Assembly: GCA_041675145.1 (NCBI GenBank)
Contig: JBAYUK010000002.1
Location: forward strand, 280,530 to 344,529
Source of the DNA: Patescibacteria group bacterium
GTDB taxonomy: Bacteria; Patescibacteriota; JACPGU01
Length of the DNA: 64,000 nucleotides
Direction: 5' to 3'
Part shown: one piece after another, positions 1 to 64,000 of the stretch
How positions within the stretch are numbered: position 1 is the stretch's first letter
Layout: every line of letters begins with the position of its first letter
Translations under genes and position numbers: made by a program
Notes under the pieces: model-generated
Told to the model about the DNA's origin: nothing
Databases searched by the model: none
The model's input: the letters and a program-made list of their open reading frames with translations, nothing else

Positions 1-3000
1 CTGTTAATGGTAACTGGATCACGGGTGCTAATAATACTTTCGACAATGGTGGTTTCACTATTACTATCAAAGGTAATGTGACAAATAGTGGAACCCATTC
101 TAATCTCACGGGCACGATCCTGCTTACCGGTGGATCGACAACTCATACAGTTGCAGGTACTGGTAGTTACGGTAACATTGAACTTAACGACAGTAACGGT
201 GTGACGCAGTCAGCAGCTTTGACTGCGAGTGGTAGTTTAACAATCACGGCTGGAACTTGGACAGTGGGAGCTAATGTCATGAATGTTACCGGCACTACAT
301 CGGTTTCTGGCACACTTCTTTTTAGTAGTGCTACTGGTACGAAGACACTAGGGGATTTAACTGTTAATGCAGGGGGTGTAGTAAGTTTTGCCACAGCTCC
401 CGCGGTGGTCATGAACGGAAGCTTGACTGTGAATGGTACGGGAGCTATCACGGGCACAAACGGTACCTGGACCTTTCAAAAAGTGGGCGGTGGCGGGACG
501 ATTGGCGGAACGGCGAGTGGATTAAGTTTCGCTAGTACCGTCACTGTTTCTACGAGTTATACCTTGAGTATTCCTGCTTCTTTTCTGACACTTACGGTTA
601 ATACACCAGCTACTTTTACTAACAGCTCTACTGCCACTGTCTCGACTGCATTATCTGGAACTGGTGGATTTACCCAGGGTAATACTGGAGTGCTAAATAT
701 TGGCGGCACTAACACAATAACTACATTAACTGCTTCTGCTACTGGAAATACTATAAACTTTACCAGTACGACTGCCGGTCAAACGATTCAGGGAGTGTCG
801 TACTATAATATAGGTATCACCAAGAGTGCGCAGACTGCGACACTAGGTGGCGCTATTACGGTAAACGGCAACCTTATAGTGACGAGTGGAAATGTGACTG
901 ACGCTGGGTTCCAGATTACTGGTAACGCTAGTGGTACCTTTAGTCTTGGTGCTGGGTCAACACTCACGCTCGGAACAGTAGCGACTGCTACTAGTTTTCC
1001 GACAGCATTTATTACTGCCAACACATCACTTAATGCGACCAGTACCGTTATTTACAATTCAAGCTTAGCTCAGACTATCTCAGGTGTACCTGCATCGTAT
1101 GGTAATCTCACGCTCACTTCAACGCTTGCCGTTGTGAAGACAGCCGATGGGGCGATCGTGGTTAATGGCAACCTCGCTAATAACGCTAATAATAACTTTG
1201 CCAATGGTGGCTTCGATATCACCGTCAAGGGCAATACCACTATGGTAACCTCAAGTAGTATCACCGGTACTGGTATTACGAGGTTCACTGGAGGCTCAGG
1301 ACTACATACTCTCAACGGGATTAGCAACATCAGTAATGTTGAACTTAATGATAGCAATGGTGCGACCGAAGCTGCGGGAGCCGATTTGAACGTTTCCGGA
1401 ACTTTTACTATCACGGCGGGTACCTGGACTGTAGGGGCGAACAACCTAGCGATTACAGGGGCATCTAGTATTTCAGGATCGCTCGCAATCAACAGTGCCA
1501 CTGGTACAAAAACTTTTGACGGCATTACCATTAACACTGGCGGTACTATGGCCTTTACCGCTGCTGAAGCAGTTACTACTAATGGAAGTCTTGCGATTAA
1601 TGGCACTGGAGCTATCACCGGTACGACCGGACTCTGGACCTTCCAAAAAGTTGGTGGTGGTACGATTAGTGGTACAGCAGCCAGCATCAGTCTTGGCTCG
1701 AGTACCTTTAGTACGGACTATACCATCTCAATTCCTTTTACATCACCAACTGTAACAGTAGGTGCTGCTGTGGTGGTAACGAATAACACCACCATGACTG
1801 TCGATACTGCGCTGGCAGGCGCGACTGGTACTTTGGTGCAGGGAGTAGGTACTACACTTAACCTTGGAGGAACTTCTACTATTGGTACGCTAACTGCTAC
1901 TGCTAATCCAAATACGGTCAAGTATACGAGTACTACCGGTGCTCAAACTCTTCACGCCAATGATTACTATCATCTAATTATCGATAAAGCTGGACAAACG
2001 GGAACATCCCCAACAGCAACTTTCGTTGTGAATGGAAACTTGACCGTTCAAGCAGGTATTTTAAATAATGCTGGCGCAGACATGACTGTTGAGGGGACTA
2101 CTAGTATATTTGGATCGTATACTGACTCATCGGCGACTGGAATAAACCACTTTCACGGACCAGTGATAATTCAAACAGGGGCAACCTGGGACTTGAGTGG
2201 AGGTAATGACGCAACTCATTTTCACCAAGGCTTGACCAATAACGGCGCGAGTTTTACATCTGGAACAGGTATATATACTTTTCACGGTGTCAATAATCAG
2301 ACGTTTAGTGGGACAGCTATCTCGGTTTCTAGTTTAACCGTTGATAGTATCACACTAACTAATAACTCTGGCATTACTGTCTTGACCGCTCTTGCTGGAA
2401 CGGGTACATATATCCAAGGAACAGGAGGTTCGTCACTTACATTAGGTGGAACAAACACCGTTACGAACTTTGATGCAAGTGCTGTTAATAATACTGTTAC
2501 CTATAACGGTGCAGCGCAGACAATCGTAGCTGGCACTTACCATCATTTAAACTTAAGTACGAGTGGAATCAAGACATTTGGTGGTGCCCTGACCGTTAAT
2601 GGAGACTTTAGTCTGAATGATACAGCCTCTGTTGCGCTGGGAACTTCGCTCACTCACACCTTTAAAGGTAACTTCACTATAAATACTACAGCTGCTACTC
2701 CGTTTGCTTTTACGACTAGTAGTACCTTGAACTTTGATACTCCAGGAACTCCAGTGGCTACCACTATAGGTGGAACTACACCATCAACCCTAGGCTTTAA
2801 TATTGTGAACTTCAATAACACGAGCGGGGTATCACTAAATGTTCCGATAGATGCCTCTGGTGTAATGATAGTAAGTGCAGGTGTTACACTAACACCAGGA
2901 GCGACAGTTGTGATCAATAGTGCAGGAGCGGCAGGTACTATCACAGGAGCAGGTAATCTTAAGGTAACGCGTACCGCTGCCACAGCTGACTATAGTAGTC

Positions 3001-5345
3001 AGTATAAATTCACTACTAATTCAATCTCAGGTATGGTAGTTGAGTATGCCGGTACGAGTGCTCAGGTACTATCAGCTCTCACCTATGGTGGTCTCAAGAT
3101 TAACAACACTAGTGGCGTAACCACAGCCGGTAATCTTACAGTAAATAGTGTCCTTGAGCTTACTGCCGGTATTGTTACGACCGGAGCAAACACGGTTACG
3201 GTTGGTACAACTGGTTCAGTCTCAAGGACGAGCGGATATATTATTGGAAATCTTGCTAAAAATACTGGTACCGGAACTGTTACTAAGACTTTTGAAGTTG
3301 GTACTGCTACAGCTTATGCACCAGCCACAATTCAGTTTGGTAATGTGACCACTAGCGGTATTTTAACTGCTACCACAACTGATGGTGATCACGCCAGTAT
3401 TACCGGAGCAGGTGTGTTATCAACTAAGAGTGCAAATCGTGTGTGGACAATTACCAACTCTGGTACAGTTTTTGACAACTATAGTGCGACACTTACTTTT
3501 GTCCCAGCTGATCTTGATGCAGGAGTTAATACATCAAGTCTCATTGTTGCTAAAAAAGATGGTTCGGTTTGGACTCGTCCGACAATAGGTACTCGTACAG
3601 CAACCACTACTCAAGCAACTGGAATGACGAGTTTTAGTGATTTCATTGTTGCTGAAGTAGATGCGAATGCCCCTGTCACTACTATTACTGCACCAACAAA
3701 AACAAGTACTGGTGCTGCAATTACAAACACCACAATTCACGTGACAGATAACACTGCAGTACTGGCTGCCAACGTGACGGTTTCTGGTACCTCAACTGCT
3801 GCAAATAATAGTTTTGCTTGTATTCAAACAAATGTCTCAACTGTAGATTGTACAATCAACATCACTTCAACAGGGGATTTAGTAATTTCTGCTACAGATA
3901 ATGCAGCTACCACAAGCTTGCAAGGGGAGACGGGGTATATTATCGACTCAACTCCAGCACCGGTGGTGACAAATGTTACCTCTACTCTCGGTAATACTTC
4001 ATATGGTATAGGTACGCAGGTTCCTGTACTTATAGCTTTTAACAAGGTAGTAGTTGTGACTGGCAGTCCTTTAATTGCTCTTGAAACAGGAGTAGTTGAC
4101 CAGAGTGCTCTCTATTCTTCTGGCTCTGGGACAAGTCAGTTAACATTTATATATACAGTTCAGACCAACGACTCTACTACTGATCTTGACTATATTGCAA
4201 CCTCTTCACTGTCTCTTAATGGCGGTACTATAAAAGATCAGGTAGGAAATAACGCTGTTCTCACTCTCGCAACCCCAGGTGCTGCTGGTTCACTTGCTAA
4301 TAATAAAGATATTGTTATTGTGGCTCCAGGTACAGGTTCTGGTGGTTCAAGTGGCGGAGGGTCATCAGGTGGCAGTACAACTCCAGTTCCAACTCCAACT
4401 CCAACTCCAACGCCTACCCCTGTACCAGTACCAGTTCCTGTTCCAGTGCCAACCCCTACTCCGACTCCAACACCTACACCAGTTCCTACTCCTACTCCAG
4501 CTCCAACGGTACCTGTGACTGATTTAAAAACAGCGTATAACTATGAATTCGTTTCTCAGACACCGTACCTTACACTTAACGTCGGAGAAGTAAAAAGAGT
4601 AGAAGTAACCCTCAAAAATACCGGTACAGAAAGTTGGAAGAAGGATGGTTCAAGCCCTGTTCATTTAGGTACCTCACATAAACAAGATAGAGATAGTCTT
4701 TTTACTAATGCCACCTGGTTATCTAAAAATCGTATTGGAATGCTGGAATCAGAAGTGCGACCAGGGGAGACTGCTACCTTTAGCTTCGATGTTACAGGTG
4801 CTACAAAAGAGGGGATATATAAAGAATACTTCCAGCCAGTAGTTGAGGGTCTTTTATGGATGAGGGATATTGGTGTGTATTGGGAGTTCAAGGTAGGTAC
4901 GAGTACAGAGATTATTGCTTCTGATGTTTCTCAAGAAGCACCGGCGCCAGCCCAGTTTAACCCTAACCAGTATCAATATGCGTTTATCGGAACAGATGCT
5001 AATCCTGTCGTTATCGCCCCTGGGCAAACAAAGACTATTAATCTTCAGATTCGCAACATAGGTTCTGCGACATGGTACAATACTGGCGCTAACCCTATCA
5101 GGCTTGGTGCGAATCAACCCTTTGACCGTTCTAGTATATTCTTTACTCCTGGATCATGGGTTTCTTCTAACCGTCCAGCAAACATGAAAGAGGCTGTTGT
5201 GAAGCCGGGAGAAGTGGCGACCTTTAGTTTTGAAATCACCGCTCCTACTGTAGGCGGGACACATCAAGAGTCATTTAACCCTGTTGTAGAGGGGTTAACG
5301 TGGATGCCATATATTGGAATTTTTTGGACTATTTATGTGAGATAG
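1..5345 (+). CDS. Giant secreted/surface repeat protein, 5'-truncated by the window edge (over 1755 aa in window). It has tandem ~380-aa Thr/Gly/Asn-rich beta-helix-like repeats, a Pro-Thr linker and two C-terminal ~110-aa four-Trp (FW-like) domains.
   Basis: The reading frame stays open from nt 3, so the upstream residues continue the repeat pattern. An internal duplication is visible: aa ~34-150 (NIELNDSNG...[11 protein letters not shown]) versus aa ~413-527 (NVELNDSNG...[10 protein letters not shown]). A (TP/VP)n linker lies at nt 4378-4510. Two C-terminal domains each carry four conserved Trp. Confidence 0.6.
4378..4510 (+). repeat. Low-complexity (ACTCCA/GTTCCA)n nucleotide repeat encoding a Pro-Thr/Pro-Val linker inside the giant surface protein gene.
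   Basis: A direct hexanucleotide periodicity is visible and translates to [43 protein letters not shown]. Confidence 0.8.
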
Positions 5346-5390
5346 GTGTGGGGGATAGAGTTTTTCCACAATTCAACTAGTTCAAATAAA

Positions 5391-5418
5391 AAAGTAGCTC
5401 AAAGGAGCTACTTTTTTA
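5391..5418 (+). terminator. Intrinsic terminator after the giant surface protein gene.
   Basis: Hairpin GTAGCTC-AAAG-GAGCTAC followed by TTTTTT, 46 nt after the stop codon. Confidence 0.6.
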
Positions 5419-5470
5419 TTTATATAATCTTATTGCAAGTCAATCCTAAAAAGCCTAGAATAAAGGAACT

Positions 5471-5511
5471 AGTGGAGAAAAGTGGATATAAGTGGGAACT
5501 AGTGGTATATT
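5471..5511 (+). promoter_or_regulatory. Putative MraZ operator and mraZ promoter. It has four direct AGTGG repeats at exact 10-bp spacing, overlapping an extended -10 (TGGTATATT).
   Basis: AGTGG occurs at 5471, 5481, 5491 and 5501. TGGTATATT lies at 5503-5511 and the mraZ ATG at 5518. MraZ family repressors are known to bind phased GTGG-type direct repeats in their own promoter. Confidence 0.5.
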
Positions 5512-5517
5512 GTACAT

Positions 5518-5949
5518 ATGTTTATAGGAGAATACGCGTACACAATCGACGAGAAGGGACGGGCAACATTGCCTCCTAAATATCGCAATCTTCTTGCTGA
5601 AGGGGTTGTTGTAACTCGCGGACTCGATAACTGTTTGTTCTTATATACCAAAAAGGACTGGGAAGAGATAGCGGGTAAGCTCGGTGCAATGCCTACAACA
5701 GATAAGGCAGCTCGAGATTACGCACGTCTAATGCTCGCAGGAGCTATGGACGCACAGCCAGATAAGTTAGGGCGAATCGTTTTACCACAATATTTGCGGG
5801 ATTTTGCAGGCTTGAAAAAAGATATCGTTGTCGCAGGCTTGTACAATCGTATGGAGATCTGGGAGGCAGGGGAATGGAAGAAGTATGAAGCCCAGATAGA
5901 GAAGAATTCTGCAGATATTGCGGAGAAACTTACCTCACTCGGGGTATAG
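5518..5949 (+). CDS. mraZ: Division/cell-wall cluster transcriptional regulator MraZ.
   Basis: 143 aa. N-terminus MFIGEYAYTIDEKGRATLPPKYR and the duplicated MraZ domain pattern are present. It is followed by rsmH. Confidence 0.85.
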   Translation: MFIGEYAYTIDEKGRATLPPKYRNLLAEGVVVTRGLDNCLFLYTKKDWEEIAGKLGAMPTTDKAARDYARLMLAGAMDAQPDKLGRIVLPQYLRDFAGLKKDIVVAGLYNRMEIWEAGEWKKYEAQIEKNSADIAEKLTSLGV

Positions 5950-6113
5950 CCGCAGGCGAGTAAGCTGGAGGGCTAAAAGGTTGGTCTTTAAAAGTCCGGA
6001 GTGCAAGGATTGCCCGCAAGGGTACACACAAACAGTATCTTTTTGGATACACAAAAAAATCTCACACAAACACTCTTGGACTCCGGGCTTTTGCAATTTA
6101 ATGTTTTATTCCT

Positions 6114-7001
6114 ATGCCAGAATCGCATCATATTCCAGTACTGCTTGATGAAGTCATCACAGGGCTTCAAATTAAGCCAGATGGGGTATATGTCGATGGG
6201 ACATTCGGATACGGCGGGCACAGTTTTGCCATTGCAAGTCGCCTCAAAAAAGGCAAAGTAATAGGTTTTGAAGTAGATAAAAATGTTTATGAACACACAA
6301 AGCATTCATCTAAACTTGGTAAAAATGTATTTCTATACAATCGTCACTTTGTCGATGCTTTTGAGTCTTTTCTACCATATAGCATCGATCAAGTGGATGG
6401 CATTTTATTCGACTTGGGGACGAATGTTGTACAAATAAAAGAAAGTGGCAGGGGATTCTCTTTTGTAGGGGACGAGCCACTGGACATGAGGCTTGATCTT
6501 AGTCAAAGAACAACTGCCGCAGATATTGTCAATTCGTATACCAGATCGCAGCTTGAAGAAATACTACAGAAAGTAGACGAGTCATTTTACAAACAGATTG
6601 CGAAATCAATTGTTGAGACTCGTGCAAAGAAAAAAATCCTAACGAGTCAGCAGTTAGTAGAAGTAGTAGAGAGAGTGAAGTTTCGTCGTGGTAAGATCCA
6701 CCCTGCTACACTCACCTTTATGGCACTGCGTATTGAAACGAATGATGAGTTAGGGGTAATAGAAAAAGTACTACCACTTGCATTTGAAAGGCTAAAGCCA
6801 GGCGGTAGACTCGCAGTCATCTCATTTCACTCAGGAGAGGATACGATCGTAAAACATTTTTTTAAAGAAAAGAAACAAGAGCGTGAAGCGATACTGATCA
6901 ACAAAAAGGTGATCATCGCAACCAGAGAAGAAGAGAGAAGGAACCCACCCTCTCGCAGTGCAAAGCTTAGAATATTAGAAAAGACAGACACATCAATATA
7001 A
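6114..7001 (+). CDS. rsmH: 16S rRNA (cytosine1402-N4)-methyltransferase RsmH (MraW).
   Basis: IPVLLDEVI...DGTFGYGGHS SAM-binding motif, and the conserved position after mraZ. Confidence 0.85.
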   Translation: MPESHHIPVLLDEVITGLQIKPDGVYVDGTFGYGGHSFAIASRLKKGKVIGFEVDKNVYEHTKHSSKLGKNVFLYNRHFVDAFESFLPYSIDQVDGILFDLGTNVVQIKESGRGFSFVGDEPLDMRLDLSQRTTAADIVNSYTRSQLEEILQKVDESFYKQIAKSIVETRAKKKILTSQQLVEVVERVKFRRGKIHPATLTFMALRIETNDELGVIEKVLPLAFERLKPGGRLAVISFHSGEDTIVKHFFKEKKQEREAILINKKVIIATREEERRNPPSRSAKLRILEKTDTSI

Positions 7002-7017
7002 AGGAGATTAGCGCCGT

Positions 7018-7386
7018 ATGAAATTCACACTTCAAAACACAAATCGCCGTAAATCGGCAGTTCGCACTCAGCAGCAGTCTTTATATAAGAGAAAAGGTTT
7101 GCAGTTTGGTCCTGTATCGCTTGGGTTCATTACGGTGTTTTTGTTTTCTCTTGTGAGCTTGTTCTACCTTGCACAGTCAAACCAGATAACTACTAAGGGA
7201 TATGTCTTACAAGACTTAGACCGTGAGAAGTCAAAGGTGGTTTCAGAGAACGAAAGACTTCAAGTTGAAGCGGCTCGTCTTGAGTCACTAACCAAGGTGA
7301 GTGAGAAAGCAGGGGAGCTCTCTATGACCCCTACTAAGACACTTCAGTACTTTGAAGATCACAACTCAGCTCTCGTTAAGAAATAG
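7018..7386 (+). CDS. ftsL: Cell division protein FtsL-like (single TM plus coiled coil).
   Basis: 122 aa. One TM helix (ITVFLFSLVSLFYLA) is followed by a leucine-zipper-like coiled coil. Position is between rsmH and ftsI. Confidence 0.55.
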   Translation: MKFTLQNTNRRKSAVRTQQQSLYKRKGLQFGPVSLGFITVFLFSLVSLFYLAQSNQITTKGYVLQDLDREKSKVVSENERLQVEAARLESLTKVSEKAGELSMTPTKTLQYFEDHNSALVKK

Positions 7387-7412
7387 GTGGAAAAACTCGC
7401 AAATATGTGCTT

Positions 7413-7451
7413 AAAACACAGGTTCTCGTGCCCTGTGTTTTTTAGTATAAT
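7413..7451 (+). promoter_or_regulatory. Internal intrinsic terminator hairpin plus extended -10 promoter between ftsL and ftsI.
   Basis: ACACAGG-TTCTCGTGC-CCTGTGT followed by TTTTT (7416-7443). Then TAGTATAAT lies at 7443-7451, 7 nt before the ftsI ATG. Confidence 0.5.
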
Positions 7452-7457
7452 ACCTCT

Positions 7458-9236
7458 ATGTATATAGCTCCCAGGATAGAAGAGCATGGCGCACTGAAAT
7501 TCAGGATCACAATGGTCCTCGTCTTTTTTATTGTCCTTTTCTTGGTTGTGGTGGTACGACTTTTTGAAAAACAGGTAGTACAACATGAGTATTACAGTAC
7601 TATGGCGTATAACCAGCGCTATCGTGAGGAGAGACTGAAGCCAGTTCGAGGTGAGATCTTCGTTTCTGATGTGTATAGCGACACGAAGTATCCGTTGGTT
7701 GCCAACAAGACTCTTTGGGCTGTGATGATTATTCCAAACCAGATTATAGATAACGAGGAGCTCGCACGAGGACTCGGACCAATTATTGGGATGGAGCCAG
7801 TGGAAATCTTGCAAAAACTTGAAAACGATCCTGTATATATTCCGCCGTTAAAGCATAAGCTCTCTGATGACCAGAGAAAGGCAATTGAAGCGCTCCACAT
7901 GCACGGTATCGTGTTAATACCTGAAGCGCACCGTTACTATCCAGAGGGTACAATGGGGGCAAAATTCCTGGGATTTGTAGATAACGACGGAGAGGGAAGA
8001 TATGGTATAGAAGGGTACCTGAATGAAGAGCTGAAAGGAGAGCAAGGTAAGCTTATTGCAGAAAGAGATGTATTAGGGCGCCAGATAACCGTTGTAGATA
8101 ACAAACTCGTATTACCTAAGAACGGACAGGATATAGTCTTAACAGTTGATCGTGTGATCCAGTTTATATCTGAGAACGCCATTAAAAAGGCAGTGGAACT
8201 GCATAAAGCTGACAGTGGCTCGGTGGTGGTTATGGACCCGAAAACGGGTGGGATTCTCGCTCTTGCTGAGTTTCCAAGCTTTAATCCTGAAGAATACGAC
8301 AAAGTAGAAGAAAAAGACTACAGTATCTTTAAGTGTATGGCAGTTACCGATGCCTACGAGTCAGGATCTATTTTTAAGCCAATAGCGATGGGAATGGGGC
8401 TAGATACGGGAGAAGTTACCCCTGATACTGGTGAATATTTTGATGCGAATGTAAAGGTAGATGACTACACGATCTGGAACTCTCAGAGAAAGCCATATGG
8501 GTACGAGACTATGACCCAGGTTTTGGAGAACTCAGATAACGTGGGAATGGTGTGGATGATAAAAAAGGTTGGTAAGAACCGTCTCTACGACTATTTAGAC
8601 AAGTTTAAGTTCGGTCAACCTACAGGAATAGAGATAGAAGGTGAGTCTATAGGGTCTGTTCAGGACAAGGACTATGTGCCAGAGGTGGGTATAGCGACCA
8701 CATCATTTGGTCAGGGTATCTCTGTAACTGAGATGCAAATGTTGCAGGCTATGGGGGCTATTGCGAATAACGGCCTTATGGTTCAGCCTCACTTGGTGAA
8801 GCAATACATTAATCGCGACGGGTCAGTCAAAGATGTAGAACCGAATATTGTCGGAAGAGCTTTCTCGGATAAGACTTCAAAAGAACTACAAGAGATGTTG
8901 GTGAGCGTAGTAGAAAGAGGTCACGGAAAGATGGCAAAAGTTAAAGGGTACAAGATAGGTGGCAAGACAGGAACTGCCCAGATTCCATTACAAGATCGAC
9001 GTGGTTACGAGACAGATAAATTTACCGGTTCGTTCCTTGGTCTTGGACCAACTGATGATCCGTTATTTGTGATGATCACGCGTATTAACGTGCCACGCGA
9101 TGTAATCTGGGCTGAGACTGTTGCTGCTCCTACTTTTGGCGAGATTGCCAAAGGAATACTCGATTACTATCAGGTTCCTCCAGATAAGGAGTGGGCAAAA
9201 GAGCAGACTGATCGTGAAAAAGGTAAGATAAAATAA
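7458..9236 (+). CDS. ftsI: Penicillin-binding protein transpeptidase FtsI (PBP2/PBP3 class B).
   Basis: N-terminal TM and dimerisation domain. Transpeptidase motifs SxxK (GSIFKP), SxN (SDN) and KTG (GKTGT) are present. Confidence 0.85.
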   Translation: MYIAPRIEEHGALKFRITMVLVFFIVLFLVVVVRLFEKQVVQHEYYSTMAYNQRYREERLKPVRGEIFVSDVYSDTKYPLVANKTLWAVMIIPNQIIDNEELARGLGPIIGMEPVEILQKLENDPVYIPPLKHKLSDDQRKAIEALHMHGIVLIPEAHRYYPEGTMGAKFLGFVDNDGEGRYGIEGYLNEELKGEQGKLIAERDVLGRQITVVDNKLVLPKNGQDIVLTVDRVIQFISENAIKKAVELHKADSGSVVVMDPKTGGILALAEFPSFNPEEYDKVEEKDYSIFKCMAVTDAYESGSIFKPIAMGMGLDTGEVTPDTGEYFDANVKVDDYTIWNSQRKPYGYETMTQVLENSDNVGMVWMIKKVGKNRLYDYLDKFKFGQPTGIEIEGESIGSVQDKDYVPEVGIATTSFGQGISVTEMQMLQAMGAIANNGLMVQPHLVKQYINRDGSVKDVEPNIVGRAFSDKTSKELQEMLVSVVERGHGKMAKVKGYKIGGKTGTAQIPLQDRRGYETDKFTGSFLGLGPTDDPLFVMITRINVPRDVIWAETVAAPTFGEIAKGILDYYQVPPDKEWAKEQTDREKGKIK

Positions 9237-9240
9237 TTGC

Positions 9241-10464
9241 ATGAAAAAGCACATAAAGAAAGGTATCAAACAAGCTATTTGGTTTTTTGCACTTACGAGG
9301 ATAAAAAGAAATAACCCTCTGATTATTGGCGTTGGAGGAAGTGTGGGTAAGACTACCACGAAGGATGCTATCTATGAAGTAGTGAGAGTTTATGATTCAT
9401 CTGCAATAAAGAGTGAAAAGAGCTACAACACAGACATAGGTGTTCCGTTGGCGATACTTCAGTTAAAAACATCGGTTTCGATCTTGGTCTGGGCTTATCG
9501 GATTACTGTCCTATTCTTTCAGCGCATACTAGGACTAGAATCTCGTTTTTCTAGTATTGTCCTTGAAATGGGTATTGATAAACTTGGAGACTTAGATTTT
9601 CTCACTTCTCGCGTTAAACCCAAGATAGCAGTGCTGACTAAGATTGGTCCAGAGCATCTCGAGTTTCTGGGGTCTATGAAAAATGTTATTTCAGAAGAGA
9701 CGAAACTTATCTCATGTCTTGATAAACACGATACTGCAATTCTCAATGCAGACGATACACTTATCGTTCAGATGGCCAAGAAGACCAAGGCACACGTTGT
9801 CTGGTATGGCCAAGCAAAGAACTCTGATGTTAGGGCGGACAGTATTGAAGTAAGACGTGATGGTATCCATTTTATTATCAGGTATGCGGGGCAAGTAGTA
9901 CCGGTGAGCGTACCTTCTTTTGGTCGTCATCATATCTATCCAGTATTGGCGGCTTTCTCAGTGGGTGCGTCACTTGGGATGAAGATAAATGATATCGTAA
10001 AGGGCCTTAAAGCATTCCATTTGCCAGAAGGAAGAGGGGTGGTGTTACAGGGATCTCATGATACAATTATTATAGATGACACTTATAACGCTAGTCCTGC
10101 TAGTGTGGTTGCGTCTATTTCGGCACTACAGGATGTAAAGATACTCTCTCCGTATGGTAGAAGCATAGTTGTTATCGGTGATATGCTAGAGCTTGGACGT
10201 TATTCGACCCAGATGCACCAGGAAGTAGGTGAGGAGATAGTAAAGAGAGCAGATGTAGTTATCGCGGTTGGAAATGAGTCAAAGCACATTTATGAGATAA
10301 CTAAGAAGAAGCTAAAGAGTAACGCCTTTTGGTTTGAAGATTCTACTCAGGCAGCGCAAGTTATTGGATCGATTATACAGAAGAACGATATTATCTTAGT
10401 TAAAGGATCTCGGGGGATGAAGATGGAAAGAGTAGTTGAGTCGCTTTCGGTTAGTAGTAATTAA
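9241..10464 (+). CDS. murF: UDP-MurNAc-tripeptide--D-Ala-D-Ala ligase (MurF), short form.
   Basis: Mur ligase P-loop GVGGSVGKTTTKD and the MurF-type C-terminal motif DDTYNASP. Position is between ftsI and mraY. Confidence 0.65.
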   Translation: MKKHIKKGIKQAIWFFALTRIKRNNPLIIGVGGSVGKTTTKDAIYEVVRVYDSSAIKSEKSYNTDIGVPLAILQLKTSVSILVWAYRITVLFFQRILGLESRFSSIVLEMGIDKLGDLDFLTSRVKPKIAVLTKIGPEHLEFLGSMKNVISEETKLISCLDKHDTAILNADDTLIVQMAKKTKAHVVWYGQAKNSDVRADSIEVRRDGIHFIIRYAGQVVPVSVPSFGRHHIYPVLAAFSVGASLGMKINDIVKGLKAFHLPEGRGVVLQGSHDTIIIDDTYNASPASVVASISALQDVKILSPYGRSIVVIGDMLELGRYSTQMHQEVGEEIVKRADVVIAVGNESKHIYEITKKKLKSNAFWFEDSTQAAQVIGSIIQKNDIILVKGSRGMKMERVVESLSVSSN

Positions 10465-10475
10465 CGAGGTATATC

Positions 10476-11489
10476 ATGGAGAATATTACACCAATTGTAG
10501 ATGTATTTGTTTTTACCTTTATGGCATTTGTTGTGTCTATGATTTGGACGCCTTTTCTAACGAATCTTTTATATAAATTTAAGATAGCAAAACAAATTGC
10601 TGAGAAATCGTGGGATGGTGCTGAAGTACCAGTTTTTCAAAAGTTCCATGGTCACAAAGCAGGAACTCCAACTATGGGAGGTTTGATAGTAGTAGTTACT
10701 ACTTTTATTTTGACGTTACTCTTTAACCTTGATCGTAACCAGACCTGGCTACCTCTTTTTGTTTTAGTAGCTACCGGTATCCTCGGTGCATTTGATGATA
10801 TTTCAAATATTCGTGGCAAGGGATCAATTAAGGGTATGGGTATTCGTTCAAAGATGCTGTGGCAACTAGTTATCACTGCACTAGGTGCATGGTGGTTTTA
10901 TAGTAAATTAGGATTTGATTCTATTCACTTTCCAGGAGTAGGTGATTTTCACCTAGGCTTTTGGTATGTGCCATTCTTTATATTCTTTGTAGTTGGCTTT
11001 ATGAATTGTGTAGATATAACTGATGGCCTCGATGGCCTCTCTGGTGGGACTCTCTCAATTGCCTTTGCTGCCTTTGGGGTTATTGCGTACTCGCAAGGGA
11101 ACATACTGCTTGCTATTTTCTGTGCCACTATTATTGGGTCTCTGATTACCTTCTTGTGGTTTAATATCCATCCGGCACGGTTTTTTATGGGGGGAACCGG
11201 AGCCTACGCATTAGGGGCAACTCTGGCTGTTATCGCGTTTCTTACTAATTCGGTTGTGGCGCTATGTATTATCGGGGCACTCTTTATTCTTGAAGGTTCT
11301 TCTTCGCTTATCCAACGGTTTAGTAGGAAGTTTTTTAAGAAGAAAGTATTCATCTCTGCTCCATTTCACCATCACCTCCAGGCTCTCGGTTGGCCGGAAA
11401 CAAAAATCGTAATGCGTGCATGGTTGCTTGCTGCAGTTTTGGCTATTATCGGTATGGCGATTGGTATTATTGGTATGGGAGTTCACTAA
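10476..11489 (+). CDS. mraY: Phospho-N-acetylmuramoyl-pentapeptide transferase MraY.
   Basis: Polytopic membrane protein with DD-containing cytoplasmic loops (GAFDDISN, VDITDGLDGL) and conserved dcw position. Confidence 0.85.
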   Translation: MENITPIVDVFVFTFMAFVVSMIWTPFLTNLLYKFKIAKQIAEKSWDGAEVPVFQKFHGHKAGTPTMGGLIVVVTTFILTLLFNLDRNQTWLPLFVLVATGILGAFDDISNIRGKGSIKGMGIRSKMLWQLVITALGAWWFYSKLGFDSIHFPGVGDFHLGFWYVPFFIFFVVGFMNCVDITDGLDGLSGGTLSIAFAAFGVIAYSQGNILLAIFCATIIGSLITFLWFNIHPARFFMGGTGAYALGATLAVIAFLTNSVVALCIIGALFILEGSSSLIQRFSRKFFKKKVFISAPFHHHLQALGWPETKIVMRAWLLAAVLAIIGMAIGIIGMGVH

Positions 11490-11499
11490 ACAAACATCA

Positions 11500-12618
11500 A
11501 TGAAGAGATTTTCTTTCAAGAAACCAAAATCCGATCTTATACTGTCATTTACAGTATTTTTCCTCCTGTTGTTTGGGCTTATTATGATGTCGTCTGCATC
11601 TGCAGTTGTAAGTTATGAGACCTTTGGGTATAACAACTACTTTTTGTATCGTCAGATAGTATACGTGATCGTTGGATTAGTTGGACTAGTGATTGCTCAG
11701 AAACTACCATATAGTTTTTGGAAAAGCATAGCACTTCCTTTTTTGGGTGTATCGTTTGCTTTGAATGTCTTGGTTATGATACCAGGAATCGGAGTTAATC
11801 ATGGTGGAGCCCAGTCTTGGATAAATCTTGGATTCTTTCAATTTCAGCCTTCTGAAATCTTAAAGCTAGCACTTATAGTGTATTTAGCTAGTTGGCTTGA
11901 TGCTAAAAGAAAAGATATTCATTCATTTAAAAATGTCTTTATACCGTTTTGTATCTTGCTCGGCGTGGTAGCAGGAATTTTGATGAAACAACCCGATCTC
12001 GGATCTCTTTTGGTTATCGCTTTTTCAATGATTAGTATTTACTTTGTAGCTGGCGTTCCACTTATTTACTTAGGACTCATTTCTGGAGGGGGAGTGATGG
12101 CTACCTTCTTGCTGATTAAAGCTGCTCCATATCGTCTTGCTCGTCTTATGACTTTTTTACACCCAGAGCAGGATCCGCTTGGAGTAGGCTTCCATATTAA
12201 CCAAGCGTTGATTGCAGTTGGTTCAGGAGGGTTATGGGGAAGAGGTTTTGGTAAGTCGGGTCAGAAGTATACCGGATATATTCCAGAGACTCCTAACGAC
12301 TCAATTTTTGCAATCATTGCTGAGGAGCTTGGTTTTATAAAGCTACTGATAGCACCGATACTGCTCTTTATTATCTTCGCATGGCGAGGACTCGTTATTG
12401 CAAGCCACGCCTCAGACTTCTTTGGTAAGTTATTGGCCTTCGGCATTACAAGCTGGATTACTATGCAGGCGCTACTGAATATGGCTACCATGTTATCTCT
12501 CGTACCGCTTACGGGCCTCACATTACCGTTTATTAGTTACGGTGGTACATCAATTATTGTATCTCTCGTAGCTGTTGGAATATTGCTCAACATTTCTAAA
12601 TATCAGGCGGCATCATAA
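11500..12618 (+). CDS. ftsW: SEDS-family peptidoglycan glycosyltransferase FtsW.
   Basis: Start moved to the internal ATG at 11500, just after the mraY stop. SEDS motifs SEILKLALIVYLA and PDLGS are present. Confidence 0.8.
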   Translation: MKRFSFKKPKSDLILSFTVFFLLLFGLIMMSSASAVVSYETFGYNNYFLYRQIVYVIVGLVGLVIAQKLPYSFWKSIALPFLGVSFALNVLVMIPGIGVNHGGAQSWINLGFFQFQPSEILKLALIVYLASWLDAKRKDIHSFKNVFIPFCILLGVVAGILMKQPDLGSLLVIAFSMISIYFVAGVPLIYLGLISGGGVMATFLLIKAAPYRLARLMTFLHPEQDPLGVGFHINQALIAVGSGGLWGRGFGKSGQKYTGYIPETPNDSIFAIIAEELGFIKLLIAPILLFIIFAWRGLVIASHASDFFGKLLAFGITSWITMQALLNMATMLSLVPLTGLTLPFISYGGTSIIVSLVAVGILLNISKYQAAS

Positions 12619-12619
12619 C

Positions 12620-13759
12620 ATGCAACATAGAAACTTACGGATAGCTTTTGTCGGAGGGGGATCTGTTGGACATATCGCACCAAACATTGCGGTAATAGAT
12701 GCGTTGTATAAAAAAACGAAAAAAGAAAAGATACCGTTATCTGTTTACTATATTGGCCGTAGAAATACATTTGAGCGGGGTATTGTAGAGAAGGAGAATA
12801 TACACTACTACGGCATCTTTACTGGAAAGCTTCGTCGCTACTGGGATGTACGTCACCTAAGTGACCCTTTTTTAATCGCAATCGGATTCTTCCAATCACT
12901 TTTTATACTTCTATATGCACGACCTGACATGGTTTTTCTAAAAGGAGGGTTTGTGACAGTACCGGTTGCCCTTGCGTGTAAGCTACTTTTTGTACCTATG
13001 ATGGCACATGAATCAGATATTGAGCCGGGCATGGCAAACAAGCTTGCGTGTAAGCTTGGCGCATATATGGCGCTTGGGTTTAATACCTCACTGTATCCTA
13101 CTAGTATTCAAAAGAAGAGTTTCTTCTCGGGTAATCCAATTAGGCCAGATATAACTGGAAAGCTATTGGATCGAAAACAGTTATCAAAAAAATACAACCT
13201 AGATTCTAAACTACCAATTGTTCTTTTTATCGGTGGAAGCCAGGGTTCGGCAAAGATGAACAGCCTACTAGAAAGTATTCTCCCTAAACTTACAAAGAAG
13301 TTTGTTGTGATACATAGTGTTGGCAAGAATGACTATGGGCACTTTGAAGGTCTAAAAAAGGACCTAGATAGTAAATACATACAGAACTATGTAGTGTATC
13401 CATATATAGAACATGATCTAGGGTCTTTTTTACAAAACGCAAGTCTTATTGTGTCTCGAGCTGGAGTAGGGGGGATTACGGAGATTATGTATTTCAAAAA
13501 ACCGTCTATTATTATCCCGATATCCAGTAATGGTGGTCATCAAGTAACTAATGCTAACTATTTAGCTAAGAATAAAATAGCTTCAGTGTTGGATGAAAAT
13601 GTAGCTGATGGAACTATGCTGTATCGTGAAATAGAATTTGTTATTTCAAACAGAGGATTGAAAGACAGAATTACAAAAGTCGCGCCAACGTTGTTTCCAT
13701 CAAATAGCGCTCAGATAATTAGCGACGAGATAATACGTTACCTTGGTTATAGTAACTAG
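12620..13759 (+). CDS. murG: UDP-GlcNAc:lipid I GlcNAc transferase MurG.
   Basis: Start at the internal ATG 12620, 2 nt after the ftsW stop. Glycine-rich GGGSVGHIAP motif and GT28 C-terminal domain. Confidence 0.8.
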   Translation: MQHRNLRIAFVGGGSVGHIAPNIAVIDALYKKTKKEKIPLSVYYIGRRNTFERGIVEKENIHYYGIFTGKLRRYWDVRHLSDPFLIAIGFFQSLFILLYARPDMVFLKGGFVTVPVALACKLLFVPMMAHESDIEPGMANKLACKLGAYMALGFNTSLYPTSIQKKSFFSGNPIRPDITGKLLDRKQLSKKYNLDSKLPIVLFIGGSQGSAKMNSLLESILPKLTKKFVVIHSVGKNDYGHFEGLKKDLDSKYIQNYVVYPYIEHDLGSFLQNASLIVSRAGVGGITEIMYFKKPSIIIPISSNGGHQVTNANYLAKNKIASVLDENVADGTMLYREIEFVISNRGLKDRITKVAPTLFPSNSAQIISDEIIRYLGYSN

Positions 13760-13803
13760 TCTGGTTAGTGTGAATATACTCCCCGTGTTACAATAAAAGC
13801 CTT

Positions 13804-15279
13804 ATGAATACATTACCCGCAACAATTTATGGAGGACTGAAGAAGAGACTGAGACTCTTCTTGCACCCCTATGACCAGCTTTTTATCAATCCCAATACCC
13901 ATTTCCACTTTATCGGAATAGGTGGTATTGGTATGTCTGCCATCGCGTTTCTTCTGAAAGATAGGGGATATGTCGTGACTGGTTCAGACATGAAAGAATC
14001 AGACCTAACACATAAGCTTCAGGAAGCCGGAATTGAAGTAGTGGTTGGTCATGCAGAGGGTAACATCACTCAAGCAATTGATGTTGTAGTGGTCTCTTCT
14101 GCAATACCTAAAGCAAATCCCGAGATTGTTGCTGCGATAAAATCAGGAATCCCGATAGTAAAGAGATCCTTCGTACTTGGAAAGCTCATGCAGTCTAAGA
14201 AGGGTATAGCCGTTTCAGGTACTCATGGAAAGACTACTACGACTACTATGATCACGCTCATTCTTCAAGGAGGAGGGTTAGACCCATCAGCACTCATTGG
14301 TGGTGAAGTCAAAAACATTGGCGGAAACTTCCTGAGTGGAAAAGGGGATACGGTAGTAGTTGAAGCGTGTGAGTATGACCGCTCCTTCTTAGACCTCTAT
14401 CCATATATTGCAGTTATTACCAATATTGAAGCTGATCACCTCGATTATTACAGAGATATCCATGAGATAAAAAAGGCTTTTGAGAAGTTTGTTAAAAAAA
14501 TTCCAAAAGACGGCTTACTTATTATTCCATCTGATGACATGAACGCGGTAGAAGTAGCAAAGGTAGCTACCTGTAAGGTAGTAGCGTTTGGCTTTGGCGG
14601 TCGTAGTCAAATGGCAAAGGAGCTGTTTGCTCTCTACTGGGAAGTAGAAGAAGTTTCACAACGAAAAGGGGTAACTACATTTAGTTTAAGTAACGGATCG
14701 AAAACGCACGAGTTTAGTTTGAAAATTCCAGGTAAACATAATGTTTCTGATGCATGTGCTGCAATTATTGCATCTGATTTTCTAGGAGTGTCCATGGACG
14801 TTGCAGGAGAAGTGCTAAAAGGATTTGAAGGAACAAATAGAAGGTTTCAAATTAAGGGAGAGAAGAAGGATATAGTGGTGGTAGACGACTACGCTCATCA
14901 CCCAACTGAGATTCGAGCAACCCTTGAAGGTGCAAAGAAGTTCTATAAAGGCAAGAAAATAATTGCTATCTTTGAGCCCCATCAATACAGCAGAACGCAT
15001 ATGTTGTTATCTGAGTTTAGTCACTCATTTAGTAATGCGGATCTCATAATTATCCCAGACATATATCCAGTCAGAGACACGAAGGAGGATATGAAAAAGG
15101 TAAGTGCTCAGGATCTTGTTACTGCAATTAACAAGAACGGAGTAGATGCACTGTATATAAAAGACTACGATGAGATAGTTGCGTATTTACAAAAAAATAT
15201 AAAGGAAGACTCGCTAATTATGACAATAGGCGCGGGTAATGTGTATAAAATAGGCGAGATGTTTTTACAATCAAAATAG
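13804..15279 (+). CDS. murC: UDP-N-acetylmuramate--L-alanine ligase MurC.
   Basis: HFIGIGGIGMSAIA N-terminal motif and Mur ligase central/C-terminal domains. Confidence 0.85.
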   Translation: MNTLPATIYGGLKKRLRLFLHPYDQLFINPNTHFHFIGIGGIGMSAIAFLLKDRGYVVTGSDMKESDLTHKLQEAGIEVVVGHAEGNITQAIDVVVVSSAIPKANPEIVAAIKSGIPIVKRSFVLGKLMQSKKGIAVSGTHGKTTTTTMITLILQGGGLDPSALIGGEVKNIGGNFLSGKGDTVVVEACEYDRSFLDLYPYIAVITNIEADHLDYYRDIHEIKKAFEKFVKKIPKDGLLIIPSDDMNAVEVAKVATCKVVAFGFGGRSQMAKELFALYWEVEEVSQRKGVTTFSLSNGSKTHEFSLKIPGKHNVSDACAAIIASDFLGVSMDVAGEVLKGFEGTNRRFQIKGEKKDIVVVDDYAHHPTEIRATLEGAKKFYKGKKIIAIFEPHQYSRTHMLLSEFSHSFSNADLIIIPDIYPVRDTKEDMKKVSAQDLVTAINKNGVDALYIKDYDEIVAYLQKNIKEDSLIMTIGAGNVYKIGEMFLQSK

Positions 15280-15280
15280 C

Positions 15281-16165
15281 ATGCTACCATTATTTAAAAA
15301 GAAAAATAAATTCTTTCTCTCTAGACGCAAAAGGTTGCGAGCTATAGAGCAAGAGGATTCAAAACAGAAATTTGGGTTTAGTCTCAAAGCTCCTATTGCT
15401 ATGGCACGAAATATTCCAAAGCAATACTCAGGTGCACTTTTTGGTCGCCCGTTTCGCAAGATTCATTTTTCTTTTACGCAAATAGGAATTGGGTTGTTAC
15501 TAATGGTTGTCGTAGCATACTTAATGTTTTTTTCTTCTCTATTTAAGATTAAAAAAATAGAGATAGTGAACAACAAAGTTTTAATCGCAGATGATGTTGC
15601 TCATTTCTTAGAAGATAGAAATATAAAAGAGAAGAACATTTTCTTACTTAATGTTAACCAGACTAGGGATATTCTTAAGCAATACTACCGGCGCATTGAT
15701 GATGTGAGAATATATAAGGTAGTACCAAATAAACTAAAAATAAAGATACAAGAAAAGCCGAGCACAATTTTGTGGCAGATAGAAGATAGGAAATACCTTA
15801 TAGATACCCAAGGGTATGTACTAGGGGAGGCAACTCCAAATGAGACAAGTATGCCAGTTGTAAAAGATGAAGCGAAGATTCCAGTTCATGAAAAAGATCG
15901 TATTGTGACTAAGGCGTTTATTAACTTTGTTAATACGGTGGATGAGAGTCTAAAAAAGAGAGTAGGACTCGGAGTAGATGGATATAGTATTGACCAAACT
16001 ACCTTCGAACTTAAAGCACACATTAATAGTGGTTTTTATTTGGTCTTTGATACAACTAAAGATCCAGCTGAACAGTTGGATAAACTCATGAAGGTATATG
16101 AGAAAGGTGAAATAATTCGTGAGTATGTGATACTCTCTATTGAAGGAAAGGTGATAGTAAAATAA
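15281..16165 (+). CDS. ftsQ: Cell division protein FtsQ/DivIB-like (TM plus POTRA).
   Basis: Basic N-terminus, one TM helix, then a POTRA-like domain (KIKKIEIVNNKVL...). Position is after murC. Confidence 0.55.
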   Translation: MLPLFKKKNKFFLSRRKRLRAIEQEDSKQKFGFSLKAPIAMARNIPKQYSGALFGRPFRKIHFSFTQIGIGLLLMVVVAYLMFFSSLFKIKKIEIVNNKVLIADDVAHFLEDRNIKEKNIFLLNVNQTRDILKQYYRRIDDVRIYKVVPNKLKIKIQEKPSTILWQIEDRKYLIDTQGYVLGEATPNETSMPVVKDEAKIPVHEKDRIVTKAFINFVNTVDESLKKRVGLGVDGYSIDQTTFELKAHINSGFYLVFDTTKDPAEQLDKLMKVYEKGEIIREYVILSIEGKVIVK

Positions 16166-16182
16166 GGTAACTACGGTGGTGT

Positions 16183-17901
16183 ATGAAGAAGTGGGTGATA
16201 GCGGACAGAGTAGATGAGGATTATATGAAAACAATAGCTGAGGAGGATGATATCCTTGCTCAGATTTTTTTTAATAGAAACATAACAACTGAACAAGAAA
16301 AAAACGACTTCTTAAATCCTGAGTATGAGCAACTACGCGATCCATTTTTACTTAAAAATATGGATATAGCAGTTAGTCGTTTAGTTTTGGCGCTGAAGGA
16401 AAAGCATCGTATCGTTATTTTTGGAGACTATGATGTTGATGGGTGTACTGCGACAGCAATCCTATATCGAGCACTTAGATCGTATGGAGGTTCTGTTAGC
16501 TACTATATACCTGACCGCATGAAGGAGGGGTATGGTATGACCAAGGTTGCAATTGATCACCTCATTGATCGTGGTACCGACTTGATTATCACTGTAGATA
16601 ACGGTACCGCAAGCTACGACGAAGTAGGGTATGCTAAAGAACATAATATTGATGTCATCATTACCGACCATCATGAAGTAACGAAAGAGGTACCGCAGGC
16701 ACTGGCGGTTATTAACCCTAAGCAACTCGATGACCCATACCCATTTGAGGGCATATGTGGAGCTACCGTGGCTTTTAAGCTTGTGTGTGCGCTAACTATG
16801 CGGTTAGGGGAGAAGGATGATTCTATACGGCTTGAGCAGCTGAAGTGGTACTTAGATCTTGTGGCTATTGGTACAGTTGCTGATGTAATGCCTCTTATAG
16901 ACGAAAATAGAATTCTGGTTAAGTATGGCCTGATGGTTCTCAAGAAGACGAGAAACCCCGGCATTAAGGCAATTGCAAAAGTTGCAGGCATTGAGTTAGA
17001 AAAAGTTGATGTAAGGACTATAGGCTTTGCATTTGCTCCCAGAATCAATGCCGCTGGGCGTATGACTCATGCAGAAAACGCTCTAAAGTTACTCCTCACG
17101 GATAATCCTGCCGAAGCAGAGATGTTAGCACTTCGTCTCGAGCAGTTGAATCGTCAAAGACAGGAGACAGTAAAGTCACATATAGATAATGTAAAACTTG
17201 AGCTATATAGTCGGGACAAGATTGACTCAGTATTAGTGCTGCATGATGCGTCGTGGACTTCAGGAATATTAGGACTCATTGCAGGACGTGTGTCTGAGGA
17301 ATTTTCTAGACCAGTTTTTTGTCTGGCAGAGGAGGGTGGTATGTTTAAAGGTTCTGCTCGTTCTTCAGTAGACTTCCATATTGTTGAGGCTATGAAGGCA
17401 GTATCAGAAACACTTGTAAAATTTGGCGGACATAAACAAGCGGGAGGGTTTACGGTTACACATGATCATTATGAAATATTTAAACAGTCTCTTATTTCAT
17501 ACGGGGATTTAGTATTGCATGACGACAACAAAGTACGAGAAATCCAAGTAGATGCAGAGATAGATACTTCAAGGATAACAAAAAAACTTTTTAGAGATTT
17601 ACAAAAACTCCAGCCTTTTGGACAAAAAAATCCTGATCCAGTATTTGCAGCGCATGCCATGCTCGTTACTGAGACAAAGCTTGTAGGAGCTGACCTAAAA
17701 CACCTTAAGATTACACTAAAGGATTCTCATAATAATACCTGGAAAGGGATCGCCTTTAGTGTTGAAGATGAGATAAAGGAAATAGAAAGAGGAGAGAGGG
17801 TAGATATAGCTTTTTCGATACAGGAAAACGAGTGGAAAGGAGTAACAAACCTTGAATGTATGATACATGACATCAGGAGGTCAAAGCAGGAGACTACATA
17901 A
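16183..17901 (+). CDS. recJ: Single-stranded-DNA-specific exonuclease RecJ.
   Basis: DHH motifs (IFGDYDVDGCTA, ITDHHE) and a DHHA1 domain with GGH motif. Confidence 0.85.
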   Translation: MKKWVIADRVDEDYMKTIAEEDDILAQIFFNRNITTEQEKNDFLNPEYEQLRDPFLLKNMDIAVSRLVLALKEKHRIVIFGDYDVDGCTATAILYRALRSYGGSVSYYIPDRMKEGYGMTKVAIDHLIDRGTDLIITVDNGTASYDEVGYAKEHNIDVIITDHHEVTKEVPQALAVINPKQLDDPYPFEGICGATVAFKLVCALTMRLGEKDDSIRLEQLKWYLDLVAIGTVADVMPLIDENRILVKYGLMVLKKTRNPGIKAIAKVAGIELEKVDVRTIGFAFAPRINAAGRMTHAENALKLLLTDNPAEAEMLALRLEQLNRQRQETVKSHIDNVKLELYSRDKIDSVLVLHDASWTSGILGLIAGRVSEEFSRPVFCLAEEGGMFKGSARSSVDFHIVEAMKAVSETLVKFGGHKQAGGFTVTHDHYEIFKQSLISYGDLVLHDDNKVREIQVDAEIDTSRITKKLFRDLQKLQPFGQKNPDPVFAAHAMLVTETKLVGADLKHLKITLKDSHNNTWKGIAFSVEDEIKEIERGERVDIAFSIQENEWKGVTNLECMIHDIRRSKQETT

Positions 17902-19516
17902 GAGAATCGATAAGGGAAGTTCCGGTCATCTCTTTTGGTTTTTTAATATGCATGAGGTCAAGAATGGTTGGTGCAACATCTGAGAGGGTTCCAGCAGGTT
18001 CAGCTATCATATCTTTATACGAAAGACCTGGTTTACTTTTTTTCAACGCTTGAGAAATTACCATAAACGGAACGGGATAAATGTTATGTTCCGTATCGGG
18101 TCCGTTAGATTCAAAGTTAAACATCTCTTCACTGTTACCGTGGTCTGAAGTAATACAAACAGCCCCTCCTAGTTCAAGAGTCTTAGCAGTAATAGACCCA
18201 ACACAGGTGTCTATGATTTCAATTGCTTTTTTTGTTGCTTCAAAATCACCGGTATGACCAACCATATCTGGGTTCGCAAAATTTAGTACAATAAAGTCAT
18301 ACTTCTTTTCAGATAGTGAGATAAGAACTTGTTTTGTTATTTCCTCAGCGCTCATGGCTGGTTTCTCATTAAAGTGTTTTACTTTCAGAGATGGAATAAG
18401 AATTCTTTTCTCACCCATGTAGGGTCTCTCGTTTCCTCCGTTAAAGAAGTATGTTACATGGGCATACTTTTGAGTTTCTGCAATATGAAGTTGTGTGAGT
18501 TTGTGGTCAGAAATTACTTGAGCTAAGGGATTGGTAATATTTTCTTCAGGTAGTACGACTGAGACGGGGAGTTTTGAATCGTATTCTGTTAGAGTTGCAA
18601 TGTGAAGGTTTGAAATCTTAACTCTTTTAAAAGGAGCAAACTTGGGACTAGCAAATGCAGATACAATCTGACGAGAACGGTCTGGGCGAATATTGAAGAA
18701 AAGTATAGCGTCGTTATTCTGTACTGCTCCAACTGGCACATCTTTTTTGTCTACTATTGTGTATGGCTCCACAAACTCGTCACTTTGGTTTTTGGCATAT
18801 GCAGCGAGAATAGGGGTTTTAATAACCTGTGTTTTTTTGCCTTTTCCGAGAATAGCCATGTATGCGAGCTTTGTTCGTTCCCATATCTTGTCTCGGTCCA
18901 TAGTATAGAGGCGACCAGCAATACTGGCGATTTTTGCGTTACAGTTTAGCTCTGCTATTTTTGCTTCAAGATCAGTTATAAATGTTTGGGCAACGGCAGG
19001 TAGGCTATCGCGTCCGTCACACACAACGTGAATAAATATTTTTTCTATATTCCTTTTTTTACACCATGCAAGAATTTCAAAGAGGTGCTCTATGTGTGAG
19101 TGAACTCCACCAGCAGAAACCAGCCCAATTAAATGAAGAGCTCCGTGGTGTTGCTTGATATGCTTTTCAACTTTACCCATTGCCTCGTTGCGAATAAGTC
19201 CATCGCCTGCGATACCGCGACTAACACGAAGCAGTGGCTGGTAGACGATACGACCCGAGCCTATATTAATATGTCCTACTTCACTATTTCCAGCTTCTCC
19301 ATACGGAAGCCCTACTTCATTTCCACTTGCGTGGAGTAGTACCTTCGGGTAGTTTTTTTGTAAGTAGTCGAGATTTGGAGAGAGCGCTGCTCGAACTGCA
19401 TTGCCGTCTGTAATAGGTGAGACACCAAAACCGTCCAGTATCATAAGAACTACTGGGTTTAATCTCTTGGGAATTTTTTCTTTAAATGTTGTTTTTGTTT
19501 GTTTGAAGAAAAGCAT
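17894..19516 (-). CDS. gpmI: 2,3-bisphosphoglycerate-independent phosphoglycerate mutase.
   Basis: ILDGFGVSP, NSEVGHINIGSGR and DHGN motifs of iPGM. Confidence 0.85.
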   Translation of the reverse strand: MLFFKQTKTTFKEKIPKRLNPVVLMILDGFGVSPITDGNAVRAALSPNLDYLQKNYPKVLLHASGNEVGLPYGEAGNSEVGHINIGSGRIVYQPLLRVSRGIAGDGLIRNEAMGKVEKHIKQHHGALHLIGLVSAGGVHSHIEHLFEILAWCKKRNIEKIFIHVVCDGRDSLPAVAQTFITDLEAKIAELNCNAKIASIAGRLYTMDRDKIWERTKLAYMAILGKGKKTQVIKTPILAAYAKNQSDEFVEPYTIVDKKDVPVGAVQNNDAILFFNIRPDRSRQIVSAFASPKFAPFKRVKISNLHIATLTEYDSKLPVSVVLPEENITNPLAQVISDHKLTQLHIAETQKYAHVTYFFNGGNERPYMGEKRILIPSLKVKHFNEKPAMSAEEITKQVLISLSEKKYDFIVLNFANPDMVGHTGDFEATKKAIEIIDTCVGSITAKTLELGGAVCITSDHGNSEEMFNFESNGPDTEHNIYPVPFMVISQALKKSKPGLSYKDMIAEPAGTLSDVAPTILDLMHIKKPKEMTGTSLIDSLM

Positions 19517-19524
19517 ATAACCGT

Positions 19525-20574
19525 TTATTTCTTGAGATGTTTTTTATAAAACTCGATGTTGTCTATGTAGTGAGGATTTTCTTTTTTAAGGAGTGCGGCA
19601 TAGTAACTTACATAGTCAAAGAAGGATAACCCGTAAAGCAACTGAGAGAGTAGTGTCTTTCCTTCGAGCTGTACCGTAATATACGGTATGCCGTCTCTCT
19701 CTAAGCCTTTTTGAATAGCAGTAAATGCGTGATCTATAAAGCGGTCTTCAAAAGAACTGCGTACAATAACATAGTAAAAAGGATTTTCCTTTTCACGAGC
19801 CTCTATCATGTTGTGAGCAAATTCTGAGACTGGGTAATAGAATGCATATGACTTTGCGTTTTCGTTCATGCTTTGTGCAAAGCGCAGTGACGTAGAAGAT
19901 ATCCCAGGAGCAGACAAAATGAGTGGAATCTTGCCGTGAAGAGTAGTGGCAAGTTGTTTCGCGTTGTTTTCTTGCGTTATCTTCGTGGGTTTAATCTGCT
20001 CACGAAGAGTGGTAAGTTCACTTGAAGCAGTTGTAAGGTTTTTGGATACTTCAGATAACGCTCCAACCCGGTCGAGAATAATAAGAATCGGAACAAGGAG
20101 GTTAGCCGTTGCAAAGCGTGGAGGCTCAGGACTGGTAACGTGAAATACTGGGAGGTTATGTTCAATTGAGAGTATGTCTAACGGTGAATCTTCGTGACAT
20201 ATAAGTACAGTTGGTGCTCCTTGCTCAATAGCTTTTTTAACAGAAATAAGTGTCTCTGCAGTAGAGCCTGAGAAACTCACACCAATTACCAGCGTCTGTT
20301 GGTCAATATAGTTAGGAAGGCTCGTATCATGAATAGAGGTGACAGGGATTGACCCTTCGAAGTCTACGATATTTTTTGCTATTTCACCGGCAATACCAGA
20401 ACCACCCATACCGAGTATGACTACGCGGTTAATGTGTTGCCAGGTTTTGAGTTTCTTTATCTTCTCTGCAGTCTTAATAAAAGCAGCAATTTCTTCTGGT
20501 AGAGCACGAAGTCTCTCAGAAACTCTTTGGCGATCTAAGTGTTCAATGGCTTTAAGGGAGTCTAAATCAAACAT
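19525..20574 (-). CDS. Bifunctional phosphoglucose/phosphomannose isomerase (SIS domain, archaeal-type PGI/PMI).
   Basis: SIS domain GMGGSGIAGE...GVSFSGST. Size ~350 aa is typical of the bifunctional PGI/PMI family. Confidence 0.65.
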   Translation of the reverse strand: MFDLDSLKAIEHLDRQRVSERLRALPEEIAAFIKTAEKIKKLKTWQHINRVVILGMGGSGIAGEIAKNIVDFEGSIPVTSIHDTSLPNYIDQQTLVIGVSFSGSTAETLISVKKAIEQGAPTVLICHEDSPLDILSIEHNLPVFHVTSPEPPRFATANLLVPILIILDRVGALSEVSKNLTTASSELTTLREQIKPTKITQENNAKQLATTLHGKIPLILSAPGISSTSLRFAQSMNENAKSYAFYYPVSEFAHNMIEAREKENPFYYVIVRSSFEDRFIDHAFTAIQKGLERDGIPYITVQLEGKTLLSQLLYGLSFFDYVSYYAALLKKENPHYIDNIEFYKKHLKK

Positions 20575-20712
20575 AGGCGTAATTTAGTATTGGTACTAGT
20601 ATACCTTTTTACGGCTGTATTGTGAAGTCGGTCACAAAAACCGCCAACCTTGTAAATATGAGCTAAAAACGCTACAATACTGGGATATAACCCTATTGCA
20701 TTAACCATTGGT

Positions 20713-22425
20713 ATGGCCGACTTCCAAAAGATCAAAAACTTTATTTCAAAGAAACGCTTCATAATCCTTGCGGTGATTGTAGTAGTAGGAGGCTTTTTGT
20801 TTAACAAAAGTAGACAAGTTCCGCAATATGAGCTGTTTACGGTAAGCCGCGAACAGAGCCTAACTCAGGAAGTGGCATCGACGGGTCGCGTTCAAGCTGC
20901 CAATAGCGTGGACCTCGCATTTGAGACGAGTGGAAGAGTAGAGAAACTTAACTTTAAAGTAGGCCAGAAAGTTACTGCCGGTAAGACTCTGGCTACGTTA
21001 TCGAGTGCAGACCTCTCGGCGCAGTTATCTCAGTCTCAGTCGAGCGTAGAGAGTGCACAGGCTGCGCTTCAAATACAGCAAGCAAAACTTGCTGAAGTAA
21101 AAAATGGTTCAAGACCAGAAGATATTACTATTGCCCAAACAAAGCTTAGTAACGCTCAAAAGTCATACGAGGATGCGCAGCAAAATGCTACTTCAGTGCA
21201 GAATAAAGCAGATCTCGACTTGGATAATCTCTATACAGGTATTCCATCTATCGCTCAAGACGCGTATGCAAAAGCAGACGATGCGTTAAATAAACAAATA
21301 GATGAAATTTTTTCAGACGATACCACAACGAACCCGCAGCTTACGATTCTCGTTGTAAGTGCACAGGCAAAATATAATGCAGAGTCAGGAAGAGTTATAG
21401 CGCAGAATGCATTTGTGGATCTAAAAAGGGAAGTGGATACGCTTCCAATAAAACGCGAGGATCAGGAAGCAGCACTCCTGCGAATCGCCGGAAAGTTAAA
21501 GGTTATCCGTGACTTCATGACTTCGGTAGGAGAAGCAGTAAATGTGGCGGTAGGTTTAACATCTACTACACAAAATATATACCGAGCAAATGTTGGTACT
21601 GCGCGCTCACAAAGTGTTGCAGCACTATCTGCCGTTGAAGGAAGAAGCCAGGCTATTGCAAATCAAAAAGTAACCAATATAAACGCTATTACTGCTGCAC
21701 GAACTGCATTGAATACTGCGCAGAGCACTGTAACGCTTGCTCAAAATGAACTCTCTCTTAAACAGGCAGGGTCACTGCCTGAGCAAGTTAAAGCTCAGGA
21801 AGGGTATGTAGCTCAAGCTGCAGCTCAGGTGCGTCTCGCACAAGCGAATGTGCGTAGTATCCAGGCGAACATTGCCAAGGCAAGTATTGTCTCTCCCGTA
21901 GACGGTATTGTATCTGCTCAGGATATTAAAGTGGGTGAGATTGCTTCAGCGTATAAGAACGTTATCTCTATTGTAACGGTTGCTCAATTTGAAATTGAAT
22001 CTAATATTCCTGAGGTAGATATTGCACAGGTGCATATTGGACAGACTGCTACCGTGACGTTGGATGCCTATGGCAATAACACTTTGTTCGATGCTACTAT
22101 TACCGGGATAGACCCTGCAGAGACAGTAGTAAATAACGTTACAACCTATAAGGTAACGTTCCATTTTAATAAAGAAGATGAACGCATCAAGCCTGGTATG
22201 ACCGCTAATATTTCTATCCTTGCAGACAAGCACGATAAAGCGTTGGCAATCCCTGTGCGTGCTATCACAAAAAAAGGCTCACAAGGGGTAGTGCGAGTAC
22301 TCATGCCAGATAATAAAGTAGAGGAGAGACTAGTAATTACCGGTCTTCAAGCAACCAACGGACTTGTTGAGGTAGTGGCAGGTGTTGAGGAGGGGGAGAA
22401 GGTAATCCTCGGTGACCAAAAGTAG
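20713..22425 (+). CDS. HlyD/MacA-family periplasmic efflux adaptor (membrane fusion protein).
   Basis: N-terminal TM, biotinyl/lipoyl-like segment, very long coiled coils, and a C-terminal beta-barrel and MP domain pattern. Confidence 0.6.
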   Translation: MADFQKIKNFISKKRFIILAVIVVVGGFLFNKSRQVPQYELFTVSREQSLTQEVASTGRVQAANSVDLAFETSGRVEKLNFKVGQKVTAGKTLATLSSADLSAQLSQSQSSVESAQAALQIQQAKLAEVKNGSRPEDITIAQTKLSNAQKSYEDAQQNATSVQNKADLDLDNLYTGIPSIAQDAYAKADDALNKQIDEIFSDDTTTNPQLTILVVSAQAKYNAESGRVIAQNAFVDLKREVDTLPIKREDQEAALLRIAGKLKVIRDFMTSVGEAVNVAVGLTSTTQNIYRANVGTARSQSVAALSAVEGRSQAIANQKVTNINAITAARTALNTAQSTVTLAQNELSLKQAGSLPEQVKAQEGYVAQAAAQVRLAQANVRSIQANIAKASIVSPVDGIVSAQDIKVGEIASAYKNVISIVTVAQFEIESNIPEVDIAQVHIGQTATVTLDAYGNNTLFDATITGIDPAETVVNNVTTYKVTFHFNKEDERIKPGMTANISILADKHDKALAIPVRAITKKGSQGVVRVLMPDNKVEERLVITGLQATNGLVEVVAGVEEGEKVILGDQK

Positions 22426-22431
22426 CACCTG

Positions 22432-22440
22432 TGGTATAAT
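22432..22440 (+). promoter_or_regulatory. Extended -10 promoter (TGGTATAAT) for tRNA-Leu.
   Basis: TGGTATAAT lies 14 nt upstream of the tRNA 5' end. Confidence 0.5.
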
Positions 22441-22454
22441 TTGTTTTACAACCT

Positions 22455-22537
22455 GGCCGGGTGGCGGAATTGGTAGACGCGCACGACTCAAAATCGTGTG
22501 GGGCAACTCATGCGGGTTCGATTCCCGCCCCGGCCAT
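22455..22537 (+). tRNA. tRNA-Leu (anticodon CAA), class II with long variable arm. CCA is not encoded.
   Basis: 7-bp acceptor stem GGCCGGG/CCCGGCC, D-arm GGCGGAATTGGTAGACGC, anticodon loop CTCAAAA, long variable arm, and T-arm GCGGGTTCGATTCCCGC. Confidence 0.85.
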
Positions 22538-22567
22538 TAGGAAATAACTTCGATAGCAACAACAGAC

Positions 22568-23350
22568 ATGCCAGATATAGACCCAATAAAAACACAGGAA
22601 GAGGTAAGCACTACTAAGCCATACGCACGTCCTCCATTGCTACCGCACTGGATCCGTCGCGAGATGGCTATTTTTGGTGGTATGTTCATAGAGAGCGCGA
22701 AGTTCATCTTCGTGAGTCTTGCAGTGTTTATTACGATCTACGGTATCATTAACGGTCCAGCGGTCTGGAACAATGTTCGTTGGTGGTGGTATGTAAACTA
22801 TGCCAAAGACCATACCGGTAGTTGGTGGGGGATTAAGCTTCCTACTGTTGGCGAGAGTGCAGAACCAAACCACACGCTCTTTATTCCAAAGATTGGCGTA
22901 GAAGCACCGGTAGTATATGCAGAGACCAAGATTACTTCAGAAATAGACCAACTTCTTCTTAAAGGAGTAGTGCACTATGCAGATACAGCCTACCCTGGTC
23001 AGCGCGGTAATGTGTTTATTACCGGGCACTCTTCATTTTACTGGTGGAGTAAGGGTGAATATAACAATGTCTTTAGTATCTTAGATAAGCTGGTAGTTGG
23101 GGACGTTGCATATATTAACTTCAACAATGTACGCTACACATATAAGGTAGAGGACATAAAAGTGGTATCACCAAAAGAAATATCAGTCCTCGAACAAGGT
23201 GATGACTCAATCCTAACGCTTATGACATGTACGCCAGTTGGTACTAACTACCGTCGTTTAATAGTTCGTTTCAAACAGACGAGTCCTGACCCAAAAAACA
23301 ATACGGGGCGTAAAACGCCACCGCAACTGCCAAAGACACCGATAAACTAA
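22568..23350 (+). CDS. Sortase-family transpeptidase.
   Basis: N-terminal TM anchor, His motif (VFITGHSS), catalytic TLxTC motif (LTLMTCTP) and a downstream Arg. Confidence 0.65.
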   Translation: MPDIDPIKTQEEVSTTKPYARPPLLPHWIRREMAIFGGMFIESAKFIFVSLAVFITIYGIINGPAVWNNVRWWWYVNYAKDHTGSWWGIKLPTVGESAEPNHTLFIPKIGVEAPVVYAETKITSEIDQLLLKGVVHYADTAYPGQRGNVFITGHSSFYWWSKGEYNNVFSILDKLVVGDVAYINFNNVRYTYKVEDIKVVSPKEISVLEQGDDSILTLMTCTPVGTNYRRLIVRFKQTSPDPKNNTGRKTPPQLPKTPIN

Positions 23351-23357
23351 AGTCTTA

Positions 23358-24755
23358 CTAGGGGAGTAGTGTGAATCTTTCAACTACCGTCTTTCCTTTT
23401 GTGTTTGAGATAGTAACAACGGTGTTGTCATCGGCTATGAAGAACCCAGAGAGATCATCGAAGTTTGCAATAACGGTATCATTGGTACCGTTATTTTTTA
23501 TCATTTTAAGTTGGTTGTTACGATTACGATACACAATATACGGAGTTCCATCGTACATCTCAGGGTTTTGTATTGCCTGGTTAAAATGAGTAAGTAGTTT
23601 CTTTTCTTTTTTATCAAAACTGTACTGCCACAATTCACCTGATGCTTCCTTAAAATAGTAGAGAGCGTTGTACTTAGCAGAGTAGGTAACGGTTGTCACA
23701 TCGGTATCTACACTATAGGCGCGAGTTGGGTTAAGATCTGTTACGAGGTTGCCTGCTGCAATATACGCACTATTGTTCTTATCAAAGTACTGTAGAGATA
23801 GATTAGTGGGTGGATAGATGCTTGCATCTGTTACTACCTGTGTGTTGTCGGAATCAAAAGAAAGTTTCTTGTAGGTTTTTGTATTTTCCACGAAGTATGA
23901 AATGCCTGAGTCGTCTTGTGAGTACCAGGTAATATTCTGATCTACTGGTGTGGTGGTACGGTTTGCGGTATCTAGTTTGAAAAGAGTATCAGATGTTCCA
24001 GTGTGGGAAATAGCGTAGATCATGTTGTTGTTACTGTGGGTGAAGAATACTTTTTCAATAGTTGGGAAGAATGAAAAATCATTCTTAATTGAACGAACGG
24101 TTGGCGTGTTGTCGGTTGAGATAACGAGTACATCACGACTTGGCGTAGCGTCTACCACAAGAGCTAGCGTACGATCATCTTCGTTCCATGTGAGTTCGTG
24201 GATAATCACACCTGGCTTAATAGGGAGGGTAATAACCTGTTGACCTTTTGAGTTGAAGTCAAAGACGACGAGTTCTGTTTGAGACCTGACATAGGCCATC
24301 TTTCTTTTGCTCGGTGAGACAGCGTAGTTAATAATTGAATCCTCTAATATTCTCTCAGGCTCTAGCTTTTGAGAGATAAAGACAATAGGTTCCACTTTGG
24401 TTATGAGTTCTGGCTGAATGGTAACTTCCTCTGAATAGGGTAGGAAACCGTTTTTAACAATAGTAAGGTGGTACTGGCCTGGGATAAGCACGAGACTTGC
24501 AGAACTTGGGATAAAGTTCGGTAGGTTGCTGGTTTTTACGTCAGCTACCTTGCCATCAATTAAAACCTGCGCATCAGTAGTGTAGTTATTGATGACCAAA
24601 AGGCCAGTCTTTTTAAGGGTTCTTGTCTTTACATCGAGGCGGTAGCCTGAAGCATAGTAAATAAGACTGACAGCAATCAGACAGAAGACGATAAACAGTA
24701 TGATGTAGAGGATAGCTCGCAGTATTTTACGAGCCAGGCTAACGGGTTTTTTCAT
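23358..24755 (-). CDS. Membrane-anchored hypothetical protein with a PEGA-like domain followed by a probable beta-propeller.
   Basis: N-terminal TM. A PEGA-like segment (VLIDGKV...PGQYHLTIVKNGFLPYSEEV) precedes repetitive beta-strand-rich sequence. Confidence 0.35.
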   Translation of the reverse strand: MKKPVSLARKILRAILYIILFIVFCLIAVSLIYYASGYRLDVKTRTLKKTGLLVINNYTTDAQVLIDGKVADVKTSNLPNFIPSSASLVLIPGQYHLTIVKNGFLPYSEEVTIQPELITKVEPIVFISQKLEPERILEDSIINYAVSPSKRKMAYVRSQTELVVFDFNSKGQQVITLPIKPGVIIHELTWNEDDRTLALVVDATPSRDVLVISTDNTPTVRSIKNDFSFFPTIEKVFFTHSNNNMIYAISHTGTSDTLFKLDTANRTTTPVDQNITWYSQDDSGISYFVENTKTYKKLSFDSDNTQVVTDASIYPPTNLSLQYFDKNNSAYIAAGNLVTDLNPTRAYSVDTDVTTVTYSAKYNALYYFKEASGELWQYSFDKKEKKLLTHFNQAIQNPEMYDGTPYIVYRNRNNQLKMIKNNGTNDTVIANFDDLSGFFIADDNTVVTISNTKGKTVVERFTLLP

Positions 24756-24819
24756 TGATATATATTATATCATAGAGTCTCTTTGCGACCAACTCACAGA
24801 TAGGGTATACTCATACTAT

Positions 24820-25965
24820 ATGGAGAAAAGACCAGTTATAGGCTATGACGCGAGCCGGATATCTATAAAAATGAAAACAGGAGTAGAGTTTTATGCTACT
24901 CAGCTTTTTCGTGGCTTACAAAAGGTAGATACTGAGCACGACTACTTAGTATATACACCGAGTGCTTCCGATCCTGAGTTTTCAAACCTTGCGCCTCATT
25001 GGAAGTTGCGTGTTATTCCTATGAAGTATTTATGGTCTCAGATTCGTCTAGCGCTGCAGCTAACTCGTGATAAGCCAGACTTTCTGTTTGTCCCAGCAGC
25101 GGCAATGCCGTTTTTAACCACTACTCCAGTAGTAACTGCAATTCATGACGTAGCGTTCTGGCACTTTCCAGAAAGCTACTCACCGTTTTCTCGCTGGTAT
25201 TTAGACATTGCTACTCGAGTGGCAGTAAAACGAGCGATACATATTGTAACTATTTCGCACTCAACAAAGCACGACTTAATTCGTCTCTACGACGCTGATC
25301 CAGAAAAGATTTCTGTTATCTATTTGGGATTTGAAACGGGTATTGAAAAAAAGTTTCTGGATAATCGTACGTGGAGCAATATCTCAGAGAAGTTTGGTAT
25401 TACCAAGCCGTACTTTGTGACAGTCGGACGAGTAGAGCGCAAAAAAAATGTAGCACAACTGGTCAAAGCTTTTTACCAGGTATTATCTGCCGGGCATGAT
25501 ATGCAGTTGGTGATAGCTGGTAAGTCGGGACATGGGTATGAGGAAATAAAAGCAATTATAGATCACTACAATATTGCAGATCGTGTGGTAGTAACTGGGT
25601 ATGTTACTGAAGAAGAGAAGAGATATCTCATGCACTACGCCAAAGCATTTGTTTTTGTGCCAATAGCCGAAGGATTTGGTATTCCAATCTTAGAAGCCTT
25701 TGCGGCAGGACTGCCAGTAGTAGCCAGTGACATTCCTGTTTTCCGTGAGTTATATGAAGGGGGAGTATTCTTTGCGAAGCCGCGGGATACTGAAATGATT
25801 GCGCAACAAATGATGCTGGTCATAGACCGCCCAGAGCGCAACCGCGAGATGCAACTGCGCCGTCGTGAAATTATGCAGATGTTCACCTGGGATCAATGTA
25901 CACGGGGAACATACGACCTCTTCAAAGAAGTAATTACAGCACTCAAAGAAAGACACCAGCCCTAG
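24820..25965 (+). CDS. Glycosyltransferase family 4 (GT-B, group 1).
   Basis: EGFGIPILEAFAAGLPVVASD motif of GT4 retaining glycosyltransferases. Confidence 0.75.
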   Translation: MEKRPVIGYDASRISIKMKTGVEFYATQLFRGLQKVDTEHDYLVYTPSASDPEFSNLAPHWKLRVIPMKYLWSQIRLALQLTRDKPDFLFVPAAAMPFLTTTPVVTAIHDVAFWHFPESYSPFSRWYLDIATRVAVKRAIHIVTISHSTKHDLIRLYDADPEKISVIYLGFETGIEKKFLDNRTWSNISEKFGITKPYFVTVGRVERKKNVAQLVKAFYQVLSAGHDMQLVIAGKSGHGYEEIKAIIDHYNIADRVVVTGYVTEEEKRYLMHYAKAFVFVPIAEGFGIPILEAFAAGLPVVASDIPVFRELYEGGVFFAKPRDTEMIAQQMMLVIDRPERNREMQLRRREIMQMFTWDQCTRGTYDLFKEVITALKERHQP

Positions 25966-25974
25966 GGCTGGTGT
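25952..25974. terminator. Perfect palindromic hairpin overlapping the convergent stop codons of the GT4 and DedA genes. Likely a bidirectional terminator.
   Basis: ACACCAGCC-CTA-GGGCTGGTGT, a 10-bp stem. Confidence 0.45.
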
Positions 25975-26624
25975 CTTGTTGTGTACTTGTTCTTTTCTGC
26001 GCGCCTTAAGAGCCTCTTTTCTTTTTTGTGCGCTAGGTATCGTGTAGTGTGGTTGATGATACTCGGAATAAAGGAAATAAAGAGAATACCGATAACAATT
26101 AAGAAGAGGTACTTCTCGATAGTGTCAGTTGAAAGCTGGCTCCCAAAGAAGTATCCAAGAAGAGTAAAAATAGTTACCCAAATGAAGGCCCCGATTCCGG
26201 CAAAAAGAACAAACGGCAGGCGTTTCATTTTAGTTGACCCAGCAATAAAGGGACCAAAGGTACCAAGACCCGGGATAAAGCGAGAGAACAACATAACGCG
26301 TGGTCCGAACTTTTCGAAGAAGTCTTGAATAGAGCGTAGTTGTTTCTGATTTAAGAACAACAAGCGGTGACGAGTTAAAAACCGATGACCATAGCGGCTC
26401 CCAAATTCGTACCCGAGGTTATCTCCCACCATTGCACCTACACCCATAACCACAATCAAAATTGAGAGAGTAAAAAAATGCTGAGAGGCCAGAAGCCCTG
26501 CCGTAAAGAGGAGAGTATCTCCCGGTATTAAAAAACCGGCAAAAAGACCAGATCCTGCAAAGATAGCAGCAAAAAGTCCGATGTACCTTAGGGATACAAT
26601 GAGACCAAGTAAATCGAATGTCAT
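25962..26624 (-). CDS. DedA/SNARE-associated (TVP38/TMEM64) family membrane protein.
   Basis: The start is chosen at the internal ATG at 26624. The conserved DedA motif is F..RFIPG.GTF.P..AG, seen as FSRFIPGLGTFGPFIAGST. Confidence 0.7.
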   Translation of the reverse strand: MTFDLLGLIVSLRYIGLFAAIFAGSGLFAGFLIPGDTLLFTAGLLASQHFFTLSILIVVMGVGAMVGDNLGYEFGSRYGHRFLTRHRLLFLNQKQLRSIQDFFEKFGPRVMLFSRFIPGLGTFGPFIAGSTKMKRLPFVLFAGIGAFIWVTIFTLLGYFFGSQLSTDTIEKYLFLIVIGILFISFIPSIINHTTRYLAHKKEKRLLRRAEKNKYTTRHQP

Positions 26625-26830
26625 ATAGCTATAATAAGTCTTTGTTTCGAAATAACAAGTATAAGATATGCACATATTTGATTTTTCTTTTAATCTATGC
26701 TATTTTTTAAGTAAACCTCTTGACAGGTATCGATCTTTAAAAACTGCACAGTACATCTTGTTTCAAGGCATCGAGAAAGTGAGACGATGCTTTTAAAGAA
26801 GAACTCAAAAAAGGAAAAAGGAGGTGGGAT

Positions 26831-28816
26831 ATGACCCACTTGCAAACAAATATCACACGAGTCGTATTTTTACTCGTGCTCTTGTGTTCTGTAAAGCCAG
26901 CGCACGCGCTCAACTGTAACCTGGACGGAGTAGGGGGGTCTCTCCCTACTGTCTCGGATTCAGAACAGCTACTTTCCTGGATTATGGACAACTCCTGGAC
27001 TCAGTGTCTCTCTGGAAAATGCAACTTTGACCAGAGGGTCGGAGGAGACCTTGCAGACGTAGGGGATGTTTCAAGGCTAGTAGAGATTGCTGCTTCAGGG
27101 TCAGATCCAAATGGTATCTGTATCCAGCCGGTAGTAAACCAACCACCGGTAGTTTCATCTCTTACCTTCAGCCAGAACCTGGTGAACGAAAACGCCAGGA
27201 ACTTTTCAGCACAAGCCTCAGACCCAGAGGGGACCGTGGTGTCCTGCGAGCTAACCTGCTATGCAGGAGCACCCACGTTTACCAACTTGGACTGCGAAAT
27301 TGGAGCAACCTGCACCTATCCAGGTACGGGGAGTTACATTTCAACACTCTCTGCTAAAGACCGAGATGGTGTCGTAAGTTCTGTGGTAACAGCAAGTGTT
27401 ACCTTGTCTCAGTTCACCAACCATCCGCCGACTCTTACCGGTTCAATTTGCACTGCCACTAGTGGTGATGCGGTTTTCCAAACCCAGTGTTATGCGACGG
27501 GGCAAGCAGACTCGGATGGTGACGTAGTTACCTGTACGACATCGTGCGGGAACGGAGATACGCCAACGCAAAACGTTTCTTGCTCACAACCTGTGGCATG
27601 CACCTATCTAGATGCCGGCACCTACACTGTCACTACTACTCCTTACGACAGCCACGGGCAAGTAGGACAAAGTAGAACAACTTCAGTTACCGTAAACTCT
27701 GGGACAAACAACCAGTTTTGCGGTAATAGCACTACAGACTCAGGGGAAACCTGTGACGACGGCAACGCCATCACTGAGTCTTGCACCTATGGCCTGACTT
27801 CATGTTCGGTGTGCAACGCAACCTGCCAACAAGTAGCAGGAAACACCGCGTATTGCAGTAACCACATCGTGGACGCACAAGAACAATGCGATGATGGCAA
27901 CGCACTGAGCAATGACGGGTGTTCTAACACCTGCCAAAACGAGATTCCATCGTATACCACACCGTCCTTTACTTTGAAGTTTGGTGGAGGAATCCTCAAC
28001 AACCCCAGAGACCTGGATATTGATCCGGCAACTGGCAATGTTGCGGTGCCTGACTCAAACAACCACCGTGTTGTGTTCTTTAACCCGAATACCGGCGCGG
28101 TAGTTTCAACACTAGGACCATCTATCCCAGGAACCAACAGCCTTGTGTTTCCAGAATCCATCTGTTTCAGCCCCGTCTCTTCTAGGTTTGCAATTGTAGA
28201 CCAAGGAAACTCACGGGTAGTAGTGATGAGTTCTTCAATACAGCTCTCACATATCGTTGGAAGTTTTGGACAAGGCGATGGCGAATTCGACCAGCCGGAA
28301 GGCTGTGTGTTTGATAGGAACGAGAACTTGTATATTGTGGATGACACAGATAGGGTCGACGAAGTCGTTAATCATAGAGTTGAAAAGTTCAACCCTATCG
28401 GGGTGTACCAAAACTCATGGGGAAGACGCGGAGTCCAGCCTGGAGAGTTTAGGGGTCCAAGAGGTATTGCAGTAGATGCCGAAGGGCTGTTATACGTTAC
28501 GGACTTAGAAAACAACAGGATTCAGAAGTTTACTCAAGATGGCACTTCGGTGCGATTTTGGGATGGAACTTTCTTTCTTCCGGTGAATCAACCAGCCTAT
28601 GTTGCGGTTGATGCGAATGATCGCATTTACGCAGTGGAGTTTGGTTTAAGCCAGATTCGTTCTTGGACGCAGTCAGGAGTTGACGCCCACACGATTGGAT
28701 CCATAGGAGATGGAGATGGTCAGTTCCATGACACAGTTGGAATAGGGGTTACGCCAAATGGAGTAATCTTTACTTCTGACTTCACAAGAGACGACATCCA
28801 AAAATTCAGTCCCTAG
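26831..28816 (+). CDS. Secreted protein with cysteine-rich CxxCxDGN-type repeats and a C-terminal NHL-repeat beta-propeller.
   Basis: Signal peptide. Repeated C..C(D/N)DGN motifs are present. The C-terminal half has NHL-like repeats (NNHRVVFFNP, YVTDLENNRIQKF). Confidence 0.55.
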   Translation: MTHLQTNITRVVFLLVLLCSVKPAHALNCNLDGVGGSLPTVSDSEQLLSWIMDNSWTQCLSGKCNFDQRVGGDLADVGDVSRLVEIAASGSDPNGICIQPVVNQPPVVSSLTFSQNLVNENARNFSAQASDPEGTVVSCELTCYAGAPTFTNLDCEIGATCTYPGTGSYISTLSAKDRDGVVSSVVTASVTLSQFTNHPPTLTGSICTATSGDAVFQTQCYATGQADSDGDVVTCTTSCGNGDTPTQNVSCSQPVACTYLDAGTYTVTTTPYDSHGQVGQSRTTSVTVNSGTNNQFCGNSTTDSGETCDDGNAITESCTYGLTSCSVCNATCQQVAGNTAYCSNHIVDAQEQCDDGNALSNDGCSNTCQNEIPSYTTPSFTLKFGGGILNNPRDLDIDPATGNVAVPDSNNHRVVFFNPNTGAVVSTLGPSIPGTNSLVFPESICFSPVSSRFAIVDQGNSRVVVMSSSIQLSHIVGSFGQGDGEFDQPEGCVFDRNENLYIVDDTDRVDEVVNHRVEKFNPIGVYQNSWGRRGVQPGEFRGPRGIAVDAEGLLYVTDLENNRIQKFTQDGTSVRFWDGTFFLPVNQPAYVAVDANDRIYAVEFGLSQIRSWTQSGVDAHTIGSIGDGDGQFHDTVGIGVTPNGVIFTSDFTRDDIQKFSP

Positions 28817-28839
28817 AAAGGGGAGTAAATAACAAAAAA

Positions 28840-28876
28840 AGAACGGGCGGTCCATTTGGACCGCCCGCTTTTGTTT
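28840..28876. terminator. Bidirectional intrinsic terminator between the convergent NHL-repeat protein and PilX-like genes.
   Basis: ACGGGCGGTCC-ATTT-GGACCGCCCG hairpin flanked by A-run and T-run. Confidence 0.65.
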
Positions 28877-29839
28877 CTATTTCGTAAGTGCGCTTTCACT
28901 ATATATTACGTTGTCGAAGATGCTGATAATGTTTCCAGATGTGCGATCAAGTGTGGCTGTTATTTTCCTCGCAACACCACCGTAGTATCCAACAGACTCA
29001 ATGTTGGTAACAGGGGAGCCGAGAAGATTTGAAGTCGAGCTACTGCTGATATTTAGGTTTATAGACGGTACTGGTAATCCTGGGGTAACGTTCGGTGCTC
29101 CTTGATCTTCGTTTGTGCTTTTTACTACGTTCCAGGGCTTGATGCGAAATATCTTCTTACCCGATCCAACTTGGTTTTGTAGTAGTATTTTTTTTGAGTC
29201 TACCGTTCTAGTAAAGAATCTGCCGAGTGGAGGAGGAATAATACTGCCGTCACTGTTATATCCAATTATCTCAACCCTCATCCCTGTATTTGCAGGAGTA
29301 TTTAGTGAACTCCAATCAAGAGTTACGTCACTAGTCATATTCGGAACCTCAAGTTCATATACCTCATCTTTTTTTACAACTTGATTCGCAATTACTGGTT
29401 GTTTGTACCACATACGTACGCCGTAGTAGCGCGTATTGCTGTTACGGTTATTTGAGCAGGTTGTAGCTGGTATACGCTGACTGTTATCTAGGTTTACGCA
29501 TCGAGGTGTATTGTTTCTGTTTCCAGTGAATTGAGCTGCGGGTACTTCCGGTCCGATAACATTAGTACTATCTGCACTAGTATCTTTGTCGTTCTCATCA
29601 GATATCTCAGTAGGGGAGTTGCTACTAACTGCATCCCGCCATTCTAGTAGTGCATCTTCTAACCCTGCTTCAGCTGCATAGTAGGCTATCATACTGTTAT
29701 CTATACGAGTAGCGTTACGGATTTCATCTACCATCTCACGAGAAAAAGCCGTGACAGACACGAGCATGATAGCTGAGATGATGAGGGTGATAAGGAGTGC
29801 AACACCTCGTTCAGATTGTCTTGATGTTTGTTTTAACAT
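28877..29839 (-). CDS. PilX-like minor pilin/pseudopilin (type IV pilus-associated).
   Basis: The start is chosen at ATG 29839. The N-terminus MLKQTSRQSERGVALLITLIISAIMLVSVTAF...YYAAEAGLE matches the PilX N-terminal domain pattern (RG, a hydrophobic helix, then yyaAEAG). Confidence 0.5.
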   Translation of the reverse strand: MLKQTSRQSERGVALLITLIISAIMLVSVTAFSREMVDEIRNATRIDNSMIAYYAAEAGLEDALLEWRDAVSSNSPTEISDENDKDTSADSTNVIGPEVPAAQFTGNRNNTPRCVNLDNSQRIPATTCSNNRNSNTRYYGVRMWYKQPVIANQVVKKDEVYELEVPNMTSDVTLDWSSLNTPANTGMRVEIIGYNSDGSIIPPPLGRFFTRTVDSKKILLQNQVGSGKKIFRIKPWNVVKSTNEDQGAPNVTPGLPVPSINLNISSSSTSNLLGSPVTNIESVGYYGGVARKITATLDRTSGNIISIFDNVIYSESALTK

Positions 29840-29945
29840 ATTAAGATCATTGTAGCGGTTTGCACACAGAGAGGCAAGCACGCAAAAGAAACAAAAAAAC
29901 AACCCCATGACGATGGAGTTGTTTGAAGAGATTTTTCGTTTGAAA

Positions 29946-30611
29946 TCAGTTGAGAGGTTTGGTGTCGTGGCAGTTGCCACAATACGGCTTGCCCTCTGAA
30001 CTGTGATGGCGAATCTTGAGTTTAGTTTTGCAACCAGTGCATGGTGCGCGTTTTGCTTCATTTCCGTCGTAGCAAGGGCGGCATAGGTCTGCTTTTGTTC
30101 CTGGTCCTTTTTGTGATCTATACATTAGAAACGCAGACTCCTTACAGGAGACACATATGCCGTTGAAAAACTCCTTTTTGTTGACGAGGCATTTTGTGCA
30201 TACCTTCTTCTTCCCTGAATTCGTTTCAACTGTTCTTACCTGTGATATCGTGGAAAAATTTTTACACGAGATACACTGTACCAGGTTGGCTTTAGCGTAG
30301 CAGGTGAAGCAGGTCTTAAGCCTCCGCCCTTCTTTACTGATGCTGTAGCTGCCGACTGGGTTGTTGTTGCAAGCCTGGCAGAGTTGAGAGTAAGAGTGTG
30401 GTTCAGAAGGGAAGTGTTCCAGGCAGTAGAATCGCTTGTTTTTTGCCGAGTAAGAGATTGTTTCGCCGGTAGCAAAGCATCGGGAGCATCGCTTCTCCAC
30501 TTGAAGTAGCGCCATAGGTGGGAACACCTTGCGGCGAGGGTGGACTGGTTCCAAGATGACCACAGTTGGGTCGGTTGGTGGTGGTTCTGATATCCCTGTT
30601 AAAGTGCTCAC
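29946..30611 (-). CDS. Cysteine-rich protein with about ten CxxC pairs (multiple zinc-ribbon repeats), hypothetical.
   Basis: GTG start preceded by AAGGAG with 8-nt spacing. CxxC motifs recur regularly through the protein. Confidence 0.5.
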   Translation of the reverse strand: MSTLTGISEPPPTDPTVVILEPVHPRRKVFPPMALLQVEKRCSRCFATGETISYSAKNKRFYCLEHFPSEPHSYSQLCQACNNNPVGSYSISKEGRRLKTCFTCYAKANLVQCISCKNFSTISQVRTVETNSGKKKVCTKCLVNKKEFFNGICVSCKESAFLMYRSQKGPGTKADLCRPCYDGNEAKRAPCTGCKTKLKIRHHSSEGKPYCGNCHDTKPLN

Positions 30612-30787
30612 TGTTCACGCTCCTTGTGTATTTTTTGGAAAGTTTATTGTAAACCAAAATAATACTTTATTCAATAGTAAATAACTTCTATATAAGCATA
30701 AGTGAGCTGTTTGCTGATATAGGATGTTTGAATAGATGTAAAGTAATTACCTACTTACTAATAACATTTCCACTGGGTAGTTTATTT

Positions 30788-30796
30788 GGTATAATA
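30788..30796 (+). promoter_or_regulatory. Extended -10 promoter (TGGTATAAT) of the Type I R-M operon.
   Basis: It lies in an AT-rich 210-nt intergenic region, 28 nt upstream of the hsdM ATG. Confidence 0.5.
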
Positions 30797-30823
30797 AGCG
30801 TTATAACATCTCATGGATAGTAA

Positions 30824-32374
30824 ATGTTAAAGGTAAAAAAAGAGCAAAAATCTGAACCACTTGAGAAACAGCTTTTTAAAGCGGCGGATAAGCTTCGTAA
30901 GAATATTGATGCAGCAGAGTACAAGAATATTGTGCTTGGTTTGATTTTTTTGAAATATATCTCTGATTCGTTTGAAGAGAAATACAGACAGCTGACACTA
31001 GAAAAAGAACAGGGAACTGGAGCCGATCCAGAAAGTATCGACGAATATCGAGCTGAGAATGTGTTCTTTGTACCAACCGAGGCACGTTGGCAGTATCTCC
31101 ATGGTCGCTCAAAGCTCCCATCTATTGGTGAAGATCTTGATAAGGCCATGGAATCAATCGAGAAAATCAACCCAACGCTCAAAGGTATCTTGCCAAAGGT
31201 ATTTGCTCGCCCAAATCTGGACAAAGCAGCGCTTGGCGGACTGATTGACCTCGTGAGCGATATCGCGCTCGGTGACGAGGAAGCCAAATCAAAAGATATT
31301 CTTGGTCGAGTCTATGAATATTTTCTTGGTGAGTTTGCCAATGCCGAAGGAAAAAAGGGAGGGCAGTTTTATACCCCAAAATCGATCGTGAAGCTGATGG
31401 TTGAAATGATTGAACCATACAAGGGCCGCATCTATGACCCGTGTTGTGGTAGTGGCGGCATGTTTATTATGTCGGAAAAATTTGTGCAGTCTCATGCAGG
31501 CCGTATTGATGACCTTGCTATCTATGGGCAGGAGAGTAATCAAACGACCTATCGTCTCGCTCGAATGAACCTAGCGATTCGCGGCATTGATGGATCGGGT
31601 GTGAAATGGAACACCGAAGGATCGTTTCTCAAGGACGAGCACAAAGATCTCAAAGCAGATTTTATTCTCGCCAACCCACCGTTTAACGTTTCCGATTGGA
31701 GCGGGGAGTTGCTACAAACTGATCCACGTTGGCAATATGGCAAACCACCAGCAGGCAATGCGAACTTTGCTTGGTTACAACATATGGTCTATCATCTCTC
31801 GCCAAATGGTATTATGGCCTGCGTGTTGGCCAATGGTTCTCTTTCATCACAATCGAGCGGGGAAGGAGAAATCAGAAAGGCACTTGTCGACGCTGATCTA
31901 GTAGATTGTATCGTCGTGCTGCCAAAGCAACTTTTTTATAACACAGGTATCCCGGCGTGTATCTGGTTTCTGTCTCGCAAACGAATTGGTAACGGTGACC
32001 GTAAGCGTACAGGTGAGATACTATTTATCGACGCGTCCGACACTGGCTATATGGCAGACCGCACTCATCGTGAGTTCACCGACGAAGATGTCACCATGAT
32101 TGCCGACACCTATCATGAATGGCGCAAAGTTGGCGGTAAATACGAAGACCAAAAGGGTTTCTCAAAATCCGCAACACTCGCTGATATCAAAAAACACAAC
32201 TATGTCCTCATCCCTGGTAGCTATGTCGGCATCAAAGCCGCCGAGGACGACGGAATATCGTTTGAAGAAAAGATGAAAAAGTTGACAGGAGAGCTGAAGG
32301 AACAGATAAAAGAGGAAGAGAGGTTAAATGAGGAGATTAAGAAGCAGCTGAATAAAATTGGAATTAAATTATAG
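30824..32374 (+). CDS. hsdM: Type I restriction-modification system methyltransferase subunit HsdM (N6-adenine).
   Basis: HsdM N-terminal domain, SAM motif ([10 protein letters not shown]), catalytic NPPF (ANPPFN), and a C-terminal coiled coil. Confidence 0.9.
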
Positions 32375-32376
32375 AT

Positions 32377-33009
32377 ATGGGTTTAATCTTTACACCTCCT
32401 AAGTACCAAGCTAGTTCGTTTAATTGTCCTCACTGTAGGGCGTTTTCTCAGATGATTTGGAGTAACACCCATTATAATAGTGGAAGGTATACGGTTGATA
32501 ACCTTGAAATCTCTCACTGCTTTCACTGTAAAGACTTTTCTTTATGGCTAAATGCGAAAATGATTTACCCAGCAAAAATACTTGTAGATTCCCCAAACTC
32601 TGATTTGCCAGAAGATATAAAGAAAGACTACCTAGAAGCAGCTAGTATTTTAAGTGAGTCATCGCGTGGTTCATCTGCGTTGCTCCGTATTGCTATTGAG
32701 AAGCTGGTAAATTATCTTGGGGCATTAGGAAGTAATCTTAATGCTAAGATTGGGTTCTTGGTTTCTGATAGAAATCTTAATCCAAAGATTCAAAAATCTT
32801 TAGATGTAGTGCGGGTGATTGGAAATAATGCGGTTCATCCCGGATTGATTGATTTAACTGACGATCGCTCTACGGCAGAATTGCTTTTTAAGTTAGTAAA
32901 TATTATAGCAAAAGAAATGATAACTGAACCAAATGAAGTTGACTCAATATATAGTGAACTAGTACCAGAAAAAAATAAAATTGCGATCAAGAAGCGAGAC
33001 ACAAAATAA
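32377..33009 (+). CDS. DUF4145-like protein with an N-terminal CxxC...CxxC zinc ribbon, embedded in the R-M operon.
   Basis: Conserved block KIQKSLDVVRVIGNNAVHPG, an R..GN..H signature as in DUF4145. It starts 3 nt after the hsdM stop. Confidence 0.5.
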   Translation: MGLIFTPPKYQASSFNCPHCRAFSQMIWSNTHYNSGRYTVDNLEISHCFHCKDFSLWLNAKMIYPAKILVDSPNSDLPEDIKKDYLEAASILSESSRGSSALLRIAIEKLVNYLGALGSNLNAKIGFLVSDRNLNPKIQKSLDVVRVIGNNAVHPGLIDLTDDRSTAELLFKLVNIIAKEMITEPNEVDSIYSELVPEKNKIAIKKRDTK

Positions 33010-33013
33010 CTAT

Positions 33014-33586
33014 ATGAATAGAAAAGAAGTTATAAATAAGATTGAAGAATTCCGTCAAACTTGTAAAGAATACAGCAAGCTTCTTTTGGATTCTCGCGAT
33101 AGTGTTGTGCCTGAGATCGTTCGTAATCATGATTCAATTGATGAGGCAAAGGCAGATTTGAGCAGATCCTTTGCTTTTTTGGAAGAATATATTATTAAGT
33201 TTGGTAATAACCCTAGAATGAGTGACGGTGTTTGGAATGTCACATACTCTCCTTATAGTAACGCATTTAGCACTGATACACTTGTTCGTGTTGCCCCATC
33301 ATTAGACAGAGTTGTTGACGATCTTAATATTGTCTTGGGTAGAATCGAAGCTACTACTGACAGTGAATTCGCAGAGAAGATGAACCCTTTACCACAAAAT
33401 AGCAGTGGAGAGAGCGACAGTAAGGAAGTAACAATCAATGATATAGAAAAACCTCATAAAGAGTACTGGAATATGGTCTTCGCATCACTTATGGGCTGGG
33501 CGAGGTCACATGTTTCTACGGTGATCGCAGGTGTTATAATTACACTAATTGCTGGCTTCTTACTTTTTAAACTTGGCTGGAACTAA
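33014..33586 (+). CDS. Hypothetical protein with a C-terminal transmembrane anchor, embedded in the R-M operon.
   Basis: The start is chosen at ATG 33014, 5 nt after the upstream stop. The body is acidic and helical, and the C-terminus has a TM helix (VSTVIAGVIITLIAGFLLF). Confidence 0.45.
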   Translation: MNRKEVINKIEEFRQTCKEYSKLLLDSRDSVVPEIVRNHDSIDEAKADLSRSFAFLEEYIIKFGNNPRMSDGVWNVTYSPYSNAFSTDTLVRVAPSLDRVVDDLNIVLGRIEATTDSEFAEKMNPLPQNSSGESDSKEVTINDIEKPHKEYWNMVFASLMGWARSHVSTVIAGVIITLIAGFLLFKLGWN

Positions 33587-33587
33587 A

Positions 33588-34733
33588 ATGACGTTCACAT
33601 CTTCGAAAAATTGGAAGACAGTAGACTTGTCAGAATTGGCAGCTTTTTCGAATGGGAAAAGTTCCCCAGATAGGCTTGAGAGCGGACAGTATCCAGTTTA
33701 CGGAGCTAATGGAATTATTGGTTTTACTGATATAAAGAATTCTGATAAAGAATCAATTATTATCGGTAGAGTCGGATCGTATTGTGGAAGTCTATATTTC
33801 TCAGAAAATGAGTCATGGGTTACTGATAATGCTATTATCTGTAAAGCAAAAGATAATTCTGATCCAAAATTTATTTTTTATTTACTAAATACATTAGGCT
33901 TAAACTCTCGTGCAGCAGGATCTGGTCAACCACTAATAAACCAGTCAATTTTAGGGTCTATAGAAGTCATTATCCCACAAAAGAAGGAGGAGCAAAAAGA
34001 AGTTGCGGCGGTGTTAGGGTGTTTGGATGACAAGATTGAGCTGTTGCGGCGAGAGAATAAAACGCTCGCAAGCATCGCGCAAGCGATATTTAAAGAATGG
34101 TTTGTAGATTTCCGATTTCCTGGGCACGAAAAGGTAAAGATGATTGATGGACTGCCTGAGGAGTGGAAGGTTGGTAAGTTAGGGGAGTTTTGCAATATCT
34201 CAATTGGACGAACTCCACCACGAAAAGAAGAAGAATGGTTTTCGAAATATCCAAGTGATGTAAAATGGATTTCTATTAAAGACATGGGAACAAGCGGGGC
34301 TTATATTTTTAATACTTCAGAATATTTAACCCAAGAAGCAGTGGATAATTTTAATATTCCTGTGATTCCAGAAAATACTGTGATTATTAGTTTCAAGATG
34401 ACGCTTGGACGTGTTGCAATTACAACCGAAGAAATGCTTTCAAATGAAGCGATTGCACACCTAAAACCAAAAGATAATCTTTCGCCAGAATTTCTGTATC
34501 TAACCATGAAGAATTTTGATTTTAATTCTATGGGTAGTACTTCATCTATTGCAAGTGCTGTAAATTCACAATCGATCAAGGATATGGAAATTGTAGCTGG
34601 AGGTGATCATATAATGAAATTATTTAGCCAAATTACTAGCCCTATTTTTGAGAGATTAAAAAACGGAGCAAAAGAAATCCAAACCCTGTCCAGGTTGAGG
34701 GATGATTTGTTGAATAAGATTTTTAATGTATGA
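33588..34733 (+). CDS. hsdS: Type I R-M specificity subunit HsdS (two target-recognition domains).
   Basis: Start is at ATG 33588, 1 nt after the upstream stop. A central conserved coiled-coil region (EVAAVLGCLDDKIELLRRENKTLASIAQAIFKEWF) and a matching C-terminal repeat are present. Confidence 0.85.
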   Translation: MTFTSSKNWKTVDLSELAAFSNGKSSPDRLESGQYPVYGANGIIGFTDIKNSDKESIIIGRVGSYCGSLYFSENESWVTDNAIICKAKDNSDPKFIFYLLNTLGLNSRAAGSGQPLINQSILGSIEVIIPQKKEEQKEVAAVLGCLDDKIELLRRENKTLASIAQAIFKEWFVDFRFPGHEKVKMIDGLPEEWKVGKLGEFCNISIGRTPPRKEEEWFSKYPSDVKWISIKDMGTSGAYIFNTSEYLTQEAVDNFNIPVIPENTVIISFKMTLGRVAITTEEMLSNEAIAHLKPKDNLSPEFLYLTMKNFDFNSMGSTSSIASAVNSQSIKDMEIVAGGDHIMKLFSQITSPIFERLKNGAKEIQTLSRLRDDLLNKIFNV

Positions 34734-36232
34734 GAAATATTCTGGACTTTACGAATGTGGAGGCAAGAAGCTTTCTTCTCAAGGGAGATAGTTATGTTAA
34801 CTTTGATCTCCCAAAGTATTTTACATTCGATGATTTAATCAAAAAAATATCAAATAAGATTGATAATAAAGAGTTATCAGATTTTTATGCAACTACTAAG
34901 CCTAATCATCCAAAGACTTTTGATGAAGTTAATTATGTTTTGCTAAATAATAAAGATGGTAGGTATGCATGGAGGCCATTTGAAATAATCCATCCGACAA
35001 TATATGTCTACTTAGTTCATCGGATTACAGAGATAAATAATTGGCAAACTATATTGAATAGATTTAGATGCTTCAAAGAACATACGGTAATATCTTGCAT
35101 GAGTCTACCTATTGAATCAGAAAATAGCGACAGTGATAAGGCTAGCCAAGTTATTAATTGGTGGAATGAAGTCGAACAGCGGTCTCTTGAATGTGCCCTG
35201 GAATATGAGTATGTATATCATACTGATATTAGCGACTGCTATCCTTCGATATATACTCATTCGGTTGTCTGGGCTTTACATACAAAAGAAGTAGCTAAAA
35301 GAGAAATAAGAAACAATAGTTTATTAGGGAATATTATTGATGGATGTCTTCAATCAATGTCTTACGGTCAAACAAATGGGATACCTCAGGGTAGCGTTCT
35401 GATGGATCTTTTGGCGGAACTTGTACTTGGGTATGTAGATGAACTAGTAACAGAAAGAATGAGTCAGATTGATGTTTGTGAATATAAGATAATTAGGTAT
35501 AGAGATGATTATCGTGTCTTTGTGAATAGTCCAGAAATAGCGGAAAGAATATTAAAAATACTTACAGAGGTTCTTATTGGCCTGGGTCTAAAGTTAAATA
35601 GTAGTAAAACGGTATTATCGGTAAATGCCATAGAGTCATCCATCAAACCAGATAAGTCACATTGGATTCAGTATGGTAGTGAATTAGGGTCATTATTGGT
35701 TTTTGTCAAGCGATTACATAGCTTTTCAGGTCAATTTCCTAATTCTGGCACATTAGTTAAAATGCTCCAAAGGTTTTATAAAAAGATCGAGAACTTAGAT
35801 TCTTTAGATGACTATATTAATCCTGTAGTTATGATTAGCTATTTAGCCGATATTGCCTATAGGAATCCCAGAACTTATCCAATAGCAATAGCAGTTATTA
35901 GTAAGTTGATTCTATTTATTAAGCAAGAAGATCGCCAGGCTCTTATTGATAAAATAAGGAAGAAATTTTCTAGAATTCCCAATACAGGCCACTTAGACTT
36001 ATGGCTTCAAAGAATGACTATTAAGATTTATCCAGGTATACTATATCCAGAAAAGTTATGTAGAAGAGTCTTTGATTCAAATATTAAGATTTGGAATAGT
36101 GATTGGCTTTGTAAAGATATGCAAGATTTAATACAATCTACACCTTTAGTTGATTTCGGAGTAATCAACTCTTTTGGAGACTTTATTTCTTCACAAGAGG
36201 TAGCATTATTTAGGCAGCTACAGGACTCGTAA
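34730..36232 (+). CDS. Stand-alone reverse transcriptase (Abi/UG-like defence RT candidate), translationally coupled to hsdS.
   Basis: ATGA start/stop overlap with hsdS. RT motif 1 is RPFEIIHPTIYVY. Motif A is YHTDISDCYPSI. Motif B' is NGIPQGSVLMDLLAELVL. Motif C is IRYRDDYRVF, with YRDD at nt 35498-35509. Motif D/E is GLGLKLNSSKTVL. A ~200-aa alpha-helical C-terminal region follows. No endonuclease or maturase domain is present. Confidence 0.8.
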   Translation: MRNILDFTNVEARSFLLKGDSYVNFDLPKYFTFDDLIKKISNKIDNKELSDFYATTKPNHPKTFDEVNYVLLNNKDGRYAWRPFEIIHPTIYVYLVHRITEINNWQTILNRFRCFKEHTVISCMSLPIESENSDSDKASQVINWWNEVEQRSLECALEYEYVYHTDISDCYPSIYTHSVVWALHTKEVAKREIRNNSLLGNIIDGCLQSMSYGQTNGIPQGSVLMDLLAELVLGYVDELVTERMSQIDVCEYKIIRYRDDYRVFVNSPEIAERILKILTEVLIGLGLKLNSSKTVLSVNAIESSIKPDKSHWIQYGSELGSLLVFVKRLHSFSGQFPNSGTLVKMLQRFYKKIENLDSLDDYINPVVMISYLADIAYRNPRTYPIAIAVISKLILFIKQEDRQALIDKIRKKFSRIPNTGHLDLWLQRMTIKIYPGILYPEKLCRRVFDSNIKIWNSDWLCKDMQDLIQSTPLVDFGVINSFGDFISSQEVALFRQLQDS

Positions 36233-36235
36233 TTT

Positions 36236-39200
36236 ATGAAAATTATAAATGAATCCACAATTGAACAACTTACAATCGATCTTCTTCGCGAAGCGGGGTT
36301 TTTGTATAAAAGCTCTGAGGAATTAGAACTTCAGAGACCAGATTTATCGCAGGTTGTTTTGCGAGTATGGCTTATTGCGGCTATTAAGAGGCTCAATTCT
36401 GGTTTGCCAGTTGAGGCACATAATTTTGTAATAAATCAGATCACTAATACAGTGAGTCTAACTGACAAAGTAGTCGAGAATAATAGAGCAGTACATCGAC
36501 TGCTTGTCGAAGGTGTGCCAGTAGAGATATCGGAAGACGGGCATATGCGCGGATATAACGTGCGAGTCATCGATTGGGATGACATGTCTAAAAATGAGTT
36601 TGTAGTAACGAATCAATTTTATATAAAGGGTCTGGAGCGAGATAAGATCCCCGATATTGTATTGTTTGTAAACGGATTGCCTTTGGTGGTGATAGAGCTC
36701 AAGGATGCGAAGAACGAAGACGCGACGGTACATAAGGCGTTTACTCAACTGACGAACTATCAGAAAGCTATTCCTGATTTGTTTGCCTATAATGGTATAC
36801 TCGTTGTCTCTGATGGTCTCGATGCTCGAGCGGGTACGATCACGAGCGGTTTTGATCGTTTCCTGGCATGGAAATCAGTAGATGGAACGAAGGATGCGCA
36901 GCGGACAACACCAGAGATTGAGACTTTGGTGCTTGGCATGTTGCGACCCGAAGTATTGCTGGATCTGATCCGAAACTTTACTGTGTATGAAGAGGAAAAA
37001 AAGACGTTGGATGACGGATCTTTGGAAATTCGCACGATTAAGAAAACGGCGGCGTATCATCAATATTTTGCAGTACAAAAGGCGATTGATTCAACCATTC
37101 ACGCGACTGAGTCTGATCACAGAGCTGGTGTGGTGTGGCACACGCAGGGATCAGGGAAATCGCTTTCGATGGTCTTTTACGCTGGGAAGATTATCCAGAG
37201 ATTGGGAAATCCGACTATTGTGGTGCTGACTGATCGCAATGACCTGGATCAGCAGTTATTTGATACTTTTGCGGGAGCCAAGGATTTGTTGCGCCAAGAC
37301 CCGGTGCAGGCAGAAGACCGCGCTCATTTGAAAAAGTTACTCGCAACCAGTGGTGGCGGGGTGATATTTACTACGATTCAAAAATTCTCACTCGAAGAAG
37401 GTGAGAAGGAATACCCGATGTTGTCTGACAGATCAAATATTATCGTCATGGCCGATGAGGCGCACCGATCGCAGTATGGATTTGATGCAAAGGTGCGGGA
37501 GGTGCGTGGTGTGGATGGGATTACGAATGGGGCGATCGTTTCGTATGGATTTGCCAAATATGTCCGGGACGCATTGCCAAATGCTTCTTTCCTTGGATTT
37601 ACCGGGACGCCGATCGAAAAGGGTGATGCGAATACTAGGGCGGTCTTTGGTGACTATGTTGACGTGTATGATATTCAAGCGGCGGTAGAAGACGGTGCGA
37701 CTGTGCCGATTAGCTACGAGTCGCGACTGGTAAAGCTCGAATTTAACGATACCGAAAAAGCTGAACTCGACCGAGCAGTAGATGAAGTGCTGGAAAGTGA
37801 AGAAACAAGTGTAACGGAAAAAGCAAAGGCTAAGTGGGCGCAGCTCGAGGCCGTGGTTGGGCATAGGGCGAGACTACGCGACATTGCAAAGGACCTGGTA
37901 ACGCACTTTGAAGTCCGCCAAGAAGCATTTGATGGAAAGGCGATGATTGTCGTGATGAGCCGTCGTATCGCTGTTGAGCTCTATGATGAGATTATTAAAC
38001 TACGACCACAGTGGCATGATGATAGTAAGAAAGGTGGTGTGATTAAGGTTGTGATGACAGCTGCCTCATCTGACCCGGTGGGCTTTCAGCCTCATCATAC
38101 AACTAAGGATGATCGCAAAGAGTTGGCGCTACGATTTAAAGATACGAAAGACTCCTTGAAGCTGGTGATTGTGCGGGATATGTGGCTGACAGGTTTTGAT
38201 GTGCCGTGTTTGCATACAATGTACATTGATAAGCCGATGCGGGGTGCAAATCTGATGCAGGCGATTGCCCGCGTCAATCGGGTCTATAAAGATAAGCCAG
38301 GCGGATTGATCGTTGATTATATTAGTATTGCTTCGGACCTTAAAGAAGCATTGGCTGTCTATACGGAGAGTGGCGGAAAGGGAGGTGTGATTGCCGATCA
38401 AGCAGTAGATACACTGCCACATATGTTGGCAAAATTTGAAATAGTACAAGGGATTTTGGATGGAGTGAACTATGATAAATACTTTAAAGATGATGCAAGA
38501 GGAAAACTAGAAGCGATCTTAGAAGTAGAAGATTTCTTACTTGGAAACGAAGAACGCAAAGAACGGTTTTTGAAAGAAGTAGTGGCGCTGTCAAAGCTCT
38601 TTGCCCTGGCAATGCCAAACTTGCGAGCTATTGAGATCCGTGATGAGGTGGCATTTTTCCAAGCAGTAAAGGCGCGGATTATGAAGCTCGCGAGCGACGG
38701 CGGCGGTCGCGATATAGATATTGAGACGACTATTCGACAGTTAGTTGATAAGGCGGTCGTCTCACAAGGCATTATCGATATCTTTGATGCAGCTGGGATT
38801 AAGAAGCCAGATATTTCAATTTTGTCTGACGAGTTCCTGGAAGAAATTCGAACCATGGAGCGACAGAATATTGCACTCGAATTGCTGAAAAAAATCCTCA
38901 ACGATGAATTGCGTTCACGAGGCAAGAAAAATGCAGCGCAAATGAAGAAGTTTTCAGAGATGTTGCACAATGCGATCAAGAAATATCAGAATAATCTACT
39001 GACTGCTGCGCAGGTGATTGATGAATTGATCAAGCTGGCGAAAGACGTGAAGGAGGCCGACAAGCGGGGTGAGACACTAGGGCTGACTGAAGACGAAATT
39101 GCATTTTATGATGCTCTATCGCAAAACGAAAGTGCGGAAAAAGTGCTAGGTGACGACAAGCTCAAGGAGTTGGCACGAATTCTGGTAGGAAGGGTGCGTG

Positions 39201-39367
39201 AAAACGCCACGATCGACTGGAGTTTGCGAGAGACTTCACGAGCACGCATGCGAGTGATGGTGAGACGATTACTGAATCAATATGGCTACCCGCCAGATTT
39301 TCAAGAGATCGCCACCGAAACGGTGTTGGAGCAAGCGGAGTTGTTTGCGAAGGAAGAGATAAGATAG
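36236..39367 (+). CDS. hsdR: Type I restriction enzyme endonuclease/translocase subunit HsdR.
   Basis: PD-(D/E)xK nuclease motif ([18 protein letters not shown]), SF2 helicase motifs ([15 protein letters not shown]), and a C-terminal helical domain. It starts 3 nt after the RT stop. Confidence 0.9.
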
Positions 39368-39415
39368 CTACTTTTAAATAGAGCCGTATGGCTATATTTT
39401 TGTTATAATACACTT

Positions 39416-39688
39416 ATGCTAGAGCAAAAAGAAATGTATGTCGATCAGTACCTAAGGGAGAACGGCAGGCTGCTTGAGGAGCGGCCCGCCACTGGTCAGG
39501 CGTTTGAGCTTAATGGAGCTTATTATTGGACCTGCTATTTGCTGACGGTAAAGATACCGCAAGGTGAGCATAAGAAGAGAATATTTCTTCATATTGGTGC
39601 ATTCTTGCCATTTGATTGGCGCCCAGTTGATGAGTACGATGTTCCTGGCTTGATAGATTTCTTAAACATGTATTACCGTAAGAGCTAG
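39416..39688 (+). CDS. Hypothetical 90-aa protein (possible antitoxin partner of the downstream zeta-like kinase).
   Basis: Its own TTGTTATAAT promoter is at 39398-39407. No recognisable motifs. Confidence 0.35.
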   Translation: MLEQKEMYVDQYLRENGRLLEERPATGQAFELNGAYYWTCYLLTVKIPQGEHKKRIFLHIGAFLPFDWRPVDEYDVPGLIDFLNMYYRKS

Positions 39689-39690
39689 CT

Positions 39691-39750
39691 ATGCCAAAAT
39701 ACTACAACTCACAACGGAAAAAAAAGAGCTGTATCAGCCTGCAGAGATAA
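39691..39750 (+). pseudogene. Degenerate duplicate of the 5' end of the Cas4-like nuclease gene (19-codon remnant MPKYYNSQRKKKSCISLQR*).
   Basis: 39691-39745 aligns with 40709-40762: ATG(C/T)CAAAATACTACA...CACAACG...CTGTAT. The reading frame is disrupted at an A8 run. Confidence 0.5.
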
Positions 39751-39768
39751 CTTCTCGACAGGCTCGAA

Positions 39769-40485
39769 GTGACCCATAACTCAACCATGACAGACGAACA
39801 AATACAAAAAAATGCGGACCAATATTTAAAAGATCACAAGGCAGATATCCTAGAGATGTTTGCGAGTCCAGAACACTATTTTCCGACTGAAACACCGGTT
39901 ACTATCTTTATGGCTGGTTCTCCTGGAGCAGGTAAGACTGAAGTCGCTAGCGCTTTGTTTGATGAGTTGAGGAGCATGAAGAGTCCTCCTGTTAGAATAG
40001 ATGCAGATATGATTAGGTCTATGCTGCCCGGGTATGTAGGCGGGAACGCTCATGTATTCCAAAAAACAGCTAGTACGGGAGTGCATATATTGTTTGACTA
40101 TGCGTTAAAGCATAACCTGAACGTTATCCTCGATGGTACTTTTTCACATAGTAGTGCATCGCAAAACATCGAAAGGTCTTTGAAGCGAGGTAGGACGGTT
40201 ATTATTTATTTTGTATACCAGGATCCTCTTATTGCCTGGCGTTTTACACAGGCGCGCGAAGCTATCGAAGGGAGACGGGTAACAAAGGAGACGTTTATCA
40301 ATGCATTTTTAAAGTCGCGGGATAATGTTCGACTAGTTAAGGAACAATTTGGCTCAGAGATTAGGCTCGACGTTATACTAAAAGACTTCACGCACGACAT
40401 CGGACAGGTATTTACTGATGTAGCTGAAATTGACCAGTTCCTCCCAAAGGCATATACTAAAGAAGAACTAGAGACTCTTATATGA
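39769..40485 (+). CDS. Zeta-toxin-like P-loop kinase (AAA/zeta_toxin family).
   Basis: Walker A MAGSPGAGKT, then RIDADMIRS, which corresponds to the zeta IDGD catalytic Asp region, then NVILDGTF. Confidence 0.55.
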   Translation: MTHNSTMTDEQIQKNADQYLKDHKADILEMFASPEHYFPTETPVTIFMAGSPGAGKTEVASALFDELRSMKSPPVRIDADMIRSMLPGYVGGNAHVFQKTASTGVHILFDYALKHNLNVILDGTFSHSSASQNIERSLKRGRTVIIYFVYQDPLIAWRFTQAREAIEGRRVTKETFINAFLKSRDNVRLVKEQFGSEIRLDVILKDFTHDIGQVFTDVAEIDQFLPKAYTKEELETLI

Positions 40486-40682
40486 TGAAAATACAAGCAA
40501 TAAAACATATAGTACAAAAGGCTAAGAAAGATACAAAGCAGGAGTTCTCTGACTTCTTTCGTAATGCACCAAAAGAAGAGCAAATAGCGCTCCTTAAACG
40601 AGTAGCTCAGAAAGCAAATAAAGAACAAAAAGCAGTAGTAGATAAATATAAAAAAACATTAGCTAGAAAAATCGCTCGTTAA
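40482..40682 (+). CDS. Small Lys-rich basic protein (66 aa), hypothetical, overlapping the zeta-like gene by ATGA.
   Basis: 4-nt overlap with the upstream gene. A terminator hairpin overlaps its stop codon. Confidence 0.4.
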   Translation: MMKIQAIKHIVQKAKKDTKQEFSDFFRNAPKEEQIALLKRVAQKANKEQKAVVDKYKKTLARKIAR

Positions 40683-40696
40683 GAGCGGTTTTTTGG
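40669..40696 (+). terminator. Small intrinsic terminator (CGCTC-GTTAA-GAGCG followed by TTTTTT) after the zeta-like cassette.
   Basis: A 5-bp GC-rich stem plus T6. It overlaps the next gene's TGGTATAAT promoter (40694-40702). Confidence 0.4.
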
Positions 40697-40708
40697 TATA
40701 ATACATTC

Positions 40709-41509
40709 ATGTCAAAATACTACACAGCACAACGAGATAAAGGACTGTATGAACCAGGGGGTACCAAGCCCTTTAAGTTGTCGCGCTCAAAGATTGACCT
40801 TTTTATTTCATGTCCTCGGTGCTTCTATTTAGATCGCAGGCTCGGAGTTGGGCGCCCTCCAGGGTTTCCGTTTGCCTTGAACTCCGCTGTGGATACTCTT
40901 TTAAAACAGGAGTTTGATACCCACCGCGTGGCAGGTACTCGCCACCCTCTCATAGAACAGTACGGCGTTAATGCTCGGCCTGTTGCTCATGAGAACCTCG
41001 AACAATGGAGACATAACTTCACGGGAGTGCAGTACTTGCACGAGAAAACAAACTTCCAAGTATTTGGAGCAATCGACGACCTTTGGATAAATGAGGCAGG
41101 GGAATATATTGTGGTGGACTACAAGGCTACCGCGAAAGAAGAGGCCATCACTACTCTCGACAAAGACTGGCATGATGGATACAAGCGTCAGATGGAGATA
41201 TACCAGTGGTTATTGCGCCACAACGGGCATAAGGTATCAGATACGGGGTATTTCGTATACTGTAATGGTCGAGCAGATCGTGCTGCCTTTGATAAAAAGC
41301 TCGAATTTGATGTCACCCTTATCCCGTACAAGGGATCAGATGAGTGGGTAGAGGGTAAAATCAATGAGGCGTATGGGTGTCTCAACTCAGATGAGGTGCC
41401 AGTTTCATACCCTGAGTGTGACTACTGCTCATATATTAAGGCTGTGGAGTCTCACGAAGGTGCAAAAGGAGCTTCAGCTAGTAAGAAAGCACAGGGGAAG
41501 CTCTTCTAG
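40709..41509 (+). CDS. PD-(D/E)xK nuclease, Cas4/RecB-like family, with four Cys (possible Fe-S cluster). Stand-alone, with no CRISPR nearby.
   Basis: Motifs IDDLWINEAGEYIVVDYKAT (D...E.K with the DYK signature), N-terminal CPRC and C-terminal CDYC. Confidence 0.5.
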   Translation: MSKYYTAQRDKGLYEPGGTKPFKLSRSKIDLFISCPRCFYLDRRLGVGRPPGFPFALNSAVDTLLKQEFDTHRVAGTRHPLIEQYGVNARPVAHENLEQWRHNFTGVQYLHEKTNFQVFGAIDDLWINEAGEYIVVDYKATAKEEAITTLDKDWHDGYKRQMEIYQWLLRHNGHKVSDTGYFVYCNGRADRAAFDKKLEFDVTLIPYKGSDEWVEGKINEAYGCLNSDEVPVSYPECDYCSYIKAVESHEGAKGASASKKAQGKLF

Positions 41510-41587
41510 GTTGAAATTTGTTGACGAGAGTAAGATTTGGTATAATAGATACATAACGGAGGGCGGTATATCACTAGCCCTTTTTGT

Positions 41588-42319
41588 ATGTCTCAAAGAC
41601 ATTTGCCTCCTGTGAGTCTGTTCATTGCTATTATGATGCTAATTGCCATCCTAATCCCGGTAGCAGCCTTTGCGGCAGACCTATCCGGACCTTTAGAAAC
41701 GCATGTTGGTAGTGACCTGGATACGCCAGTAGATGAGATAGTCTTAGTGCCACAGGTACCAAAGGTTTTTACTACTACCTGTACGCAAATAACTAATGTA
41801 AATCCCGACTATATCCCGTATGCCCAGGCAGCAGCAGCCAAGTGGCTCGGAGGGGATACCAATATCTTGTACGCCCTAATCCAAGTAGAATCGAAATGGG
41901 ATGCGAGTGCAAAGAACAGGGTGTCTTCAGCTTCAGGTCTTGGCCAGTTTATTACCGGTACTGCTCGTGGATATACTGAGCTTACTGGTGGGTCAGATGT
42001 GATGCGTCGTGGCAAGAAGATCTCGGCTGCTCCCGAGCGTATCTGGGAACCCGCAACTGTCTTTGATGATCCTAAGAGCCACTTCCCAGAAGATGCCCGG
42101 TTCAACCCTGAACGAGCAATCTTCGCAGTAGCACATAAGATGTCTGGAGCACTCTCAGGTGGCCGTTCACTCCTTGATGCGTATGCAGTTAGCTACCATG
42201 GCTTTAACGCTAATGACGAACGAGGGAGAAGTATTGCATATGGAGCAGGGAATAAGTTTGTTTCTGTATACAAACAACTAGAAAAAAATGGCGGATGCCA
42301 GATTATAGAGAAGAAATAG
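41588..42319 (+). CDS. Membrane-anchored lytic transglycosylase (SLT domain).
   Basis: N-terminal TM. SLT catalytic block ALIQVESKWDASAKNRVSSASGLGQF (E-S...A.S..G.GL.Q). Promoter TTGACG plus TGGTATAAT at 41521-41547. Confidence 0.6.
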   Translation: MSQRHLPPVSLFIAIMMLIAILIPVAAFAADLSGPLETHVGSDLDTPVDEIVLVPQVPKVFTTTCTQITNVNPDYIPYAQAAAAKWLGGDTNILYALIQVESKWDASAKNRVSSASGLGQFITGTARGYTELTGGSDVMRRGKKISAAPERIWEPATVFDDPKSHFPEDARFNPERAIFAVAHKMSGALSGGRSLLDAYAVSYHGFNANDERGRSIAYGAGNKFVSVYKQLEKNGGCQIIEKK

Positions 42320-42326
42320 GGAAGTA

Positions 42327-42360
42327 CAAAAAAGAGGAGCCGAATGGCTCCTCTTTTTAT
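42327..42360. terminator. Bidirectional intrinsic terminator between the SLT gene and convergent PBP1A.
   Basis: AGAGGAGCC-GAAT-GGCTCCTCT hairpin flanked by A6 and T5. Confidence 0.7.
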
Positions 42361-42395
42361 GTCTCTCGTATCTTTCTCTATATCTCTACAACTCT

Positions 42396-44963
42396 CTACA
42401 ACGAAAAGGCTTTCTCATTTACTGCTGTTATACCTGCCTTATCTGTCACGATAGCTTTAAGAGTGAATTTACCTTTAAGGGTTGAGGGAAGGGGGAGACC
42501 TTCAAGGTTGTATGGGGTAACTGCTACCTCACCGATCTTCTCCTCACCGAGGAAGTATTCCACCTTTGCAATGTCCTTTGGCGCAATTACAGATACCGTT
42601 ACAAAGAGCTTACCGTCTTTAACTAAGTCGGTTGCCTGGCTGGTAATAGAAATGGTAGGACGGTCTTTAGCAAGATCTGAACAGTCAGACTTTTCTGTCG
42701 GTACATTATTGAGTCCCGCAGCTTTAGCCCAGTTAGTAACCGCATCTTCCCATGGCTTGTAGTTTGGCAAGATTGAATGGTATTCAAAGAAGATTTTGTT
42801 TTCAGTGAGATCCACAGGACACTTGTCGTCTGCGAGCTTTAATGGTTGTCCTTCAGGAACTTTAACGACACGAACAATCTTATGTACATCGTCATGAGTA
42901 GTTGGTTCTTTTCCTTTTATAAAGTACGCATCCACGATAGGGAGTTTGTCTGCTAACTCTGGTGGGATATTCTCTAGAGGTAACTTACCAGTAAGGGCAT
43001 CGATCTTAACCGTGGTAATTCCTGGTGTGATGTTGAACTGCTCAACCGGAGTTCCAGCCAGCACCTTTCGCATATAGCTGTTCCAGATTGGAGCAGCAGC
43101 CATGGCACCACCACCACGCACCATAGGGGAGTTGTCGTTGTTACCAACCCATACTCCTGTCACAACACTTGGTGTGTAGCCAACAGTCCATGCGTCACGG
43201 TATTCGTCTGTTGTACCAGTCTTCACTGCTACCGGGCGACCAGGAAGTGTAAGAGGGCCACCAAGGCCAAAGATCTCAGCACGAGCAGCATCATCCGATA
43301 GTACATTGGCGGTAAGGAACGCGACATTCTCGTCGAGTACCCGAACTGGCTTGTGTTCATCTGCTTTGTATTCGTAGAGGCTCTTTCCAGACCCGTCTTC
43401 GATTTTGAGGATTGAGACAGGGTCGGTATGCATACCGTAAGTTGCAAATGCAGAGTATGCATTAGCGAGTTCAAGAAGCTTTACATCTCCACCTCCTAGT
43501 ACCAGTGAAAGGCCATAGCGTTGTGGGTCAGTTAGAGAGGTAAGTCCCATCTTGCGTGCAAGAGAAGCTGCTTCATCTACTCCCACTAGGTTGAGAGCCT
43601 CGACAGCAGGAATATTGAGTGAGTTCTGAAGTGCACGGCGTACGGTAACAGGACCTCTAAAGTGTCCGTCATAGTTTTGTGGTTTGTAGTTACCAAAGTC
43701 TGTTTCTACATCCATCAGCATCGTGGTCGGGGCATAGCCCTTGTCGAATAGGGCAGCGTAGATGATCGGCTTCAAAGACGAACCTGGCTGGCGCAGACGA
43801 GTAGCTACATTCACGTTACCGTCGTTTTCGGTATTGAAGTAGTCAACAGACCCTACCATAGCTAGCACCTCACCGGTTTTTGGATCCATAGATACGAGGC
43901 TCGCGTTTTTTGCTCCCAGCGCGTTAATGTTCTTAACAGCAGCTGTTACTGACTCCTCAGCAATCTTTTGTTTGTCTAGATCGAGGGTAGTAGTAACAAT
44001 AAGGCCACCTTCTTCGAGTCGTTGTTCCCCGTATTGTTCTGCCAGTTTTTCTCGTACATACATGACGAAGTGAGGAGCGAGGATTCCGGTGTCTTTGGCT
44101 TCAAATTTAATCACTTCTTTTTTGGCAGCTTCAGCTTCATCTTTTGTGATGAGATCAAGACTTACCATCTGGTCCAAGGCATAGTCCTTACGACGCATCA
44201 GCGCATCAGTATTAGAACCATACGGGTTATAGTAGGTAGGTGCTTGCGGAAGGGCCGCAAGGAGAGCTGCTTCTGCCAGTGACACATCTTTTACATCTTT
44301 ATTAAAATATGTCTTAGAGGCTGCTTCTACACCATAGGCGTTGTTGCCATACGGAATCTCATTTAGGTAGAGAGAGAAAATCTCGTTCTTGTTATATATA
44401 CGCTCCATTTCAATAGATAAGATAAGCTCCTTAATCTTACGAGAAATGACCTGGTCAGACGTAAGAAGGGCTCGTTTTACATACTGCTGGGTAATAGTTG
44501 ACCCTCCCTGAGTGGAGTCACGGTTGAATATATTGAAAATAGCAGCTCGTAAAATACCCTTCAGGTTAAAGCCTGAGTGCTTGTAAAATTCCTGGTCCTC
44601 GAGGGCAATAGTTGCTTTCTTCACTGAATCAGGGATGTCTTCAAACTTTACCAAGGTTCTCTTTTCTTCACCATGGATCTCGTAGAGGAGCTTTCCGTTA
44701 CGGTCAACGATTTTACTCGACTGTACGGCAGTCTGGTTGTTGATCTTGTATGGATTTGGTAAATCCCGGCTAAACCATGCGAAGAGGGTAGCAGTCAGCA
44801 ATACAAAAACAAGCACGGTATATATAGTGGCCTTCTTCCAGGAAACATCCTGCAGGAAACCAGGAAGGCGAAGAAGCCCTTTTTTATTCGAGTAGCCAAA
44901 ATACGTGCCAGCAACTTTCTTGCGACGACGGAAAAAGATTGATTTACGAGGTGGTTGATACAT
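42396..44963 (-). CDS. Class A penicillin-binding protein (PBP1A, bifunctional glycosyltransferase/transpeptidase) with a C-terminal Ig-like extension.
   Basis: GT51 motifs (ALEDQEFYKHSGF, GGSTITQQ). TP motifs SxxK (GSSLKP), SxN and KTG (VKTGTT). N-terminal TM. Confidence 0.85.
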   Translation of the reverse strand: MYQPPRKSIFFRRRKKVAGTYFGYSNKKGLLRLPGFLQDVSWKKATIYTVLVFVLLTATLFAWFSRDLPNPYKINNQTAVQSSKIVDRNGKLLYEIHGEEKRTLVKFEDIPDSVKKATIALEDQEFYKHSGFNLKGILRAAIFNIFNRDSTQGGSTITQQYVKRALLTSDQVISRKIKELILSIEMERIYNKNEIFSLYLNEIPYGNNAYGVEAASKTYFNKDVKDVSLAEAALLAALPQAPTYYNPYGSNTDALMRRKDYALDQMVSLDLITKDEAEAAKKEVIKFEAKDTGILAPHFVMYVREKLAEQYGEQRLEEGGLIVTTTLDLDKQKIAEESVTAAVKNINALGAKNASLVSMDPKTGEVLAMVGSVDYFNTENDGNVNVATRLRQPGSSLKPIIYAALFDKGYAPTTMLMDVETDFGNYKPQNYDGHFRGPVTVRRALQNSLNIPAVEALNLVGVDEAASLARKMGLTSLTDPQRYGLSLVLGGGDVKLLELANAYSAFATYGMHTDPVSILKIEDGSGKSLYEYKADEHKPVRVLDENVAFLTANVLSDDAARAEIFGLGGPLTLPGRPVAVKTGTTDEYRDAWTVGYTPSVVTGVWVGNNDNSPMVRGGGAMAAAPIWNSYMRKVLAGTPVEQFNITPGITTVKIDALTGKLPLENIPPELADKLPIVDAYFIKGKEPTTHDDVHKIVRVVKVPEGQPLKLADDKCPVDLTENKIFFEYHSILPNYKPWEDAVTNWAKAAGLNNVPTEKSDCSDLAKDRPTISITSQATDLVKDGKLFVTVSVIAPKDIAKVEYFLGEEKIGEVAVTPYNLEGLPLPSTLKGKFTLKAIVTDKAGITAVNEKAFSL

Positions 44964-45066
44964 ATTTTAAATGGAACTAGTAAATAAGAGATATATCCGG
45001 AAGAGACGGTTATTTACAATTATATACCATAAGGGTAAAATCAGGAAGAGGTAACACAATAATTAT

Positions 45067-46257
45067 ATGAAAAAAATTACAGATCGTGAAATAGATTCAC
45101 TGCTCGCAGGGTCTGAGGAGACCCCTACCAGAAATAGCCTGATTAAGAAGCTCAAAAGTGGCAAGAAACTTCGTATTAAGTATGGAGTGGACCCTTCAGG
45201 GACGGATCTGCATATTGGACATGCGGTAAACTATGAGAAGCTGCGACAGTTTCAAGAACTGGGGCACCAGGTAGTCTTTGTTATTGGTGACTTCACTGCT
45301 CGTTTTGGTGACCCAACAGATAAGGGAACGATGCGTACTATGAAGACTAAGAAGGAAACTATGGCGGCAGCCAAGAACTATCTTAAGCAGATTGGTTCTA
45401 TTATTGATCTTAAAAAGACTGAAGTACGATACAACGGAGAGTGGTACGACAAAATGTCAGCAGAAGACCTGGCTCGTCTTATGAGTCGTTTTACTCATGC
45501 ACAGCTCATCCAAAGAGACATGTTCCAGCGCCGTATGGCAGATGAACAAGAAATCGGGATGCACGAGATGATCTACCCGATTCTACAAGGGTACGACAGT
45601 GTGGTACTAGAGGCAGATATTGCGTTATCTGGATCTGACCAGCTTTTTAATGAAATGCAGGGAAGAAAGCTCCAGGAACAATACGGCCAAATTCCGCAAG
45701 ATATTATTACGATGCCTATTTTACTAGGTACGGATGGTCAGTTGAAGATGGGGAAGAGCAATAACAACTATATTGCTTTAAATGATAGTGCCGACGATAT
45801 GTTTGGAAAAGTCATGTCTATTCCAGATCAACTCATGCCCCAGTACTTTAGATTACTTACTCGTATTTCAGATAAACAAATGAGCGCATATATTGAGGCT
45901 GTAGAGAAAAAAGAGAATATGCGTGAGATCAAGTTTGTGCTCGCTACTGAAGTTACGAAAAACTATCATGGCGAAAAGAAGGCAGAAGCAGCAGGGAAGC
46001 GGTTTAATGCCGTCTTTCGAGATAAGCAGATGCCCAGCAACATGCCAGAAGTTACTTACGACCTTATTCCAACAGGAGTAGTGGAGTTCGTACACGGCCT
46101 TGGGATAACTACTTCAAAGGGTGAAGCTCGTCGCCTGATCGAACAAGGAGGCTTGTCCCTAGATAGCGCGAAAATCACAGATCCCAAGGCTGTTATCACC
46201 CCACACAAGGGGATGGTGGTACAGGCCGGTAAAAAGAAATTCATCAAAATCAAATAA
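45067..46257 (+). CDS. tyrS: Tyrosyl-tRNA synthetase.
   Basis: HIGH (LHIGHAV) and KMSKS (KMGKS) motifs. C-terminal S4-like RNA-binding domain. ~396 aa. Confidence 0.75.
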   Translation: MKKITDREIDSLLAGSEETPTRNSLIKKLKSGKKLRIKYGVDPSGTDLHIGHAVNYEKLRQFQELGHQVVFVIGDFTARFGDPTDKGTMRTMKTKKETMAAAKNYLKQIGSIIDLKKTEVRYNGEWYDKMSAEDLARLMSRFTHAQLIQRDMFQRRMADEQEIGMHEMIYPILQGYDSVVLEADIALSGSDQLFNEMQGRKLQEQYGQIPQDIITMPILLGTDGQLKMGKSNNNYIALNDSADDMFGKVMSIPDQLMPQYFRLLTRISDKQMSAYIEAVEKKENMREIKFVLATEVTKNYHGEKKAEAAGKRFNAVFRDKQMPSNMPEVTYDLIPTGVVEFVHGLGITTSKGEARRLIEQGGLSLDSAKITDPKAVITPHKGMVVQAGKKKFIKIK

Positions 46258-47870
46258 TGCAAAAGAATATTGAGAAGGTAATCTCCGATGTAATCATAAA
46301 GCTCTATAAGCTGAAGGGTATTTCAGTTGACTTAACTGTGCCTTCAAATACATCCCATGGGGACTTCTCAACTAATATTGCTTTCGCTCTAGCAAAGAAA
46401 CTTGGCAAGAATCCCAGAGACATTGCAGGGGAGTTAGCTACCGAGCTATATACGAGAAGAATATTTACTAAATGCGAGGTGGCAGCTGGCGGTTTTGTTA
46501 ATTTGTTTTTAGGGGATATTCTTTTTGCTCAGACAGTGGCGGATGTTATCAAAAAGAAAGACCATTACGGATCATCTACTTTAGGTAAGAAACAAAAGGT
46601 TCAGGTTGAGTTCATCTCGGCTAACCCTACAGGACCGCTTACACTGGGAAACGGTCGCGGAGGATTTTCTGGAGATACGCTAGCACATGTCCTTAAAAAG
46701 GTAGGGTACGATGTTACCCGCGAGTACTATGTGAATGATGCCGGGCACCAGATAGAAGTTCTCGCAAAAGCAATTAAAAAGTCATGCAAACTCCCGTATC
46801 CTGAAAAAGAAGGGGAAGATATCTATGGTGGACCATATATCGATGAACTAGCGCATCAGATCAAAAAGAAGAAGGGACTTAGGTTCCTTGAGAAAGAATA
46901 CATGAAGGTAGGGGAACTGGCATCTCAGATGATCTTAAAGGATCTTATTAAGAAGGATATCAAAAAGTGTGGCATTAACTTTGATACCTTCTTTAGTGAA
47001 AAAAGTTTGCATACATCAGGGCTCATTAAAAAGACTTGGCAGTACTTGATAAAACAGCACGCTATTTATGAGAATGAGGGAGCGGAGTGGTTGAAAACCA
47101 CCAACTTCGGCGACGATAAAGATCGTGTTGTACAAACGAGCGAAGGTCAGCCCACTTACTTTATGGGTGACCTCGCATATCTCTATGAGCGGTTCCAGAT
47201 GCGTAAGTTTAAAAAGATCATCATGATCTTAGGAGCAGACCATCATGGGTATGTGGGACGTATTCAGGCAGGTTCAGCTTTAATGGGTCATCCAGGAGAT
47301 CTCTCAGTACTCATTATGCAGCTGGTACGGGTTATCCGTGACGGCGTTGAGGTAAGGATGAGTAAAAGAAAGGGGACTTTCATAACCTTGACTGAAGTAG
47401 TGGACGAGATCGGACTAGACGCTGCTCGCTACTTTTTTATATCTAGAGATCTAAATACCCATATGGATATTGATCTAGATATTGCCAAAGCAAAGAACAA
47501 CAAGAACCCAATCTTCTATATCCAGTACGCAAGTGCCAGGATTAACAGCGTAATGGATAAGGCTAAGAAACAAAAAACAAAAACTAGAAATAATAAAGGT
47601 AGCTACGAGTATAGCGAATACGAGAAGACTCTTATTAAACAACTGATGCAATTCCCAGTAATAATTGAGGAGATTGCAAGTAGTCATCAAGTATACCGCC
47701 TTGCACACTATACCTATGAGTTAGCTTCTGCTTTCCATAAATTCTACGATACCAGTCGTGTACTAGGAGATCCTAATGAAACTATCCGTCTAGATCTAAT
47801 CCGTGCTACTCAAACAGTATTGACTGAGTCACTGGGGCTTATGGGGATTAAGGCAGTTAAGAAGATGTAG
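46257..47870 (+). CDS. argS: Arginyl-tRNA synthetase.
   Basis: FISANPTGPLTLGNGRGG (degenerate HIGH), MSKRKG, N-terminal Arg-tRNA-binding domain and C-terminal DALR domain. 1-nt overlap with tyrS. Confidence 0.8.
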   Translation: MQKNIEKVISDVIIKLYKLKGISVDLTVPSNTSHGDFSTNIAFALAKKLGKNPRDIAGELATELYTRRIFTKCEVAAGGFVNLFLGDILFAQTVADVIKKKDHYGSSTLGKKQKVQVEFISANPTGPLTLGNGRGGFSGDTLAHVLKKVGYDVTREYYVNDAGHQIEVLAKAIKKSCKLPYPEKEGEDIYGGPYIDELAHQIKKKKGLRFLEKEYMKVGELASQMILKDLIKKDIKKCGINFDTFFSEKSLHTSGLIKKTWQYLIKQHAIYENEGAEWLKTTNFGDDKDRVVQTSEGQPTYFMGDLAYLYERFQMRKFKKIIMILGADHHGYVGRIQAGSALMGHPGDLSVLIMQLVRVIRDGVEVRMSKRKGTFITLTEVVDEIGLDAARYFFISRDLNTHMDIDLDIAKAKNNKNPIFYIQYASARINSVMDKAKKQKTKTRNNKGSYEYSEYEKTLIKQLMQFPVIIEEIASSHQVYRLAHYTYELASAFHKFYDTSRVLGDPNETIRLDLIRATQTVLTESLGLMGIKAVKKM

Positions 47871-47879
47871 ATACTTGAA

Positions 47880-48656
47880 ATGTTCCAGCCAAAAACAGAT
47901 AAAATCCAAGTTATATCTGAAGGTAAAAAGCAATTGATAGATCAGTTGGAGAGTATTTTTGACTTAAGAACTAAAGTATATATAGACTATGCTAATGTTA
48001 GGCCATGGAGTAACAAACTAGGATGGCATATTGACCTTAAGCGACTCAAGCAGTTCCTTGATTCATTCACTACGGTTGAGTCCGTTAATTTTTATAATGG
48101 ATATCTGGAAGAAGACGAAAAATCAAGAATAGAGCAGGCTATCTTAAAAGAGAGTAACTATGTTTTATGCACAAAACCGGTTAAGGTAATGAGGTTTTCT
48201 ATAGATACATCCAGTATTCCAAGCGACTCTACTGCATTACTGGATCACTTTGTTAAGAGATCTCTTTTAAGGAGATATGAAATAAAGACAGTTGAGTACC
48301 TTAATGATAGGTTTAGAGATATGAACGCACGAGGTGAGCTTTATATTGAGGATAGAAAATGCAACTTTGATGTGGAAATAGGAGTTGATATGTTATTGGA
48401 CAGTGAAAGAGATAGTGCGGATAGCTTTGTGTTATGGAGTGGAGATAGTGATTTTGCAGATCCGGTAAAACGACTTATTGAATCTGGCAAGAAGGTGGTT
48501 TTGTTTGCTACAGCACGTAGAATTTCAAAAGAGTTAGCTGACCTCACGTCAACTGGGTTATATATTTTTGATATCCAAAAGATAAAAGACTTTATTTGTT
48601 GGAAAAAAGAAATGGGATGCAAAAAGGACCCCGGTAAAGGGGCCCTCAAGCTCTAG
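47880..48656 (+). CDS. NYN-domain (LabA-like PIN-fold) protein.
   Basis: IDYANVRP... and DVEIGVDMLLDS...VLWSGDSDFADPV...GKKVVLFA, a NYN signature. Confidence 0.6.
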   Translation: MFQPKTDKIQVISEGKKQLIDQLESIFDLRTKVYIDYANVRPWSNKLGWHIDLKRLKQFLDSFTTVESVNFYNGYLEEDEKSRIEQAILKESNYVLCTKPVKVMRFSIDTSSIPSDSTALLDHFVKRSLLRRYEIKTVEYLNDRFRDMNARGELYIEDRKCNFDVEIGVDMLLDSERDSADSFVLWSGDSDFADPVKRLIESGKKVVLFATARRISKELADLTSTGLYIFDIQKIKDFICWKKEMGCKKDPGKGALKL

Positions 48657-48729
48657 AGTCAGCGATCTTTCGATCGTGAACTAAGTATAGCACCAATGTG
48701 TATATTTGTCAATTGGCTCTAATAGGCCA

Positions 48730-49608
48730 CTATTGCGTTGGTGTGGATAATTTCAGTCTTCTTGAAGACTTATGAAAATCACGCCATGCATCGCCCTTTT
48801 TAGATATACGAGCAAAGATATTTTTGATAGTAAACTTCTGAGGATGCATGCCGGGTTGCGCTAACTCCTTCCAGGTAATTGGGGTGGCAACCGGTGCACC
48901 TGCTAGAGCGCGAAGGGAGTAAGGGGCAATGCCGGTCTGGGCATAGGAGTTTCTCAGGTAGTCTATAAAGATCCGTTTACCACGGTTCTTTTTTTGCATC
49001 TGGGTTGTATATTGTGAAGGGTATGTATCGGCTAGGCTCTGGGCAATTTCTTTTGCCCAGTTATGAACATCATCAAAGCTATGTTCAGGTTTAACGGGGG
49101 CAACAATATGGTATCCACGAGATCCTGTTGTCATAACAAAAGGGACCAGGCCATGTTCTTCTAGTATACCTTTCAGTCTCACGGCTGCTAACTTTAAAGA
49201 AGAGGTGTTGTTGCTTGTGGGATCAAGGTCGAAGATGACTTTATCTGGGTAGTTAAGTTTTTTCTTATTAGAAAGCCAGGTATGGAAACAAAGTACTCTT
49301 TGGCTCGCCAGGTATACGAGGTCTGAGGCTTTGTGTAGTAAGACTAGATCTTCTTTCTCATTTCTGCCCTTAAGGGTAACAGTTACTCTCTTAATAGAGC
49401 TAGGGAAGTAACTAGGTACTTCTTTTTGGTAGAAGCCTGCTTGGGTAATGTCTTCTGGGAATCTCTGCATTACTGTTGGTCTTTCCTTGGCGTGGGCAAG
49501 TAGATAGGGAGCAACCTTTTCATAATAAGAGACAACCTCTTTTTTGGTGATTGTATCCTTGGGATACATCACAGCGGATCCATGTGGTATCTCTAATTTC
49601 TTTTGCAT
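48730..49608 (-). CDS. Stand-alone LigD-like primase-polymerase (Prim-Pol/NHEJ polymerase domain).
   Basis: RPTVMQRFPEDI, FYQKEVP, VIFDLDP, TTGSRGYHIVAPV, GKRIFIDYLRNSYAQTGIAPYSLRALAGAPVATPITWKEL. These match the conserved LigD Pol-domain blocks. Confidence 0.7.
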   Translation of the reverse strand: MQKKLEIPHGSAVMYPKDTITKKEVVSYYEKVAPYLLAHAKERPTVMQRFPEDITQAGFYQKEVPSYFPSSIKRVTVTLKGRNEKEDLVLLHKASDLVYLASQRVLCFHTWLSNKKKLNYPDKVIFDLDPTSNNTSSLKLAAVRLKGILEEHGLVPFVMTTGSRGYHIVAPVKPEHSFDDVHNWAKEIAQSLADTYPSQYTTQMQKKNRGKRIFIDYLRNSYAQTGIAPYSLRALAGAPVATPITWKELAQPGMHPQKFTIKNIFARISKKGDAWRDFHKSSRRLKLSTPTQ

Positions 49609-49696
49609 AAAAAAAGTATACCAGATAATTCTACTTGCAAATACCAGGAGAAAAAAACTACAATAAGGTCAATACTAGACTAAAGAAGGGAGAATT

Positions 49697-50224
49697 ATGG
49701 CAGAGAGTCAAGGACATATGACGTATTACATTGTAGCGGTTGTGCTCGTAGTGGGTCTTGCAGCTGGTATGTATTTGATCCAGAAGAGTAACGCAGCAGG
49801 GGTAAGTGCTGAAGTGAAGTCACAAGAACAAGTTGCGGCAGACCAGAAGGCAGCCAAGGAGCTTAAATTACAGGAAAATGTAACTCAACCAACTATGACA
49901 GCACTAACACATGAGGTTCTTACGGAAGGTAAGGGAGTAGCGGCTAAGAAAGGTGATACAGTGACCGTAAACTATACCGGTACCTTCACTAATGGTAATA
50001 AGTTCGATTCATCACTTGATGCTGGTCGTGAGCCATTTGTTTTCACGCTTGGAGCAGGGCAAGTAATTAAAGGATGGGACGAGGGAGTAGCAGGTATGAA
50101 GGTAGGCGAGAAGCGTAAGCTTATGATTCCTTTCGCTCTGGCATATGGAGAAAGTGGATTTGGTCCTATCCCGCCAAAAGCAGACCTTGTTTTTGAAGTC
50201 GAGCTACTTAAAATTGGGAAATAA
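49697..50224 (+). CDS. Membrane-anchored FKBP-type peptidyl-prolyl cis-trans isomerase.
   Basis: N-terminal TM, then an FKBP domain ([16 protein letters not shown]...[25 protein letters not shown]). Confidence 0.8.
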
Positions 50225-50225
50225 T

Positions 50226-50621
50226 ATGTCATACCAAACTAATATTGTAGAAAAGACAGAAGGTAATACGAACTTTAGAACCGTTCTTTTTACAGGAAAG
50301 AAGTCTCAGTTGGTTGTTATGGATATCAAGCCAGGGGAGGAGATTGGAGAAGAAACTCACGACCATGTAGAGCAGACTCTTTTCTTTCTTTCAGGGACTG
50401 GTAAGGCAATTCTTAATGGAGTAGAGTCAGTTGTCTCCGAGGGTGAGGTAGTAGTGGTTACTCCTGGTACTAAACATAACTTCATAAATACTGGAGATAC
50501 CTCTCTTAAGGTGTATACCATCTATGCACCAGCCAACCATATAGACGGGCGCATCCATGTAACACCTGCTGACGCGATGGCAGATGATGAAGATGAGAAC
50601 TTCGGACATGCAGTTGTCTAA
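50226..50621 (+). CDS. Cupin-domain protein.
   Basis: The start is at ATG 50226, 1 nt after the FKBP stop. Cupin motifs G..IGEETHDHVEQT and PGTKHNFINTG are present. Confidence 0.6.
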   Translation: MSYQTNIVEKTEGNTNFRTVLFTGKKSQLVVMDIKPGEEIGEETHDHVEQTLFFLSGTGKAILNGVESVVSEGEVVVVTPGTKHNFINTGDTSLKVYTIYAPANHIDGRIHVTPADAMADDEDENFGHAVV

Positions 50622-50624
50622 TAA

Positions 50625-50650
50625 AAAAGAGCCCAGAAGGGCTCTTTTTT
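50625..50650. terminator. Bidirectional intrinsic terminator between the cupin gene and the convergent dockerin-repeat gene.
   Basis: AGAGCCC-AGAA-GGGCTCT flanked by A6 and T6. Confidence 0.75.
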
Positions 50651-50673
50651 AGTGCGCACATAATTACAATGTA

Positions 50674-51771
50674 TTATTTCAAACGAGTCATAGTAGCTAA
50701 GCGAGAAAGCATAATAACATCGTTACTTAAAATTTCGCCATTACCGTCCATGTCTCCAAGGTTCAGATTCATAGGAATTGAACCAGTAGACATTTTAGCA
50801 AGCACGGTGACATCTTCACTATCGAGCTGACCATTCTGGTTCATGTCTCCCTTAAATAGCTGGTTTAGGAGTACTACATCGTTAACCATTACCTTGCCGT
50901 CATTATCCATATCGGCAAGTAATAGGTTTGGAGTAGTGTATCCTGCTGCTTGAGAAAGCACAGCAAGAAGATCCGAGCGGTCAATTATTCCGTCCTGGTT
51001 CATATCTCCCTTGAGTTTCTTATCTAGTAGGACAACATCATTAACCATAATCTTCCCGTCGTTGTCCATGTCTCCAAGGACAAGGTTAGGAGTAGTGTTG
51101 TTAGCGGCCATTGAAGCAAGAATAACGAGGTCCATCTGATCGATCTTACCGTTCTTATTCATGTCTCCCTTTGTTGCGTTAGCGCGGACAATGTTTTCAA
51201 CAATGACTGCGTCATCGATGTTTACAAAACCATCGCCGTTAATATCTGCTGCAAGGTCGGTAGGGATAAGCTGGGCTGACATCTGAGTGATCATAACAGC
51301 ATCCTCAGTGGTAACCTTACCATCTTTGTTGATATCGCTCTTAGCAAGGTTTGCTGCGTTAACGATACCTTTTACCAGAACAACATCAGAATCAAGAACC
51401 TTACCATCACCATCCATATCTGCGCGTCCAGTATCAACTGGAGCAAGACCGAGGGACATTTTAATCATAAGGGCTACATCAGCATCGGTAATCTTTCCGT
51501 CCTGAGTTACATCACCCTTTAAAGGGATAATGATAGCTGCCTGACGAGTGGGAGTAGTTTTAACGGGAGTAGGTTTTGAGGTTACGGCTTTTACTGGTGC
51601 CTTTGCCTTTACTACTGGCTTCGCAGGAGTTTTGATCTGTGTTACAACGGGCTTTTTGTTCGAGTAGTTAAGACGAACAGTTGCCGCCTGAACAGCAGAA
51701 AATGGGGTAGCAAGTACTCCCAAAACAACAGCTGACAGAACGATAGCACTAGTTATATTTGGACGAATCAT
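50674..51771 (-). CDS. Secreted protein composed of about twelve dockerin-type (EF-hand-like Ca-binding) repeats, with a Lys/Pro/Thr-rich N-terminal linker.
   Basis: Signal/TM N-terminus. Repeats D(M/I)(N/D)xDGK(I/V)xxxDxxLxxxxxxG follow about every 22-30 aa. Confidence 0.6.
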   Translation of the reverse strand: MIRPNITSAIVLSAVVLGVLATPFSAVQAATVRLNYSNKKPVVTQIKTPAKPVVKAKAPVKAVTSKPTPVKTTPTRQAAIIIPLKGDVTQDGKITDADVALMIKMSLGLAPVDTGRADMDGDGKVLDSDVVLVKGIVNAANLAKSDINKDGKVTTEDAVMITQMSAQLIPTDLAADINGDGFVNIDDAVIVENIVRANATKGDMNKNGKIDQMDLVILASMAANNTTPNLVLGDMDNDGKIMVNDVVLLDKKLKGDMNQDGIIDRSDLLAVLSQAAGYTTPNLLLADMDNDGKVMVNDVVLLNQLFKGDMNQNGQLDSEDVTVLAKMSTGSIPMNLNLGDMDGNGEILSNDVIMLSRLATMTRLK

Positions 51772-51871
51772 GTGTGTATGCCTCCTAGTTAGGGTGGTTA
51801 GTATTACCTACATACTAGCACAATATATGACAAATGTCAATAGATATAACTATAATATGGCCTAAATGCCT

Positions 51872-51896
51872 AAAAAGCCCCGGATGGGGCTTTTTA
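51872..51896. terminator. Palindromic intrinsic terminator downstream of the 776-aa membrane protein gene on the minus strand.
   Basis: AAAAAGCCCC-GGAT-GGGGCTTTTT. Confidence 0.65.
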
Positions 51897-51931
51897 GGTA
51901 GCATTGTAGATATTATACCGTTAGATCTTTC

Positions 51932-54262
51932 TTACAGTGGAAGCTCGAAGACTTCTGTACCAGATAGGACAAAGAGTTTACGGTTGTTCGAATCTACCCA
52001 GATATCTTTCATATCTGTAAACTTATCTGAAATAAACTGGCGCTGGTAGACACCTTCTTTATTGAAAATAACTACTCTCCTGGCGCCAGAATCGGCTACA
52101 TAGATCATGCCAGCATCCTTTTCTACTACGAGCTTAATCGGGCTTATAAGGCCTGAGATACCAACCTTGTTTGGGTCAGAGCTTTTACTTACCGCTGGCA
52201 TACCGGTGATCTGGAACGGGGTCTTGGCTCCAGATAGGAATTGGGCAACCTGTCCATCTGAAGTAAGTGCAAAGACAGACCCATCAATTGCTATATCTAC
52301 TACCTTAGAGAGGTCAAGTCCTCCTGCATCTACTATATAGGGAGTTTTTGATCCGAAGTTACCAGCAAGACCGTTGAACTTGTAGATCTGCTTCTCTTCA
52401 GGGACTGCAAGATATATGTTAGTAAAGTAGGTAGCAATAGCGCTTGCTTTTGGCCAGGTATCTCCAGAGACCTGTGTTCCCTGAGATATCGAGTTGTTTG
52501 TTGCGTTGTATGAATATACCTCGTTTGGAGTAGTAGTCGCAAAGTAAGCGTTACCATCATCAGTAGCTACTAGGTCCTTATACGTACCTTCAAAGTAGAG
52601 TCCTTCTATTTTCTCGACTGCGTTGGTGGCTCCGTTATAAAACAGTGCACCTGCTCGCTCGCGATCAAAGGTAATAAAACCATCTCCCTTCTTGTATAGT
52701 CCATCTACCTTAACAGTGGGGTCTACCTGGTTGAAGTTTACCACTACCTTCGGGTCAGCTACTCGGGCAATATTAAAGAGTTGCTCTACATACGTATCTA
52801 TTTGAGCAGAAAGCTCTTTGATGTCTTTTTGCATGTAGGCGCTTGAGAGAATACCCTGAATACTCGTTTGAGCTTCAGAGAGAAGTGCACGCGCCTTCAC
52901 ATCGTCCCCAAGTTTTTGAGCCTTCATCGCTCCTTCAGACTTGGTTTTGATAGCCTGGTATTGGTCAGATATTTCCTGCTTTTTCGTTTCCGTTTTTTTA
53001 CTCTGGTATGAATAGCCACCAGAAGCAACAAGCGCTACGATAAGGAGTAGTGAGACAAGCACAAACAGCTGACTGCGTTCACGACTCGCGTTTACATAGT
53101 CACGAGCCTTCTTTGAAACTACTTTCGCTTTTTCAAAGATGGGGATAAGGGGATTCTGTTTTGGTACCGAAAACAGATCTTGCTGGGGGACTGGCTTAAG
53201 TGCATCATTTCCGAAGATTGGCGGAACGGTACTTGTTTCTTGAGTAGCATCATTTTTGGACTCTTTTTCTTCGGTATTTTTCTTTTGGAAGTCCTGAATT
53301 TTTTCACTTACACGGCGACTTGCTTCCTGGCTAAACTTATTCACACCTACGGAAATTTGTTCCTGGTACACGACCTTAGATTTCTCGAGAGATTTTTCTA
53401 TAGTTTCTTGAGACCGGCGGACAAAGAACTGGATAATAGGGGTGATCTTCTGTGTAACCTGAGAGGGGTTTGCCTTTGGAAGGGTAATAGCTGGAGCTTC
53501 TTCTTCACCAAACCAGGCAGCATCATTAGGGTTTTCTGCTTGTCCTAATACTTCGTTTTCGGGAACAAGCTCGAGAATAAGGGCGTTGATTGATTCCACT
53601 TCTTCACGACGCAGGCTTTTTACGATATATGACGCAGCGGCTGCTGGAGTAAACTTAGCAATAATACGACGCAGGTCGTCGATTGAGAAATGGTAGAACA
53701 ATTCAGAGGTAGAGACGATTACGCGATCTGCTAACTCTAAGTTACCTGACGCAATGTTGATAAAAGTAGTGAGGGGATTCGGTTTTTCTGAGGCAGTGGA
53801 AAGGTTCTCGGTAACATGAGTGATGCGCTCATCACGCACTAAGTATGCCTCGCTCGTTCCAGATTGCGTAATATGTAAAATATTTCCTTCAAGAGCAGCG
53901 ATGACGCCGTTGATCTTGCCAATCCAGCCTACTTCACCTTCGTCGGCCAAGTAGGTGAGGCGTTCATTTACTTTTTTAAGTGCCATTTCAAGACTGTCTA
54001 TACCAGAAGTTAAGTCCTGGTAGTACTCCTCGATAACGGTTGTTTCAATCATCTTAATGACCCGTGCCATCGCGGGGTCAGGGGACATGATTTCAAGTAC
54101 AAAATAGAGCATCCCATGTTCCTTCTCGGCGTTATCACGCGGCTTGAAAAGGGAGACTAAGGTGTGGCGATCTGGAGTCTTTTGTTTCGAGAGGATTTTA
54201 CCTACAAGAGTAATGTAATTCATATATCTGTGTTTCAGTGTTTTTTGATTAAGAGAAAACAA
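51932..54262 (-). CDS. Bitopic membrane protein with an N-terminal cytoplasmic PP2C-like (possibly degenerate) domain, one TM, and a C-terminal extracellular beta-propeller-like domain.
   Basis: GNILHITQSGTSEAYLVRDERITHV and DRVIVSTSELFYH resemble PPM motifs with GTS in place of GDS. The TM helix is LFVLVSLLLIVALVASGG. The C-terminal half is a beta-rich repeat region. Confidence 0.35.
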   Translation of the reverse strand: MFSLNQKTLKHRYMNYITLVGKILSKQKTPDRHTLVSLFKPRDNAEKEHGMLYFVLEIMSPDPAMARVIKMIETTVIEEYYQDLTSGIDSLEMALKKVNERLTYLADEGEVGWIGKINGVIAALEGNILHITQSGTSEAYLVRDERITHVTENLSTASEKPNPLTTFINIASGNLELADRVIVSTSELFYHFSIDDLRRIIAKFTPAAAASYIVKSLRREEVESINALILELVPENEVLGQAENPNDAAWFGEEEAPAITLPKANPSQVTQKITPIIQFFVRRSQETIEKSLEKSKVVYQEQISVGVNKFSQEASRRVSEKIQDFQKKNTEEKESKNDATQETSTVPPIFGNDALKPVPQQDLFSVPKQNPLIPIFEKAKVVSKKARDYVNASRERSQLFVLVSLLLIVALVASGGYSYQSKKTETKKQEISDQYQAIKTKSEGAMKAQKLGDDVKARALLSEAQTSIQGILSSAYMQKDIKELSAQIDTYVEQLFNIARVADPKVVVNFNQVDPTVKVDGLYKKGDGFITFDRERAGALFYNGATNAVEKIEGLYFEGTYKDLVATDDGNAYFATTTPNEVYSYNATNNSISQGTQVSGDTWPKASAIATYFTNIYLAVPEEKQIYKFNGLAGNFGSKTPYIVDAGGLDLSKVVDIAIDGSVFALTSDGQVAQFLSGAKTPFQITGMPAVSKSSDPNKVGISGLISPIKLVVEKDAGMIYVADSGARRVVIFNKEGVYQRQFISDKFTDMKDIWVDSNNRKLFVLSGTEVFELPL

Positions 54263-54336
54263 ATCATAGGACTGGTTGAGTCTTCGATAATTGTAATACG
54301 AGGAGCGTATTTTGCAAGAGACAAATCAGTGGAAAA

Positions 54337-54918
54337 TTACAAAATAGAGAGTACCAGCGAGAGGATATATACCATAATCACAATGAGTACGATAGTTCTT
54401 TGGCGTTTTTTGACAATCGCCAAGATAATAAACATCAGTGGAAGCACCGCCAGAGCCGAGATAAGGTTCACTGCAGCTTCAGGTGTGATGTTTAGAAGAT
54501 CAGAAAGGTTGGTTTCAAGGTGGAGACCCGCATATGATTTCGTTAACAGTACTCCTGAGACCAGGAAAATAGTCATACCAATTGCAATATAGGTAATAGT
54601 AAAGACATTACGGCGAGTAAGTACTGGTTCGCGACCTTCTCTCTTGTTGTGCCACTTAGTAACAAGACTAGGTATATAGATAGTATAGAACCAGCTATAC
54701 AGGTTTTTTACTCTTTCAATCTTATTATTAGCCTTAGTGAACTCAATAAAAGAATGAAAGAGTTTGTTTTCAATCTCTAGTAAGCTACCACCCAGGACTA
54801 GGAAGATTACTCCTGGCATAACGGGAGCAATCACGCCAATTACCCCCAGGGTAATGAGGGCGATTCCGGCACCGCGCCGGAGGGATCTGTTATGTTTTGC
54901 CTTGGTAAGTATTGCCAT
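54337..54918 (-). CDS. Hypothetical polytopic membrane protein.
   Basis: Five or six predicted TM helices. No recognisable motif. Confidence 0.4.
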   Translation of the reverse strand: MAILTKAKHNRSLRRGAGIALITLGVIGVIAPVMPGVIFLVLGGSLLEIENKLFHSFIEFTKANNKIERVKNLYSWFYTIYIPSLVTKWHNKREGREPVLTRRNVFTITYIAIGMTIFLVSGVLLTKSYAGLHLETNLSDLLNITPEAAVNLISALAVLPLMFIILAIVKKRQRTIVLIVIMVYILSLVLSIL

Positions 54919-54934
54919 AGTTTTTACATAATAA

Positions 54935-55097
54935 CAGCCACCGTTGAACGGGGCGATAAGACAAAGATCGAGGACCTATACGAGATAGGTGGGTGTCCTC
55001 AGAGCGATATCGCGAACGAATCGCCAACATCACAGAATTTGGACTCCCGTTAAAAAAGTGTAGGTCGATCTAAGCGTCGTCCCGTTCAACCGTGGCT
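54935..55097. ncRNA. Candidate structured ncRNA, about 160 nt, closed by a 21-nt near-perfect long-range helix. Strand and identity unknown; 6S-like is one possibility.
   Basis: CAGCCACCGTTGAACGGGGCG (54935-54955) pairs with CGTCGTCCCGTTCAACCGTGGCTG (55074-55097). Internal nested hairpins are AGGAC-CCTAT...ATAGG...GTCCT, GCGATATCGC, and GCGA-ACGAA-TCGC. The gap of about 215 nt is non-coding in a compact genome. Confidence 0.35.
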
Positions 55098-55133
55098 GTA
55101 TACTAAGGTGCGATGTATAGCTTTATTATATTC

Positions 55134-55814
55134 CTAGCTAAATAGGAGAACAATAGATTTTATTACAACAGTAATAGGATACATCACAAGAAACTCTAAG
55201 AACCGAGTTACTGCAAAGAGAAGAGGGGAAAGAACGGGGATATTAAGAAGTATCTCAAATAACACTGCTCCGAGAAGAACGAGCGGTCCGTATTTCTCGA
55301 ACTGATTGACTGACTCTTCCCATGAGGCAGGAGCAAGGGAGCGAATAATCGTAGCGCCATCCAGCGGTGGGATAGGAAGGAGGTTGATAGCCGTCATCCA
55401 AAGAGTAATCTGGAAGATGATATTGAAGATATACAGAATCACGTTGCTATCTGATCCAAGTCCAAAAAATCCCCGAGCAATACTAAATGGTATCGCCACT
55501 ACCACTGCGAGTAGAATTTGTGCTGCAATGCCGGCCAGTGCTATTTTGGCTCTATCATACTTATGTGAAAGCGCACTGATGTTAATAGGAATAGGCTTTG
55601 ACCATCCGAACCCAAACAGCACCAGAAATACCGTCCCAGTCGGGTCAAAGTGGCGAGAGGGGTTTAGGCTCATACGTCCTGCAAAGCGGGCAGTATGGTC
55701 GCCGAGTCTGGCTGCCATCCAGGCTTGCGCATAGGCGTGGAGCGTTAAGCTTAAGATAATTCCAATAATGAATCCAGTAAAATCAAGTGGGCTTTTAATC
55801 AAAGAAAATAGCAT
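55134..55814 (-). CDS. Site-2 protease (peptidase M50B)-like membrane protein with a degenerate HExxH motif (HAYAQ).
   Basis: Motifs LNPSRHFDPTGT and LPIPPLDGA, characteristic of small M50B proteins. The catalytic HExxH position reads LHAYAQAW. Confidence 0.5.
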   Translation of the reverse strand: MLFSLIKSPLDFTGFIIGIILSLTLHAYAQAWMAARLGDHTARFAGRMSLNPSRHFDPTGTVFLVLFGFGWSKPIPINISALSHKYDRAKIALAGIAAQILLAVVVAIPFSIARGFFGLGSDSNVILYIFNIIFQITLWMTAINLLPIPPLDGATIIRSLAPASWEESVNQFEKYGPLVLLGAVLFEILLNIPVLSPLLFAVTRFLEFLVMYPITVVIKSIVLLFS

Positions 55815-55894
55815 AGGTTTGTTTAGGGGGTGACAGGGTTAGTAATTCGTGGTATACTCGTCTTATTGTCTAATAGTACGGTAAGTAAATTCGT

Positions 55895-56083
55895 ATGTCA
55901 AAGATCTGTCTTTTTTGTTCTAAAACCCGGGCAACCGGAAATAATGTTTCTCACTCAAACCGCAAAACTCGTCGGGTTTTTAATCCGAACTTGCAGGTTG
56001 TATCTGTCGTGCGCGATGGTCAGAAGATTCAACTAAAGGCCTGTACGAAATGTATCAAAACGATGGGAAAGAAACTTAAGTAA
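55895..56083 (+). CDS. rpmB: 50S ribosomal protein L28.
   Basis: CLFCSKTRATGNNVSHSNRKTRRVFNPNLQ is highly conserved L28 sequence. Extended -10 TGGTATACT at 55848-55856. Confidence 0.85.
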   Translation: MSKICLFCSKTRATGNNVSHSNRKTRRVFNPNLQVVSVVRDGQKIQLKACTKCIKTMGKKLK

Positions 56084-56084
56084 A

Positions 56085-56113
56085 AAATACACCCCCAGGG
56101 GTGTATTTTTTTT
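56085..56113. terminator. Bidirectional intrinsic terminator after rpmB and the convergent Zn-ribbon gene.
   Basis: ACACCCC-CA-GGGGTGT flanked by A6 and T8. Confidence 0.75.
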
Positions 56114-56414
56114 AGCTCTCAATAGCAGTTGCGACTTCTTGTTTTACATAACAATCCAGACACATTGCTTCCTCATCTGGAGAAACTTCAGTAGAAGTGG
56201 TACCGGTCTTGCCACAGACAAGGCAGGTGAGCTCCTTTTCCTTAGATTTTTCAATCTCTTGCTCTATTTTCTTTTTCGCTCGACACGCACGACAACGCCG
56301 TGGGACTTCTTTAAATCCCTTTTTCTTGTAGTAGGCTTGTTCGGCTACATCCCAGATAAAGGTAGTGCCACAGTCCTGACATTCGAGTGGTTTGTCTTTG
56401 AGTACTTCGCTCAT
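56112..56414 (-). CDS. Small zinc-ribbon protein (four CxxC pairs), hypothetical.
   Basis: CQDC...CRAC...CLVC...CLDC. Confidence 0.45.
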   Translation of the reverse strand: MSEVLKDKPLECQDCGTTFIWDVAEQAYYKKKGFKEVPRRCRACRAKKKIEQEIEKSKEKELTCLVCGKTGTTSTEVSPDEEAMCLDCYVKQEVATAIES

Positions 56415-56490
56415 AGTATATATAACTAATGTAATTACACCTTTATTATACCATACCAGTCAAGATACCCTGTCGTGGTATAGTAGATAT

Positions 56491-57435
56491 ATGAATCAGG
56501 TAGTTAAAAGTCCTCAGTACCACATGCTTATTACCTCGTACCTGGCGGGGTATAATTCTCATGCCTACTTATTTCACGGACCCGATACCCAGACACAGTA
56601 CGCAGTAGCCTATGCCTATGCTCATTTTCTTTCCTGCACAGACAAGAAAGAAGGAGAAGTTTGTGGAACATGTCCTGCGTGCCGGGCAGCTATAGAAGGC
56701 CAGATTCTGTATAGCGAGATTATCGGAGAGGACCCTAACGAGAGCATTAAGATTGAGGCAATTCACGAAATTCAGAGGTTTTTAAGCCTTAAGCAAGCCG
56801 AGGGGTCATTCAAGATCGTTATTATTAGGAATTCCCAGCAGATTGCTCGTGAAGCTCGTGAGGTGTTACTTAAGACACTCGAGGAGCCGAGCCCAGGATC
56901 GGTGATCTTTTTATTGACCACGGATCGCAATGCGTTAACCAAAACCATTCTTTCTCGGTGTCAGAGTCTCTATTTTCCCGTGTACCCGGTTATCGGGATA
57001 GTAGATGAAGAAGAGGCATTCTGGCGAGCGGTATATAGGGATAACGAGGCACTGGTGAAAGAGGTTATGTCTATAACTGCTAAAAAAAGAGAGGGCAAGA
57101 AGGATATACTCCTTAGTAGACTGGCATCACTAGTTTCAAACGATGAGTACCGTCTTATGCTTGTAGCCTATGACCTATCCACAGGGGATGATGCGGTAGA
57201 GGAGATTCGTCAGTTAATCGGAGTACTGGGAATGCTATGGCAGGGGAGTTTACTTAAAAAACCGGTTTCTGGGGTCTTTAAAACTCTCCAATTGGAAGAA
57301 AAAAATATATATGATATAATACCTCGAGTCATCACAGTCTTGATTGAAACCCAGCAGAAGTTGGTATCAACAGCAGGGAATCAGCGGTTGATACTGGAAT
57401 CTGGGATGCTTCAGGTTTCTGGCACTGTGCGCTAA
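56491..57435 (+). CDS. holB: DNA polymerase III delta-prime subunit (clamp-loader AAA+).
   Basis: The start is at ATG 56491. Zinc module CGTCPACRA, HAYLFHGP, and the delta-prime domain pattern. TGGTATAGT lies upstream. Confidence 0.65.
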   Translation: MNQVVKSPQYHMLITSYLAGYNSHAYLFHGPDTQTQYAVAYAYAHFLSCTDKKEGEVCGTCPACRAAIEGQILYSEIIGEDPNESIKIEAIHEIQRFLSLKQAEGSFKIVIIRNSQQIAREAREVLLKTLEEPSPGSVIFLLTTDRNALTKTILSRCQSLYFPVYPVIGIVDEEEAFWRAVYRDNEALVKEVMSITAKKREGKKDILLSRLASLVSNDEYRLMLVAYDLSTGDDAVEEIRQLIGVLGMLWQGSLLKKPVSGVFKTLQLEEKNIYDIIPRVITVLIETQQKLVSTAGNQRLILESGMLQVSGTVR

Positions 57436-57452
57436 TATTCGTATTACGATAC

Positions 57453-58124
57453 ATGATAGAACTTATTATCTTTTTGGCAGCAGCTGCATCACTGGTTATT
57501 ATCGTTGCTCGTCGCTTTCCTGATCTTCAAAACTACATTCGCTCATTGTCGGGTGGAGTTGATGAAGAGGTAAAAATGCACCGTTTTGAGACTTCATCTC
57601 AAAAGCCAGGGAGATTGCAAAAGGTAACTTCAGGTCCTACGGATGACATCTTGCGTGCTGTGTTTGACCAGGTAAAGATACTGGTTGCTGAAAGAAAGTT
57701 CAAAGAAGCGGAGTCGCTTTTAATAGAACAGATTGAGCACGACCCGAAGAATCCTAAGATCTATAACGAACTTGGGGTGGTGTATCTTGAGGATGAGAAT
57801 TTCTCAGATGCAAAGGAAGCGTTTAAGACTGCACTTAAGTACGACAAGCATAACGACCTGTTCTATAACAACCTTGGACTTGCACTTTTTAACCAAGGTC
57901 GCTATATTGAAGCGATCGAGGCATACCAGCGTTCAATTCAATTGAATGGTTTGGTTCCTCATAGATACATCAATCTTGGCCTTGCGTATGCGGCACTTCG
58001 CCAATATGAGAAGGCACTGGATATGTATAAGAAGGCGAGAGTGCTCGATAAAGATAATGAACAGTACGAGCAGCTGATTGCAGAAGTATCTGATAAGATT
58101 GCAGAACTGAGGGGAATGGAGTAG
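57453..58124 (+). CDS. Membrane-anchored TPR-repeat protein.
   Basis: N-terminal TM, then three or four TPR repeats (YNELGVVYLEDENFSDAKEAFKTALKYD...). Confidence 0.6.
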   Translation: MIELIIFLAAAASLVIIVARRFPDLQNYIRSLSGGVDEEVKMHRFETSSQKPGRLQKVTSGPTDDILRAVFDQVKILVAERKFKEAESLLIEQIEHDPKNPKIYNELGVVYLEDENFSDAKEAFKTALKYDKHNDLFYNNLGLALFNQGRYIEAIEAYQRSIQLNGLVPHRYINLGLAYAALRQYEKALDMYKKARVLDKDNEQYEQLIAEVSDKIAELRGME

Positions 58125-58158
58125 TTTTTCATATACTATGGGCTCTCTCACGCTTTGA

Positions 58159-58197
58159 GCCGATGTAGCTCAGTTGGTAGAGCGTCACCATGGTAAT
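58159..58197 (+). pseudogene. Degenerate 5' fragment of a tRNA-Thr-like gene (acceptor 5' strand, D-arm and anticodon-arm 5' half only).
   Basis: 35 of 39 nt identical to the 5' part of the intact tRNA-Thr at 58341. No matching 3' half. It is followed by GTAGCTCAGT/ACTGAGCTAC inverted repeats (58165-58174 and 58234-58243) plus T6. Confidence 0.5.
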
Positions 58198-58340
58198 AAA
58201 CAAACCCCATATGGGGTCGCGAAAATTGCCTCGACTGAGCTACTTTTTTGGTCTTTATAGTCTCGATGAGCACTCTTCTAGTATTAAACAGGTCACTGGC
58301 TACTAGCATTTTTTGTAGTCACTACGATACAACGAGTAGT

Positions 58341-58413
58341 GCCGATGTAGCTCAGATGGTAGAGCGCAACCATGGTAAGGTTGAGGTAACGGGTTCGATT
58401 CCCGTCATCGGCT
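58341..58413 (+). tRNA. tRNA-Thr (anticodon GGU).
   Basis: Acceptor GCCGATG/CATCGGC, D-arm GCTCAGATGGTAGAGC, anticodon stem CAACC/GGTTG with loop ATGGTAA, and T-arm ACGGGTTCGATTCCCGT. Confidence 0.85.
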
Positions 58414-58452
58414 TTGATGAATTAACTGCTGTAATAAGCGGTTTTTTTATTT

Positions 58453-59349
58453 ATGGAGATAGAAAACTTACTTACGCAGTTTTGTGACTACTCGCTGCAT
58501 ATTCGCGGATATACGCCCGATACAATCAAGCGCTACAAGTTCGCCATTCGTTTTTTCTGGAAACATGCTCAACCTGTAAATGTTGGTGCGGTTACTCCTA
58601 CTATGGTTCAGGACTGGTTTTTGTGGGGTAGGGTACAGCGTCACTGGTCAGCATCGGGGTGTGTAACCTATCATAAATCGCTACTTGTATTTTTTCGGTG
58701 GTGCGTACAGAGGGGCTATATTAAGGAAAATCCCGCCAGTGATCTCGAACTACCAAAGCACGAGAAGCGACTGCCGCCAAAGCTTACCAAGCAAGAAGCG
58801 CTTCGGATCTTAGAGGCGGCCTATAATTATCCTTATACATACACACACCTGCGCTATCGGGATCATGCGATCATGGCGATGTTTATTTATGCTGGCCTGA
58901 GAAAGACCGAATTGATCAAACTGCAGTATGGTGATGTTGACCTCGAAAATATGTCGATTTTTATCAGAAGGGGAAAGGGGAATAAGGACCGTGTCGTGCC
59001 CATCTGCCACAACCTCGCTGTGACCCTGCATCGGTACGATAAAGAGCGGCGCAGGCTGAACAAGACTTGTCCGCAGTTTTTTGCGTCGCTGATCCGAGAT
59101 ATGGGCATCACTGAAATAAGCCTCAGACGCATTGTATTGCGCGTACAGAAGGCTTCAAAGATAAAGTTTGGGGTGCACAAGCTCAGGCACACATTTGCGA
59201 CCCTGATGCTTGAGGGAGGTTGTGACATCTATTCCTTGTCTCGCATGATGGGGCACAGTGATATTAAAACCACTACCATCTACCTGGCTGCCAGCGCTGA
59301 GCATCTCAGAAGCCAGATTATGAAGCATCCGCTGAATGAGGGGATGTGA
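58453..59349 (+). CDS. Tyrosine site-specific recombinase/integrase (XerC/D-like), immediately downstream of tRNA-Thr.
   Basis: N-terminal SAM-like domain. Catalytic residues in HKLRHTFATLM and GHSDIKTTTIYL (R..H..R...Y). Confidence 0.8.
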   Translation: MEIENLLTQFCDYSLHIRGYTPDTIKRYKFAIRFFWKHAQPVNVGAVTPTMVQDWFLWGRVQRHWSASGCVTYHKSLLVFFRWCVQRGYIKENPASDLELPKHEKRLPPKLTKQEALRILEAAYNYPYTYTHLRYRDHAIMAMFIYAGLRKTELIKLQYGDVDLENMSIFIRRGKGNKDRVVPICHNLAVTLHRYDKERRRLNKTCPQFFASLIRDMGITEISLRRIVLRVQKASKIKFGVHKLRHTFATLMLEGGCDIYSLSRMMGHSDIKTTTIYLAASAEHLRSQIMKHPLNEGM

Positions 59350-59379
59350 TACTATGGTAGAGAAAAGTAATCTTAAGAT

Positions 59380-60306
59380 ATGGGGTACAAAGAGCCAGCA
59401 GGAAGAAAAATAGCTAGGATCTCTAAAAATGCTACGCAAAGTATTGTACTTGCAGGGGCAGATATTGCCATGAGCTTTTTTACTTCACCAGATCCGTCGA
59501 CTGCTGTCAATATCTCTTTTGCAAAGGCAGTGCAGGGCGCAATTGGTGTCTATCAGGAAATCAAGCAAGGGGAGGCGTACGAATTCGTTGACTTCATAAA
59601 GAACCACAAGAAGGTATTTGTTCAGAATATCGTTGCTACTAAGGCTTTTCAAGACGGTGTTGTTGTCACGATAGAGGCGTATATTAGACAGAGAGTAGTA
59701 GAGAAACGCTTCATTATCCAGCAGGTGTTTTTAGGCTTCACTGATAGCCAAGACAAAGGAGTATTTGAGCTTGAGCGTTTTTATAGTGCAGTAAATAATA
59801 TCTCTCTTGGCAGCGTAGAATACCTTGTGCATGCCGTAAGAGACATATTGCCAGTATTGGAAAGTGACTTACGAGAACAGGCGGGAAGGTCACATGAAGG
59901 AAACGGTCATACCATAGAACATGAGATGGATCTGTGGCGAGACAATGCAATATTCTCTCTCTCGAGATACTCTGATAAATGGATAGAAGATAATTTTGGT
60001 TCCCAAAGCTCAGTTGTGAGGAAAAGGCACAACTACGACGGTGCTGATAATGAGATCCTGCGTAAAATCTTAGATGAAAGAAGCCCATATGTAGTAAGAG
60101 CCCAGGAAGCTTTGGCCGAACTTGTTAGTTTGGGTATATGTAGGATTGTCAATGAAGGAGGAGCAGGAGGCTTTGGCGCAGGCGTACCCTCTATTTCAGT
60201 TGCTCTAACTGATTTTGGTCGAAGATTCATCCATTACACTTCAAGCGCTCAAGAATTATTATCTACTTATAAGATAAATATAAAAAATGAGGCAGTAGCC
60301 CCGTAA
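59380..60306 (+). CDS. Hypothetical 308-aa protein (island cargo), no recognisable domain.
   Basis: ORF immediately downstream of the integrase. C-terminal Gly-rich GGAGGFGAG segment. Confidence 0.4.
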   Translation: MGYKEPAGRKIARISKNATQSIVLAGADIAMSFFTSPDPSTAVNISFAKAVQGAIGVYQEIKQGEAYEFVDFIKNHKKVFVQNIVATKAFQDGVVVTIEAYIRQRVVEKRFIIQQVFLGFTDSQDKGVFELERFYSAVNNISLGSVEYLVHAVRDILPVLESDLREQAGRSHEGNGHTIEHEMDLWRDNAIFSLSRYSDKWIEDNFGSQSSVVRKRHNYDGADNEILRKILDERSPYVVRAQEALAELVSLGICRIVNEGGAGGFGAGVPSISVALTDFGRRFIHYTSSAQELLSTYKINIKNEAVAP

Positions 60307-60310
60307 TGCC

Positions 60311-60529
60311 CTAGTCCTTTTTACCTGTTACCAGGTCGTTGAGGGACTTAGTACCTTGTTGGGCAAGGTACGTATCTAGGTGCATGTCTGACCTGACCTT
60401 GAGGTCGATTCCGTACTGCTTCTCAATAGTCCCGACATGAGTGTCACCGCGTTTTGCGCGGAGTGGACCAGTTGAGTTGCGAGAACGAATTCCTCGCATG
60501 CCAGGTGCATCTTTTACAGGCTGTGCCAT
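60311..60529 (-). CDS. Hypothetical 72-aa protein.
   Basis: ORF only. The perfect palindrome GCTGCGTACGCAGC lies in its upstream region (~60589-60602). Confidence 0.3.
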   Translation of the reverse strand: MAQPVKDAPGMRGIRSRNSTGPLRAKRGDTHVGTIEKQYGIDLKVRSDMHLDTYLAQQGTKSLNDLVTGKKD

Positions 60530-60729
60530 GATGGCCTCCTAATACCATTAAACTTGATATTGAGAAGTATCGACCAGTCTTCTCGCTGCGTACGCAGCCG
60601 CGCCGTTTCAGCTGACAGCGGGAAGCAGTGATCGAATGCTTGTAAGAGATGCAGTAGGGGCTACGCCTCATTTTTAATTGGAACCGCATATATTATAGCG
60701 ATTTTTCGCAGGCAATGGAATGTACTTTT

Positions 60730-61104
60730 TTAGAAAATATCCGTGAGTAGCATCGCTCCTACGAGGATGCCGCACAGATCACCTATGAGCGACCCTATCT
60801 CCAAATCAACATTTGTACCTCGCTGGATTCTCTTAACGTCATTGAACGCAAAGCCGATAGCAAGAATGAGGAAGAGAGGTAAGCCAGGCTCTATGTTCAT
60901 CCACGAGAATATCACGGTAGCAAACCAAAACGAAACAAAGCTAGAGAGCAGGCTGCAGAATGTGAATAGCGATACCATTTCAATCCTGCTGTCCGCTTCG
61001 AGATCAAGCGCATTGGCAATTACAGGCAATAGAAGGTAGGAAATTGCCCCTACTGTTGGAGTTATGAATAGGGCAAGAACATGTGCAATGGTTTCGATGA
61101 TCAT
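60730..61104 (-). CDS. Hypothetical small polytopic membrane protein (124 aa).
   Basis: Three or four predicted TM helices. Confidence 0.4.
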   Translation of the reverse strand: MIIETIAHVLALFITPTVGAISYLLLPVIANALDLEADSRIEMVSLFTFCSLLSSFVSFWFATVIFSWMNIEPGLPLFLILAIGFAFNDVKRIQRGTNVDLEIGSLIGDLCGILVGAMLLTDIF

Positions 61105-61199
61105 GTTATTAGGTTTTATTGCCAGTGCTTGAGGAATATATTTTTTTTGAACGATAAGGCTGTTATATCTTCAGCAGCTAAGTAAAAAATCATATCTCC

Positions 61200-62438
61200 C
61201 TATAGTTGGCTCACTAAGTAGTGTAAATCTAGAATGAAGCCAATTTTACCTCTTCCCGCACTTGGTATACCAAGGATACAGCCCGTGTTGCTGACTGCGA
61301 GACCTCCTGATACTCCGTGATCCATGACTGCATCTGTTTTGAAGTACCTGTTCTTGCCAATAAACTCAAAGCCCGACATTATACCTCGTGTTACCGTGAT
61401 GAGCTCTCCGCCGACAGTTGGATATCCTAATATATTAATTGATTCGCCCAGCTGAATAGAGCATTGAGGCATAGCCTTTGAGCTGATAGAGGCTTCTTCA
61501 AGATCACCAATTGTACCGTTGTATAGTGGCTGATTAGCATTTTCGAAGGGGATGGGGGTCAGCATGGCCAGGTCAGTCTCTGAGTCAATATACTTATAGC
61601 TAAGTGTTCTGAAAAACTTAACCGAGAGGAGGTTTGACGGATCCTTGAAGAGCTCAACAAGGCACCACGATGCGGATCCATCTTCGGTTTCTACGACATG
61701 GAGGTTGGAGAGTATTATAAAGGAGTCACCGCTCTTTACGAGTGTGCCCGATCCTCCCATTTTGCCTCCGCGCTTATTCACTGAGCAGGTAAGCTTTACT
61801 ACGGCACGAGAAGCTTTAGTAACTGTTAGGGGATTAATATTTTGAGTGGGTTGTTGAATCGGCTGGGCGGGGGTAGGCGGGGTTACCGTGGGTTGCGGTG
61901 TGGTGGCGACTGGGGATTGCATGGGTGCGGTAGCGATGATTTTCCAGAATATGCCCATATCCTTCATCCACATAAGTCCATCAACTACAGGCGTAAAGAA
62001 GGCCTTATATTCTCCTTGAGATGCAGGTACTTTGATATAAAACTGAAACCGTGTGTGATATCCAGGAGGGACAACTGCATCGAGCATAGCAGCAGGGCGA
62101 TTTGCCGATGGCCAACTATCGTTTGAGAATTCGGACGAGTAGTCTCTTTGTTGGCTATAGGTGCCGTATTGAGACCCTGATCCGAGCCGCACGGTATTTG
62201 TGCCCGTGTTGTACCATGTGGCAGTACCAGTATTTTTCACCTCGATCCAGACGTTCGTCAGTGAGCCGACAGGTAGCGAAGCAGGGTATGGTGATTGGGT
62301 AATGAGCTGATAATCATAGGCGGGCACCGTAGGTTTCGCAGGAGCTTTTTTCTTGACAACCGCGCTGGCTGAGTTAGGGGCTACTAGGGTAGTAGCGATT
62401 AAGCCAATAACAAGTAAAAGTTTTAGTGAGTTATTCAT
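61200..62438 (-). CDS. Secreted trypsin-like serine protease with an N-terminal four-Trp (FW-like) domain and a Pro/Thr-rich linker.
   Basis: Signal peptide. The FW-like domain (NVWIEVKNTGTATWYNTG...FFTPVVDGLMWMKDMGIFWKI) is homologous to the two C-terminal domains of the giant protein. Catalytic triad context: H (ILSNLHVVE), D (SETDLAML) and S (DHGVSGGLA). Confidence 0.65.
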   Translation of the reverse strand: MNNSLKLLLVIGLIATTLVAPNSASAVVKKKAPAKPTVPAYDYQLITQSPYPASLPVGSLTNVWIEVKNTGTATWYNTGTNTVRLGSGSQYGTYSQQRDYSSEFSNDSWPSANRPAAMLDAVVPPGYHTRFQFYIKVPASQGEYKAFFTPVVDGLMWMKDMGIFWKIIATAPMQSPVATTPQPTVTPPTPAQPIQQPTQNINPLTVTKASRAVVKLTCSVNKRGGKMGGSGTLVKSGDSFIILSNLHVVETEDGSASWCLVELFKDPSNLLSVKFFRTLSYKYIDSETDLAMLTPIPFENANQPLYNGTIGDLEEASISSKAMPQCSIQLGESINILGYPTVGGELITVTRGIMSGFEFIGKNRYFKTDAVMDHGVSGGLAVSNTGCILGIPSAGRGKIGFILDLHYLVSQL

Positions 62439-62764
62439 TAGTCTCCTTTCTGATTAGTATTTTTTGAGTTTTTTTGACCGATCTTGTATCCGACGAACAG
62501 TAAAAGTAAGATTAATAGTATTGCGATTGAAATAAAAAAGGTAAAAGGTGCTTGTGATTGCGATGTATCGGGGATAGCAAGACCTGTAGATGTCGGCGAA
62601 GGGGCTTGCAGTACTTGTTGGGGGTCAGCCTCGGCTGTAAGGTGCTTTAGCTCGCTTTGTGATGGAGAGTAAAGATATTTGGAGCTCTCTATGAAGCGCG
62701 CCGTCGCCTCCTCGTCAGCACCAGTAGGTTTGCTCACATGGTCTTGATCGATTATTACTGCCAT
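62438..62764 (-). CDS. Hypothetical 108-aa protein with a C-terminal TM helix.
   Basis: ATG overlaps the downstream gene's stop by 1 nt. The body is proline-rich and acidic, with a hydrophobic C-terminus. Confidence 0.4.
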   Translation of the reverse strand: MAVIIDQDHVSKPTGADEEATARFIESSKYLYSPSQSELKHLTAEADPQQVLQAPSPTSTGLAIPDTSQSQAPFTFFISIAILLILLLLFVGYKIGQKNSKNTNQKGD

Positions 62765-62839
62765 ATTTGTCCTCCCAGGCCTAGGCTAATATTAGGGCTG
62801 AATTAGTATTAATGTGTTTTGAAATACAAAAAACCAACC

Positions 62840-63055
62840 AAAGTAATACTCGGGTTGGCTATATATCAAATTCAATAAAATAAATATGGATCATTTGCGT
62901 GGTTGGATTTGCTCGTGAAAACACAAAGCTCTTCACGAGTGCGGCTCTTGCGAACCCGTTAACCTTTCGGCTAACGACCAACCACGGAACACTCAGTGAA
63001 GAGTTCTCTATCGTGGTTGGTTTTTTGCCATGAATAGCCATTTAGTGGCTAATTT
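62840..63055. promoter_or_regulatory. Highly structured non-coding region with a five-fold repeated GGTTGG/CCAACC ((C)GTGGTTGG) motif and several hairpins. Candidate integrase arm-type sites and/or a small RNA ending in a T6 terminator.
   Basis: CGTGGTTGG at 62898-62906. Its complement CCAACCACG at 62978-62986. CGTGGTTGG plus TTTTTT at 63012-63026. CCAACC...GGTTGG hairpin at 62842-62868. 8-bp hairpin CTCGTGAA/TTCACGAG at 62912-62939. The whole gap 62765-63361 is about 600 nt non-coding. Confidence 0.4.
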
Positions 63056-63361
63056 TAGGCGATAATCAATTGTGCGCATATTATATACTATTGCTATTTT
63101 TTTCACAAATAATCTCTGGTGCGGGAGAATCGTTTGACTATATGTGGTCAGGGTGATATTTTTTGGGGTGTAAGGAGTCCCTACCTCCTTTTAGTCAACA
63201 TGACACCTTCAACCCCGCCCCCTTCGGAGGTGGTGCGGTACGGGGCTGATGAATTATATAACTAGCAAAACAAAATAGATCAGATATTAGCAATTAATAT
63301 CGGTCAGCTTTTGTTTTGCTTTTTTATTTGCAACTACATGGCAGATCGTAGGGTTATTAAC

Positions 63362-64000
63362 AATGAAAAAAGATATAAAGGTATTATTCTCGGAGTTCAT
63401 CAAAGAGTGCCGTCACGCATCGCGGCTCTCTTCGGAAACAATCAGAGGATACGAGCACGCATTTAAATTGATTCTGAGCCTCTATCCAGACCTCGACTGT
63501 GATTCGGTCACTCCACAGGTCATGACGCGCTTCTTTGAGCATTTAAATACGCGTCAGAGGCTTGTCGGTAGGGGAGATATCCGTACGGGAGTCAGAAAAA
63601 GTACGGTGGCAACATATCGTAGTAAGCTGTATAAGTTTTTTGAGTGGCTCAAAAGGTATGGGCATATCAAGGAGAACCCCTTTCGCCTGATGGAGTATCC
63701 TGATGTGCAGTATGAGGACAGAAAGTACCTGAGTAAGGATGATGTTGAAAAAATCTTTACTACCGTAGCGTTTCATATGGATTGGAAAAATACGTTAGTC
63801 AAGAAGCGCAACATACTCATTTTCCAGCTGCTCCTTAGCTGTGGCTTGCGGAAAGGGGAGTTGTTAGCGCTGAAGCTGCTAGATATCGATTTTGAGCGAA
63901 AGATACTCACCGTACAGGCTGAAACGTCCAAATCGAAGCGTAAGAGGCTGATACCGCTAAACCAGAAGGTGCTCCTAGATCTAAAGGACTATGTAGAGGA
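63362..64000 (+). CDS. Second tyrosine recombinase/integrase, 3'-truncated by the window end.
   Basis: ATG at 63362, open to the end of the window. Phage-integrase N-terminal SAM-like domain (MTRFFEHLNTRQRL...TYRSKLYKFFEWLKRYGHIKENP) and the start of the catalytic domain (LSCGLRKGELLALKL). Confidence 0.65.

Follow-up and report, generated by a model that had tools for sequence, protein, structure and literature searches.

A Type I restriction-modification operon of Patescibacteria with three nested accessory genes of predicted defence function

Co-oriented defence genes embedded in Type I restriction-modification (R-M) operons have already been documented, and 96.7% of embedded genes are co-oriented with their host system (Payne et al. 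2024, 10.1101/2024.01.29.577857). For example, PrrC is nested in a Type I R-M operon between hsdS and hsdR (PMC12707154), and the same slot holds TgvAB in V. cholerae VPI-2 (PMC11411939) and DarTG2 in EPEC; this junction has been called a hotspot (PMC12255303). Where the function of an embedded system was assayed, it proved to be autonomous (PMC11411939; 10.1101/2024.01.29.577857; PMC12255303).

Two single-gene systems are also relevant here. RAZR/PD-T7-4 protected E. coli when placed alone on a low-copy plasmid; ring-shaped phage proteins activate it by serving as the core of a 24-mer assembly, it cleaves ssRNA nonspecifically and aborts infection, and R146 and H154 of its DUF4145 HEPN-like domain are the catalytic Arg and His (PMC13017515). 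Abi-P2, of the UG/Abi class of RT-like polymerases, is described in PMC9226505 as a defence protein that stands alone, and its prototype is known to be a trimeric, protein-primed, template-independent DNA polymerase (PMC9508834). Within the running text of the literature we found no statement linking Abi-P2 or PD-T7-4 to Type I operons.

Here we describe an operon from a window of 64,000 nucleotides of a Patescibacteria group bacterium (GCA_041675145.1, JBAYUK010000002.1:280530-344529). It shares with the systems of Payne et al. 2024, DarTG2 and TgvAB the co-oriented cargo among hsd genes, including cargo at the hsdS-hsdR junction. Unlike them, it has both internal junctions filled, by three different single-gene units. 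As in EcoprrI-PrrC (hsdM-hsdS-prrC-hsdR), a putative abortive-infection effector lies between hsdS and hsdR. However, the EcoprrI effector is an ABC-ATPase/HEPN anticodon nuclease guarded by the Type IC enzyme, whereas here the slot holds an RT-like polymerase, and no accessory gene in the window matches AAA_13 or a PrrC model. Physical latency on the R-M complex has been demonstrated for PrrC.

Composition and transcription signals of the operon

The operon reads hsdM, a RAZR/PD-T7-4 homologue (DUF4145), a gene for a small membrane-anchored protein (TMp), hsdS, a gene for an Abi-P2-type RT-like polymerase (RT) and hsdR (Table 1). Gene calls, which are identical in two public assemblies of the contig, together with profile matches bore out the preliminary description in its six genes, their identities and order, the single strand and the tight packing. 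The spacing reported there (3, 5, 1, -4 and 3 nt) had to be corrected to 2, 4, 1, -4 and 3 nt. There are no frameshifts across the cluster, and its minus-strand ORFs are all short and all overlap the six plus-strand genes. Both internal junctions (hsdM-hsdS and hsdS-hsdR) are occupied by tightly packed, presumably translationally coupled cargo genes that correspond to embedded genes as described by Payne et al. 2024: they are flanked by the genes of a multi-gene defence system, share their strand and are neither mobility nor housekeeping genes. In a search for repeats, neither direct repeats nor att-like sites turned up at the borders of the operon.

Table 1. Genes and putative regulatory elements of the operon (positions counted from the first nucleotide of the window)
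Feature	Position	Strand	Length	Description
Candidate operon promoter	30767..30795	+		TTTCCA, 17 nt, TATAAT, TG extension; TGGTATAAT at 30787-30795
hsdM	30824..32374	+	516 aa	Type I methyltransferase subunit; HsdM_N + N6_Mtase, E 2e-110
RAZR/PD-T7-4 homologue	32377..33009	+	210 aa	N-terminal Cys4 zinc ribbon + DUF4145 HEPN-like RNase domain
TMp	33014..33586	+	190 aa	Helical N-domain of about 125 aa (predicted cytoplasmic), linker, C-terminal membrane helix (about 147-186), ending KLGWN
Internal exact extended -10 match	33532-33540	+		TGTTATAAT (motif TGNTATAAT), inside the TMp gene
hsdS	33588..34733	+	381 aa	Specificity subunit; Methylase_S in two stretches
Abi-P2-type RT-like polymerase	34730..36232	+	500 aa	4-nt overlap (ATGA) between its start and the hsdS stop
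hsdR	36236..39367	+	1043 aa	Restriction/translocase subunit; HSDR_N, SWI2_SNF2/ResIII, T1R_D3-like, T1RH-like_C
Weak hairpin, then T-run	39376..39399	+		3' of hsdR; -8.2 kcal/mol, z = -0.74

Every motif checked in hsdM, hsdS and hsdR is present, and the three genes are predicted to encode a Type I R-M system. HsdM matched the PADLOC model MTase_I with E 1e-206, and its translation has the SAM-binding motif DPCCGSGG and the catalytic motif NPPF of an N6-adenine methyltransferase. HsdS matched Specificity_I over residues 8-379 (E 1e-92) and includes two target-recognition domains (TRDs) separated by conserved regions. HsdR matched TIGR00348 above the model cutoff (E 3e-187) and PADLOC REase_I with 1183 bits; it combines an N-terminal PD-(D/E)xK nuclease with an SF2 motor, which has Walker A and DEAH, and ends in a helical domain; the motifs seen are D-x13-ELK, GSGKS and DEAH. 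Its nearest solved relative is EcoR124 HsdR (E 1e-35).

The candidate operon promoter ends 28 nt before the hsdM ATG and is the top sigma-70-like match in positions 30000-41700 (10/12, with the TG extension). The preliminary description had this site right and its coordinates (30788-30796) one base off, and had called it the only recognisable promoter. That claim is weakened by the second exact TGNTATAAT in the TMp gene, which lies 47 nt upstream of the hsdS ATG. Over the whole window the motif is commoner than expected (10 copies against 3.4; none of 100 shuffles reached 10), and it mostly precedes genes. The internal copy may nevertheless be fortuitous, because it encodes Gly-Val-Ile-Ile of the TMp membrane helix and is absent from the five related operons compared. 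It is either a possible internal promoter, which could drive hsdS, RT and hsdR separately, or a by-product of these codons. A division into two transcription units at 33532 was rejected since the site is not kept in relatives, and we retain it as a caveat only.

Terminator-like hits inside the operon were not commoner than chance (11 found, 8.4 expected in shuffles). The weak hairpin reported after hsdR is indeed present; its fold energy is no better than that of shuffles, it is missing from the list of the terminator scan, and the TGTTATAAT of the next gene starts just past it, at 39401. A scan of positions 28000-43000 against Rfam gave no match, and no ncRNA partner for the RT was detected there; the intergenic space is insufficient for one.

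Relatives of the three accessory genes

The gene after hsdM matched PADLOC PD-T7-4 over its full length (E 7.5e-76) and also Pfam DUF4145. It resembles RAZR/PD-T7-4 of E. coli UMB1727 (PDB 9Y9C; E 1e-46 over 203 aligned residues) in approximate length, Cys4 zinc ribbon, DUF4145 domain and the Arg-His pair. In the alignment with the 9y9c chain, its CPHC and CFHC pairs correspond to CPHC and CSHC, and its RVIGNNAVH to RIVGNQAVH of E. coli RAZR (R-x7-H). The two differ in that identity is only moderate, the host belongs to Patescibacteria and the gene is nested among hsd genes. Two observations rule out RAZR as a conserved partner of the operon: the closest hsdM relative (83% identity) has RhuM at this position, and the plasmid homologues of RAZR were outside hsd operons in 4/4 contexts inspected. 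RAZR behaves as swappable cargo, in place of which relatives carry RhuM, a Bro-N protein or nothing.

The RT matched the PADLOC AbiP2 HMM over residues 1-497 with E 2.9e-191, the next model, UG14, being far behind (4e-54). It aligned to Abi-P2 of P2-like E. coli prophages (PDB 7R08) over residues 1-494 (E 6.8e-95), with which it shares the RT-like palm and fingers, YRDD and, in place of the thumb, the family-specific C-terminal helical domain; RVT_1 also matches. The active-site motif reads RYRDDYR in the translation and is invariant in 22 relatives. In genomic position the two are different. The E. coli prototype lies in a prophage hypervariable region, whereas the RT described here and about half of its well-flanked close relatives directly follow hsdS.

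How frequent is this placement? We counted it in 80 loci, which are the relatives closest to the RT of the window, so that the frequencies are valid for this subfamily only. Where the flanking sequence reaches 5 kb or more on either side (34 loci), 17 lie inside an hsd operon, and these are spread over many phyla. A co-directional hsdS is found upstream in 26 of the 64 loci with at least 1.5 kb of upstream sequence, within 60 nt in 19, and many related loci share the 4-nt overlap with the hsdS stop. In the RT tree the hsd-embedded sequences fill most of the diverse clades, and a large Bacteroidota/cyanobacterial clade of close relatives is not embedded. Distances between RTs showed weak but significant correlation with those between HsdS (rho 0.29, Mantel p 0.006) and HsdR (rho 0.25, p 0.04), and none with those between HsdM in a Mantel test. 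Embedded RTs adjoin several distinct HsdR families, with E-values to the HsdR of the window from 0 to 1e-28. These several families and the weak Mantel coefficients (rho 0.11-0.29) led us to reject a single ancestral capture of the RT followed by strict co-inheritance with hsd.

TMp fits no family in the curated profiles and solved structures searched: it had no match in Pfam, NCBIfam, PADLOC v2 or PHROGs, and a profile search against PDB sequences gave nothing credible. Its hydrophobic segment covers residues 165-190. The AF2 model, built from an alignment of 108 sequences, has pLDDT 92. Since a fold search with this model returned only generic helical bundles, it is the domain architecture that points to a possible sensor role. 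TMp is kept between hsdM and hsdS in nine diverged operons despite changing flanking cargo. It lies 1-5 nt upstream of hsdS in all seven operons with a visible downstream gene and follows hsdM in the other two, and the adjacency to hsdS spans hsd lineages down to 48% identity in HsdM and 31% in HsdR. The protein diverges faster than HsdM (54% vs 83% identity; 44% vs 78%), and it keeps all family-invariant residues.

A profile search with the TMp N-domain led to 122 cluster representatives. Of 108 members, 59 carry a membrane helix C-terminal to it, about 10 carry TIR, six Hypoth_Ymh, three a DpnII-MboI restriction endonuclease domain and one CBS; a RhuM-like C-terminus also occurs in place of the membrane helix. 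An HEPN-type R-x6-H motif is visible in one Hypoth_Ymh fusion (P0005). One TIR fusion has two R-M systems and a Shedu nuclease gene for neighbours, in a defence island that lacks a Type I system. The modular fusions to TIR, Hypoth_Ymh and restriction endonuclease domains make the N-domain a candidate new defence module. The family is not exclusively defence-linked, because distant homologues (21-25% identity) adjoin MazG and RibD-like genes beside a ribosomal operon.

Exchange of cargo between hsdM and hsdR

The preliminary description regarded the accessory genes as making this Type I system unusual. In view of the documented cases this does not hold, and the architecture is a further example of a known pattern, here in Patescibacteria. 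Moreover, about 16 of 20 reconstructed hsd operons containing Abi-P2 carry additional cargo. In the nine TMp operons, the gene upstream of TMp may be RAZR, RhuM/PDC-S05, Bro-N/PDC-S13, a gene for an unknown 198-aa protein, or there is none. Their hsdS-hsdR slot contains Abi-P2, an AbiJ_NTD4-like gene with an AAA_15 ATPase, ABC-type ATPases (AriAB-like in two operons and PtuA-like in one) or unknown proteins.

Base composition is also uneven along the operon. GC3 is 0.45 in hsdM and 0.46 in hsdR against 0.30 in RAZR, 0.33 in TMp, 0.30 in hsdS and 0.27 in the RT; within hsdS the TRDs have low values and the central conserved region resembles the host. Together with the comparative data, this suggests that the AT-rich central block (RAZR, TMp, hsdS TRDs and RT) may be exchanged by recombination between conserved hsdM and hsdR. 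Specificity and cargo would therefore be swapped together.

Are the three accessory genes parts of one module, as had been proposed? A plausible defence role can be assigned to each of them, which agrees with that part of the proposal. The refuting condition named with it, independent insertion of the three genes with no co-conservation, receives a divided answer: RAZR behaves as independent cargo, TMp is conserved with hsdM and hsdS, and the RT repeatedly occurs with hsdS. RAZR, TMp and Abi-P2 came together at none of the other loci examined. Since the trio is not co-conserved and RAZR and Abi-P2 belong to known systems that protect without R-M genes, the data do not show a single elaborated module.

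Independence or coupling of the accessory genes

We consider it probable that this Type I R-M operon doubles as a nested defence island with independent abortive-type effectors. Joint transcription of the six genes would start mostly at the extended -10 promoter (30787-30795). The R-M enzyme would cut unmodified incoming DNA, and the three effectors would form independent second layers against phages which escape restriction. In TMp the N-domain may serve as sensor or adaptor and the membrane helix as effector, while the Abi-P2-type enzyme in the hsdS-hsdR slot would act by abortive infection. The fixed place of TMp by hsdS across diverged lineages and the frequent position of Abi-P2 directly after hsdS run counter to full independence of the cargo.

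By the logic of PrrC, Abi-P2, TMp or both could instead be tied, physically or functionally, to the Type I enzyme, silent as long as it is intact and set off once it is disabled by an anti-restriction protein of a phage. This would make the operon one integrated R-M-plus-effector machine as proposed earlier. We regard such coupling as rather unlikely, although several observations are consistent with it. Abi-P2 occupies the same slot as PrrC; the counts of hsd-embedded loci and of loci with hsdS upstream, the distribution of embedded RTs over diverse clades and the correlations with HsdS and HsdR distances point in the same direction, and so does the constant position of TMp next to hsdS or after hsdM. 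The ABC-type ATPases in the slot of three TMp operons, two of them AriAB-like, may also be relevant, as PARIS is a known sensor of anti-restriction proteins (PMC12707154). On the other hand, the Abi-P2 of E. coli, encoded in a P2 prophage, is protective outside any hsd context, the Bacteroidota/cyanobacterial clade is not embedded, HsdM distances are uncorrelated with those of the RT, and homology to PrrC is absent. The association with several HsdR families fits a shared insertion hotspot equally well, the counts apply to the closest RT relatives, and fusions of the TMp N-domain occur away from Type I systems.

It is still less probable that TMp serves the Type I enzyme as a lineage-specific accessory subunit and not as a defence effector, for instance as a membrane tether or assembly factor that would bring the methyltransferase/specificity complex to the membrane at the site of DNA entry. 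Some Type I enzymes are reported to be membrane-associated, and the predicted tail-anchor topology with a cytoplasmic N-domain, as well as the constant place between hsdM and hsdS amid changing flanking cargo, would suit such a subunit. However, TIR, Hypoth_Ymh, the DpnII-MboI-type nuclease and the RhuM-like C-terminus are effector modules and not tethers, one TIR fusion stands alone in a defence island of non-Type I character, and TMp diverges faster than HsdM, at a pace more in keeping with an arms-race protein than with a structural subunit. That the accessory genes are passengers without current function, recently inserted or decaying and merely read through, appears very improbable. From its low GC3 the central block looks recently acquired, and cargo turnover among related operons is high, but all three ORFs are full length relative to family models or homologues. 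The catalytic motifs are intact (CxxC pairs and R-x7-H of RAZR, YRDD of the RT), the invariant residues of TMp are kept, and the spacing is compact and free of frameshifts.

In the reading that we prefer, independent effectors nested in an R-M operon, the locus adds one more case to those documented. The frequent placement of Abi-P2 right after hsdS (half of the well-flanked loci) points to experiments on its trigger. We suggest only tentatively that the TMp N-domain is an undescribed anti-phage sensor or adaptor module, with membrane-helix, TIR, Hypoth_Ymh, restriction endonuclease and RhuM-like effectors, and that hsd-embedded TMp and hsdS-coupled Abi-P2 are guardians of the Type I enzyme. 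If they are, Abi-P2 would gain a testable trigger, namely phage anti-restriction proteins that inactivate the enzyme. TMp itself has a compact fold modelled with high confidence and without a match in the libraries searched, and its N-domain has been recombined with classic immune effector domains. These features make TMp a promising candidate for a single-gene defence system of a new kind.

Layout, promoters and base composition of the hsd operon

The window belongs to a metagenome-assembled genome of the Patescibacteria (CPR), where six plus-strand genes follow one another in the order hsdM, RAZR, TMp, hsdS, Abi-P2-type RT and hsdR. The preliminary description of a tightly packed same-strand cluster was essentially correct, with its gap values of 3 and 5 nt each off by one: the measured spacings are 2, 4, 1, -4 and 3 nt. 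All opposite-strand ORFs inside the cluster are short and wholly overlapped by operon genes. Shine-Dalgarno sequences before the internal genes are weak or absent, which fits termination-reinitiation coupling. The source samples carry the accessions ERZ27247358 and SRR6484325. Two public contigs, one of 300 kb in ENA and one in Logan, carry the RT gene with agreeing gene calls, and an NCBI entry, 'MAG: hypothetical protein [Patescibacteria group bacterium]', is identical to TMp.

HsdM, HsdS and HsdR are all full length. HsdM has HsdM_N and N6_Mtase domains with the DPCCGSGG and NPPF motifs, HsdS has two target-recognition domains, and HsdR combines an HSDR_N nuclease (D-x13-ELK), motor motifs GSGKS and DEAH, and T1R_D3-like and T1RH-like_C domains, its nearest solved relative being EcoR124 (E 1e-35).

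Coordinates of the features in the window and in related loci
Feature	Position	Strand	Remarks
Gene of 221-aa protein	29946-30611	-	Many CxxC pairs; divergent, just upstream of hsd promoter region
Candidate operon promoter TGGTATAAT	30787-30795		TTTCCA 17 nt upstream; best promoter-like site in 30000-41700
Six operon ORFs	30824-39367	+
RAZR/PD-T7-4 homologue (accessory gene 1)	32377-33009	+	End-to-end match to PADLOC PD-T7-4, E 7.5e-76
Exact TGCTATAAT in RAZR gene	32902-32910	-
TMp (accessory gene 2)	33014-33586	+
Further exact copy TGTTATAAT	33532-33540	+	Inside TMp gene, 47 nt before hsdS
Abi-P2-type RT (accessory gene 3)	34730-36232	+	PADLOC AbiP2 over residues 1-497, E 2.9e-191
19-nt motif TTTGGTATAATACATNCAT, three copies	39399-39417, 40692-40710, 41536-41554
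Genes directly after hsdR	39416-41509		orf90, zeta toxin, orf66, PD-(D/E)XK nuclease
33-nt repeat	39691-39723, 40709-40741		79% identical
Putatively inserted zeta-toxin/orf66 module	about 39724-40690
ATPase gene, TMp operon L009	3339-4922
ATPase gene, TMp operon L010	2612-4093
ATPase gene, TMp operon L101	1887-3821
Distant TMp homologue cluster, L091/L092	7001-10249
Distant TMp homologue cluster, L093	7001-9819
hsdM-hsdS-Abi-P2, L079 (JAPWVK010000217.1)	5961-10518
DUF4145 ORF and Abi-P2 gene, L089	7876-10509

The operon had been credited with a single promoter. Apart from a small coordinate error, TGGTATAAT stands as the best site, but the further copy TGTTATAAT is kept as a caveat; it coincides with Gly-Val-Ile-Ile codons of the TMp gene and is absent in five related operons. 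The window holds 10 copies of the extended -10 consensus TGNTATAAT where 3.4 are expected (about three-fold; none of 100 shuffles reached 10), and since these copies are moreover mostly intergenic and correctly oriented before a gene or tRNA, the motif probably serves this genome as a genuine promoter signal. The antisense TGCTATAAT within the RAZR gene may be a promoter on that strand or have arisen by chance. Internal terminator-like sites in the operon occur at chance level, and the hairpin after hsdR is as weak as had been noted. A TGnTATAAT of its own precedes each gene downstream of hsdR, so the operon most likely ends at hsdR.

These downstream genes are a 90-aa ORF without a family match (orf90), a zeta-toxin family kinase (E 6e-38), a 66-aa ORF (orf66) overlapping the zeta-toxin stop by 4 nt, and a PD-(D/E)XK Cas4-like nuclease; they could be a toxin-antitoxin module with a further defence or repair gene. 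In two of the three copies of the promoter-like TTTGGTATAATACATNCAT, those of orf90 and the nuclease gene, TATAAT ends 6 nt before the ATG, implying that both mRNAs would be leaderless or near-leaderless. A copy of the first 11 codons of the nuclease gene sits between orf90 and the zeta-toxin gene and makes a 17-codon remnant ORF (MPKYYNSQRKKKS...), which suggests that the nuclease gene received the zeta-toxin and orf66 module at its 5' end. A homologue of this nuclease (E 4e-102) is located 3 kb downstream of hsdR in a Peribacteria locus (L074).

In base composition the operon is a mosaic. At a window GC of 0.43, hsdM and hsdR have host-like GC3 (0.45 and 0.46), and the four central genes are AT-rich (RAZR 0.30, TMp 0.33, hsdS 0.30, RT 0.27), with host-like GC3 (0.47) in the central conserved region of hsdS only. 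This pattern fits, without proving it, a replacement of the central block, which would have proceeded via recombination between conserved hsdM and hsdR sequences.

TMp and its family

TMp, a tail-anchored protein of 190 aa, has no match in Pfam, NCBIfam, PADLOC, PHROGs or PDB sequences, and no statement on its family was found in the literature text searched. A word-indexed search returned 8 homologues, and an exhaustive profile search 122 cluster representatives, 70 of them with E <1e-10. The N-domain of about 125 aa has a variable C-terminal partner: a hydrophobic C-terminal segment in 59 of 108 members, a CAP12/Pycsar-type TIR in 7, Hypoth_Ymh in 6, TIR_2 and a DpnII-MboI-type REase in 3 each, and CBS and a RhuM-like C-terminus in 1 each. 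PADLOC models such as PDC-S35, PDC-S66, ThsB and Aga_Helical-REase match the C-terminal effector parts of such fusions only, never the N-domain. Such a design, one N-module whose TM, TIR, nuclease and Hypoth_Ymh partners can be exchanged, is typical of abortive-infection proteins, and for this reason we read TMp, from its domain architecture only, as a putative sensor-plus-membrane-effector defence protein.

Nine distinct operons (the window, L003, L004-6, L007, L009, L010, L101, L102 and L104) have a member of the close subfamily (42-54% identity) between hsdM and hsdS; their identity to the window ranges from 83% to 48% in HsdM and from 61% to 31% in HsdR. TMp stands 1-5 nt upstream of hsdS in all seven operons with a visible downstream gene; in the remaining two it follows hsdM and the contig then ends. 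Upstream of TMp we found RAZR (window), RhuM/PDC-S05, Bro-N/PDC-S13 (twice), an unknown 198-aa protein, or nothing. The hsdS-hsdR slot holds Abi-P2 (window), an AbiJ_NTD4-like/PDC-S32 protein with an AAA_15 ATPase, or unknown proteins of 438 and 269 aa, and in L009, L010 and L101 ABC-type ATPases, two of them AriAB-like, with the fused AriAB (PARIS) model as best match, and one PtuA-like, with a C-terminal portion that matches retron RT-Toprim models in their Toprim region. Because the position of TMp is kept across nine hsd operons while the neighbouring cargo changes, TMp is stably co-inherited with hsdM and hsdS, both adjacent positions turning over.

Two members of the close subfamily have other settings: the Hypoth_Ymh fusion P0005, in whose sequence a HEPN-type R-x6-H motif is visible, lies beside ribosomal-protein genes outside any hsd operon, and a RhuM-like fusion (L103) lies on a short contig where no hsd gene was detected. 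One TIR fusion belongs to a defence island where no Type I system is present, its neighbours there being two R-M systems and the gene of a Shedu nuclease. In two genomes, distant TM-type homologues (21-25% identity) adjoin MazG and RibD-like genes next to a ribosomal operon, a neighbourhood that does not look defence-like, and another lies in a GmrSD/NERD/DUF3800 island; the wider family is therefore heterogeneous. In the former (L091/L092 and L093) the order TMp homologue, MazG, RibD-like deaminase/reductase, adjoining the SecY-ribosomal protein operon, is conserved in both genomes.

The Abi-P2-type polymerase and its linkage to hsdS

Residues 1-494 of the RT align with the crystal structure of Abi-P2, 7R08 (E 6.8e-95), and the protein has YRDD. 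Enzymes of the Abi-P2 type form trimers and synthesize DNA from a protein primer without a template (PMC9508834). They are known from P2 prophages, in which their action blocks phage T5 (PMC8632793), and are handled as stand-alone proteins in a UG/Abi survey (PMC9226505). Scanning a single genome of each GTDB species with a degenerate pattern gave 579 confirmed relatives. We analyzed the best 80 of these 579, those nearest to the window RT, so that the proportions below apply to this subfamily and not to all Abi-P2; HsdM, HsdS and HsdR nearby were detected with iterated HMMs built from the window and first-round hits.

A co-directional hsdS lies upstream of the RT in 26 of the 64 loci with at least 1.5 kb upstream, within 60 nt in 19 of these 26, many sharing the -4 overlap of the window. 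Among the 34 loci flanked by at least 5 kb on each side, 17 have the RT in an hsd operon (hsdM...hsdS-RT...hsdR). The hosts of RT loci include Desulfobacterota, Zixibacteria, Spirochaetota, Bacillota, Verrucomicrobiota, Saccharibacteria, Peribacteria and one Methanophagales MAG. In the searched literature text no statement was found on this high rate of embedding directly after hsdS.

In a neighbour-joining tree, hsd-embedded RTs fill most of the diverse clades, one large clade, Bacteroidota/cyanobacterial, has non-embedded RTs, and the window RT is placed on long branches, surrounded by embedded and CPR sequences. RT distances show a weak correlation with those of HsdS (rho 0.29, Mantel p 0.006) and HsdR (rho 0.25, p 0.04); no correlation was found with HsdM, and the HsdR partners belong to several families. 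The association thus appears persistent rather than exclusive, with hsdS and RT probably moving together.

On an archaeon-assigned contig, the Methanophagales locus (L079) carries hsdM-hsdS-Abi-P2, which may be a genuine archaeal occurrence or an artefact of binning; a 2021 review reported RT-containing Abi systems as not found in Archaea (PMC8632793).

Embedded defence genes and the reading of the operon

The window RAZR homologue also matches PDB 9Y9C (E 1e-46), keeps both CxxC pairs, and has an R...H pair (RVIGNNAVH) aligned with the E. coli catalytic residues. RAZR, the new name of PD-T7-4, combines a Cys4 zinc ribbon with a HEPN-like DUF4145 RNase, encloses ring-shaped phage proteins (a putative recombinase or the portal) as a 24-mer ring and cleaves RNA nonspecifically, aborting infection; alone on a low-copy plasmid it is protective (PMC13017515). 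No RAZR was found within an hsd operon among the other TMp operons or the RT loci (best 80 of 579 relatives), and the four plasmid homologues examined all lie outside hsd operons. In a Flavobacteriales locus (L089), an Abi-P2 gene outside any hsd operon is preceded, at about 500 nt, by a DUF4145 ORF (E 1e-8 to window RAZR); this is the only other examined locus with both families as neighbours.

An hsd operon in which half of the genes are accessory had been considered unusual. It is not exceptional, since about 16 of 20 complete RT-containing hsd operons carry other cargo (RhuM, Fic, GmrSD, SIR2 with HerA, Schlafen/AlbA_2, YhcG, SduA_C and Bro-N proteins among them). The architecture is of an already known kind, as embedding in Type I R-M loci is documented for PrrC at the hsdS|hsdR junction of EcoprrI, inactive until the enzyme is inhibited by Stp of phage T4 (PMC12707154), for DarTG2 at the same junction in EPEC, a likely hotspot (PMC12255303), and for TgvAB at a similar position in a V. 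cholerae Type I cluster (PMC11411939). Embedded genes are frequent in Type I R-M, BREX, DISARM and Hma systems, are co-oriented in 96.7% of cases, and many are known or new defence systems (Payne et al. 2024, 10.1101/2024.01.29.577857). According to the same work, the majority of systems are seldom embedded.

That R-M enzyme and effectors form one integrated machine, as had been proposed, is not established. The best-supported reading, which we hold to be probable, is a nested defence island that is co-transcribed and whose layers are independent. A PrrC-like guard role, in which Abi-P2 and/or TMp would fire when a phage anti-restriction protein disables the Type I enzyme, is a live minority hypothesis that we consider rather unlikely. 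The value of this locus lies mainly in the TMp module and in the linkage of Abi-P2 to hsdS.

Follow-up and report, generated by a model that had tools for sequence, protein, structure and literature searches.

Several small defense effectors, among them PycTM of Pycsar, the Cap15-type proteins of CBASS, and Cam1 of type III CRISPR, join a cytoplasmic sensing domain to one or two transmembrane (TM) helices and kill by membrane disruption. TM and TIR effectors alternate within these membrane-effector families. A comparable modularity is described for AbiJ-type abortive-infection (Abi) proteins, in which swappable N-terminal domains (AbiJ-NTD1-5, DpnII/MboI-NTD, HEPN/RES-NTD1) precede HEPN, TIR, REase, or HKD effectors (Anantharaman et al. 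2013, PMC3710099). An Abi effector can also be encoded inside a restriction-modification (RM) operon: PrrC of the Type Ic system EcoprrI, an ABC-ATPase combined with a HEPN RNase, is encoded between hsdS and hsdR, is silenced by the RM enzyme, is activated by T4 Stp, and provides a second line of defense (PMC3710099). Type I RM systems harbor embedded genes, most of them for defense; the hsdM-hsdS junction is a hotspot for such insertions in general, and nesting on the same strand has been used as "guilt by embedding" to list PADLOC PDC candidates (Payne et al., 10.1101/2024.01.29.577857).

Two further proteins are direct points of comparison. RAZR, the ring-activated zinc-finger RNase (PD-T7-4) of E. 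coli UMB1727, published in Nature in 2026, defends E. coli alone, with a zinc-finger domain (ZFD) that senses the trigger and determines specificity and a HEPN domain as effector; replacing R146 or H154 with alanine abolishes defense, and residues D179, D180, and R184 are reported to bridge adjacent dimers (PMC13017515). Among RAZR proteins, only those of E. coli and Klebsiella are known to cleave ssRNA non-specifically and to abort infection (PMC13017515). AbiP2 is a multi-domain Abi protein described as working on its own (PMC9226505).

The window analyzed here is a stretch of 64,000 nucleotides from a Patescibacteria group bacterium, and it contains a Type I RM operon with a RAZR ortholog (ORF1), a tail-anchored protein of an unnamed family (ORF2), and an AbiP2-type reverse transcriptase (RT) embedded among the hsd genes. 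On balance, we favor the reading that these are three autonomous, independently acquired defense modules, whose activities in the host organism we infer, with ORF2 as an Abi candidate.

Layout of the operon

The genes follow one another on the + strand in the order hsdM-ORF1-ORF2-hsdS-RT-hsdR, with successive intergenic gaps of 2, 4, 1, -4, and 3 nt (Table 1). The two + strand ORFs that the first-pass annotation had placed between hsdM and hsdS were confirmed at their coordinates, and both are conserved proteins. GC content is 0.45 to 0.46 in hsdM and hsdR versus 0.33 to 0.38 in ORF1, ORF2, hsdS, and the RT gene, a contrast that marks the operon as a mosaic. The RT has a full-length match to PADLOC AbiP2 (PDLC03744; 2.9e-191, residues 1-497 on positions 4-486 of 489). 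The best sigma-70-like site is listed only as a candidate promoter, because the number of promoter-like sites in the region is not above shuffle expectation.

Table 1. Features of the operon in window coordinates
Feature	Position	Strand	Basis
Candidate operon promoter	30767..30795	+	Best sigma-70-like match, TTTCCA-17-TATAAT with TG, ~30 nt 5' of hsdM
hsdM, methyltransferase subunit, 516 aa	30824..32374	+	Pfam N6_Mtase 2.3e-110, HsdM_N 7.4e-27; PADLOC MTase_I 1.1e-206
ORF1, RAZR / PD-T7-4 ortholog by sequence, 210 aa	32377..33009	+	Zinc-ribbon domain and DUF4145-type HEPN RNase domain
Cys4 zinc ribbon of ORF1 (C17, C20, C48, C51)	32425..32529	+	CPHC at 17, CFHC at 48
DUF4145/HEPN domain of ORF1, residues 87-169	32635..32883	+	Pfam stretch
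Catalytic residues of ORF1, by homology	R146 = 32812-32814; H154 = 32836-32838	+	Alignment with RAZR
ORF2, tail-anchored protein of unnamed family, 190 aa	33014..33586	+	Homologs; independent gene call
ORF2 N-terminal helical domain, residues 1-125	33014..33388	+	Three long helices and conserved loop GNNPRMSDGVWNVTYSPYSNAF
ORF2 acidic low-complexity linker, ~residues 126-146	33389..33451	+	pLDDT below 50 for residues 129-145; composition
ORF2 Trp-rich juxtamembrane helix and TM helix, residues 147-186	33452..33571	+	Hydrophobicity and modeled helix 147-186
hsdS, specificity subunit, 381 aa from ATG 33588	33588..34733	+	Pfam Methylase_S 2.4e-35; PADLOC Specificity_I 1.1e-92; gene call
AbiP2-type abortive-infection RT, 500 aa, between hsdS and hsdR	34730..36232	+	PADLOC AbiP2; Pfam RVT_1; PHROG 12132 3.7e-99
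hsdR, restriction subunit, 1043 aa	36236..39367	+	Pfam HSDR_N, SWI2_SNF2, T1R_D3-like, T1RH-like_C; PADLOC REase_I E = 0

ORF1 compared with RAZR

Judged from its sequence, ORF1 is a clear, full-length ortholog of RAZR. It shares with the 219-aa RAZR its length class, a Cys4 ribbon, a conserved linker, and a DUF4145/HEPN domain, and it matches PADLOC PD-T7-4 (PDLC04109; 7.5e-76, residues 5-209 on positions 4-208 of 211), PHROG 1305 (1.1e-31), and the chain of the RAZR cryo-EM structure, PDB 9y9c, which is present there as 24 copies (E = 1e-46, residues 6-208, 41% identity). The DUF4145 assignment, originally made from an R..GN..H signature, was borne out by Pfam (E = 8.6e-13; 48.6 bits against a cut-off of 23.1), the signature being RVIGNNAVH at residues 146-154 within VVRVIGNNAVHPG. 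An N-terminal CxxC...CxxC ribbon had also been noted; it lies at residues 17-20 and 48-51, and all four cysteines align with cysteines of the 9y9c chain. The numbering of the Cys4 residues, R146, and H154 is the same as in RAZR. The defense role earlier suspected for the DUF4145 family is supported for ORF1 by its orthology to RAZR.

By homology, the Cys4 domain of ORF1 would sense ring-shaped phage proteins (portal or recombinase rings), around which ORF1 would form a 24-mer; the DUF4145/HEPN domain, with R146 and H154, would then cut RNA non-specifically, so that translation stops and the infection is aborted. No partner should be required. Identity of ring assembly and of the trigger should not be assumed, since the positions of the dimer-bridging residues D179, D180, and R184 of RAZR are occupied by K, E, and E in ORF1 and the ZFD contact and surface residues differ as well. 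The K/E/E set may represent a charge-swapped bridge or a different interface, and divergence of the ZFD surface is expected because this domain sets specificity. The two proteins also differ in setting: ORF1 sits inside an RM operon, between hsdM and hsdS, and PD-T7-4 homologs are reported beside an integrase. Because RAZR is a characterized, self-sufficient sensor-plus-effector RNase, this part of the locus is already known, and ORF1 adds little beyond extending that RNase to an uncultured lineage and showing its nesting in a Type I RM operon.

ORF2 and its family

The longest reading frame of ORF2 opens at TTG 32981. This start was rejected in favor of ATG 33014, because every homolog aligns from the Met at 33014 and because the 190-aa product was also called independently in another assembly of this DNA; a chance ORF was rejected on conservation and fold. 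ORF2 had been described as a 190-aa acidic, helical protein with one C-terminal TM helix and a tail-anchored topology, and this description held throughout. Its pI is 5.04 (28 D+E versus 21 K+R), it is predicted to be helical, and its sole hydrophobic segment is a TM core at residues 167-185 (33512-33568; Kyte-Doolittle 2.54) that stops five residues short of the C-terminal end, KLGWN. This agrees with a tail anchor, in which the protein's only TM helix lies no more than about 30 residues from the C terminus and there is no signal peptide. The first 125 residues are hydrophilic (GRAVY -0.46), with 36 invariant positions among 8 close homologs, and form a domain modeled with high confidence by AlphaFold2 from a 58-sequence alignment (pLDDT 95.9, pTM 0.88). 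The linker that follows varies in sequence and length across homologs. A full-length model built from 8 sequences was mediocre (pLDDT 69.7), and its Foldseek matches, to generic helical bundles and syntaxins, were judged meaningless.

ORF2 has zero matches in Pfam, PADLOC (5027 v2 models), NCBIfam, and PHROGs. The N-domain model found no fold in PDB or BFVD with E < 0.5 (TM scores mostly below 0.5), its profile retrieved only coiled-coil noise from PDB sequences, and a lenient Pfam scan (E <= 5) of 58 N-domains gave only noise, with AbiJ_NTD3/4/5 and DUF3644 absent. Relatives form 118 representative clusters at E <= 1e-3, a family of ~120 clusters at 50% identity drawn almost entirely from metagenomes and metagenome-assembled genomes. 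A word search among 5.8 billion proteins returned just 8 clusters at E <= 1e-3, a word-index search with the family profile returned 19 proteins, none with an informative name, and no relatives were found in plasmid and phage/viral collections, the viral contigs being searched with a 20-sequence alignment.

In nearly all members, the N-domain begins at residues 1-13, and what follows it varies. About half of the representatives (48 to 62 of 121) carry a TM tail, and 22 of 48 TM-tailed representatives end in GW plus 0 to 3 residues (GWN, GWK, GWNQ). The same kind of N-domain is followed by Ymh-HEPN in 7 representatives, CAP12/Pycsar-type TIR in 6, TIR_2 in 3, DpnII/MboI-type REase in 2, and CBS in 1, and the fused forms include very close relatives of ORF2 (P0005, with a Ymh-HEPN tail, at 1e-61; P0011, with a TIR tail, at 3e-47). 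The DpnII/MboI-type REase domain of one fused member, P0045, also occurs in enterobacterial plasmid proteins, and these lack the ORF2 N-domain. Conservation of at least 90% across the family is limited to F13, L23, S27, N38, L49, Y81, A84, and L104. These include no universally conserved, catalytic-looking polar residue, and the case for a sensor role is therefore an architectural one.

That architecture, a helical N-terminal domain before interchangeable HEPN, TIR, and REase domains, is the one described for AbiJ-type proteins, which likewise pair a mostly alpha-helical N-domain of ~100 to 140 residues with interchangeable toxic domains and are often found in or near RM operons. As judged with the Pfam profiles for AbiJ_NTD3/4/5, the N-domains themselves differ. 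A lone C-terminal TM helix, moreover, is what most often follows the N-domain in the ORF2 family, and the description of AbiJ-type domains does not list it as a partner. The alternation of TM and TIR forms is shared with the Pycsar, CBASS, and Cam1 effectors, the TIR of the ORF2 family being of CAP12/Pycsar type; ORF2 differs from them in carrying its TM helix at the extreme C terminus, as a tail anchor. Pfam scans found no cyclic-nucleotide-binding, SAVED, or CARF domain in ORF2, and neither Pfam nor PADLOC found a cyclase gene among the operon genes or the genes downstream.

Because other members of the N-domain family bear "killer" domains of the TIR, HEPN, or nuclease type, ORF2 is a plausible new abortive-infection gene, and we infer that it is a single-protein Abi-type candidate made of a sensor domain and a membrane effector. 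The likeness to small abortive-infection membrane effectors drawn in the first-pass annotation fits the architecture of the family; the activity itself is a prediction. The cytoplasmic N-domain of ~125 residues would act as sensor or regulator, as the domain swaps of the family suggest, connected through the flexible acidic linker to the Trp-rich interfacial helix and the single C-terminal TM helix. Activation is predicted to make the TM part oligomerize and damage the inner membrane, in the role that TIR, HEPN, or REase domains would play in paralogs with the same N-domain. Alternatively, the single TM helix may serve purely to anchor the protein, with no effector function.

The value of the locus lies in ORF2. 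It represents a compact, confidently folded N-domain family that Pfam, PADLOC, NCBIfam, PHROGs, and PDB all lack, that is wired to four kinds of cell-killing module, and whose closest clade is fixed directly before hsdS. If the N-domain is a sensor, ORF2 (190 aa, one TM helix) would be a small, tractable system for asking what a non-enzymatic defense sensor recognizes, and a route to asking whether RM-embedded genes guard the RM enzyme.

Genomic neighborhoods and alternative readings of ORF2

Like the PDC candidates, ORF2 is nested among hsd genes on the same strand, and it recurs in independent systems. It adjoins known systems (RAZR and AbiP2), and its relatives lie alongside PDC-S05, PDC-S13, and PDC-S32. 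It differs from the PDC candidates in matching none of the PADLOC models, and its family is too rare in RefSeq-type genomes for PDC listing. Because it lives almost only in metagenomic lineages, the family illustrates how many embedded defense candidates escape RefSeq-based catalogs.

In the closest TM-tailed clade, ORF2 lies 1 to 5 nt upstream of hsdS in 8/8 independent Type I RM loci (the window, L001, L002-6, L008, L009, L010, L011, and L019). Where a second gene is embedded between hsdM and hsdS (the window, L001, L009, and L010), ORF2 is always the one proximal to hsdS, and its sub-types follow those of the RM system, an LFKLGWN tail occurring with a 516-aa HsdM and an IISG...HKLGWNQ tail with a 598-aa HsdM. 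Such a fixed place directly before hsdS points to joint expression with the RM enzyme, to which ORF2 may also be coupled in function, giving a second layer of defense. The adjacency fits an RM accessory role equally well: ORF2, with an N-domain that appears non-enzymatic, might tether HsdM/HsdS(/HsdR) to the inner membrane at the site of phage DNA entry, or regulate restriction. We consider such a role unlikely, since fusions of the same N-domain to TIR, HEPN, and REase would be senseless as RM tethers, a clade with 40 to 50% identity to ORF2 and the same TM tail has no hsd genes nearby, an ORF2-like gene is lacking in the great majority of Type I RM systems, and the hsdM-hsdS junction attracts embedded genes in general. 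A coupling of another kind would keep ORF2 as an Abi effector and have its helical N-domain, hitherto undescribed, monitor the adjacent RM complex or a phage anti-restriction factor, so that the tail-anchored helix depolarizes the membrane once restriction is disabled, the same sensor being re-used elsewhere with TIR, HEPN, and REase; this specific version is speculative and unlikely. Were it true, ORF2 would be the membrane-acting equivalent of the PrrC guard, and its N-domain a new swappable sensor. A special case of our preferred reading has ORF2 bound to the RM enzyme and inactive, and freed to depolarize the membrane when a phage anti-restriction protein disables restriction. PrrC is the precedent, as an effector inside an hsd operon, and the constant, apparently co-transcribed position of ORF2 beside hsdS agrees with it. 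PrrC is encoded downstream of hsdS, however, whereas ORF2 lies upstream of hsdS and is membrane-anchored, and domain searches found no ATPase domain in ORF1 or ORF2 and no HEPN domain in ORF2, which thus has no homology to PrrC. With relatives of ORF2 also occurring outside RM operons, RM-bound silencing of this kind seems quite unlikely.

The autonomy that we favor for the three embedded modules bears on a proposal of the first-pass annotation, that ORF1 as sensor, ORF2 as membrane effector, and the RT form one multi-gene system. The three genes are tightly packed on the same strand and appear to share one operon, which speaks for it; co-occurrence contradicts it. RAZR and AbiP2 RT homologs are absent from all seven other ORF2-containing RM operons (0/7), the other embedded genes of which all differ (RhuM/PDC-S05, PDC-S13, PDC-S32, AriA-like ABC ATPases, and unknowns), and 4/4 plasmid-borne RAZR relatives examined stand alone, without RM genes or an ORF2-like gene. 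Of the two ORFs between hsdM and hsdS, for which a DUF4145 match and conservation in related RM loci had been proposed as checks, the first has the match and is not conserved in those loci, and the second is conserved there. RAZR defends E. coli with its own sensor and effector and AbiP2 is likewise described as acting alone, so a joint system appears extremely improbable. ORF2 as a RAZR partner or antitoxin was rejected for lack of co-occurrence. Finally, ORF2 could have a housekeeping or structural function in the membrane, unrelated to conflict, and travel as a passenger of mobile RM cassettes. A distant branch in Caenarcaniphilales, TM-tailed and ~25% identical to ORF2, lies in a conserved neighborhood of mazG, ribD, secY, and ribosomal protein genes, a setting that looks like housekeeping and not defense. 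For ORF2 itself, this origin is very unlikely: close relatives are confined to RM operons and to the serine-recombinase/XRE/HNH islands in which a second ORF2 clade is situated, the distribution is as patchy as the few clusters from the word search indicate, related N-domains are fused to toxin-type domains, and the GC content of ORF2 is atypical.

Operon layout and a RAZR ortholog

The two ORFs at 32377-33586 lie on the plus strand within a closely packed six-gene operon, with gaps of 2, 4, 1, −4, and 3 nt between consecutive genes. ORF1 encodes a 210-aa DUF4145/zinc-ribbon protein and ORF2 a 190-aa tail-anchored protein. Between hsdS and hsdR lies RT, which matches the AbiP2 class of abortive-infection reverse transcriptases over its full length (PADLOC, 2.9e-191); its start and the stop of hsdS overlap in an ATGA (4 nt). 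The best-scoring promoter-like site is directly upstream of hsdM, and no convincing internal terminator was found in the operon, in scans whose counts were not above chance. No obvious Shine-Dalgarno sequence precedes any of the six operon genes (25 nt upstream of each start codon; 30798-36235), which suggests little use of this signal in the host lineage. The operon is a mosaic, since ORF1, ORF2, hsdS, and RT have a GC content of 0.33 to 0.38 (GC3 of 0.27 to 0.33) versus 0.45 to 0.46 for hsdM and hsdR (window average, 0.427). This suggests that the variable middle (32377-36232) was acquired apart from the conserved hsdM/hsdR frame.

Features of the window and of related contigs (L numbers)
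Feature	Sequence	Positions	Strand	Remark
Cysteine-rich 221-aa ORF	window	29946-30611	-	many CxxC pairs
hsdM	window	30824-32374	+	operon gene 1
ORF1	window	32377-33009	+	operon gene 2
ORF2	window	33014-33586	+	operon gene 3
hsdS	window	33588-34733	+	operon gene 4
RT	window	34730-36232	+	operon gene 5
hsdR	window	36236-39367	+	operon gene 6
90-aa ORF	window	within 39416-41509	+	no matches
Zeta-toxin family kinase	window	within 39416-41509	+	Pfam 6e-38
66-aa ORF	window	within 39416-41509	+	4-nt overlap with kinase gene
PD-(D/E)XK/Cas4-like nuclease	window	within 39416-41509	+	Pfam 1.3e-13
LOOT RNA (Rfam RF03000)	window	62943-63061	-	74 bits versus gathering score 46.4; full model length
~440-aa protein gene	L002	6177-7493		between hsdS and hsdR
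~440-aa protein gene	L011	5290-6630		between hsdS and hsdR
HNH endonuclease gene	L012	533-1231		second clade
HNH endonuclease gene	L023	1207-1905		second clade
HNH endonuclease gene	L026	6323-6991		second clade
ORF2-like gene	L015	7001-7537		Caenarcaniphilales type

The first-pass annotation had assigned ORF1 to DUF4145 from an R..GN..H signature and had noted an N-terminal CxxC ribbon. Both are present (RVIGNNAVH, residues 146 to 154; CxxC at residues 17 and 48), the Pfam score is 48.6 bits against a cutoff of 23.1, and the general link of the family to R-M operons is documented (PMC3710099, Table 1). ORF1 also matches the PD-T7-4 profile from end to end (PADLOC, 7.5e-76). PD-T7-4 was discovered in Escherichia coli by functional selection (PMC9519451) and was renamed RAZR, for ring-activated zinc-finger RNase, in a 2026 Nature paper (PMC13017515). 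Residues 6 to 208 align with the chain that occurs as 24 copies in the RAZR cryo-EM entry 9y9c (E = 1e-46, 41% identity). The N-terminal Cys4 zinc finger of RAZR is the sensor for phage proteins that form rings, either the portal or a putative recombinase (Gp77); 24 protomers gather around the phage ring, after which the DUF4145 domain, a divergent HEPN, cleaves single-stranded RNA nonspecifically, and defense requires R146 and H154 (PMC13017515). ORF1 keeps all four cysteines, and R146 and H154 are numbered identically. The trigger-contact residues of its zinc finger are not the same, as expected of a domain that varies and determines specificity (PMC13017515). The D179/D180/R184 bridge between RAZR dimers is K/E/E in ORF1 (residues 179 to 184, window 32911-32928) and may be an equivalent, charge-reversed salt bridge. 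By every membership feature that can be checked in a sequence, ORF1 is a RAZR ortholog and as such already known.

The ORF2 family and its domain swaps

ORF2 was correctly described as an acidic protein (pI 5.04) with a C-terminal TM segment, a call based here on hydropathy and the AlphaFold helix. The single hydrophobic helix (residues 167 to 185) stops five residues before the C terminus. ORF2 has no match in Pfam, PADLOC (v2), NCBIfam, or PHROGs. Among 5.8 billion proteins, a word-indexed search returned only seven relatives, all nameless. When 1.84 billion representatives were searched exhaustively with a profile, 118 clusters emerged, of which 28 had E values below 1e-30. ORF2 relatives derive from Saccharibacteria and other uncultured MAGs. 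The N-terminal 125 residues (N-domain) shared by the seven relatives are very strongly conserved, with 36 invariant positions that include SRD, IVRNHD, and GNNPxMxDGVWNVxYSPYxNAF, and are followed by an acidic variable linker, a Trp-rich segment with the TM helix, and a GWN end. The N-domain was modeled as three long and two short helices with tiny beta bridges (AlphaFold2, 58-sequence alignment; pLDDT 95.9, pTM 0.88). Foldseek found no counterpart of this fold in the PDB or BFVD, and HMM searches of PDB sequences and a lenient Pfam scan gave only noise. ORF2 is a real gene of a family without a name, and no named family to which it might belong was detectable.

The TM tail is strictly C-terminal in 48 of 121 family members; another 14 combine a TM segment with an extension. 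In longer members, the N-domain precedes a Ymh-type HEPN (7 members), CAP12/Pycsar-type TIR (6), TIR_2 (3), DpnII/MboI-type REase (2), or CBS (1) domain. Toxin-domain fusions include some of the nearest relatives of ORF2 (P0005, Ymh-HEPN, 1e-61; P0011, TIR, 3e-47). Alternation of TM and TIR domains, as in this family, also occurs in Pycsar and CBASS effectors. Two further close N-domain relatives, P0017 (370 aa) and P0026 (371 aa), have in common a C-terminal region of ∼245 residues with no Pfam match, which may be another effector type; its motif, HARFYIVD or HGRFIIVD, recalls the HxK(x)4D of PLD/HKD nucleases with Arg replacing Lys.

In AbiJ-like Abi proteins, an N-terminal domain (AbiJ-NTD1-5, DpnII/MboI-NTD) precedes interchangeable toxic modules (PMC3710099). 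The ORF2 family follows the same plan, with an apparently noncatalytic N-terminal domain, but the N-domain matched none of the Pfam NTD models compared (AbiJ_NTD3/4/5). From family architecture and genomic context, we infer that the N-domain serves in sensing or regulation, with the tail-anchored helix as its effector. In its mode of action, ORF2 would resemble the modular Abi proteins of the AbiJ type or small TM effectors. Another embedded Abi candidate will not surprise specialists; a compact, confidently folded, undescribed domain family wired to four effector types is nevertheless not trivial.

Genomic contexts and proposed working of the locus

Contexts were compared in a few dozen metagenomic contigs retrieved with ORF2 itself as the query. 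All close TM-tailed relatives with sufficient flanking DNA belong to Type I RM operons, where they precede hsdS by 1 to 5 nt (L001, the L002-L006 element, L008, L009, L010, L011, and L019); one of these operons is from a gammaproteobacterial MAG (L011). The accompanying embedded genes vary from locus to locus: RhuM/PDC-S05, a PDC-S13 protein, a 198-aa unknown protein, or nothing between hsdM and the ORF2-like gene, and PDC-S32, AriA-like ABC ATPases, or a 438-aa coiled-coil protein between hsdS and hsdR. The ∼440-aa proteins of L002 and L011, without PADLOC matches and with weak, coiled-coil-type Pfam matches, are another nameless embedded candidate.

Neither RAZR nor AbiP2 occurs in any related ORF2-containing RM locus (HsdM 48 to 83% identical to that of the window). 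Four of four plasmid-borne ORF1 relatives (Spartinivicinus, Francisella, Planococcus, and Campylobacter) stand alone, with neither RM genes nor ORF2-like neighbors beside them, and AbiP2 is described as a reverse transcriptase of the Abi type that stands alone (PMC9226505). Both this pattern of co-occurrence and the fact that RAZR is known to be self-sufficient contradict the first-pass proposal that ORF1, ORF2, and RT form one sensor/effector/RT system. Most likely, the Type I RM enzyme would be a first barrier in this organism, with RAZR, ORF2, and AbiP2 as three autonomous, presumably cotranscribed backup modules nested in its operon. RAZR would sense phage ring proteins and arrest translation by RNA cleavage, as its E. 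coli ortholog does, ORF2 is predicted to damage the membrane, and AbiP2 would act on its own. This fits the "embedded defense" pattern, in which genes lying inside Type I RM systems mostly serve defense, many of them nameless (bioRxiv 10.1101/2024.01.29.577857). The fixed position of ORF2 beside hsdS also leaves room for tighter coupling, in which ORF2 would guard the RM enzyme in the manner of PrrC, or would instead tether the RM complex to the membrane or regulate it.

The loci of a second ORF2-like clade (∼40 to 50% identity), one of them from a Saccharibacteria MAG, lack hsd genes. There, a serine recombinase and an XRE regulator are followed, 8 to 10 nt upstream of the ORF2-like gene, by a conserved gene for an HNH endonuclease that carries two homing-endonuclease-associated repeats; this gene and the ORF2-like gene may be a two-gene module carried by a small mobile element. 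In a distant TM-tailed clade (∼25% identity) on Caenarcaniphilales-type contigs (L015 to L018), synteny is conserved, with two unknown genes on one side of the gene, mazG/ribD on the other, and secY and ribosomal protein genes nearby. Such surroundings look more like housekeeping than defense and are the chief observation at odds with a defense role for ORF2.

Other features of the window

The four genes directly after hsdR (table) may be a toxin-antitoxin pair and an additional defense gene that lengthen the island. A LOOT RNA was also found, and the cysteine-rich 221-aa ORF, which is on the strand opposite to hsdM, ends ∼200 nt upstream of that gene.

Follow-up and report, generated by a model that had tools for sequence, protein, structure and literature searches.

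Abi-P2, a family of reverse transcriptase (RT)-like proteins known since 2006 (Odegrip et al. 2006) and represented by the structure PDB 7R08 (Figiel et al. 2022), excludes bacteriophage T5 as a single gene in the P2 prophage, and its defence is lost upon deletion of the YRDD region (review PMC8632793). The protein is a trimer that performs protein-primed, template-independent synthesis, priming at Tyr61; the Y61F substitution abolishes DNA synthesis (PMC9508834). An RT of the Abi-P2 type has been termed a 'multi-domain stand-alone protein' (PMC9226505). DRT4 (UG15) and DRT6, which are likewise class 1 UG/Abi single-gene RTs and make protein-primed random ssDNA, provide the sole tested activation model for this class, in which the trigger is a phage DNA-binding protein rather than an anti-restriction protein (PMC12783706). 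AbiA and AbiK of Lactococcus plasmids are also template-independent, protein-priming Abi polymerases, and both have been noted in the literature to adjoin restriction-modification (R-M) genes.

The term 'guilt by embedding' has been used for defence genes that lie inside type I R-M, BREX, DISARM and Hma operons (Payne et al. 2024), with TgvAB in V. cholerae VPI-2 and RloF as further examples. PrrC is almost exclusively found embedded (Payne et al. 2024). Here we compare these systems with an RT gene located in a type I R-M operon of a Patescibacteria (CPR) genome. We analysed a stretch of 64,000 nucleotides (the window); all coordinates given are positions within it, and all features lie on its + strand.

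Identity of the RT gene

The RT-like ORF (34730..36232; ATG start, TAA stop) encodes 500 amino acids. Its translation contains all five RT motifs that a first-pass annotation of the same DNA had quoted: motif 1 (RPFEIIHPTIYVY, residues 82-94), motif A (YHTDISDCYPSI, residues 163-174), motif B' (GIPQGSVLMDLLAELVL, residues 217-233), motif C (RYRDDYRVF, residues 256-264) and motif D (GLKLNSSKT, residues 286-294). That annotation could not assign a UG/DRT class by eye; profile, PDB match and fold all lead to Abi-P2. The PADLOC AbiP2 profile matched the protein over residues 1-497 (profile positions 4-486 of 489) with E=2.9e-191 and 634.6 bits, ahead of all other models by over 130 orders of magnitude, the second-best being RT_UG14 at 4e-54. 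The sequence of Abi-P2 in PDB 7R08 was matched over residues 1-494 with E=6.8e-95. The AF2 model (pLDDT 87, pTM 0.88) predicts a bilobal fold without a thumb, with fingers/palm at residues ~1-300 and a helical domain at ~300-500, of which residues 300-491 are helical; the helical C-terminal region pointed out earlier is thus predicted to be an Abi-type helical domain. In Foldseek the model matched 7R08 with a TM of 0.85/0.87 over 513 columns, and DRT4/UG15, DRT6, AbiK and AbiA with a TM of at most 0.64. Judged from its sequence and modelled fold, the ORF is a full-length Abi-P2 homologue of class 1 UG/Abi.

The window RT shares with E. coli Abi-P2 the HMM family, full-length sequence similarity, predicted fold, YRDD motif, priming tyrosine, lack of a thumb and C-terminal helices. 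Both are single ORFs without an ncRNA, and, as has been reported for the original Abi-P2, the gene has a higher AT content than its host. The two proteins are, however, only ~34-36% identical, and the window RT comes from a CPR host. The settings also differ, being the P2 portal/gpA hotspot for E. coli Abi-P2 and the interior of a type I R-M operon here. DRT4 and DRT6 are among the next-best HMM and fold matches but belong to distinct groups (TM 0.57-0.64; PADLOC 1e-47 to 1e-51 versus 1e-191 for AbiP2). AbiA and AbiK are distant in sequence (AbiK E=2e-8 in PDB), have a TM of ~0.5 and differ in oligomeric state; AbiA, in addition, carries a HEPN domain.

The genuine RVT_1 palm, together with weak matches below threshold to models of group II, retron and Drt2/3/5 proteins, could be taken to mean that the protein is a templated reverse transcriptase working on an operon-encoded RNA (retron, DRT2/DRT9-like or DGR-like) or a group II intron remnant. 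We regard this as extremely improbable, as these models all stayed far under their cutoffs, the TM to retron, DGR and group II RTs was at most 0.37, and the fold is that of thumb-less Abi-P2. The individual candidates fared no better. For a retron, the NCBIfam model scored 27 bits, with its cutoff at 235, Rfam gave no match, and the operon offers no intergenic space. For a group II intron, TIGR04416 reached 62 bits where the cutoff is 300, RVT_1 was the only Pfam domain matched in the protein, and no intron RNA was found in Rfam. For a DGR, the direct repeats between 30500 and 39600 were at most 35 nt long and 71-81% identical, which is chance level, and the TM to a DGR RT was 0.33. Rfam at E<=1 found no RNA between 29500 and 41000. 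Profiles, Rfam and repeats agree with the first-pass annotation, which had seen neither an ncRNA nor any feature of a maturase/endonuclease, retron or DGR; the profile search that it proposed bears out its suggestion of an Abi/UG defence RT.

We then located the putative catalytic and priming residues. The predicted priming tyrosine, Tyr30 (codon 34817..34819), is the equivalent of Abi-P2 Tyr61, because the HMMER alignment is gapless here and query residue 1 corresponds to chain residue 32 of 7R08. The motif A catalytic aspartate, Asp166 (codon 35225..35227), lies within the RVT_1 match, and the YRDD catalytic site of motif C, Y257-R258-D259-D260, is encoded at 35498..35509. In an alignment of 30 RT homologues at ~50% identity, Tyr30 and Asp166 are invariant, as are R256, R258, D259, D260 and Y261, while Y257 is conserved in at least 90%. 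Such invariance at this level of identity points to selection on enzyme activity. The closest homologue returned with the RT as query was 54% identical; the matches of this search did not include the query protein itself, despite the presence of its exact sequence in the contig index, which we attribute to an artefact of the search.

From the residues present, we propose that the RT would act as an oligomer that primes on its own Tyr30 and extends untemplated ssDNA through the Asp166/YRDD site. By analogy with its relatives, and given the homologues that stand alone in their genomes, it is probably a self-sufficient single-gene anti-phage module of the abortive-infection type, with no need for an ncRNA. 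The later steps are modelled on DRT4 and DRT6, the closest mechanistically studied relatives: the ssDNA would probably be kept harmless by a host exonuclease until stabilised by a phage DNA-binding protein, whereupon it may accumulate and lead to abortion of the infection. The trigger of DRT4/DRT6 is T5 ORF55, which would apply to Abi-P2 by analogy.

Operon layout and passenger genes

The operon has the order hsdM / PD-T7-4 / ORF190 / hsdS / Abi-P2 / hsdR, with successive intergenic gaps of 2, 4, 1, -4 and 3 nt, none of them exceeding 4 nt. The methyltransferase gene hsdM (30824..32374, 516 aa) matched Pfam N6_Mtase (2.3e-110) and HsdM_N (7.4e-27) and PADLOC MTase_I (1.1e-206). The specificity gene hsdS (33588..34733, 381 aa) matched Pfam Methylase_S in two stretches (2.4e-35) and PADLOC Specificity_I (1.1e-92); ATG 33588, also supported by an independent gene call, is more likely to be its start than the upstream TTG 33549 of the ORF list. 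The restriction/translocase gene hsdR (36236..39367, 1043 aa) is full length, with Pfam matches to HSDR_N, SWI2_SNF2, T1R_D3-like and T1RH-like_C and a match to PADLOC REase_I of E=0 and 1183 bits (residues 4-1041 against 5-1025 of 1029). Two independent assemblies, whose genes had been called independently, show identical gene order.

Both junctions of the RT gene described in the first-pass annotation can be read in the sequence. At the upstream one, the RT ATG (34730-34732) and the hsdS stop TGA (34731-34733) share a 4-nt ATGA overlap; at the downstream one, the RT stop TAA (36230-36232) is followed by TTT and then by the hsdR ATG at 36236, a gap of 3 nt. The best sigma-70-like promoter match (30767..30795; TTTCCA-17-TATAAT with a TG-extended -10, 10/12) lies ~30 nt upstream of hsdM and is likely, from its sequence, to be the operon promoter. 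In the promoter/terminator scan the total number of sites was no higher than in shuffles, and the only noteworthy site was the one upstream of hsdM. Given six genes, one promoter-like site and gaps of no more than 4 nt, the RT and the R-M genes are probably expressed and inherited together; the abutting genes support the co-transcription and tight coupling to hsdS and hsdR claimed earlier.

Two further passengers, absent from the first-pass annotation, are found between hsdM and hsdS. One is a homologue of PD-T7-4 (DUF4145; 32377..33009, 210 aa), which begins 2 nt past the hsdM stop and matched the PADLOC PD-T7-4 model over its full length (7.5e-76) and Pfam DUF4145 (8.6e-13). The other, ORF190 (33014..33586), lies directly upstream of hsdS and gave no match in Pfam, PADLOC, NCBIfam or PHROGs. 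It belongs to a very small family: we found eight homologues, and all four contexts examined had the arrangement hsdM..ORF190-hsdS..hsdR of a type I R-M operon. We suggest that such an operon would provide layered defence, in which restriction acts first and Abi-type back-ups deal with phages that get past it.

All four genes of the interior are AT-rich, with a GC3 of 27-33% (RT 27%, PD-T7-4 and hsdS 30% each) versus 45-46% in hsdM (45%, host-like), hsdR (46%) and host genes. By this measure the low-GC passenger cassette looks horizontally acquired, an appearance that would also fit passengers that serve the R-M operon itself, as an addiction/stabilisation module or as a spacer that fixes the ratio of HsdS to HsdR through translational coupling, or an RT that is an inactive relic. 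The position of the RT gene, which puts translation of hsdR after that of the RT, is in line with such a service. However, the catalytic and priming residues are intact, the same residues being invariant in the 30 homologues, the Abi-P2 family has demonstrated anti-phage activity, and many type I operons related to that of the window have no RT at all. We therefore consider a service role or a relic very unlikely.

Association with type I R-M and exchange of cassettes

We examined the genomic contexts of RT homologues in a sample of 80 in which relatives of the query are over-represented and whose comparison loci are mostly MAG contigs. The RT was located between hsdM/S and hsdR at 14 of the 36 evaluable genome loci, across at least ten phyla, and in the window's part of the RT tree the embedded share rose to 14 of 20 evaluable loci (~70%). 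As other flanks yielded one weak Hsd-like match in 640 kb, the association of the RT with type I R-M is real and far stronger than chance. With the window counted, 18 of the 24 cases have an RT start no more than 101 nt away from the hsdS stop, and the exact hsdS-RT-hsdR order occurred at six loci (L037, L051, L052, L057, L059 and L060). The first-pass annotation had suggested surveying homologues for this synteny and had counted an RT never co-occurring with R-M genes as an argument against its own reading; since the synteny is recurrent, the argument does not apply. The homologues also occur on their own. No R-M was present within 5-10 kb at 21 of the 36 evaluable genome loci, all 14 viral contigs with RT homologues lacked R-M genes, and stand-alone copies were found at the P2 prophage hotspot, beside IS elements and in three plasmid contexts without a type I R-M operon.

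The hsdS-to-hsdR interval accommodates other genes as well. In operons with the ORF190-hsdS frame, a 438-aa protein, a 260-aa protein or an AAA ATPase takes the place of the window's RT. Operons that embed an RT carry further cargo (RhuM, SIR2+HerA, GmrSD, Shedu, Schlafen, Fic and PDC-S05), and extra cargo often keeps the RT apart from hsdR or hsdS. RTs have moved between different R-M families: in L064 and L068 the RT DNA is 95% identical and hsdR 69%, and RTs that are 68% identical occur in operons whose HsdR proteins are only 23% identical. In a Mantel test the distances between RTs and between HsdR proteins were correlated overall with r=0.51, a mixed result as regards coupling, consistent with short-term co-inheritance and long-term reshuffling. 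Six loci (L036, L040, L044, L064, L068 and L070) contain duplicated remnants of the hsdS tail and hsdR head around the RT cassette, which suggests a route of passenger exchange; we looked for such remnants in the window and found none there. The low GC3 of the window's interior genes also fits exchange. The interval is probably a cargo slot, whose cassettes would be exchanged by recombination via the conserved 3' end of hsdS and 5' end of hsdR.

The position of the RT raises the question of a PrrC-like guard. At the prr locus, prrC sits between hsdS and hsdR. The window RT, too, has hsdS on one side and hsdR on the other, in a type I operon with which it appears to be co-transcribed, and would, like PrrC and RloC, form an abortive-infection-type second line behind restriction. 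The RT could then be held latent by contact with HsdMS/HsdR and released when a phage anti-restriction protein disables R-M, the whole being one composite system. The 4-nt overlap and 3-nt gap, as well as the broad and strong enrichment in type I R-M operons, would fit such coupling. Yet PrrC, which the R-M complex regulates, and RloC are ACNases unrelated to the polymerase found here, and whereas PrrC is nearly confined to R-M operons, Abi-P2 is often free-standing (14 of 36 genome loci embedded, and none of 14 viral loci) and is not known to be under R-M control. In the P2 prophage a single gene, that of Abi-P2, suffices for protection, and R-M is absent from the many genomic, viral and plasmid contexts listed above. 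Closely related RTs reside in unrelated R-M families, cassettes have been swapped between diverged frames, unrelated cargo fills the same slot in sister operons, and other cargo frequently separates the RT from hsdR or hsdS. At L032 an intact RT stands beside a fragmented hsdR. We also searched the homologues for RT-Hsd fusions and saw none; the over-long homologue P0001 (617 aa) owes its length to an internal duplication of the helical domain, not to an Hsd fusion. Finally, the related DRT4 and DRT6 respond to phage DNA-binding proteins. On this evidence we consider it unlikely that the RT is held and released by the R-M complex.

We instead favour, as the probable interpretation, an autonomous Abi-P2 defence cargo in an R-M cargo slot, without a dedicated RT/R-M machine. 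Because the association is far above chance, we keep a functional link as a possibility: there is a slim chance that type I R-M and the Abi-P2 subfamily found directly after hsdS are functionally linked, for example with the RT as a PrrC-like guard and untemplated DNA synthesis as its effector. If the R-M complex did regulate the RT, the RT would count as a novel kind of R-M guard, and cultured carriers for tests of it are available in Algoriphagus pacificus, Ferrovum myxofaciens, Thiohalocapsa marina and Tepidimonas aquatica.

The RT is a defence gene embedded in type I R-M in the sense of Payne et al. 2024. As in the systems described there, a same-strand defence passenger is located between R-M core genes, its family also occurs non-embedded, and several unrelated passengers are present in one operon interior. 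The differences are the high embedding frequency of one RT subfamily, far above chance and across phyla, and the hsdS-tail duplication scars at related loci. We found no report of Abi-P2 explicitly embedded in type I R-M in searchable literature text, the accessible supplements of Payne et al. 2024 or the main text of Mestre 2022, an absence that is not proof of novelty. The suggestion that the locus may be an undescribed composite system was overstated, given that embedding in type I R-M has already been described (Payne et al. 2024; TgvAB). The locus is a known family in a known arrangement of defence genes nested in other defence systems, recurrent and essentially ordinary, and a divergent Abi-P2 homologue nested with a PD-T7-4 homologue and ORF190 in a CPR genome is, as such, a matter of routine annotation. 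This small-genome Patescibacteria bacterium nevertheless fits three extra passengers into an operon of 8.5 kb, and at least two of the three belong to known defence families.

The reverse transcriptase and its operon

Six genes on the forward strand make up the operon. It starts with hsdM (30824..32374), which is followed by a homologue of PD-T7-4 with DUF4145 (32377..33009; PADLOC 7.5e-76, full-length; PHROG ‘DNA binding protein', 1e-31), the unclassifiable ORF190 of 190 aa (33014..33586), hsdS for the type I specificity subunit (33588..34733; Pfam Methylase_S in two stretches, 2.4e-35; PADLOC Specificity_I, 1e-92), the 500-codon RT (34730..36232, from the ORF translation) and a complete hsdR (36236..39367; PADLOC REase_I, E=0, 1183 bits; HSDR_N, SWI2_SNF2, T1R_D3-like and T1RH-like_C). 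The Pfam and PADLOC matches thus identify the flanks of the RT as hsdS and hsdR of a type I restriction-modification (R-M) system, and the first-pass annotation of this feature was borne out in every detail. Indeed, all the RT motifs it quoted are present in the ORF translation, the ATG of the RT (34730-34732) overlaps the TGA of hsdS (34731-34733) as ATGA, and the TAA of the RT (36230-36232) is separated by TTT from the hsdR ATG at 36236. The junctions from hsdM to hsdR measure 2, 4, 1, -4 and 3 nt, and gene calls made independently on two metagenome assemblies gave an identical gene order. A promoter and terminator scan detected no convincing internal terminator; its top promoter-like site for this region matches an extended -10 and precedes hsdM by ~30 nt. 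The operon is sharply split in composition: GC3 is 45-46% in hsdM, hsdR and host housekeeping genes, and 30, 33, 30 and 27% in the PD-T7-4 homologue, ORF190, hsdS and the RT, respectively. The TyrRS of this host matches, at 100% identity, an NCBI MAG protein annotated as Patescibacteria, which places the host in the CPR. The operon carries three passengers (the PD-T7-4 homologue, ORF190 and the RT); PD-T7-4, absent from the first-pass annotation, adds a second known defence gene.

The class of the RT had been considered not assignable by eye; profile searches, however, place it unambiguously in Abi-P2. The PADLOC AbiP2 model matched end to end (E=2.9e-191; protein 1-497 on profile 4-486 of 489), with UG14 (4e-54), Drt6 (3e-51), Drt4 (7e-47) and AbiK (3e-31) as runners-up. 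The solved structure closest in sequence was 7R08 (E=6.8e-95, query 1-494), the Abi-P2 crystal structure (PMC9508834). AlphaFold2, given 30 homologues, produced a model (pLDDT 87, pTM 0.88) that superposed on 7R08 with a TM of 0.85/0.87, far better than on UG15/DRT4 (0.57-0.64), DRT6 (0.59), AbiK (~0.5), AbiA (~0.43), or retron, DGR or group II RTs (≤0.37). The modelled fold therefore agrees with the earlier view of the C-terminal half as helical and Abi-like, and identifies it as an Abi-type helical domain in place of the thumb. In a 617-aa homologue (P0001) this helical domain is tandemly duplicated over ~110 residues, and residues 267-398 of the RT in the window align to it twice. Group II and retron RTs were rejected by their own models (62 bits against a cutoff of 300, and 27 against 235, respectively); Rfam gave no RNA match at E≤1 within 29500-41000, and there were no TR/VR-like repeats around the RT. 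The RT is thus a new, divergent member of Abi-P2, ~35% identical to E. coli Abi-P2, and both the family and the arrangement are already known.

The RT-like enzymes Abi-P2 and AbiK form trimers or hexamers and perform untemplated DNA synthesis primed on their own tyrosine; in Abi-P2, Y61F abolishes polymerisation and Tyr46 is dispensable (PMC9508834). In an N-terminal alignment without gaps, Tyr30 of the RT lies opposite Tyr61, and Phe15 occupies the position of Tyr46. Y30, D166, R258, D259 and D260 are invariant in the 30 homologues (~50% identity), and Y257 reaches at least 90% conservation. Abi-P2 of a P2 prophage excludes phage T5, and deletion of the YRDD region abolishes exclusion (PMC8632793). 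DRT4 and DRT6 constitutively make ssDNA that is degraded by host SbcB, until the T5 DNA-binding protein ORF55 shields it and its accumulation kills the cell (PMC12783706). By analogy with these relatives, the RT in the window would most likely be activated by the same route.

Association with type I R-M among relatives

We analysed 80 genomic loci whose RTs are 45-53% identical to that in the window. The word-indexed homology search may miss identical entries, as its best RT match was 54% although the exact protein is present on two indexed contigs. Hsd genes were sought by phmmer with the window subunits as queries, and divergent HsdS were added by PADLOC and Pfam. Among the 36 evaluable loci (5 kb or more to each side of the RT), the RT was flanked by hsdM/hsdS and hsdR in the same orientation in 14 (39%) and lay directly past an hsdR-M-S operon in one; 21 had no R-M genes. 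The full set comprised 22 embedded, 4 adjacent and 54 without. The flanks of the 54 non-embedded RTs served as an internal control: their 640 kb contained one weak HsdM-like match, indicating that the enrichment of the RT in R-M is very large. None of the 80 loci carried a PD-T7-4 homologue.

Embedded RTs occur in Acidobacteriota, Bacteroidota, Thermodesulfobacteriota, Alpha-, Beta- and Gammaproteobacteria, Spirochaetota, Verrucomicrobiota, Zixiibacteriota, Actinomycetota and CPR. Of the 24 RTs preceded by an hsdS (window counted), 18 start within 101 nt of the hsdS stop; L052 and L075 have a 4-nt overlap identical to the window's, and six loci (L037, L051, L052, L057, L059 and L060) have hsdS-RT-hsdR without intervening genes. 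In a neighbour-joining tree, the window RT clusters with embedded loci. One large Bacteroidota/cyanobacterial clade has no embedded RT (0/16 evaluable loci); outside it, 14/20 are embedded. The homologues thus do recur in type I R-M, and the association is real.

Probable cargo status and possible cassette exchange

The first-pass annotation proposed that the RT and the R-M system form a novel composite machine, in which the RT would be wired to R-M like PrrC. Position is the sole evidence in favour of this reading, although strong enrichment in particular clades adds somewhat to its appeal; it is testable, but we consider it improbable. The RT is NEVERTHELESS read here as autonomous cargo in the R-M operon. 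Firstly, the family is autonomous elsewhere. Homologues occur in the portal/gpA hotspot of P2, at a plasmid site flanked by IS elements and on a small Pediococcus plasmid, none of 14 viral contigs carrying them has Hsd genes, and 21/36 genome loci have no R-M; AbiP2, a stand-alone multi-domain class 1 UG/Abi RT, has been located within defence islands, in P2 prophages and on plasmids (Mestre et al., PMC9226505). Secondly, the slot is generic, as unrelated genes occupy the same position: in ORF190-hsdS operons it holds a 438-aa unknown, a 260-aa unknown or an AAA_15/AAA_21 ATPase. Further genes in operons with embedded RTs are RhuM, HEPN/MNT-like, YhcG-PDDEXK, SIR2+HerA, Schlafen/AlbA_2, GmrSD, Shedu SduA, Fic, PDC-S05 and PDC-S23.

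Thirdly, RTs reassort with R-M frames. Identity to the RT in the window is 45-51% both where HsdR is 50-56% identical and where it belongs to a different R-M family (26-31%). L057 and L070 share RTs 68% identical and HsdR 23% identical; in L064 and L068 the values are 96% (95% DNA) and 64% (69% DNA). RT and HsdR distances correlate (Mantel r=0.51), driven by recent pairs sharing everything. Fourthly, no RT-Hsd fusion was seen among homologues, and in a Chloracidobacterium MAG (L032, 5800-17000) an intact 505-aa Abi-P2 homologue lies beside a truncated hsdM, an hsdS in two halves and an hsdR split into many short ORFs. This is weak evidence from a MAG, reflecting either R-M decay around a kept RT or assembly errors. 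Finally, embedding of defence genes is already described: they often lie in type I R-M, BREX, DISARM and Hma, with PrrC near-obligate (Payne et al. 2024), TgvAB lies inside a V. cholerae type I operon, and AbiA and AbiK are reported beside R-M genes. The limited literature searched contained no report of Abi-P2 embedded in type I R-M.

Possible traces of exchange are visible in several loci. In L064 and L068 the near-identical RT block lies between copies of a 70-nt direct repeat, translated as ..RDALLPKLLSGELSV.., which we take to resemble the helix conserved at the C-terminus of HsdS. Another repeat matches the 5′ start of the adjacent hsdR and appears to be its duplicated 5′ end. Repeat copies lie at 9858-9927, 11535-11604, 14425-14494 and 13145-13225/15597-15677 in L064, and at 9858-9928/11535-11605 in L068. 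Scanning each locus with the C-terminal 40 residues of the HsdS it encodes revealed remnants of the hsdS tail (..RDxLLPKLLSGEL.., resembling the hsdS 3′ end) directly past the RT stop in L036, L040, L064, L068 and L070, and another just upstream of the RT in L040; L044 has an hsdR-head remnant after the RT. These sequences suggest cassette exchange by recombination via conserved hsdS and hsdR ends, which would also fit the AT-rich genes that, in the window, separate hsdM from hsdR, both host-like. No such remnants occur in the window itself, where the genes abut cleanly; we found no description of them in the literature searched.

ORF190 and neighbouring genes

ORF190 matched nothing in four profile libraries, and its homologues number only 8 among 5.8 billion clusters; one homologue (P0245) bears PF09509 (Hypoth_Ymh). 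In all four contexts examined (L086, 4296-4919; L087, 3393-4016; L088, 6001-6675; L089, 804-1352), the homologue lies 3-5 nt upstream of hsdS in a type I R-M operon of the T1RH-like_C type. ORF190 may be either an accessory gene of R-M or an obligate embedded passenger.

Immediately upstream of hsdM, two divergent ORFs of 343 and 221 aa (28877-30611, -) had no Pfam (precomputed), PADLOC or PHROGs match. Directly past hsdR (39416-41509, +) lie a 90-aa ORF without matches, a Zeta-toxin/AAA_33 kinase (6e-38), a 66-aa ORF and a PDDEXK_1/Cas4-like nuclease (PADLOC Cas4, 7e-10), which may be a toxin–antitoxin pair and a nuclease extending the defence locus. Elsewhere in the window are tRNAs Leu-CAA (22454-22537) and Thr-GGT (58341-58413), and a full-length LOOT RNA (RF03000; 62943-63061, -) scoring 74 bits in Rfam against a gathering score of 46.4.
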